Part shown: positions 1 to 64,000 of the stretch, piece by piece
Numbering within the stretch: position 1 is the stretch's first letter
Layout: every line of letters starts with the position of its first letter
NCBI RefSeq assembly: GCF_000002075.1
Contig: NW_004797525.1
Location: 705,124-769,123, forward strand
DNA length: 64,000 nt
Reading direction: 5' to 3'
Source: Aplysia californica
Lineage: Eukaryota
Notes under the pieces: generated by a model
What the model saw: the letters and a program-made list of their open reading frames with translations, nothing else
Database searches by the model: none
What the model was told of the DNA's origin: nothing
Position numbers and translations under genes: made by a program

Positions 1-14200: not shown

Positions 14201-17078
14201 CAGTGAAGGAGGTTAAAGTATCTTGGCAGCACTTTTTCTGAAAACGGGTCCATAGACACAGAAATAGAAATGAGAACTCAAAAAGCCAATGCTGTCACCT
14301 ACCAGCTCGCACCCCTCCTATCTCATCCAAACATCTTCTTGGACACAAAGAAACAGCTTATCACCACAATATTCATACCAACATTATGCTACCAGTGCCA
14401 GACCTGGACATTAAGTAAAAACAATGAAAGCAAAATCACTGCGAAGTGAAATGTCTCCCCAAAACTCTTAAAAAGCAAGACCAGATAGGCAGAGAAATGG
14501 GGAAGTAAGAGCAGCTATTAGCAATGGGTCCTGCCTGCAGTACAAAGAAAGACAGAGAATAAAATGGTTTGGCCACCTGTTACGTATGTCACCTGGCCAG
14601 CCAGCCAGCCTCGAGAGCCTATAACACCAAGCACTCAGGCTATTATAAAGGAAGAGGGCAGCCACGCAATAGGTTACTCGAGGATGTCAAGGAAACCTGA
14701 GAAAACGTAACATCACAACTGACTGAAAAAGCTGAGGAGCTGGCCTACCATAGAAAACTGCATCTCCCCTCGACGCTTAACGGCAACAGACGCTGAAAAA
14801 GTGAAGTAAAAGTAAAGTAAGTTAATGCAAATTTCTTTTTCTTTTTTTCTTCTTCTTTTTTGGATTTTGTGAGGGTTTTTTGTTAAATTTACACTAAATT
14901 AGGTAAAGAATATTTTTCTTTTTATTTTGTTTGTTTTGTTTTTTCTTTTGTTTTTCTTTTTTGGGTTTAAAAAATTGCAGGTGGCTTTAAAAAAGTCTTT
15001 TTAAAACCAAATTAAATACAATTCCAATTCCAGTGACTACAGATCGCCCAACATTGTCCTGGTGGACTGGCCAGAGGAAGCCAGTGATGATGTCACTTCT
15101 GTGTACCACGCCGTCAGACACCAGAACGTGCGGAACATCGCCAGATACCGGCCAGTCAGCTGTCAGGTCAACTAACCTACGTCACTTTGGACTTTTTGAT
15201 TACGCCGGTACTTGGGGGAGAAGTTACGGGATGGGGTGTCTTTTTGCGGGGATGAATTAAAATGCGTATCAGTAGTCAGGTAAACACACTTATTGACGTC
15301 GGTGAATCAATGCCAAACATGGACCACGAACAAGACATTAGAGCAAAGAATTACAACATGTGAAATGCGATGCCTTAGAAAAGCAGTAAACAAGACCAGG
15401 CGAGACACAATTAGAAACTCAGTAATCCGAGAAATGGTGGGCAAAAATGATGTCATGCATCACATCCAACATCAAAGAATCAAATTATGGTTCAGACATC
15501 TCATACGATTACCAATACACCACCCAGCACAACGTGCCTACATTTTAAAAAAATGATGGCAACAAGGCCAGAGGGCGACCGAGAAAGACCTGGATAGATG
15601 GAGTCAGGGAAACACTAACCACCCTCGGCATCCCCCTAACTCAAGCTCTCCAGCTGGCGACAGAGAGATATAACTTTCTTCCCGCCAAACCAAAAAGGGT
15701 ATAAGCGGCGGATAAACGTAAAAAAATATTCACGTCGGTACAGGGTGAGGGTTTGGAAGGTGGAGGTGGGGGAGTGGGCTTTTTCGTGGAGGAATTGAAT
15801 TGCTTATCAGCTGCGAGCTTGGCTGTCTCAGAACTTAAAGATAGTCTTAGCTGCGAGGGAAATGACTGGAAGGGGGTCAGGTCGTGGGCTCTGATGTTGT
15901 CCTTTTCAGGGTCGACCCGGCAACATCAGGTCAAATCAAATCAGTTATATTATATATTGTTATGTTATAATACGATTTGGTACCGGTGTCGGGTCAATAA
16001 ACGCGTCAGAATACAGTTTGGTGTCAATGTCATCGTAAGCAATAGTTGAAGGTATCAATGTCAGGTGAATCGACACTTTTCTCTCTCNNNNNNNNNNNNN
16101 NNNNNNNNNNNNNNNNNNNNNNNNNNNNNNNNNNNNNNNNNNNNNNNNNNNNNNNNNNNNNNNNNNNNNNNNNNNNNNNNNNNNNNNNNNNNNNNNNNNN
16201 NNNNNNNNNNNNNNNNNNNNNNNNNNNNNNNNNNNNNNNNNNNNNNNNNNNNNNNNNNNNNNNNNNNNNNNNNNNNNNNNNNNNNNNNNNNNNNNNNNNN
16301 NNNNNNNNNNNNNNNNNNNNNNNNNNNNNNNNNNNNNNNNNNNNGAACATTATAAAATGAAAGCTTCAATGTGCTTTTTATAAGAAAAGCTAGCCCAAAC
16401 ACTCAGCTCTTTAAGGATGAAGCAAACACGTATGCAGCAGACCAATAGCAATGTTCAGGAACATTTCTAAACCACCCTACCCAAGTAAACAACATTAATT
16501 TTCATTTTTCATCGTGTTCATAAGTTTGCCTGCCTTTTTAATTAAGTTTCAGTTTTATAAAACAGTGTTGAAATAATTATTGTTTTCAAATGTCCCAAAA
16601 TAACGCCCAAATAGTGAGTATTCAATCTGGTAAAAATCGAAAGAGGGTCTTCAGTAAGTTTAGAAAAACTCACCAGATTCGTGTTCTTTGATCAGGTACG
16701 AGTGGATGCAGCATTCCACATGACCAACACGTCCAGAAGTTTTTTCTTTGTCGGTCAGAGACTGGTAGAATATGACCACGATGTCGGGGCCCAGATTGCG
16801 AGCAGGTACAATCATGTTTTTGCTTTTTTTAAATGAGAAAGTTAATTTGTATATCTTCTATTTTGTTCTAAAAACTATCGTTTTTATTAAGCCTTGTTTA
16901 AGGCTTCATCTAACTATGGAAACTTTGCTTAACCCTATCCGTACGCCCCCGGGTCATTTTGTACCCCAGGGATTGTATTCTTCCCATTTTAGAATACTTC
17001 TAGTACGAAGATCTCTTTGAAACTTTCAGTATTTCTCAAAAATTCATTTTGAGAGATTGCTATGCTATAATGTTGTCG

Positions 17079-17132
<54 letters not shown>

Positions 17133-20100
17133 GTGTGTTATTTATGCTTAATGCTGTTTTCCCATGAGTCTCTCCCATTTGTAAAATCTGTCTCCTTTTT
17201 GCAATATTTGCCAATTGCGTAAACACTAAATCTAGTAGAGTAATCATAACTACCTCTATATCTTTAATATCAACGCCGACATCATTTTCCTCCTACATTT
17301 TATAGTAAATCTAAAGCCGGGTAAAAAAAAAAGTAAAGAGAGCAGTCTATAGTGCGGTCAGAAATTTGTGGCACAACTTATCCTCAAATATAGTGTCACC
17401 CATACTTGCACAGCAGTTTGTATCAATTTGTCTTTATTTAATCTTTTCCACAATAATTCTGGATGGATTTAAAAACTTTTCTTCACAAATTTATATAATA
17501 AAGTAATACAAATCTCTGTCACGCGGAAAATTGGATTGTTCACAGCACTTCCCGCTTTTCACACATATTTTGCATACGCATAATATGGCCTATGTCACAG
17601 CTCACTGATGATACTTTTGTTTCAAAACATGTCAAAAGAAAGTAGTTTTATAGTTAACCAAAGATAGTACAAGACAAGATGGGCCACTCAGCCTAAAAAG
17701 TGTCCGCAGGAAGTATGCTCTTTGCTTCAGATGGCGCTGCAGTCTGTTTTGAAGCTCTCTTTCGTTTTTCCAGAAGAAGAATAGGAATAGCACCTCCTTG
17801 CGTGCGCAGATCGACTGCTGTTCATCAGCAGTTCGGGTACGTTCAGTGCGGAGTCTTATTATTTCTTTTATTTTAATGACCTCTTGCCTTTCATTCTAAA
17901 GTCAAATTAAACGAAGAAAACCATCTCTCTTTCCTCCGGAAGAGGTTTTTTTGTCAGCGTAACCATTTTTAAAAAGCGTTCTTCCGAAATTTATCCCAAA
18001 ACTTGCTAGTTTCACTTTGATTTTTTAAAACTCAAGTAGGGTAACTCTGTTCGCAAAGAGTGCGCTTTTGTGAAGAGGGCGCCACCAAATTTTGAGGACA
18101 CTTTCTTAATTGGCTCAAAGAGAGAAATGGCCCATCTTGTTATAGGTGCTTCACTTTCGAACGTAGCAGACATGATGACTGCTACTCCCGTGAGGGGGTT
18201 TTTGTTTTTGTTTGTTTATTTGTTTTTTAATTCAATCTAACATCTTCGTCTGTTTCTCTGGTATGTTGTATACCACTCAATCATGGATAGGTGCTCACAG
18301 GCAGGCGTGAAGCAGCCTTGCCTCGTATAGGATCTAAACTTGTATCGATGGGGCCGTAAAACATTTCGTCGGAAAGCCATTAACATGACAATGTATTAAG
18401 CTAGAAAACAAAATTTATCAGGAGGGGGAGGGGACCCATTTCATTCTCTTATCTATTTAACTTAAAATATGTATTTTTAAAATACTTTTTCACCAATTAG
18501 AATTTGAACTCTGACAAAGTACTTCTTGAGCATATAGAAGCAATACGACGGATTAGAAAACTGGAAGTTAAAACAAAATATAGACATAATTTTGGTCCTA
18601 AAACATTTTAACACCTGGCGGGCAAATTAACATAATTTTATTCCTCAGATCTTTGGACGTCTTGAATATCAGCGCTCACGGGGATGTCTCCTCGTCATTT
18701 TTCCATGAGACGACTCATAAGGTACACGTATTTCAAGGTAAGATTTCACAGAAAGTACATCATTCATGTATTTCAAGGTAAGGTTTCAAGGAAGGTACAT
18801 CATGTATTTCAAGGTAAGATTTCACAGAAGGTACATCATGTATTTCAAGATAAGGTTTCAAGGAAGGTACACGTCTTCCAAGGTAAAATTTCGTGGAAGG
18901 GACAAGTATTTCAAGGTGAAACTTCAAGGTAGAACTTCAGGTACATGTATATTATCGAAGTAAAACATTATAGAAGGTACATTCATTTCAGGACAAAGTT
19001 TCATCCCCTCCCCTCCCCCCAGAAAACGTTATCCCTTGTACCCTTTTCTTAAAGATCTGGGGAGTAGGGTCGGGGTGTGCGGAGATTGCTGATAAGGAAT
19101 GTCGGTTGGAGTGGGCTGGGGGGGGGGGCAGAGGATGTATAGAGCTGAGGGGCTGTACTAGATTGCAGAAGGTAGAGCTTTATCCGCCTTTCCTCAACCG
19201 CCGTATATCTGTGGTCTCTGCTGACTCGGGCTTTAAACACATACACTTTATTTATAAACTTCACAGGCTGCCGTAGGGTGGAGCTTGACCCCGTTACTTT
19301 GACCCTTGTCTCCGGGTCTGAAGTCACTCGAGACCCGTGCACACCCGTAGACGCTGCTCTCACGTGGAATGAGATGGAGATTTTGTTTGAAGGTGAGTTG
19401 TCTGTGCTCTTCTCTACCGTCTGAATTCTACTAACAATTTCAGCAGCACCAGCAGCAGCAGCGTCAATGGTTATAGCAAAAGCAACATCAGCAGCAGCAG
19501 CAGTGTAAACATACAGCGGCAGCAGAGATAGGGGCAGCAACAGCAGCAGCAGTAGCGTTAGAAGTAACAGAAGTAGCAATAGAAGCACAACTTACAGAAG
19601 TAGCAACAACATTAGCAATAATAATCATTGTCTTCAGTATTCCTGCTCCTCGTCTTTAGAAAAGCTGGTCACTTATCTTACTCATTGAGCAATAGTTTGC
19701 CCAGGTACAAGTAGCTAACAATAATGGAAAAGAGAGTAGAGAATAGAAAAAATTAACAGCGAATAATTTGTACTGATGAAAAATTAAATTTCAAAGATCA
19801 CTGCATATAGCACTGCTGTTCATTGTTCTTAAATGGTGTGCTTATCTGCTGAAAAAAATGTTTAGTTGGCTAAACATTCTTTTCAAGTCAGTTGTCCAAG
19901 TTTTGTTGGTTTTGCTGTTGATAATACAGTCGTTGTTGATGTGACTATTGTTGTTGTTATTGTTGTTGTTGTGGTTATTATTGTTGTTATTGTAGCTGTT
20001 TTCGTTGTTGCCCTTGCTCATGATGTTAATATTGTTGTTACTCGTCTCTGGGTTGTATAAATGACGGAGGCACAAAACNNNNNNNNNNNNNNNNNNNNNN

Positions 20101-20528
20101 NNNNNNNNNNNNNNNNNNNNNNNNNNNNNNNNNNNNNNNNNNNNNNNNNNNNNNNNNNNNNNNNNNNNNNNNNNNNNNNNNNNNNNNNNNNNNNNNNNNN
20201 NNNNNNNNNNNNNNNNNNNNNNNNNNNNNNNNNNNNNNNNNNNNNNNNNNNNNNNNNNNNNNNNNNNNNNNNNNNNNNNNNNNNNNNNNNNNNNCAATCT
20301 TTAGAATATTATTTGTCTCCAGGTTGTCACGTACATAATCCTTCTTTAACGGACATGAGCACAGAACAGTTGGGGTTCCCCTGTGACGTGGACGCGGCTC
20401 TGTTGCATGATGGTCATGTCTACGCCTTCAAAGGGAACGACTTCTACCGCTATGACATCAGGCAAAACCAGGGACGGTTGGTCGGCCGGACGCTGGACTG
20501 GACAATTGACGCCGTGCAGTGTCCCTGA
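7695..20528 (+). CDS. 12-exon gene for a secreted hemopexin-repeat / PI-PLC X-domain phosphodiesterase / hemopexin-repeat protein, 716 aa; join(7695..8026,8544..8662,10059..10350,10878..11014,11368..11579,11966..12196,13065..13228,15034..15166,16696..16805,18649..18737,19267..19392,20323..20528)
   Basis: Exon lengths sum to 2151 nt with matching phases (2,1,2,1,0,0,2,0,2,1,1) and no internal stop. Signal peptide MPTPNLLRVVFLLLLLTTPTYS; eight hemopexin-type blades with (I/V)DAA...(F/Y)F.G motifs; PI-PLC motifs LDEVTLPGLHNAG, ITEQLRRGIRHLDVD, TCH, WPTL, RSPNIVLVDW. Confidence 0.88.
8544..8662 (+). CDS. coding exon 2: hemopexin blade 3 (FNVTGRPFTLLGRWWLSSLGLPCDVDAAVNWGGELLAFK)
   Basis: cccAG acceptor, AAA G|gtacag donor, DAA...FKG motif. 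Confidence 0.88.
10059..10350 (+). CDS. coding exon 3: hemopexin blade 4 and linker (GCNVFKY...GLPCQLDAAVEWTSESVIFLKG...RHRREITSCNGDV)
   Basis: Pyrimidine tract plus aAG acceptor; GTC AG|gtacac donor; lies inside ORF 9899..10627. Confidence 0.88.
10878..11014 (+). CDS. coding exon 4: PI-PLC X domain start (LCPLHLDEVTLPGLHNAGSG...NITEQLRRG), first catalytic His
   Basis: tttccAG acceptor, AGA G|gtatgt donor, HN motif. Confidence 0.9.
11368..11579 (+). CDS. coding exon 5: PI-PLC X domain (GIRHLDVDPC...GTCHAFSC...FMKENGNDVITVNF), second catalytic His
   Basis: GIR.LD.D motif; GAG|gttggt donor; phase consistent. Confidence 0.9.
11966..12196 (+). CDS. coding exon 6: PI-PLC barrel (QWPTLRSSIRTNRRLFVFY)
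   Basis: tcAAG acceptor, CCG|gtaaga donor, 77 codons, WPTL...RLFVF motif. Confidence 0.88.
13065..13228 (+). CDS. coding exon 7 (MIELTNRMCESLQYHELVIVSV...LRACEAHRF)
   Basis: ctccttAG acceptor, TC|gtaagt donor, phase fits both neighbours. Confidence 0.82.
13350..14822 (+). mobile_element. RTE-like LINE 3' fragment, decayed and split by a SINE
   Basis: VKEVK.LG..F, IFIPTLCYQCQTWTL, IKWFGHLLRM, (AAGTA)n tail; homologous to 60468-61330. Confidence 0.8.
13565..14083 (-). mobile_element. tRNA-derived SINE family 2 (I-LINE tail), inserted in an RTE fragment
   Basis: A/B-box head (GTGGCCTAGAGG...GGTTCGAATCC), LINE-derived tail, TSD ACTGAACAACA. Confidence 0.82.
15034..15166 (+). CDS. coding exon 8: end of PI-PLC domain (DYRSPNIVLVDW...QNVRNIARYRPVSCQ)
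   Basis: ttccAG acceptor, CAG|gtcaac donor, R.PN.V.VD motif. Confidence 0.87.
15300..15725 (+). mobile_element. RTE-like LINE 3' fragment (different subfamily)
   Basis: CQTWT...EMRCLRK...RRDTIRN...WFRHLIR, RGRPRKTW. Confidence 0.8.
16696..16805 (+). CDS. coding exon 9: second propeller, blade 1 (VRVDAAFHMTNTSRSFFFVGQRLVEYD)
   Basis: atcAG acceptor, AG|gtacaa donor, VDAA...FFF.G motif. Confidence 0.87.
17674..18140. mobile_element. MITE-like element, second copy (intron 9)
   Basis: ACAAGATGGGCCA...TGGCCCATCTTGT TIRs; homologous to 3254-3684. Confidence 0.72.
18649..18737 (+). CDS. coding exon 10: second propeller, blade 2 (SLDVLNISAHGDVSSSFFHETTHKVHVFQ)
   Basis: ttcctcAG acceptor, CAA G|gtaaga donor; bridges phase 2 to phase 1. 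Confidence 0.78.
18719..19002. repeat. 33-40-bp degenerate tandem repeat built from the exon 10 / intron 10 junction
   Basis: Recurrent AAGGTACA..GTATTTCAAGGTAAG.TTTCA units. Confidence 0.8.
19267..19392 (+). CDS. coding exon 11: second propeller, blade 3 (GCRRVELD...CTPVDAALTWNEMEILFE)
   Basis: tcacAG acceptor, GAA G|gtgagt donor. Confidence 0.87.
20323..20528 (+). CDS. coding exon 12 (last): second propeller, blade 4 (GFPCDVDAALLHDGHVYAFKGNDFYRYD...VQCP*)
   Basis: ctccAG acceptor, canonical hemopexin blade, TGA at 20526-20528. Confidence 0.9.
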
Positions 20529-20532
20529 TTAT

Positions 20533-20965
20533 TTATGTCACGACGCGGTGGAATAAGGCGCTAGTCCAGTCCATTATTTGAGAATATAGAGTTACTGATA
20601 TTAATAAAGCCTGTTCATTTGTCTTTCATTTGATGAAAAAACTGACCATCTATCTTGATTAGGAGTCGAAATATTTGTGATTAAAGGAGGTGGGGTGTTA
20701 GAGGTATACTAGCGAGAAAATGGCTGCCAAATTTGATGACATCCAAAGTTTGAGCGGCATTGGAAATCGTAAATCTACCTGTCTGTGCCTTGGATCAAGC
20801 TTTTTTCAGTAAAACCCAAACAGAAATTTTTTTTTTTAAAAGGACAAACATGGGGTTGAGTAAAAAAATGAACATCGATAAGAATAGCCCAACCTCCGGA
20901 AAAATGTTGGTTTCTTTAATTTCATTGTTTTGACGAGCGCCTGATTTCACCACGATGCCTCACAT
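20533..20965. mobile_element. MITE with imperfect ~36-bp TIRs, directly after the stop codon of the hemopexin/PI-PLC gene
   Basis: Homologous to 23640-24075; 3' end also seen near 63335-63372. Confidence 0.62.
20603..20608 (+). terminator. candidate polyadenylation signal AATAAA of the hemopexin/PI-PLC gene
   Basis: First AATAAA, 75 nt after the stop codon; lies within a MITE copy. Confidence 0.45.
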
Positions 20966-20989
20966 TTGTAAAAGAGCTGGACAACCCAG

Positions 20990-21475
20990 GCTATGGTGCG
21001 TAATTGTCTGTCTATATAGGCGTTGGATATCAGAGGTAATGGAGTGTAATTGACTGTCTACATATGTGTTGGATATCAGGGGTAATGGAGTGTAATTGAC
21101 TGTCTACATATGTGTTGGATATCAGAGGTAATGGAGTGTAATTGACTGTCTACATATGTGTTGGATATCAGGGGTAATGGAGTGTAACTGACTGTCTACA
21201 TATGTGTTGGATATCAGGGGTAATGGAGTGTAACTGACTGTCTATATAGGCGTTGGATATCAGAGGTAATGGGGTGTAACTAACTGTCTACATATGTGTT
21301 GGATATCAGATGTAATGGAGTGTAACTGACTGTCTATATATGCGTTGGATATCAGAGGTAATGGAGTGTAATTGACTGACTATGTAGGCGTTGGATATCA
21401 GAGGTTAAGGAGTGTAATTGACAGACTATATAAGTGTTGGACAACACAGGCCTTGGTGTGTAACTGACTGACTGA
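20990..21475. repeat. 46-bp minisatellite, about 10 copies
   Basis: Unit GGATATCAGAGGTAATGGAGTGTAATTGACTGTCTACATATGTGTT; starts at 21025, 21071 and onward. Confidence 0.92.
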
Positions 21476-21894
21476 CAGAAGATTGAGCAATCGACACTTT
21501 ATAATGTTACGACTAAAAGTACTAGATAAGGTACAGTAAAACCTACTTTAAGGGTCAACTGTTCAAGAAAATCCCATGTACAAACTATCATTTCCCACGT
21601 CCCCTGTCTTGGTACTCGGAAAGTTATTCCACTGTTGTAAGCAGTCAGTTTTATCATCCAATTTTCCAGCACACAAAGAGAAAATTAGATAATATCAACT
21701 TTTAATCTTTACCTTACCTTTCTTTCTCTACACCTCCACTCTACGTCTGTTCACGCGTGCTGTGCTTCTATGTATTTACCATTGTAGCACTAGCCAATTA
21801 TTAGCTCTACTTTGCATACTATTATTTTGTTGCATCGGTCTATATTTAGTGGATTAGAGTTACATAATAGTAATAAATGATAAATGAAATATAA

Positions 21895-22221
21895 TAAATA
21901 CCATTTGTATAGCGCACTACCGTGCCCTTCAGAAAGCTCTATGCGCTTTACACTACATTAATACCCTAGCAGACCATAGAATACTCAGAAACATTCTCAA
22001 TTTTTCGGGAAGCATACAGTGCAAGCAGCTGATTTAGGCGCAGAAACATTACCAAACTAAAGATCTTTCACTGTCTACAATAGTTGGGTTCTCATTCTCA
22101 TCTGCGTGAAGTGAGGAAAATTCATGGAAAGTGCCTTTCCCAAGGACACAACGTCGGGTGGCTGAGGGGATTCGAACACACTACTTTACGGTTGCAAGTC
22201 TGAGCCACTAGGCCACCGATC
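21895..22221 (-). mobile_element. SINE family 1
   Basis: Reverse-complement homology to 61897-62243, including the B box. Confidence 0.8.
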
Positions 22222-23122
22222 ACATTATGACTTGTTCTTTTTTAATGTCTAACAACCGATACACTAAACTTTACATTGTTGTTTGTACAGGGATAAAGGA
22301 GTCACTGTAAAAAGAATAAAAGACTTTTAACCAGGTACGCTTCCTTTCTATTTCTGAGCCTATATTCAATGTTTTGCAGTAAGATATAGTGCTGGGCGGT
22401 TAGGTTCCCGGTTATTGAAAGCTAGGAATCGTAGGAATCGACTCCGAACACAATTACTTTCTTTCAAATGATGTGATTTCTTCGGGTGGTTACCTGGTGG
22501 TTGGCTCCGAACATCTTCAGGGTTTATGATAACATTGCTTTCGGAACACTACGAAGCATCAACTTTAAAAATAAAATAATTTAAAAAATAGAAGAAAATG
22601 TGTATGATCAAAGTAACTGCTAACCGTTGGTTTACATAAAAATGAGTCGGAATTTTTCTTACGTAGCATTAATCGTGGGAATCGGTTCCGGAATCGATCC
22701 TTCGCTCAGCTCTAGTGAGATAATTCATCGCTTTTTAAGCATGGCATTTATCCCCCCCCCCCCCTCCCCAACCCCCGTACCACACCCTACCATCTGAAAA
22801 CAAACAAAGACTAGATACAAAAGCGAAAGAACAAAAAAAGAAGCTGCAACAAAACAAAACGAATTTGAACAACAACACAAAAACAAAACACTGAAAGATA
22901 TCGTCTAAACCATAAGCTAGTAGAAGGTGGAAAGTTATATTATAGAGTCTAGATTTTGTCTGCAAACAGAATGAATCCAAATGTGATTAGGATAATAAGC
23001 AGGGACAATATTTCTGAAATTTTTTGTACTGCGCATGACCGAGGAACGACGTGCAATTTGCAGGGTTCCGACAAAGTCAGATGTTAGCCTTCTGTGAAGG
23101 AGTTGTTCGCCACTGTGTTTTG

Positions 23123-23624
23123 TGTGGTCTATTCGGTTGTTTACTTTGCAGTCTGGCGTGTTGGTCAGTGACAAGGGCCGGGTTAGGCCTAGCTTATTGT
23201 ATTGTTTGGCTGAACGTGTGAGAGTGAGTAAAGTGTGAGTCTCAGTTCAGTTGGTGCAAGTGTATAAAAGCAGTCTGGATTACTACAGGTGAGACTTTAG
23301 AGGGGAGAACTGTAGCAAGGCAGAGGACGCCTGCTGAGAGTAAAGGTGGAGAAAAGGCTAGTTAGAGCCTCGGTTTATTTATGTGTAACTAGTGAGATTC
23401 CAACACATCGGGGCCCCATCGCTGAGGAAAGGATCACCATCAGGAGAGAAACAGAGAAACAGGTTTGGCTAACTCCTGTTGTAGGCGCAGGCAGACAGAA
23501 GGTTAGTAGTGTTAAACATTGTTTTGGGCGCTCATATGACCTTAGCAGTTGCGAGCGCCGTAAAACCCTATACTTCTACTAAACATTGTTTTAGTTACAT
23601 TGTTTTATGTTCCAAGTAACAACA
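23123..23624. mobile_element. probable solo LTR
   Basis: TG...CA ends with 5-bp TSD TTTTG; about 500 bp; absent at the paralogous site gtgttttg|tttaa near 54960. Confidence 0.55.
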
Positions 23625-23639
23625 TTTTGTTTAGCTGGT

Positions 23640-24075
23640 ATGTGTCATGAAGCGGTGGAATTAGGCACTCGTCAATGTTTGACTATCTTAGAGTTATTGG
23701 TATCATCTGAAAGCTTATTCAATTACCTTGCTTTAGATTTCAAAAAGACCCTTTTATCTTGAACAGAAATAGAAATATTTCCTATTAGATGGGGTAGGGG
23801 TCGGCTGGATTCATAGATAAAATTAGCGAAAAATTACCCCCAAAGTTTGGTAACTTCAATGGCTTGAGAGGCTTTGAAAAATGAAAAATCACTTTATTTT
23901 CCTTTAATCAATGTTTTTCAGTAAAATTCCCTTAAAATGTGTTTTTATATGGACATAAAAGGTGTTGAGCCAAATAACAAATATTCGCTAAAATTGCCAA
24001 ACTGACTGGAAAAAAGCCTGTTTCCTCGATTTCACTATTTTGACGAGCGCCTGATTTCGCCACGATGCCTCACAT
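23640..24075. mobile_element. MITE, same family as 20533-20965
   Basis: gcggtggaattaggcactcgtcaa and ttgacgagcgcctgatttcgccacg form inverted termini. Confidence 0.65.
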
Positions 24076-25365
24076 TTTCTTCCTCTCCTCGGCGGTCTTT
24101 CGCCTTGGTAAACTTATCACTACAATGAACTGCGATTATCGTTGTTGACAGTTGCTAGAATCTGTTACCGATACGAGCAGGGACATTGTTATCGTGGCAT
24201 CCTCCCCGCAGCCATGACCATGTTCTTTTTGAATTTCATCTCTTCAGGTTTCAAGAGCTTCTTTTTGTAGTAAAGAAGCTGACAGAATATTGTGAAAATC
24301 CTATCGAAGACGTTCGCTTTTGGCTATAGCCTTTTTATCAAGAGTTTTCCAGGACGCTATTGCCGCTCATATGACCTGCAGTTTCGAGCGCCGTAAAACC
24401 TCTACAAAAGCAAAAAAAAACAAATCAGGACGCTATAGATCCTCTAATGGAAAAACTCCTTGAATTGCAGACGAACTATAATGATATCTAGCATCAACAG
24501 TCAGTGTTATTCAGTTCCATACACAATTTTTTGCCCACTTTCGATTTTCAAACTACTTGACATAGAGCCCATCGTACATATATAACACATAAAAACAACT
24601 CAACAAAAAAGCCAAATTTTAACTGAGAAACGTTTATTTCTTCTGATTGTCTATCACTCAAATTTGTTTCTTTTTCTAAACCAGCGTGCTATGTCAACTC
24701 TTTATTGTAGTAAGTGCCTTGTGCAAGTCCTGTACGTAGATGTGCGTCTTAAGTAATGCCAAATTTACGAGAAAAAAAGATGTATGGGATAAAATAGTAT
24801 ATATCATACAGTCATACAGGTGACCAATAAGCTAGACAATAATATCAACTTAGCAAGCTGTACATTAAGTTAATTGACCTTGGAAGATAAGCCCCTGTTC
24901 TTTGCAATGGGAGTGGGGGGGAGGCCGGGGGGGGAGGCCGGGGGGGGGGGGGGTCTGCAGGTATTGCTGTGTGGGGCCTTTGATTATTTTCTGTGAATGG
25001 AATGTCTATGAAATCAGTCTAGATCTAGGTCCCTTCAGCCATGGGCATCGAATAAACACTTTGTGGTTGCCTTGCCGAGGCTGCCGTCTTCCAAAATATC
25101 TGATAACCTGAAACTACATTTGTATTCTTATGAAATACCTGAGCAGTCAACATCAAAGATTGGACGTCAGGCTCAGGGACTCGGAAAAAAATCTCGACAG
25201 CTTCTCTGAGCTCAGGACCTTCAGACTACGCAAGTCAAGGGACGAGTGACTCCCGTCAGCCACACAATTGACAAACTAGGTCAAAGCAGCCTGCTTCCTA
25301 AACTATTTCAATCATGTCAATGGGGCGTAAAGAATTTATTATCATTTTTGTGTCTGGGGACCTGG

Positions 25366-26931
25366 CACGGCGTCACTTTTCGCCCGATTCTGTTACTTTT
25401 AGTTCGCGTGACTCAGCAGCCCGCCGGAGCTCCCCGGCTCGGGATCACGGGGTTAACGAGCCCTGAAGCGACTTTGCCGGTGTCGGTTAGGAAGTTCGCA
25501 TTTTTGACTATGTTTAAAACGATATAACTTCTTCCCCATCCCGCATAGCAAACCATCACGCGGATGTACTAAAAGCTCAATGTCTTGAGACTTTTTCTGC
25601 GTTAGAATGGTTAATATCTGTGCTTTAGTTTTTGTTCTAGACGAATATTTGTAGAGTACCCAATTTGTCCCATTTTAGTTACAAACTTATGAATAAATGA
25701 TTGTTAATTTAAAAAAGGCACACCAGAGCTCTCCAAAATCAGTGTTAAACTGACTACGAATACCATGTCTTTTACCATGAGAAATCTTAAATCTGCGCTA
25801 GTAGTAATAGTCAAGTTATAGAGAAGAAAGATGCACATCTGCATTTTTTAACGAAAGACGATCAGCGTTGACTCTTATTTTACTATTAAACAAGAGAAAG
25901 TTACTCTGTGGTTGTTCATGAATCATGCTGTGTCTGTGGCAGCCTGCATACAACTAAAAAGATATAATATAGAATCTAAGCGATAAAAAACCTACAAAAC
26001 CGTGTAAATACATGGGTAGAGATAAACTTCTTGTATGGAATAAAAATAATGACACATTCATTCTTAGTTTCGGAATTATGCACAATTATGAATGTAAAGA
26101 AATCAGTCTCATTGTCAGTTATTGCAAATGGTCATAGAAACGAAAAATAAAGCTGGAAAAGTCTGGTGCTGATTCAGTGTCCATGGACAGCTAGAAATTA
26201 TTCTTATAACCCAATTACGAGAAGTCATCTCTAATATTCATTAACTTACAAAACCTACACTAAGCGTTTTAAGAAAAGTAAGGAATTTCTGGAGTGTAAC
26301 AGATACTGTTCGTGTATTACATTGAAGATGTATTCTGGCACTAAAATCGATTTGTGCTTTTCATAGAGAAACTTCTTGGTAACTTTTATAAACTTTCGAA
26401 AAAATATGCGAATATTCAGGATTATATAAGACACATGAAGTTGTATTTGGAGGAATTACTTCATAGCGTGTTGTGTACCCGATGGATAAAGTTGCAAAAT
26501 TACAGCTTTCTAATGTATGTGCAGATACCATCTTTTCTGAGTGTCTGCACCAATGCTATGTCGTTCATGTTCTAAAAGTTCGACAGATTTTGAAAAGGCC
26601 TTTTTTTATATTGATTTATTTTCATTCACGCTAGTCCAAAAAAAAATTACAATTTAGCATTGCCGACTCCAGCGCGTCTAACGAAACAACCAGACAATTT
26701 ACAACGTCCGTTCTTTTTTGAGTCTCAAGAGCAGAACGCATGCTTTCGGTTCACTAAATGAGAATTGCCATAAATACTAGGATACACCTAAAATTGTACG
26801 TTGAAAAGTACCAAAAATTAAGTCGGCCCAGACAGCGGCGACAGGGAGCTGACCCCCGTGACCCCGACGTGATAAGGCGCCCGGCGGGGAACTACCCGTG
26901 GCAACTAAAATTCCACTGCCGATGTGCCGTG
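25366..26931. mobile_element. non-autonomous DNA transposon with CACGGC...GCCGTG ends
   Basis: Absent from the three paralogous GPCR 3' flanks; GC-rich subterminal inverted repeats (about 25440 and 26825-26867); no ORF. Confidence 0.65.
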
Positions 26932-27151
26932 GGGGAATGTTGGTTTGGTTTCTTTTTAAGGTTTCGTTTTTATTTTCTTAAAAACAAATGTCATAATTAT
27001 TCCTTTTCTTTTCGAAGTTGTCAGGATTTTATCATACTGTATTTTCAAATCATTAGTTAGGCAGTTTCAAAGGCTGGTCAAAACTCACCGATGGTTTGTA
27101 TATTCTAATAATATACGTTTTCAAAAAGTAGCAGCCCTTTGTGTTCTAATA

Positions 27152-27905
27152 TTAGCCCTTTGTGCCTCGGAGGAACATTTTGTCCAGGATCTGCTTGTAC
27201 TTTGAACTCATGTTGTAATACACAAAGATATTCACTGCGGAATTCGTTGCTGATAAGGAAGCAGAAAATGACCAAACCACTAATATCAGCAAAAACAAAT
27301 CTCCGTATTTCCCTGATGCGGTATATTCGGGTTCTAAACTTTGTGCAATAAAGTTAATTACACTTGGCGAGAGGCATACTGTGAAAATGATCGCAATAAA
27401 TAGAACCAACTTCACAACTTTCTTGTCTCTATTTGAAAAAGCATCATGATCTCCAGAACTGGAAGTAGACTTCCGCCATTTTGACTTACTAATAAGGTTT
27501 TGGACAAGGATTATAGAGCAAATGATGACGATGCTAAAGGTAATGAGTTGAGAGAAGGCATTAATCAAGATAACAGCACTTTCTATGGCAAAGCCGTTGG
27601 TAATATAAACGATTCTTATCTTGGTCTCGTTCTTTAGAGGAGAGTATCTGGGCTCCAGACGAAGGGCATAAAACACTAGCAGCAGGGCACCTATCATTGC
27701 CACGTATATGCTAACGAGTGCGATAACTGTTCTCTTTACTGTTATCATTGTTTTAACTTTCAGAGGCACAGCAATACAGAGACATCTTTCCAGCATTATG
27801 GAGGCTGTAATCCAACCAGAGATACGTGAAAAGCAAGTACCTGGCCACCCTGCCGTGAGATACAGGACATCCTTGGGATCAAAAGGCAGACACGCATTTG
27901 CAAAG
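27152..27905 (-). pseudogene. GPCR copy A: rhodopsin-type chemosensory/FMRFamide-receptor-like, 5'-truncated (lacks N-terminus, TM1, TM2)
   Basis: TM3-TM7 open (MLERCLCIAVPL, NSAVNIFVYYNMSSKYK). Homology to copies B and D stops at about 27905 (FANACLPF); upstream sequence is unrelated. Confidence 0.8.
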
Positions 27906-28470
27906 AAACCCCCGAAATCTGGGTTAGCCCGCTTGTCCTCAAAAGCGACCATATAGCAAACAAAAGTCCATGTTTAAGCGATTTTGTGTCTTTAGTTTTA
28001 CCCCCCCCCCCCTTCCCCCAATCCAAGCCCACTTTTAACTTTTATTCTCATTCTGTTTACTTTCACTAGATGTTGTACAAGGTTTGACCCTGTCTGTGAC
28101 ATCCAACCGGGACTGAGAGAGAGATCTAACATTCACTCAGAAATCTGAGCTCAACAGCTGGTTAGGAAAGATTCTTAAAGCTAATCATTGAATAAGAATG
28201 ACTCCACTAAATCGTTCACTTTATTTTTCTTCAAATCGTTTCGTATTTGTCTATGAAATGTTAAAACGAATTTGGGCTCATAACATTATAGTTGTGTGCG
28301 TTGAAATCAATAAAGAGATGCCGTTAATTATGGAAAATCTGGTTACTGACAGATTAAAAACAACTAATGAACTTAAACATGGAAGAAACAATGGTGTGCA
28401 TTAAAACAATACCGACTGTTTAATGTTATCTACAGCTGGTTTGTAAGAGAACAGCTGTTGTGACTGTGTG

Positions 28471-28538
28471 TATAAAAGAGAGACAGAGGACTAAGAGCCA
28501 CTGTACATCGCCTTGGTACATCTAATCAACACGTAGGT
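28471..28538 (+). promoter_or_regulatory. TATA box, likely TSS (about 28500) and short non-coding exon 1 of peptide copy 1
   Basis: TATAAAA at 28471-28477, CCACT Inr-like motif about 28 nt downstream, donor AC|GTAGGT at 28533 that can pair with the acceptor at 29833. Confidence 0.55.
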
Positions 28539-29179
28539 ATCAGCTCCTGTCTAAGGGAAAAGGTGGGTACACACGATGACACTTATGCGAGTCGAGAGTC
28601 CAGCTGCCTCATCTTTTGAGGTCGAGACTCGTTGAGGACGGTTCGTTCACAATGAGATCTCTGAGTTGTGTGACGTATCTGGTCTTTCTGACGTGAGACA
28701 AGTATAATTATTTATACACATTGTAAAGGTGTTGTCATGTAAAGCAATTGTCATGCGATCGCCAAGGGACGGACAAGTAGAACACAGAACACAGTAAATC
28801 GCTCTCCNNNNNNNNNNNNNNNNNNNNNNNNNNNNNNNNNNNNNNNNNNNNNNNNNNNNNNNNNNNNNNNNNNNNNNNNNNNNNNNNNNNNNNNNNNNNN
28901 NNNNNNNNNNNNNNNNNNNNNNNNNNNNNNNNNNNNNNNNNNNNNNNNNNNNNNNNNNNNNNNNNNNNNNNNNNNNNNNNNNNNNNNNNNNNNNNNTCCA
29001 GAAGGGCACTTTGGTTTACAAAGGCAAACATATATATGTAAATAAATATACATAATTATAAATACGTACACACATAAATACATTCAACAAATAAATTTAT
29101 AAATAAATACACAATATTACTCAAATACAGAACAGTCTACAACCACGCCATTTTCTGTCGCAACAGAGCAGGGCCCTGA

Positions 29180-29653
29180 ACTGTCTCTTATCAACTATCT
29201 CTGGTCAACTGTCTTTTGCCAACTGTATTTTGCCAACTATCTCTTGTCAACTGTCTCTTGTAACTGTCTCTTGTCAACTGTCTCTAGTCAGCTATCACTT
29301 GTCAACTGTCTCTTGTCAACTGTTTCTTGTAACTGCCTCTTGTCAACTGTCTCTTGTCAACTATCTCTGGTCAACTGTCTTTTGCCAACTGTCTCTTGTA
29401 ACTGTCTCTTGTCAACTGTCTCTAGTCAGCTATCACTTGTCAACTGTCTCCTGTCAACTGTCTTTTGTTAGCTGTCTGTTGTCAACTGTGTCTTGTCAAC
29501 TGTCTTTTGTAAACTGTCTCTGGTCAGCTGTGTCTTGTCAGGAGTCTTTTGTCAACTGTCTCTTGTCAACTGTCTCTTGTTAATTGTCTCCTGTCAACTG
29601 TCTTTGCCAACTGTCTTGTGTTAACTGTCTCCTGTCAACTGTCTCTTGTCAAC
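29180..29653. repeat. 15-bp minisatellite (TGTCAACTGTCTCTT)n in the peptide-gene intron; paralog ends near 46135
   Basis: Direct inspection. Confidence 0.92.
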
Positions 29654-29856
29654 CAAGGACCCACACAAAAGCTTGTGGTGAACCCATCTAAAAGAGCGGT
29701 TAGCTGTGCTTCTCCTTCTCGTCCGTTGTCGTTCGTGAAGTAGCTCTTTGCTTGATTTTACCCACACAGAGATTTGGCAAAGTCTGGGAATTGATTTGTG
29801 CTGTTGTCTTTATTTCTGTATTTCTTCACCTAGCCACGAGACAAGCTAACAACAGC

Positions 29857-30108
29857 ATGAGGCTCTCGTTTCTCCCGTCTCTTCTGCTGGTTCTTTTCCT
29901 CGTCCTTCACGGGCACGTAGGGAAGACATCGGGATGTAGAAAAGATCCCTACCCTTACACAATTGAATATAAAGTACATAATGTGCAGCGTGATGTGAGA
30001 GGAGACCTGATGGACCAGCTTCCCTCTGATGAGACAGATATTTTGACAAGGACCACGCAACAACATTCTACCTTACTCAAGAAGAAAATCGAAGCTTCCT
30101 CACCATGA
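29857..30108 (+). CDS. small secreted prepropeptide, copy 1 (83 aa: MRLSFLPSLLLVLFLVLHGHVGKTSG-CRKDPYPYTIEYKVHNVQR-DVRGDLMDQLPSDETDILTRTTQQHSTLLKKKIEASSP)
   Basis: Hydrophobic signal peptide, good start context (agcATGa), acceptor tttcttcacctAG at 29833, upstream TATA and non-coding exon, frame kept in the paralog at 46340. Confidence 0.72.
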   Translation: MRLSFLPSLLLVLFLVLHGHVGKTSGCRKDPYPYTIEYKVHNVQRDVRGDLMDQLPSDETDILTRTTQQHSTLLKKKIEASSP

Positions 30109-33100
30109 AAAAAAGGTGAGATATGATTGTATGCTGTAGCAACAGACGGAAAAGGTTAGAGGTTAAAGGTGAAAAAAGAAATATTTCTGATATAAACAAC
30201 AGTCAATAATAAGCTCTAGGTATTAATATAGTTCTACAATAATGATAATATTATAGAAAAGACAAAAAAATCTTCAGAGATAAAGAAAAAAAAATCAAAC
30301 TATACTTCACAAGGAGAGGTAGTCACCAATAATAAGTTCAAGGTGTCAAACATTAAGAAACAGACAATAAATATTATGAAATATCGAGTGCGAATTCATT
30401 ATCTTCGGGAGGACCAAAACAATAGGAGTTCCAGCAAAGTTCTATAAATTCTGGGTATAGAAGTTTTGAGAGGACACAGTTTAACGTACATGTATATTGT
30501 GTTCGGTCTTGTTGAGCTGTGGACAAAAATGAGTTAGGTTCACATCTGCCAGGTCAGTTTGGTTTGGATCATATTTTTTTACACTGTAGGTTGGAACTAT
30601 GTTTTCTAGTTTTCTTTCAGGGAGCAATTTTTAAATTATAATGTATTGGTTTTGTTTTAGCCCAGTTTCATTCGTTTAGTCCTATCACATTTCGTTTACT
30701 TTCTACATGCCCTGATGAGTTTGCTGTAACTTATGTTGCTTATTTAGTTCTTCAGCTGTTTTTAGTTACGTTTGGGTTCCACAGTGAAACTGACTTTATT
30801 AATTATCTATTTCTGCTCTCTTTAGTTTGGTTTGGCTTAGAGAGTCTAGTTTACTCAAGGTAAGTCTCAACTTAACTGTGTTAAAATTTACATTCTCATT
30901 GTAACTGGATCTACACAGATGTAATTTTTGCTATCCTAATCATTTTTTATTTTAGATGTATGTGACACCGTAGAACATTCGATGTGTTATTGAACAATCC
31001 AACACAATAGCTCTCCGTGTGGTTTAAAATGTACACCTCTGTTAAATACCAAAGTGAAAGATGAAATACGCGTGTATATGTTACAAAAGCAACATACTTA
31101 TTTCGGAAAGCCAACTTCCCCACCCACTTTTACAAGACACGGGTATAAAACTAATCCAAATAGAATAATGACAAAATCTTGGATATAATGGCAAAATTTC
31201 TGGCATAAAGTCAATTTCCAATAAAGCCAAGTCAATTGAATGGAAGACTGGGATAACCTAACAACGCACATTCTAAATCATCGCGTTGTACATTTGATCC
31301 AGGACCACTTGGGTTTCTGACAGTCTAGCGTGACAGCCGTGGCGCGAACTAAACAAACAATACTACTCGTTGTACACTGATGACCATGTCAGAATTCGTT
31401 TTTCTACCAGCACTCATGTCGAGCTGTTTATTTTAAACCTCTGATTTCGTCAGCGTTTTCTGATGCTGACCATCAACGCTTACTAGTCAAGCATGAATCT
31501 GTCCCCGTCGTTTTATTCAAGGAAAATCCTGAAACTATGCAAAATGAGCCCAAAAGATGTGAAATTATAAGATTCTGATAATTTAAACTAAGAATGATAC
31601 AAAGAAAATAATCATAAATTATGCCAGAAATGAACACATTTTGCTAAATTATGCGGGGTGCATAAACCCAGGGGTACAGATGAATCAAAAGTGTTGTTAC
31701 GTTCGTGTTTATCATCTGCACTCATGTCTCAGTGTCCATTTTTCACCCTCTGATGTCAGCAACGACTTCTGATACTGACCATCAACCTTTTCAGGACAGG
31801 AACAAATCACCAGTGACGCGATCTGAGGCTTACGACACGGCTGGAGTCCCACAAGATCAACCAGCTGCCAAATTTTAATTAAATACTGGCTCCAACGTCA
31901 CCTCCAATAACAACAACGACGACAACAATAAAACTACAACATAATCATCATCAGCAACAACAACAACAGCAACAAAAACCACCAACGACAACGGCAACTA
32001 CAACAACAACAACAATAAAAAAAAAATAACAACAAGGAAGAAAGTCATTGTTTTCATTTTTAAGACAAGGGTCTCACGGAATGTGTCTTAACAACATCAA
32101 AAGTGAGACAAGGCTGCATCCTTTCACCCCTTTCGCGTCCTTGGTGTAGGCACTTCGCTGTTGCACACAGTAGGCCTGAGTTCGATTCCCGAGTGGGGAG
32201 AAAAAATGTATCGAGTGTTTTGGACTTTCTGCTTGGGTATTGCATCCCTCTCAGCCCGGATTGGACCTGACAGACGGGGTCGGAAGCCCACCTCCTAAAT
32301 GATATTTATTTTGGCGATGTGGGTGTAAAAACTGAAACATTCAAAAAGAGCAAACTCTTCATCGCCACACACACCACCAAAGTGAAGAAAACATGCAGCA
32401 AATGTGACACACAGTTCAGCACCAACAAAATGTGTCACAACGCGGTGGTATCAGGCGTTCCTCAATTTTGGGACATGTTGAGTTATTGGTATCGTCTTAA
32501 AGATTGCTCGTTTGTCTCGAACCCACGGTCTTACTGATGCGAGTCTGAGAGCCTAATCACTAGGCCACCGATCCTTCTAGGTTTTATACATTTGTATGTC
32601 TAACAATCTAAACACTAAACTTTACCACGTTGTTTGTACATGTGTCCTGGAGTCACAGTAAAAACTTTTTTTAAACTTTTAACCCGGTACGATTCGATTC
32701 TATTGAGTTTACATGCAATGTTTTGCAGTAAGATCATTCATCGCTTTTTAAGCATGGCTTTTATCCCCTACCCCTCAAAAACAACCAAAGACCAGAAACA
32801 AAAACAAAAGAGCAAAAAACAAACAAACCAACAACAACAAAACAAAACGACTTTGAACAAAAAAAATCAACTATGAGGAACCGTCTAAACCATAAGCTAG
32901 TTGAAGGTGTAAAGTTATATAGATTGTATATGCACACAGGATTAATCTAAAAGAAATATTCAAGAAAAGTGTAGAGGTGTATGGCAAAGAATGTGAATAG
33001 AAAAAGCAGGAATATTATTTCTGAAACTTTTTGTGCAACTCAGGACAGACGAATATGCAACTTGCAGGACTCCGATAAAGTCAGAGGTTAGCATTCTGCC

Positions 33101-33339
33101 AAGGAGTTGTTCACCTCTGTGTTTCGTTTAAATGTTATTAAAAATGCTTCTCGGTGGTCTTTCGGATTGGAACACATATCAATACATTGAGCTACCATTA
33201 TTGTTGTGGACAGTTGCGAGAATCTGTTTACGATATGAGCAGTGACACTGTTCTCCAATAAGACGACATCACTCTTTACAACGGGAATCAAATTACAGAC
33301 TTGATCCAAAGGCAGGATTAGGGATACCTGGATACCTGG

Positions 33340-34320
33340 ATACCTGTAACTGTCATCTCTGCCCCAGAGGTTGACGTGTAATGACCCTCCATCTTTCACG
33401 GTCGCTAGCTGCCGTTGCACATTCTGTCGTATCCAGGACAGTCCATGTTCTTATGTTGCTCATCAATGCAATATTTTGCCTTCCTCTAGCTCTCCTGACC
33501 CACATCTTTCCTTCAAGCACCTCTTTCACAATGGTCTCATATCGTTTTGAGTGGCCATAGTATTGTATTTTTCTACATTCTATTTTGTTCAGCAAGGTTT
33601 GTCTTGTGTGTAGAATCTGACACACCTCTTTGTTGGTCTTTTTTGTTTTCCAACTTATTCTGGCCATTCTACAGTAGCGCCACATCTCAGACGCATATAT
33701 TTTGTTTTCTTCTTTCCTTGTCAAAGTCCAGGTCTCTGCAATATATATGAATATGGGGAAGGTGTAGCAAGACAGCATTTTCTTTCTTAAAGTGAGAGAT
33801 ACTTGCCTGGATTTAAATAGTTTGTACATTTGGCTGAATCTTGATTTTGCAGCCTGCTGATCTTATATTCATTACCTTTTCACTTCTTCCATCGTTTGTG
33901 ATTGTTGCCCTTAGATATTTGAATGGGCGTACTTGATTTATCCACTTCCCATCAATATCAATGGTTATGTCTGTTGTTGTCCCAGAAGATTTTGATAAGA
34001 CTCTATATGAGGTTGGGGGGGGGGGGAGATTGGCATTGATGTCGAGGCCTGTCTTGCTGCTGTTCACTTTTAGTTCTTTCACAATTTTAGAAAGATATTC
34101 GTTTGTGTTTGCAAGCAGAACTGTATCATCCGCGTATCTAGGGATTTTAATATTATTCTGATATTTTATTACACACTTTAATTGCTGCCTCCTGCTGCCA
34201 GTAAAGCTTTCCTATTATTCGTATATCTCTGCCATCAATACCTATCTTCTCCAAACATTCAATCATGCTGATGTGATGGATTCTGTCAAAAGCTTTTGAA
34301 TCGTCAATGAAGCAAGGAAA
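33340..34320 (-). mobile_element. decayed RTE-like LINE within duplication unit 1
   Basis: YADDTVL, FKYL..ITNDGRS, ETWTL, YYGH motifs. Confidence 0.8.
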
Positions 34321-35720
34321 GAGGTCTTAATGGACTTGAATATTTTTCTGTACTACTGTGTTCATGTAGACGATTCCATTTCTATTGCCTCTTCCATACC
34401 CGAAGCCGAACCATTCTTCTCCAGTTTTTTGTGGGAGGGATTTAAAAAAGTGTGTGGGGGGAGGGGGGTGGGGGGGTGGGGTGGGGGGTTTATTGTGGCA
34501 TCCTCCTCACATTCCCAACCATGTTCCATTCGAATTTCATCTTTTCTGGTTTCAAGAGCTTTTTTAGTTGGAAAGAAGCCCAGAGAATAATGTGACAATT
34601 CTATCGCAGACGTTCGCTTTTGTCTATGGTCTTTTCATCAGGTGTTTTCCAATATGAAAATCCTGGGTTAAGATGCTGGTAAAAAAAACCTCTTAGATTT
34701 GCATAGGAACAATCCTGAAAACTAGCCTAGAAGTGAGTGAGGGTTATTGAGATCCATACAAAATTTCTTTCCCACTTGCCATTTTCAAATTACTTGACAG
34801 AGAGCCCTCGTACACACACAATACATAAAAACAACTCAACAAAAGCCAAAGTTTAACAGACAAACGTTTATTGCTTCTGGTTGTCTATCCACTCAAGATT
34901 TGATTCTTCTTTTTTTTAAAAATAATCCAGTGTGCTATATCAACTCTCCTGTTATATTAAGTAGTTTGTGTAAATACAGAGGGTTGATTTTTAAGTGGTG
35001 CCAAATTAGAGAGATAAAAACAAGGAGGAAAAAATGATAAATATGATACAGATGTGTAATAAGCCCAAAAATAATAACAACACAGCAAGTAGTACATCTA
35101 GTTAATGGACTTTGGAAGGAAAGCTCCGGTTCTTTACGAGGGGGGGGGGGGGAGTGCTAAAGGGATCTTTTATTATTTTCTGTGAAGGAAATGTATATGA
35201 AATCAGTATAGGTCCCTTCAGCCATGGGTGAAGAATAAATCTGAAACTATTCTTACGAAATATCTGACGTGTCAACATCAAAGAATGAACTGGGTTGTCG
35301 GAAAGAGAACTCTTCGACTGGATACCAGGCTCAGGAACGCAGAAAATCATCTCGACAGCTTCGCAGCACTCGGGACCTTCAGACCACGAGTGATTCCCGT
35401 CAGCCCCAGAATTGACAAACAAGGTCAAAGCAGCCTGCTTCCTAAACCATTTAAATCGTGCCAATGGGACATAAATAATTTATTATCATTTTTGGGTCTG
35501 TGGCAATGTTGGTTTGGTTTCTTTTTAAGGTTTCGTTTTTATTTTCTTAAAAACAAATGTCATAATTATTCCTTTTCTTTTCGAAGTTGTCAGGATTTGA
35601 TCATACTGTATTTTCAAATCATTAGTTAGGCAGTTTCAAAGGCTGGTCAAAACTCACAGTTGGTTTGTATATTATAATAATATACGTTTTCGAAAAGTAG
35701 CAGCTCTTTGTGTTCTAATA

Positions 35721-36748
35721 TTAGCCCTTTGTGCATCGGAGAAGCATTTTGTCCAGGATCTGCTTGTACTTTGAACTCATGTTGTAATACACAAAGATAT
35801 TCACTGCAGAATTCGTTGCTGATAAGGAAGCAGAAAATGACCATATCACTAATATCAGCAAAAACAAATCTCCGTATTTCCCTGATGCGGTATATTCGGG
35901 TTCTAAACTTTGTGCAATAAAGTTAATTACACTTGGCAAGAGGCATACTATGAAAATGATCGCAATAAATAGAACCAACTTCACAATTTTCTTGTCTCTA
36001 TATGAAAAAGCATCATGATCTCCAGAACTGGAAGTAGACTTCCGCCATTTTGACTTACTAATAAGGTTTTGGACAAGGATTATAGAGCAAATGATGACGA
36101 TGCTAAAGGTAATGAGTTGAGAGAAGGCATTAATCAAGAAAACAGCACTTTCTATGGCAAAGCCGTTGGTAATATAAACGATTCTTATCTTGGTCTCGTT
36201 CTTTAGAGGAGAGTATCTGGGCTCCAGACGAAGGGCATAAAACACTAGCAGCAGGGCACCTATCATTGCCACGTATATGCTAACGAGTGCGATAACTGTT
36301 CTCTTTACTGTTATCACTGTTTTAACTTTCAGAGGCACAGCAATACAGAGACATCTTTCAAGCATTATGGAGGCTGTAATCCAACCAGAGATACGTGAAA
36401 AGCAAGTACCTGGCCACCCTGCCGTGAGATCCAGACCTCCTTGGGATCAAAAGACAGACACGCATTTGCAAAGGAAGGGTTAAAACCAATACTCAGCCAG
36501 AGCGACGCAATCAGTACCCCTATATCGGCAACGACCAGGCTGAACAAAGAGATGATCACCGTGTCTTTAAAGCCCTGTCTGATAAAAACGATTAGGTTGA
36601 TGACGTTAGCCACAATGCCAAAGAAGCTGATGGCTCCTAAAATAATTACGTAGAAACTGATGACAAAAATTGCAAGGACTAGATCGTTGACCATTCTGCT
36701 AGGCAGTGGTCCAAACGACGTTCCATAAGTTTCGTTTCCAGAGGCCAT
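35721..36748 (-). pseudogene. GPCR copy B: full span, 1-bp frameshift near 36432 (342 aa if repaired)
   Basis: MASGNETYG start at 36748. The span is 1028 nt and splits into two ORFs; gccgtgagatccagacctcc is 1 nt shorter than in copies A and D. Confidence 0.8.
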
Positions 36749-37390
36749 CTCTGTTCTCTTGTGGCGTTTCTCCAACACCTGAACTTGCACAAACACTAGA
36801 GCTGTATAAATAGAGAACAAACGACGTGTTGATACGACCACCAGAGCCTGCCTGTTAAATTTTGAAAATCTTATTTGAGTGCGCGAAATGAACTTAAATA
36901 AATATTGTTTAAAATTAATAGATAAATGAGTAAATGAAGAGATAAATAGATACATAAGTAAAAGAATAGATAAATAAATAAATAGCATATAATAANNNNN
37001 NNNNNNNNNNNNNNNNNNNNNNNNNNNNNNNNNNNNNNNNNNNNNNNNNNNNNNNNNNNNNNNNNNNNNNNNNNNNNNNNNNNNNNNNNNNNNNNNNNNN
37101 NNNNNNNNNNNNNNNNNNNNNNNNNNNNNNNNNNNNNNNNNNNNNNNNNNNNNNNNNNNNACTGCAATTAAAAAGCTATTATCCACACTCTCCGCACGCT
37201 GTATTAGTTTAGATAAACCATACAGAAATGAATAACACATAAACGATTCAGCAAGTGCAGACAACGTTTATAAAAATAAAAAAATGGTTTTAACAAAAAA
37301 GAACAACGAACTTTTGTTTCCACATAAATCCATAAAGATTTGCTTTCTTCGCTCTGAATAGTTCAAGAGTATGTTATGCACAATGAGACC

Positions 37391-37922
37391 GGGGGCTTTC
37401 GTGGCCAAGAGGTTAAGGTGGCTGCCTCTCATTCAACAGGGCCAGGGTTCAAGTCCTGACAGCGACTGAACAATTTCTTGTCTAAAATGTTTCCCTTTAA
37501 CCCTCTTTCCTGCTCTCTAGCAATGTTCTGTCGTCTGTTTGCGTCTCCGATTCCCCCCCCCCCAAACCTACTTTGCCCCCTCCTCTAGGCCCCCGACTCT
37601 TTCTGCAGCCTTTATACTGCTTCTCCTTGGCTCATTCTCACCTCTGATTTTATGGTAGGTCTTATCTAGCACCTAGCCTTCTCGGACAAGAGCCAAAAAT
37701 CCCCGAAGTCCCGTGTGCGAGTCACGTACGCTAAAGATCCCTTGGTGGTCCAAAATCGATAAGAGTAGCCTTCGGCCGCCACCCGGGCAAAGTTCAAAAT
37801 GTCCTACCAACTGAAGCTGTTCAGTGTGTCCCGCGCGCCCATAAGACCTTACGCAGTTGTGAACGCGCGTAAAACACTTACCAAGAAAAACAAAAACAAA
37901 AACAAAAACAAAACAAAAAACA
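37391..37922 (+). mobile_element. tRNA-derived SINE family 2, full length
   Basis: GTGGCCAAGAGG/GGTTCAAGTCC boxes, LINE-type tail plus (CAAAA)n, TSD ACAATGAGACC. Confidence 0.82.
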
Positions 37923-38009
37923 ACAATGAGACCTAAAATATTTACATTCTATTACGTTTCGTTTTGAACTGCAAAAACCTAACATAAAAAAGATAATTTA
38001 ATTGTGAGT

Positions 38010-38128
38010 ACCTTTTTCCGTAGTTGATGTGGAACAGATTCTAACTAGACAACAGCTTCTCAGTGAGACTATAAGGACACAAGACCCAGTTGACAGTTTC
38101 AAGTACACACGCCTCCAATACTTTATAG
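38010..38128 (-). promoter_or_regulatory. candidate TATA box and non-coding first exon of GPCR copy B
   Basis: Minus strand: TATAAAG near 38122-38128 and donor AAG|GTACTC at 38011. The homologous block lies at about 58815-58950; an acceptor-like tttcaacAG sits about 100 nt upstream of the copy D ATG. Confidence 0.35.
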
Positions 38129-38391
38129 AAATTATAGAAATAAGTAAGCATTTAATTTAGTAGATCTATCCTTTTGGTATTTCCCCGTTAACGAAGCATT
38201 CGCACTAAGTGTACCCTAAGTTGAAACATCAGAACAGTCAACGGGTGAACGTTCAACGTCATGGTCAGGAGAAAAAAATGACGACCTGTTTTAAAAAACG
38301 ATATCGTCCTTGTTGTAAACCTTTTAAAAGTCTGTAGAAACCACGCATTGGAATTTTGTATTAGTATTTTTATGAGGATTTTTTACGTTTA

Positions 38392-38630
38392 CCCTATCCG
38401 CACGTCGTGTTTTACCTTCTTATCCATATGACGTGAGGAACTCTGTGCAACCACGTTCCAAAGAGGAAATTTACTCGTTAATCCGATCCGTACGCTTTGC
38501 ATAGCAGTCTGTGAAAATGATTTTTGGAGAAACACTGAAAGTTTCAAAGAGATCTTCCGTCTAGAAGTATTCTATAATGTGAAGAATATAACCCCTGGGT
38601 ACAAAATGACCTGGGGGTTTATGGATGAGG
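38392..38630. mobile_element. piggyBac-like MITE (same family; duplicate at 41731-41969, partial inverted copy from 16933)
   Basis: CCCTATCCG...GG|TTAA termini; internal identity to the 54967 copy. Confidence 0.72.
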
Positions 38631-39772
38631 TTAAATTATGGCTATGGCGTTTACAAATAACCCAAACACGGTAGTATATCTTGCATAAAACCCAATGGAT
38701 TTTATTTATTTGGATTTTTTTTTTTTTTTCACCAAAAGTAGACATTTTTTTAAAACCCTAACTAGTAAGCGGGAAAACCCTAAGACCAATGACAAAAACA
38801 ACAGAACGAAATATTCCGTGAATGTGGATCACCTACCNNNNNNNNNNNNNNNNNNNNNNNNNNNNNNNNNNNNNNNNNNNNNNNNNNNNNNNNNNNNNNN
38901 NNNNNNNNNNNNNNNNNNNNNNNNNNNNNNNNNNNNNAAGATTTGATTCTTCTTTTTTTTAAAAATAATCCAGTGTGCTATATCAACTCTCCTGTTATAT
39001 TAAGTAGTTTGTGTAAATACAGAGGGTTGATTTTTAAGTGGTGCCAAATTAGAGAGAAAAAACAAGGAGGAAAAAATGATAAATATGTTACAGATGTGTA
39101 ATAAGCCCAAAAATAATAACAACACAGCAAGTAGTACATCTAGTTAATTGACTTTGGAAGGAAAGCTCCGGTTCTTTACGAGGGGGGTGGGGGTGGGGCT
39201 AAAGGGATCTTTTATTATTTTCTATGAAGGAAATTTATATGAAATCAGTTTTGGTCCCTTCAGCCATGGGTGAAGAATAAATCTGAAACTATTCTTACGA
39301 AATATCTGACGTGTCAACATCAAAGAATGAACTGGATTGTCGGAAAGAGAACTCTTCGACTGAACACCAGGCTCAGGGACGCAGAAAATCATCTCGACAG
39401 CTTCGCAGCACTCGGGACCTTCAGACCACGAAAGTCAACGGACGAGTGATTCCCGTCAGTCCCAGAATTGACAAACAAGGTCAAAGCAGCCTGCTTCCTA
39501 AACCATTTAAATCGTGCCAATGGGACATAAATAATTTATTATCATTTTTGGGTCTGTGGCAATGTTGGTTTGGTTTCTTTTTAAGGTTTTGTTTTTATTT
39601 TCTTAAAAACAAATGTCATAATTATTCCTTTTCTTTTCGAAGTTGTCAGGATTTGACACACTGAATTTTCAAATCATCAGTTAGGCAGTTTCAAAGGCTG
39701 GTCAAAACTCACTGGTTTGTATATTCTAATAATATACGTTTTCGAAAAGTAGTAGCTTTTTGTGTTCTAATA

Positions 39773-40395
39773 TTACCCCTTTGTGCATCGGAGAAGCATT
39801 TTGTCCAGGATTTGCTTGTACTTTGAACTCATGTTGTAATACACAAAGATATTCACTGCGGAATTCGTTGCTGATAAGGAAGCAGAAAATGACCATATCA
39901 CTAATATCAGCAAAAACAAATCTCCGCATTTCCCTGATGCGGTATATTCGGGTTCTAAACTTTTTGCAATAAAGTTAATTACACTTGGCAAGAGGCATAC
40001 TATAAAAATGATCGCAATAAATAGAAACAACTTCACAATTTTCTTGTCTCTATTTGAAAAAGCATCATGATCTCCAGAACTGGAAGTAGACTTCCGCCAT
40101 TTTGACTTACTAATAAGGTTTTGGACAAGGATTATAGAGCAAATGATGACTATGCAATCAGTACCCCTATATCGGCAATGACCAGCCTGAACAAAGAGAT
40201 GTTCACCGTGTCTTTAAAGCCCTGTCTGATAAAAACGATTAGGTTGATGACGTTAGCCACAATGCCAAAGAAGCTGATGACTCCTAAAATAATGACGTAG
40301 AAACCGATGACAAAAATTGCAAGGACTAGATCGTTGACCATTCTGCTAGGCAGTGGTCCAAATGACGTTCCATAAGTTTCGTTTCCAGAGGCCAT
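39773..40395 (-). pseudogene. GPCR copy C: about 406-nt internal deletion (late TM2 to TM5) with a stop at the junction
   Basis: At about 40150, DIGVLIA joins directly to TM5 sequence and creates TAG; 623 nt versus 1029 nt expected. Confidence 0.85.
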
Positions 40396-40656
40396 CTCTG
40401 TTCTCTTGTGGCGTTTCTCCAACACCTGAACTTGCACAAGCACTAGAGCTGTATAAATAGAGAACAAACGACGTGTTGATACGACCACCAGAGCCTGCCT
40501 GTTGAATTTTGAAAATCTTATTTGAGTGCGCGAAATGAACTTAAATAAATAAAAATAAATAAATAGATAAATGAGTAAATGAATAGATAAATAGATAAAT
40601 AAGTAAAAGAGTAGATAAATAAATAAATAGCATATAATAATAACAATATAAAATGA

Positions 40657-40657
<1 letters not shown>

Positions 40658-40730
<73 letters not shown>
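40658..40730. repeat. (AAT)n microsatellite; other SSRs: (CT)n 52-98 and 1548-1620, (GT)n 2072-2152 and 17080-17129, (AG)n 4459-4520, (AT)n 54333-54390
   Basis: Direct inspection. Confidence 0.95.
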
Positions 40731-40732
<2 letters not shown>

Positions 40733-40982
40733 TAACAACAAAAATATTGCAACTGCATTTAGAAAAGCTATTACCCACACTCTCCGCACGCTGTATTAGT
40801 TTAGATAAACCATACAAAAATGAATAACACATAAACGATTCAGCAAGTGCAGACAATGTTTATAAAAATAATAAAATAATTTTAACGAAAGAGAACAACT
40901 GACTTTTGTTTCCACATAATTCCATAAAGATTTGCTTTCTTCGCTCTGAATAGTTCAAGAGTATGTTATGCACAATGAGAAA

Positions 40983-41312
40983 GGGGGCTTTCGTGGCCAA
41001 GAGGTTAAGGTGGCTGCCTCTCATGCAACAGGGCCAGGGTTCAAGTCCTGACAGCGACTGAACAATTTCTTGTCTAAAATGTCCCCCTTTAACCCTCTTT
41101 CCTGCTCACTATCAATGTTCTGTCGTCTGCTTTCGTCTCCGATTTCCCCCCAAACTTCCTTTGCCCCCTCCTCTAAGCCCCTGACTCTTTCTGCAGCCTT
41201 TATACTGCTTCTCCTTAGCTCATTCTTACTGCTGTCTTTCAGCCACACACCTGATCGTATGGTAGGTCTTATCTAGCACCTAGCCTTCTCGGACAAGAGC
41301 CAAAAATCCCCG
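40983..41312 (+). mobile_element. SINE family 2, 3'-truncated (duplicate of the 37391 copy)
   Basis: Same head at the same flanking site as 37391. Confidence 0.75.
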
Positions 41313-43547
41313 GACGATAGATGCTCCATAGGAAAGAAGAAGCAAACCACACCCAGAGCACCCGCCAACCACGCATAACTTTTTTTCGTAACTGTATATA
41401 AAATACTACAGATCTCTGTCACGCGTAAAACGGGATTGTTTACTGCACCTCCCGCTTTTCACTCATAGTTTGCATACGCGTATGGCCTACTTCACAGCTC
41501 ACCAAAGGCACTTTATAGTGGCAAAACTTGTTACAAGAATTAATTAACTTTATAGTGAGCACTCTGTCTTAGACTAAAGGTTCTCAAAACTTGCGTTCAA
41601 CGTCATGGTCAGAAAAAAATGACGACCTGTTTTAAAAAACGATATCGTCCTTGTTGTAAACCTTTTAAAAGTCTGTAGAAACCACCCATTGGAATTTTGT
41701 ATTAGTATTTATAAGGATTGTTTACGTTTACCCTATCCGCACGTCGTGTTTTACCTTCTTATCCATATGACGTGAGGAACTCTGTGCCACCACGTTCCAA
41801 AGCGGAAATTTACTCGTTAATCCGATCCGTACGCTTTGCATAGCAGTCTGTGAAAATGATTTTTTGAGAAATACTGAAAGTTTCAAAGAGATCTTCGCTC
41901 TAGAAGTATTCTATAATGTGAAGAATACAACCCCTGGGTACAAAATGACCCCGGGGCATATGGATAGGGTTAAATTATGGCTATGGCGTTTACAAATAAC
42001 CCAAACTCGGTAGTAAATCTTGCATAAAACCCAGTGGATTTTAATTATTTGGATTTTTTTTTTTCACCAAAGGTAGACATTTTTTTGAAACCCTAACTAG
42101 TAAGCAGGAAAACCCTAAGACCAATGACAAAAACAACAGAACGAGATATTCCGTGAATGTGGATCACCTACCACCTAGCACACGGGAGGGGGGGGGGGGC
42201 GAGGAGATCATGTACGGCTTTGTATGAAATTAAATCTTTAGAAATCGTAACAAAGAGAGAGGAAGCCGGGAGCGAAAGAACACTCCAACGTCGTTAAAAG
42301 TCTAACAAATTTAATTTGTGCTCGTAACAATTCCTCTTAAAAAGTCAGTCGGTCTACACTGGTTATTGACTTAGATGTATTCGGAAATCAGAGACGGAAA
42401 CTTTGGTTGCAATATTGTTTCAATTTTGTAACTCCCTACAAAACCGTGAATGCGATGGATACTTTCCTAGACATGAGCAAACAAAAAATACTGAGAAATA
42501 CCAAGGGCGAAGTTCTACAGAAAAGGACGGAGAGTTAAATTATATAATCAAAGACCGTTTCTTTTTTAACTTTCTCATCCCTTCTGAGTTAATGAGGTCA
42601 TTATTTTGGCGAGCGACTGATCTCACCACGAATTTTTGTTATCAAAGTTATTTTTATATTGTAGTTATCTGTGACACCATAGACCATTCCATATGCTGTT
42701 AAACAATCCGACACAGCATCTGTCCATGTAGTTTAAAATGTTGTGAGAGAGATAAAAGGGGGAACATCATATCACTAGCTTTGTGGGAAAATTCGCATCA
42801 AATTGTACACATCTGTTAAACACCACCAAAGTAAAAGATGAAATACATGTTACACGAGCAACACACCTATTTCTCCGAGCCAACCCCCTCCCTTAAAAAA
42901 TCCTTTTCCAAAGCACAGATGTATAACTAATCCCAATAGAATAATGGCAAAATATTGGACATAATGGCAAGATTGCTGGAATAAAGTCCATATCCAAATA
43001 GCCAAGTCAATTGAATGGAAAGCTGGGATAACCTAACAACACACATTCTAAATCATCGGGTTGTAGATTCGAACCAGGATCACTTGAGTTTTAGTCTAGT
43101 GTGACATCTGTGGCACGAACAAGACAGACAAAACTACTGGTTGTACACTGATGACCATGTCAGGAATTCTTTTTCAATCAGCACTCATCTTGCGCTGTTT
43201 ATTTTAAACCTCCGAATTCGTCAACGTTTTCTGATACTGACCATCTCCGTTTACTAGTCAAGAATGAATCTGTCCCCGTTGTTTTATGAAAGAAAAATTC
43301 TGAAATTAAGCAAACTGAGCCCAAAAATGTGAAATTGTGCGATTGTGATAATTTTAACGAAGAATAATAAAAGAAAAAAACAGAAATTATGCCAAAAATG
43401 ATCACATTTTGCTAAATTATGCGGGGTGCATAAACCCAGGGGGACAGATGAATCAACAGTGTTGTTACATCGTGTTTATCATCTGTACTCATCTTGCAGT
43501 GTCCATTTTTCACCCTCTGATTTCCTCAACGACTTCTGATACTGACC

Positions 43548-44506
43548 CAACAGTACACACCAGAGGAGACTCCATCCTGAAGCCTCCATTTTCTCTGCGG
43601 AGGCCACTGCCATTGACATGGCACTGGACTCCCTAGAAAATTCTCCAAACAAATCTTTCCTAATCCTTTCTGACTCTCTGTCTTGCATCACCTCATTCAC
43701 AAACTACACACTCTTACACCCAAAAATAGTTAGGCTACAACAGAAATTCACACACTATAGGAGACGAAAAAACAGCATGTTCGCATGGATACCTCGCCAT
43801 GTGGGCATCCGAGGAAACGAGCAGGTAGACGACCTGGCGAAGGAAGCCTCATCCCTTCTGCTGGGATCAACGACAAACACTCTCCCTCAGACTGACTTTA
43901 GAAATAAAGTAAAGTAAAAAGTACACCTCCAGTCTGTGGGAGAGCCACTGGGAAAAACAGAAAAACAATAAACTATATTCTATAAAACCCAAACTAGAAC
44001 AGCGAAATCCTTTGGACCTCCCCAGAAGAGACGAAGTCATTTTTACTCGATTGCGCATCAGACACAGGACCCTGACCCACAAATACCTCCTACAGGGAGA
44101 TGAGAAGCCGTTGTGTGTCGGATGCGACACAGATTTTACCATTAAACACATCTTAACCGAATGTCTAGACTTTGGAGAGATCCGAAGGAAATATTATAAA
44201 TGCAACAAATTGCAAGACATTTTTCCGTCGTTGGTCCCAGCAGAATTTTGAATTTTATGAAGGCTATTGGCCTTTATGGCAAATTGTAAAGAGAAACAGT
44301 ATTGTTTAAAAAATGTTATTGTTATTAATAAGAGTTGTTTTAAATCGCAAATATATTTACCCTGAATTTTAGTATTTTAGCATTTTAAGATCTAATTGTC
44401 GACAAACCGTGCAGTGAACTATTGCGAATGCTACCAACTTGTGTTTCGCGCGCTCATATGACCTTAGGCAGTTGCGAGCGCCGTAAAACCCTGTACTACT
44501 AACTAA
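43548..44506 (+). mobile_element. RNase H-bearing I-group LINE, 5'-truncated
   Basis: SIFSAEATAI, ILSDSLS, WIPRHVGIRGNEQVDDLAK, RLRIRH..LTH, C..C...TIKHILTEC; 12-bp TSD CTGATACTGACC (43536-43547 and 44507-44518); empty sites near 31770 and 51850. Confidence 0.9.
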
Positions 44507-46339
44507 CTGATACTGACCATCAACGTTTCCTTGACAGGAATAAATCACCAGTGTCGGGATGCGGGGCTTTAGACACGGACGGAGTCACCCAAGATCAGCA
44601 AGCTGCCAAACGTTTTCTTACCGCAACCTCGACCATCATCTCCAATTACAACGACTATAAAACATGAACGTAAACGAAGAGAGTCATTGCGTTTATTTTT
44701 ACTTAATTAAGGAACAACGTGCCATGAGTTAGAGTGAAGATATAGGTTTACACTAAGGCTATTATATCTCGAGCAGGATTGGATACTGGTCAAGGAGTGT
44801 GGTTCGTTTCTGTTTGGCTAGTGCTCAGGATTGAAAATAACGAAAAGGACAAGTTTAGTGGTTTTGTTAGGTGTTAGAGTATAGTGGTACAGTTGGTTAA
44901 AATTTGGGGGTTGAATTTAGAAATAGGGGTTAGGGTTTGTTACTACATTAATTAGGTACCTTAAAAAAAGCAATTGTAGACAGTCTATTAAAAGAGTAAC
45001 TCTTTCAAAAACGCACACATTTTTAATTCCGTTTCAATTCGGGTTTGAAATTTTGAAATTTAGATAAACTCAATGCCCCGTTAATAAGAACAAATTGTTC
45101 AAGTGCACTAGAAGGGACCATCTTCATGGAGCTTGGAGTCAAAAGTTTTCCTTGTTTAAATTACAACGGCTAGAAATTAGTGGACTGACTACACTCTGCC
45201 ACTCTCTAACTATGCTTGGTGACTACACGTAATATAACATTAAGTCTTTCCTCCACTGATCCACGTCTTTGGCAAAGCTGTCTGCACATGGTCGCTTTTA
45301 AGCGCAAAGGAGCTATCCCAAACAATGCTGATTTGAGAAAATTGAAGGTTAAGTTTTTGCCCCTTGTTCAGTTTCTTTAAAAGACAAGGAGAGTTTTCTC
45401 TATAACCAAACAAATATACATACGAATGAAACCAAACTTCTCTTATAGGTAGGGCAATGCCCACTTTTGGTGTTGGTCAAGATTNNNNNNNNNNNNNNNN
45501 NNNNNNNNNNNNNNNNNNNNNNNNNNNNNNNNNNNNNNNNNNNNNNNNNNNNNNNNNNNNNNNNNNNNNNNNNNNNNNNNNNNNNNNNNNNNNNNNNNNN
45601 NNNNNNNNNNNNNNNNNNNNNNNNNNNNNNNNNNNNNNNNNNNNNNNNNNNNNNNNNNNNNNNNNNNNNNNNNNNNNNNNNNNNNNNNNNNNNNNNNNNN
45701 NNNNNNNNNNNNNNNNNNNNNNNNNNNNNNNNNNNNNNNNNNNNNNNNNNNNNNNNNNNNNNNNNNNNNNNNNNNNNNNNNNNNNNNNNNNNNNNNNNNN
45801 NNNNNNNNNNNNNNNNNNNNNNNNNNNNNNNNNNNNNNNNNNNNNNNNNNNNNNNNNNNNNNNNNNNNNNNNNNNNNNNNNNNNNNNNNNNNNNNNNNNN
45901 NNNNNNNNNNNNNNNNNNNNNNNNNNNNNNNNNNNNNNNNNNNNNNNNNNNNNNNNNNNNNNNNNNNNNNNNNNNNNNNNNNNNNNNNNNNNNNNNNNNN
46001 NNNNNNNNNNNNNNNNNNNNNNNNNNNNNNNNNNNNNNNNNNNNNNNNNNNNNNNNNNNNNNNNNNNNNNNNNNNNNNNNNGTCTCTTGTCAACTGTCTC
46101 TTGTTATCTGTCTCTTGTCAACTGTCTCTTGTCAACCAAGGACCCACACAAAAACTTGTGGTGAACCCATCTAAAAGAGCGGTTAGCTGTGCTTCTCCTT
46201 CTCGCCCGTTGTCATTCGTGAAGTAGCTCTTTGCTTGATTTTACCCACACAGAGATTTGGCAAAGTCTGAGAATTGATTTGTGCAGTTGTCTTTATTTCT
46301 GTATTTCTTCACCTAGCCACGAGACAAGCTAACAACAGC

Positions 46340-46711
46340 ATGAGGCTCTCGTTTCTCCCGTCCCTTCTGCTGGTTAGTTTCCTCGTCCTTCACGGGCATG
46401 TAGGGAAGACATCGGGATGTAGACCTTTATACAACCCAAATATAAACGACTTTGAAGTAAATTATCTTCGGCGTGATGTGAAAGGAGACCTGATGGACCA
46501 GCTTCCCTCTGATGAGACGGACATTTTGACAAGGACCACGCAACAACATTCTCCCATACTCAAGAAGAAAAGCGGTGTTTCTGATGAAGACAGGAACATA
46601 TTGATCATAAAACCAGTGCTTCCCGATGATGATGATGAAGAAGAAAACGATGGAGACAAGAACATTTTCACAATTCAACTAAGCGCAAAGGATGAAGCTT
46701 CCTCACCATGA
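46340..46711 (+). CDS. small secreted prepropeptide, copy 2 (123 aa: signal, CRPLYNPNINDFEVNYL, RR, acidic spacer with KKK site and DDDDEEEND)
   Basis: Paralog of 29857..30108; differs by an in-frame 120-nt indel; dibasic RR and tribasic KKK convertase-type sites. Confidence 0.72.
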   Translation: MRLSFLPSLLLVSFLVLHGHVGKTSGCRPLYNPNINDFEVNYLRRDVKGDLMDQLPSDETDILTRTTQQHSPILKKKSGVSDEDRNILIIKPVLPDDDDEEENDGDKNIFTIQLSAKDEASSP

Positions 46712-47050
46712 ACAAAAAGGTGAGATATGATTTTATGCTTTAGCAACAGACGGAAAAGGTTAGAGGTTAAAGGTGAAAAAAGAAATATTGCTGGCATAAA
46801 CAACAGTCAATAATAAGCTCTAGGTATTAATATATTTCCACAATAATGATAATATTATAGAAAAGACAAAACAATCTTCAGAGATAAAGAAAAAAATCAA
46901 ACTATACTTCACAAGGAGAAATATTCAACAATAATAAGTTCAAGGTGTCAAACATTAAGAAACAGACAATAAATATTATGAAATATCGAGTGCGAATTCG
47001 TTATCTTCGGGAGGACCAAAACAATAGGAGTTCTAGCAAAGTTCTATAGA

Positions 47051-50000
47051 CTAGACACACTCGCGTTCTACGAACGGTGATGTTGTTGTTGTTGTTCGTC
47101 CTTCACATATAAAGATGACCATGACTTCACAAATTGGTCTGTTGACAGTGACTGTGGGTCCGGAGATGGCTGATGAGTCCTATCCGGGCTCGAAAGGTTC
47201 GTCCACATTGTGGGCACGGGTAGTCTGCTGTTGGACTTGTGGTGGAGGCAGGTCTGGACTTGCGCACGTTGCATTTTTGTTTGGCCTAGGCGATTCGCTT
47301 GGCTTCTGCTGCTTTGGCTCCCTTCGTTAGCTTGCAGCGCCACGCGGGACGATCTAGGGCCAGCGTTCCCCACGAGTCGTTCAGGATTTCAAGTTCCTTG
47401 CGAGAGAATTTGAGGCAGTCCTTGAAACGTTGTTTCTGCATACCAACTGATCGCTTGCCATGGAGCAGCTCTCCATACATCAGCTGTTTTGGCAACCGGC
47501 TGTGCGCCATTCTGATCACGTGGCCGGCATATCTGGCTTGCGTTTTGTGGAGGATGGTGTAGATGCTGGGGGTTCCGGCTCGCTCTAAAACAGCAGTGTC
47601 TGGGGCTTTGTCCTGTCATTGGATGCGGAGGATTTTACGACGACAGCTCAGGTGGAATCGATTGAGCTGCTTGGCGTGTCTGCTGTAGACAGTCCAGGTC
47701 TCGCTGGCGTAGAAAAGAATGGTGAGAACCACAGCCCGGTAGACCTTCAGCTTTGTGGAGAGGCTGAGTCCTCTGCGCTCCCAGACATTCTTGCGAAGCC
47801 TCCCAAAGGCGGCGCTGGCCTTGGCAACTCTGGTGTTTATTTCAGCATCTATATGTACGGCTCGTGAAAGTGTGCTGCCTAGGTAGGTAAAGTGGTCAGC
47901 TGCCTGGAGTTTCTGTCACTTCACCAGGATTTGTGGCACTGTGTGATAGTGACAGGAAAGCCCAAGATAACATGTTAGTTCCGGTACTTGATTCATTGCC
48001 GTAGGACCTCTGTGCAGGCAACATTGCTAGTATACTCGCCATCTGGAACTCCGTCCTGGGTAGCAGGTCTGTTTACATGCATCCTAATAGATTCCCTGGA
48101 CCCAACACGACTCATTGCGACATATAATTGTCCATGGGGAAAAATCGTCCTGTAAAGAAACCCCTATCCTTTTCAAAGTCTGTCCCTGAGCTTTGTTGGC
48201 AGTCATTGCAAAAGTAGGTCTTACTGAAATTGTTTCCGTAGCATATGGAAGGGAAATACATTGTCTGAAAGCATTAGGGGAAGCCTTGGGATGAAAAGTC
48301 TCTTTCCGACATGTGGACCTCAAGCAACGACAGCATCAATTACATGTTGATGAAGGTGTTGAACCACATATCGAGTCCCGTTGCAGTGGCTGTTTGTGGG
48401 ATCCAGATTTCTCAGCAACATGACAATGCTGTCTTTCCGCAATGTCAGTTTGTGGAGTGGCATACCTGACGGACATAGAGAATTGATAAATTCGATGGGG
48501 TATTGGTGTTCATTTTCTTCCACCGAATCACTGCTCTTGTAGACTTTTTCTTCTCCGGGAAAGAACTGCATGATCAGGTTGTTGATTCTGTCTACTTCTG
48601 TGTTGGTTGGACAGATGATGCAGCATGAAACCAGCCAGTCAGGATTTGTGTTAGACAGCAAGTTACCGAAGTATCAACTCTCGTTTGCTCCTTACTGTGA
48701 TGTCATCTGGCAGTTTTATCGCAAAGTTCCCGATTTGCTTGCATTCCTTGTGTTTGCCATCACCAATGTTCAGTAGATATTTGGAGAAATCAGCAGTCTC
48801 ACCTGTAAACGAAACCCTCATGTTTCTTGTCAGTCTGAGCACATTACCATGCTCCCACAGATATGATTTCAAGGTTGCATTTACTATCTGTGATCTTGAG
48901 CTATGGCGAACTACTGGTAGTATTTGGCGACAGTCACCCGACATCAGCACAGTTAGCCCACCGAACAGAGAGTTATTCCCAAATATGTCTTGAAGTGTTC
49001 GGTTTATGGCTTCTAAGATGTGTTTGTGTCCCATCGATACTTCATCAATGATGAGCAGCTCTGTTTGGCGTAATAAAGTGCCACTGGCATCTCGGGGACT
49101 CACACTGCACATGGACTGTTCGTTCACACACAGAAGTATGGTATTTTGCATCTGCTGTGTAATGTTCTGCCATTTGAGAGCAGAGTTGCTGCAATGCCTG
49201 ACAGAGCTGTAGCAAGGGTGATCTTCTTAAAGGAACGGACAGCCTAAAGAATCAGGTTTATAGTGTGGGTTTTCCCAGTCCCTCCACTTGCCCCAGGGCA
49301 AATATCTTGTCTTGTTTCTGTACAACTGACTCTATCACAACATTATACACTACTCTTTGTTCTTCATTAAGCTTTGAGTACTCTTGGCTCACCTTCTCTC
49401 AAAGGTTGAAGTTCATTTAAAATGTCTGGCCGTAAAATATGTGACAGTCTCAGCCTATCCTGAAGTTCTGTGGCAGAGTCATGAAAAAAAACCTGGGCAA
49501 ACTTTGGTACAGTTCCAGCAGTGGGAAGAAGATTTTCTAATCGGGGGGTACGGCTTGCTCTGGATTTTGAAGGTTGGATTGAAGCCCGTTTCAGCTTGTT
49601 CACTGCACCCAATTGAAGCAAGGGCGAGAGCATTATTGTATGACCTACAGTGTGGTAAGAAAGAGCTGCCGCTCTGTGCTACATAGTTATATTTCATTAA
49701 TTCCAGAGGAGGTGGGGGAGGTACAGGTATACTAACCTTTCCATTTTGACTGCAGAATGTATTTCTCTCTTCTCTCCATCTTATGGCATTGCAATGATCA
49801 CAGACGACACTGAATTTACCACAGTCATATGTCCGTAATCTTCGGCCAACTTTAGTTTCACTAAACGACTGTGCGTTGCACGCTGTGGCCAACGTTGGCC
49901 CATTCTTTCTTGGCCTAGCACGTTCAAGGTCTTCCTCCAGATTATGACTATGAGAACGTAAATTCTGTTTGACAGTCGCCTTTCTCCGTTTCCTCTCGCT

Positions 50001-50515
50001 TTGACCTCTGTTTCGTGGGTTTAAACAAACTCTACGTTTAAGGGGCATCTTACTACATTATTAACTTTATTAACTAATATTCCATGGGCCAATAGAAGTA
50101 GCTGAAATATAAACTATGTGGCATACACAAACGACAAAACACAAACCACACTTGTGTCCATGTTAACTACTTCAAAAAAGTATAACTCTGTGGCACACAC
50201 ACGACAAAGCAGAAACCTCACTTCTGTTCTTGCGAACTACTCACACGCACAACAAAGCTCGGGACCGAAACAGAAGCAGTCCCCAGTACAATATGAAATG
50301 GCGAAAGGCAGAGTGAAAACACCCGAGAGCTTCGATTTACAGGAAAAATCATCAAACCTGAAAAATCAAAAGGTAGTTTCCGAACTTTGAAAATATGCCC
50401 ACGTAACCCATTGGGGCAATTCTGGTCTGAATCATATTTTTGTAGATTTTATGGGCACTTGTGTAAAAGGTTTTTACTGACCCCACAAACGAGCTTTAGC
50501 TCCATTATAATAAGA
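47051..50515 (-). mobile_element. Helitron, internally deleted (PIF1 helicase and N-terminal Cys-rich remnants, no Rep/HUH)
   Basis: 5' TC at 50515 and 3' CTAG at 47051 with hairpin CGTTC-GTA-GAACG; inserted between A and T (empty site ctataaa|ttctgg near 30447). Motifs GASGGTGKT, LLIIDEVSM, GDCRQILPVV, MLLRNLD..CNGTRY, FAMTANKAQGQTL; frameshifted. Confidence 0.9.
47082..47942 (-). mobile_element. RTE-clade LINE 3' fragment nested in the Helitron
   Basis: RMAHSRLPKQLMYGEL, CPQCGRTFRARIGLISHLRTH zinc finger, (CAA)n tail, flanking GTGAT direct repeat. Confidence 0.85.
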
Positions 50516-63552: not shown

Positions 63553-64000
63553 ATCAAAGTACAGGTCTCCAGTCTGTGGGAGAGCCACTGGGAAAACCAG
63601 AAAAATAATAAATTATATGAAATTAAACCCAGACTAGAACAGCGAAATCCTTCGGATCTCTCCAGAAGAGACGAAGTCATTTTTACTCGATTGCGCATCG
63701 GACACACGGCCCTGACCCACAAATACCTACTACAGGGAGAGGAGAAGCCGTTCTGTGTCGGATGCGACACAGATTTTACCATTAGACACATTTTAACAGA
63801 ATGTCTAGACTTTGGAGAGATCCGAAGGAAATATTATAAATGCAAGAAATTGCAGGATATTTTCTCCGTCGTTGTTCCCAGCAGAATTTTAAATTTTATA
63901 AAGGCCATTGGCCTTTATGGCGAGTTGTAAAGTGAATCTGATATTATTTAAAATTGTTATTGTTACTTAAAAGTTGTTTTAGATCACAAATGTATTTACA
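63553..64000 (+). mobile_element. second copy of the same I-group LINE (3' part, runs off the window)
   Basis: Near-identical to 43918-44370; RIGHTALTHKYLL...CVGC...HILTEC. Confidence 0.88.

What the first reader, a model, noticed from the sequence alone, without database searches (positions are those of the whole stretch)
29857..46711. Duplicated secreted peptide precursors with a sharply hypervariable mature peptide
Seen: the two copies differ at 4 of 84 nt over the signal peptide plus CR and at 5 of 99 nt over the following propeptide. In the 16 codons between them (29941-29988 vs 46424-46471) they differ at 23 of 48 nt and 14 of 16 residues, with no indel or stop: KDPYPYTIEYKVHNVQ vs PLYNPNINDFEVNYLR. 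The block is bounded exactly by the predicted signal cleavage (TSG|CR) and a basic site (QR| or RR|). Known: conserved signal/pro regions around a hypervariable mature region typify conotoxins, antimicrobial peptides and gamete-recognition or pheromone peptides. Inference: an undescribed family of 17-18-aa peptides under diversifying selection. The single invariant N-terminal Cys may form disulfide dimers or be modified.
Basis: partly seen in the sequence, partly recalled or inferred. Interest (0 to 1): 0.85.

Follow-up and report, generated by a model that had tools for sequence, protein, structure and literature searches.

The report
Sea hare hypervariable secreted peptide family
Two near-identical sea hare genes, part of a 19-copy family with no match outside this species in the databases searched, differ sharply in one 16-codon stretch predicted to be released as a short secreted peptide, likely a mating or social signal kept diverse by selection, although no transcript was seen.

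Summary
No permutation of 100,000 reached this. The host is Aplysia. Both ORFs are exon 2 of predicted three-exon genes (TATA box, untranslated exon 1, coding exon, 3' exon). At least 19 copies lie on 10 contigs; the only database relatives are two uncharacterised Aplysia gene models. In four close copies the block is homologous, the same length and stop-free, so it is neither an artefact nor a foreign insertion. Selection is likely but unproven: synonymous sites are also raised, and selection (omega about 9) fits no better than a neutral 6-fold rate. Gene conversion among copies is evident, so a divergence peak held against conversion is the best reading. The N-terminal Cys occurs in only 11 of 18 readable copies. 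The peptides are not cationic and have no cysteine framework. New: this subfamily is co-duplicated with chemoreceptor-type GPCR genes, but the receptors beside both window copies are broken and do not co-vary with the peptides. Three laid RNA or possible-RNA runs gave no spliced transcript. Function is inferred.

The parts
28471..28477 (+). TATA box of copy A (predicted promoter)
   Evidence: Sequence; the TATA/exon-1 stretch has 19 matches in G000, 17 of them upstream of a family copy; alignment
28500..28532 (+). Predicted untranslated exon 1 of copy A (start approximate), donor GTAGGT at 28533
   Evidence: Conserved donor across copies; not confirmed by RNA
29179..29653 (+). 14-nt tandem array in intron 1, seen in copies A, B, C and F
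   Evidence: TRF
29834..30115 (+). Predicted exon 2 of copy A: 23-nt leader, ORF 29857-30108 (83 aa), donor GTGAGA at 30116
   Evidence: acceptor AG conserved in 18 of 18 readable copies; the same acceptor is used by two public gene models of distant paralogs
29857..29934 (+). Predicted signal peptide of copy A (26 aa); cleavage after Gly26 inferred
   Evidence: Hydrophobic core residues 8-17; Gly26 is the only invariant small residue of the c-region in 15 of 15 aligned proteins; SignalP not available
29935..29988 (+). Predicted mature peptide A (18 aa, net charge +1), holding the hypervariable block 29941-29988; followed by R-D-V-R
   Evidence: processing inferred
31795..31905 (+). Start of predicted 3' untranslated exon 3 of copy A (alternative AG at 31798-31799; end unknown)
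   Evidence: Conserved acceptor among copies; the homologous acceptor is used by the public model P0002
45485..46081 (+). N stretch upstream of copy B; the first 2.3 kb of contig C1772 overlap both of its edges and hold a TATA box, exon 1 and intron 1 that are 98.6% identical to A's
   Evidence: 100% over 224 nt on the left, exact 27-nt match on the right
46317..46719 (+). Predicted exon 2 of copy B: ORF 46340-46711 (123 aa), donor at 46720
46418..46468 (+). Predicted mature peptide B (17 aa, net charge -1), followed by RR; hypervariable block 46424-46471
   Evidence: processing inferred
46475..46708 (+). Acidic C-terminal pro-region of B (78 aa, net -11); A lacks a net 120 nt of it
47049..50514 (.). 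3.5-kb transposon-derived insertion in intron 2 of B, with a PIF1-like helicase fragment
   Evidence: joint 47048-50515 in a probable-DNA run; PF05970, E 2e-35
51872..51981 (+). Start of predicted exon 3 of copy B
   Evidence: 97% identical to A's
27152..27904 (-). 5'-truncated chemoreceptor-type GPCR gene abutting A's upstream region
   Evidence: PF10324 Srw, PF00001
35721..36748 (-). Frameshifted GPCR copy, convergent with copy A
39773..40395 (-). Broken GPCR copy with an internal deletion
57140..58057 (-). GPCR copy convergent with copy B; stops at 305 aa where intact relatives have 339
42631..44610 (+). Relic of an older copy's intron 2 and exon 3, split by an insertion; part of the repeated unit (also in C1772)

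Best explanation
These are two members of an Aplysia gene family predicted to encode secreted precursors that would release a 17-18-residue linear peptide, most likely a gland-secreted mating or social signal, whose sequence is likely kept different between copies by selection while gene conversion evens out the flanks. Shown: the family, the conserved promoter and splice signals, the sharp block, its homology and fixed length, and mosaic ancestry of the flanks. Inferred: secretion through the signal peptide (cut after Gly26), release by a convertase at RR or R-x-x-R with trimming of the basic residues, the acidic tail as a discarded pro-region, and action on a receptor in another animal. Layered odds: functional secreted precursors 0.85; block held apart by selection 0.7; role in reproduction or communication about 0.4.
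For: Gene anatomy is kept across at least 17 copies: TATA box, exon-1 donor, exon-2 acceptor. Two public Aplysia gene models of distant copies use the same acceptors. Constraint on the block: 16 codons with no stop or indel in four copies at 43% mean difference; a neutral simulation gave P(no stop)=0.08 and, if indels scale with substitutions as in the introns, P(no indel)=0.007-0.08. Block omega differs from flank omega (2.8 vs 0.41 in the free model, p=0.004); NG86 omega 2.5-2.7 against the C1772 copy. Conversion: informative sites are 5 of 5 AB|CD before the block and 3 of 3 AC|BD after it (p=0.018); A/B divergence ranges from 0.7% (promoter) to 7% (intron 2); between an intact copy and a copy that has lost its ATG on C441, 426 nt spanning the whole block are identical while neighbouring DNA differs by about 5-27%, so conversion can cross the block. 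PMC3924837 (passages) describes such divergence peaks as the mark of selection under conversion. A second subfamily repeats the pattern (block 38-49% different vs signal 10-12%, introns 14-29%). For signalling: net charge -1 to +3 and no Cys framework; Aplysia uses water-borne and contact protein pheromones (PMC2700072, Background); no reads on the coding exon in one polyA run of unknown tissue fits, weakly, a tissue-restricted product.
Against: No transcript: 0 depth on exon 2 in 1.5 Gb of raw polyA reads (X14), and X4 and X13 gave only low-depth unspliced contigs. omega>1 is not significant (free model vs omega=1, p=0.09) and the block was chosen after seeing A vs B. Replacements are no more conservative than neutral ones (P=0.13). 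Two other close sets show no block (3/36 and 1/18 nt). Several copies are broken (lost ATG, early stop). Constraint on the signal region is modest (variant ratio 0.54-0.73). The 426-nt identity could be an assembly collapse, and the C1772 copy could be an allele of A rather than a paralog. Nothing here shows tissue, processing or target; the signalling role rests on exclusion and analogy.
Confidence: 0.4

Rival explanations
1. Defence peptides: secreted from skin, gill or a defensive gland and diversified in an arms race with microbes, parasites or predators, as myticalins are in mussels.
For: Same layout as myticalins: signal, variable linear core, dibasic site, anionic tail; three exons with an untranslated exon 1 and the intron just before the ATG; pseudogenes in the family (PMC5577615 sections 2.1-2.2).
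Against: Myticalin cores all have pI above 11 and over 10% Arg and are 23-42 aa; these are 17-18 aa with pI 4.4-10.3. No sequence match. A receptor-targeting deterrent is not excluded by charge.
Confidence: 0.27
2. No selection for difference: the block is a local mutation hot spot, or an old divergent patch that escaped conversion by chance, in weakly constrained or dying genes.
For: dS in the block is 0.35-0.64 vs 0.07-0.22 in the flanks; omega=1 with a 6.3-fold rate fits as well as selection; transversions dominate (17 of 23 for A/B); error-prone replication has been hypothesised for conotoxin exons (PMC3862624, passage); no expression seen.
Against: No stop and no indel in four copies; the peak coincides with the predicted mature peptide in two subfamilies; the copy without ATG has not diverged in the block, as a hot spot would predict.
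Confidence: 0.15
3. Internal neuropeptide or hormone family acting within the animal.
For: Prepropeptide layout with basic cleavage sites.
Against: No Pfam family, no relative outside Aplysia in two large libraries; endogenous ligands are usually conserved (general knowledge); LOC101862148 was absent from the supplements of two nervous-tissue transcriptome papers (weak).
Confidence: 0.1
4. Linked ligand-receptor cassette: each peptide gene is paired with the convergent chemoreceptor-type GPCR that detects it, forming a recognition locus.
For: Five of the six copies in the window's subfamily have a convergent GPCR of one close clade 6-11 kb downstream, on three contigs; the sixth is followed by a gap. 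The receptor motif fits the AcCRb candidate chemoreceptors of rhinophore and oral tentacle (PMC2700072, passages).
Against: One founding adjacency copied by segmental duplication explains it; the family has at least 129 and perhaps over 1,000 loci. The receptors next to A and B are broken. No co-variation: receptors near A, B and F are over 90% alike while peptides A and B differ at 14/16, and the two C441 receptors differ most in their outer halves (dN 0.19) beside identical peptides. None of the 13 copies in other subfamilies has a close-clade receptor in the 25-110 kb held; only C1265 has two distant ones. Two intact close receptors have no peptide gene within 30 kb.
Confidence: 0.08

Closest known systems
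Myticalins and modiocalins (Mytilus, Modiolus linear antimicrobial peptides; PMC5577615, abstract and sections 2.1-2.2 read)
   Same: Conserved signal and anionic C-terminal pro-region around a hypervariable linear core; dibasic site; three exons, exon 1 untranslated, intron 1 just before the ATG; pseudogenes.
   Different: No sequence similarity found; cores here are shorter and not cationic; here the whole ORF of A and B sits in exon 2; myticalins are restricted to Mytiloida.
Conotoxin gene superfamilies (PMC3862624, passages read)
   Same: Conserved signal sequence with a very diverse mature peptide in a gastropod multigene family.
   Different: Conotoxin signal, pro and mature parts lie largely on separate exons and the toxin has a cysteine framework; here the peak lies inside one exon, directly after the signal, with at most one Cys.
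Aplysia protein pheromones attractin, enticin, temptin, seductin (PMC2700072, Background read); ELH family (Pfam PF02323)
   Same: Secreted Aplysia products acting in mating; ELH relatives are also a tandem family.
   Different: No match to Pfam Attractin or ELH and none of these proteins came up in the profile searches; attractin is 58 residues.
Selection-maintained divergence peaks under gene conversion, e.g. human red/green opsin exon 5 (PMC3924837, passages read)
   Same: High divergence at a small target amid converted, near-identical flanks.
   Different: Here the target is a whole predicted peptide ligand, and the case rests on few copies without outgroup orthologs.

Membership tests
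Myticalins | Signal + linear variable core + dibasic site + anionic tail | tested here: met
   (tail of B net -11; A has a single R/R-x-x-R site and a short tail)
Myticalins | Three exons, untranslated exon 1, intron just before ATG | tested here: met
   Predicted from conserved signals; not confirmed by RNA
Myticalins | Core with pI above 11 and over 10% Arg, 23-42 aa | tested here: not met
   pI 4.4, 8.2, 8.2, 10.3; 17-18 aa
Myticalins | Sequence homology of signal or tail | tested here: not met
   Only two Aplysia proteins hit; signal consensus given in PMC5577615 differs
Myticalins | Antibacterial activity, gill expression | not testable with these tools
   Needs bench work and tissue RNA
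Conotoxins | Multi-cysteine framework in the mature peptide | tested here: not met
   0 or 1 Cys
Conotoxins | Signal, pro and mature regions on separate exons; known superfamily signal | tested here: not met
   Single coding exon; no Pfam or database match
Aplysia attractin / ELH families | Match to PF08037 or PF02323 | tested here: not met
   0 Pfam families at E up to 10; both families lie on other contigs
Secreted prepropeptide | Cleavable signal peptide | tested here: inconclusive
   Hydrophobic core and invariant Gly26; no signal-peptide predictor available; c-region is long
Secreted prepropeptide | Spliced transcript and processed peptide | tested here: inconclusive
   None in three laid RNA or possible-RNA runs of unknown tissue
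Positively selected peptide family | dN/dS significantly above 1 in the mature region | tested here: inconclusive
   omega 1.0-2.7 pairwise; p=0.09 against omega=1
AcCRb candidate chemoreceptors (neighbouring GPCRs) | Intronless, 319-364 aa, WITAFVTFERCLCIA-like motif | tested here: met
   Intact relatives 338-339 aa with a matching TM3 motif (PMC2700072 passage); no tree against named AcCRb sequences was built

The most novel reading that the evidence does not exclude
A family of hypervariable identity or mate-recognition peptides in Aplysia whose youngest subfamily travels in one duplicated cassette with the chemoreceptor-type GPCR that reads it: the first peptide ligands for Aplysia's orphan chemoreceptors and an animal counterpart of linked pheromone-receptor loci.
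Probability: 0.08. Interest if true: 0.9.

Novelty: new variant of a known kind. Interest (0 to 1): 0.58.

Why it matters
Aplysia is a classic model for peptide signalling and for pheromone-driven mating, yet this family of at least 19 predicted peptide genes has no named member in the libraries or papers searched. The peptides are short enough to synthesise and test on behaviour, rhinophore physiology, microbes or the neighbouring orphan receptors. The locus is also a clean natural test of an old question from conotoxins and antimicrobial peptides: why synonymous sites are raised in mature peptides. Here the peak lies inside one exon, and a start-less copy offers a control.

Tried and rejected
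Pfam: 0 families for both ORFs. Single-sequence protein search: nothing. Exact look-up: 0 of 10 proteins in the collection. Longer proteins: nothing, weak test. ESM Atlas: best score 0.83, no lead. PDB profile search: only MotB at E 0.05, taken as chance. Run search: no RNA holder listed; the one lay call went to copy B and showed no 46719-51872 splice joint; its tables were dominated by repeats and did not list variants in the block, so alleles were not seen. Paper searches: four peptide motifs, 0 papers; LOC101862148, 0 papers; Aplysia exocrine peptidomics terms, 0 papers; supplements of PMC8195618 and PMC11488329, no hit; supplements of PMC11296145 not readable. Earlier scan findings: none. 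Rejected: assembly artefact; non-homologous replacement; invariant Cys; strict peptide-receptor pairing. No structure or complex prediction was run: the peptides are under 30 residues. The start-less copy E and copy F (exon 2 in a gap) were left out of the codon model.
Full report
Observation. The two ORFs are at 29857-30108 (A, 83 aa) and 46340-46711 (B, 123 aa). Differences are 4/84 nt over codons 1-28, 23/48 nt (14/16 residues) over codons 29-44 and 5/99 nt over codons 45-77. The clustering is far beyond chance: 0 of 100,000 permutations reached 23 in any 48-nt window. The block keeps 25/48 identities against 14-15 in shuffles (P about 0.001), so it is diverged homologous sequence. A lacks a net 120 nt of B's acidic tail; a contig of run X1 (probably DNA) shows the same junction.

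Host and family. The genome carries attractin and a full-length ELH precursor, and a profile of 15 family proteins finds just two database proteins, one named 'uncharacterized protein LOC101862148 [Aplysia californica]'. Both are distant paralogs encoded in this genome. DNA searches give 19 copies on 10 contigs, 18 with a readable exon 2; counts are lower bounds and two copies may be alleles. None of 10 proteins looked up is in the 15-billion collection. No paper in the library holds four motifs of the family or the locus id; subscription papers and most supplements were not searched.

Gene anatomy (predicted). A TATA box at 28471, a short untranslated exon ending at 28532, an acceptor 23 nt before the ATG, a donor 7 nt after the stop and a third exon from 31795 are conserved across copies. 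The two public gene models use the homologous acceptors; whether they rest on RNA is not shown by the tools. B's promoter falls in the N stretch 45485-46081, but the end of contig C1772 overlaps both edges and supplies a promoter and exon 1 98.6% identical to A's. B's intron 2 holds a 3.5-kb insertion with a PIF1 helicase fragment.

Protein anatomy (inferred). Residues 8-17 form a hydrophobic core; Gly26 is invariant in 15 of 15 aligned proteins while Gly19 and Gly22 are not, which favours cleavage after Gly26. Residue 27 is Cys in 11 of 18 copies. The three closest readable relatives of A keep the 16-codon block with a loose pattern (Pro at 5, an aromatic at 10, Val/Met at 12) followed by RR; A has R-D-V-R. 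Net charges are +1, -1, +1, +3; B's tail is net -11. Other subfamilies have shorter or differently placed cores and frameshifted tails.

Is it selection? NG86 for A vs B: block dN 0.80, dS 0.64 (omega 1.25); flanks dN 0.038, dS 0.095. Across six pairs block omega is 1.0-2.7. In a codon model on four copies anchored by 486 non-coding columns, selection alone (omega 9) and a neutral 6.3-fold rate fit equally (lnL -1781.83, -1781.98); the free model (omega 2.8, rate 2.9) beats neither (p=0.11, 0.09) but block omega differs from the flanks' 0.41 (p=0.004). The block was defined after looking, so these p-values are generous. The reading frame is constrained: under the neutral fit P(no stop)=0.08 and P(no indel)=0.007-0.08, the latter from non-independent intron pairs. 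Replacements are not more conservative than neutral (P=0.13).

Gene conversion explains the raised dS. Informative sites switch from AB|CD (5 of 5 before the block) to AC|BD (3 of 3 after it), p=0.018. A/B divergence is 0.7% at the promoter, 2.5% at the end of intron 1 and 4-7% in intron 2. On C441 an intact copy and a copy without ATG share 426 identical nt across the whole block, amid 73-95% identity nearby and receptor dS of 0.15. So conversion can cross the block, yet among intact copies it has not; this is the divergence peak described in PMC3924837 (passages). An assembly collapse could mimic the 426-nt tract. A second subfamily shows a block at 38-49% against signal 10-12%, downstream coding 22-24% and introns 14-29%; two other close sets show none.

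Expression. No run on record as RNA holds the stretch. Laid on B: raw polyA run X14 has no reads on exon 2; X4 and X13 give low-depth contigs that run unspliced into the introns; no exon 2-exon 3 joint is listed. Tissues are unknown, so this neither shows nor excludes expression.

Neighbouring receptors. The repeated segments between the peptide genes are intronless rhodopsin-type GPCR genes (PF10324, PF00001) whose length and TM3 motif fit the AcCRb candidate chemoreceptors of rhinophore and oral tentacle (PMC2700072, passages and Background). Five of six copies of this subfamily have a convergent close-clade receptor 6-11 kb away, on three contigs; none of the 13 other copies has one in the 25-110 kb held. 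The receptors beside A and B are broken, intact ones lie beside three other copies and 21 kb from B, and receptor divergence does not follow peptide divergence. With at least 129 receptor loci in the genome, a single chance adjacency copied by segmental duplication is the simpler account.

Comparison. It works like myticalins in layout and gene structure (PMC5577615, abstract and sections 2.1-2.2) but fails their charge, length and homology tests. It differs from conotoxins in exon layout and cysteines (PMC3862624, passages). It is not attractin or ELH. That endogenous neuropeptides are usually conserved and that reproductive secretions often evolve fast is general knowledge; papers on snail accessory-gland products were seen as a search listing only.

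Verdict. A real, apparently undescribed Aplysia family of predicted secreted peptides with a sharp within-exon divergence peak, best read as selection acting against gene conversion. The likeliest role is an exocrine mating or social signal (0.4), ahead of defence (0.27), a neutral hot spot (0.15), an internal hormone (0.1) and a linked ligand-receptor cassette (0.08). Expression is the missing link. Interest 0.58.

Noticed in passing
window 27152-27904, 35721-36748, 39773-40395, 57140-58057 (-); L048, L047, L050, L051: Cluster of intronless chemoreceptor-type GPCR genes, four broken in the window, co-duplicated with the peptide genes; outer halves show omega 0.45-1.26 vs 0.17-0.36 for inner halves.
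   Followed up: yes
window 7689-20528 (+): Scattered exons of a gene with hemopexin repeats (PF00045, E 6e-7 at 20061-20525) and, by eye, a phospholipase-C-like stretch near 11328-11660 that gave no Pfam hit.
   Followed up: partly
window 45261-46108 and G000:C1772:1-2321 (L044): The end of contig C1772 overlaps both edges of the window's N stretch; C1772 is either an alternative haplotype or a missing part of this tandem array.
   Followed up: partly
L026/L028 (G000:C441, 207-221 kb): 426 identical nt across exon 2 between an intact copy and a copy lacking its ATG, amid clearly diverged flanks.
   Followed up: yes
L027 (G000:C158:62996): This copy's 5' part is closest to copy A (93%) while its 3' part resembles other subfamilies and then runs into unrelated sequence: possibly a chimera.
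   Followed up: no
L027, L032, L033, L035, L039-L041: Several other subfamilies share a basic-residue-Phe motif (PRF, GRF, IRF, PKF) just before an acidic stretch, where the window's subfamily has MDQ and an extra 15-19 codons; the hypervariable block may be a subfamily-specific extension.
   Followed up: no
L045 (G000:C634:92571): Isolated TATA/exon-1 remnant of the family, 12-24 kb from two GPCR genes, with no coding exon found.
   Followed up: partly
window 51418-51823: A very high-copy short repeat inside intron 2, abundant in polyA reads with poly(A) loose ends at 51632.
   Followed up: no
window 20993-21473; 52409-52636: A 92-nt tandem array (self-BLAST) and a 57-nt tandem array (TRF).
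   Followed up: no
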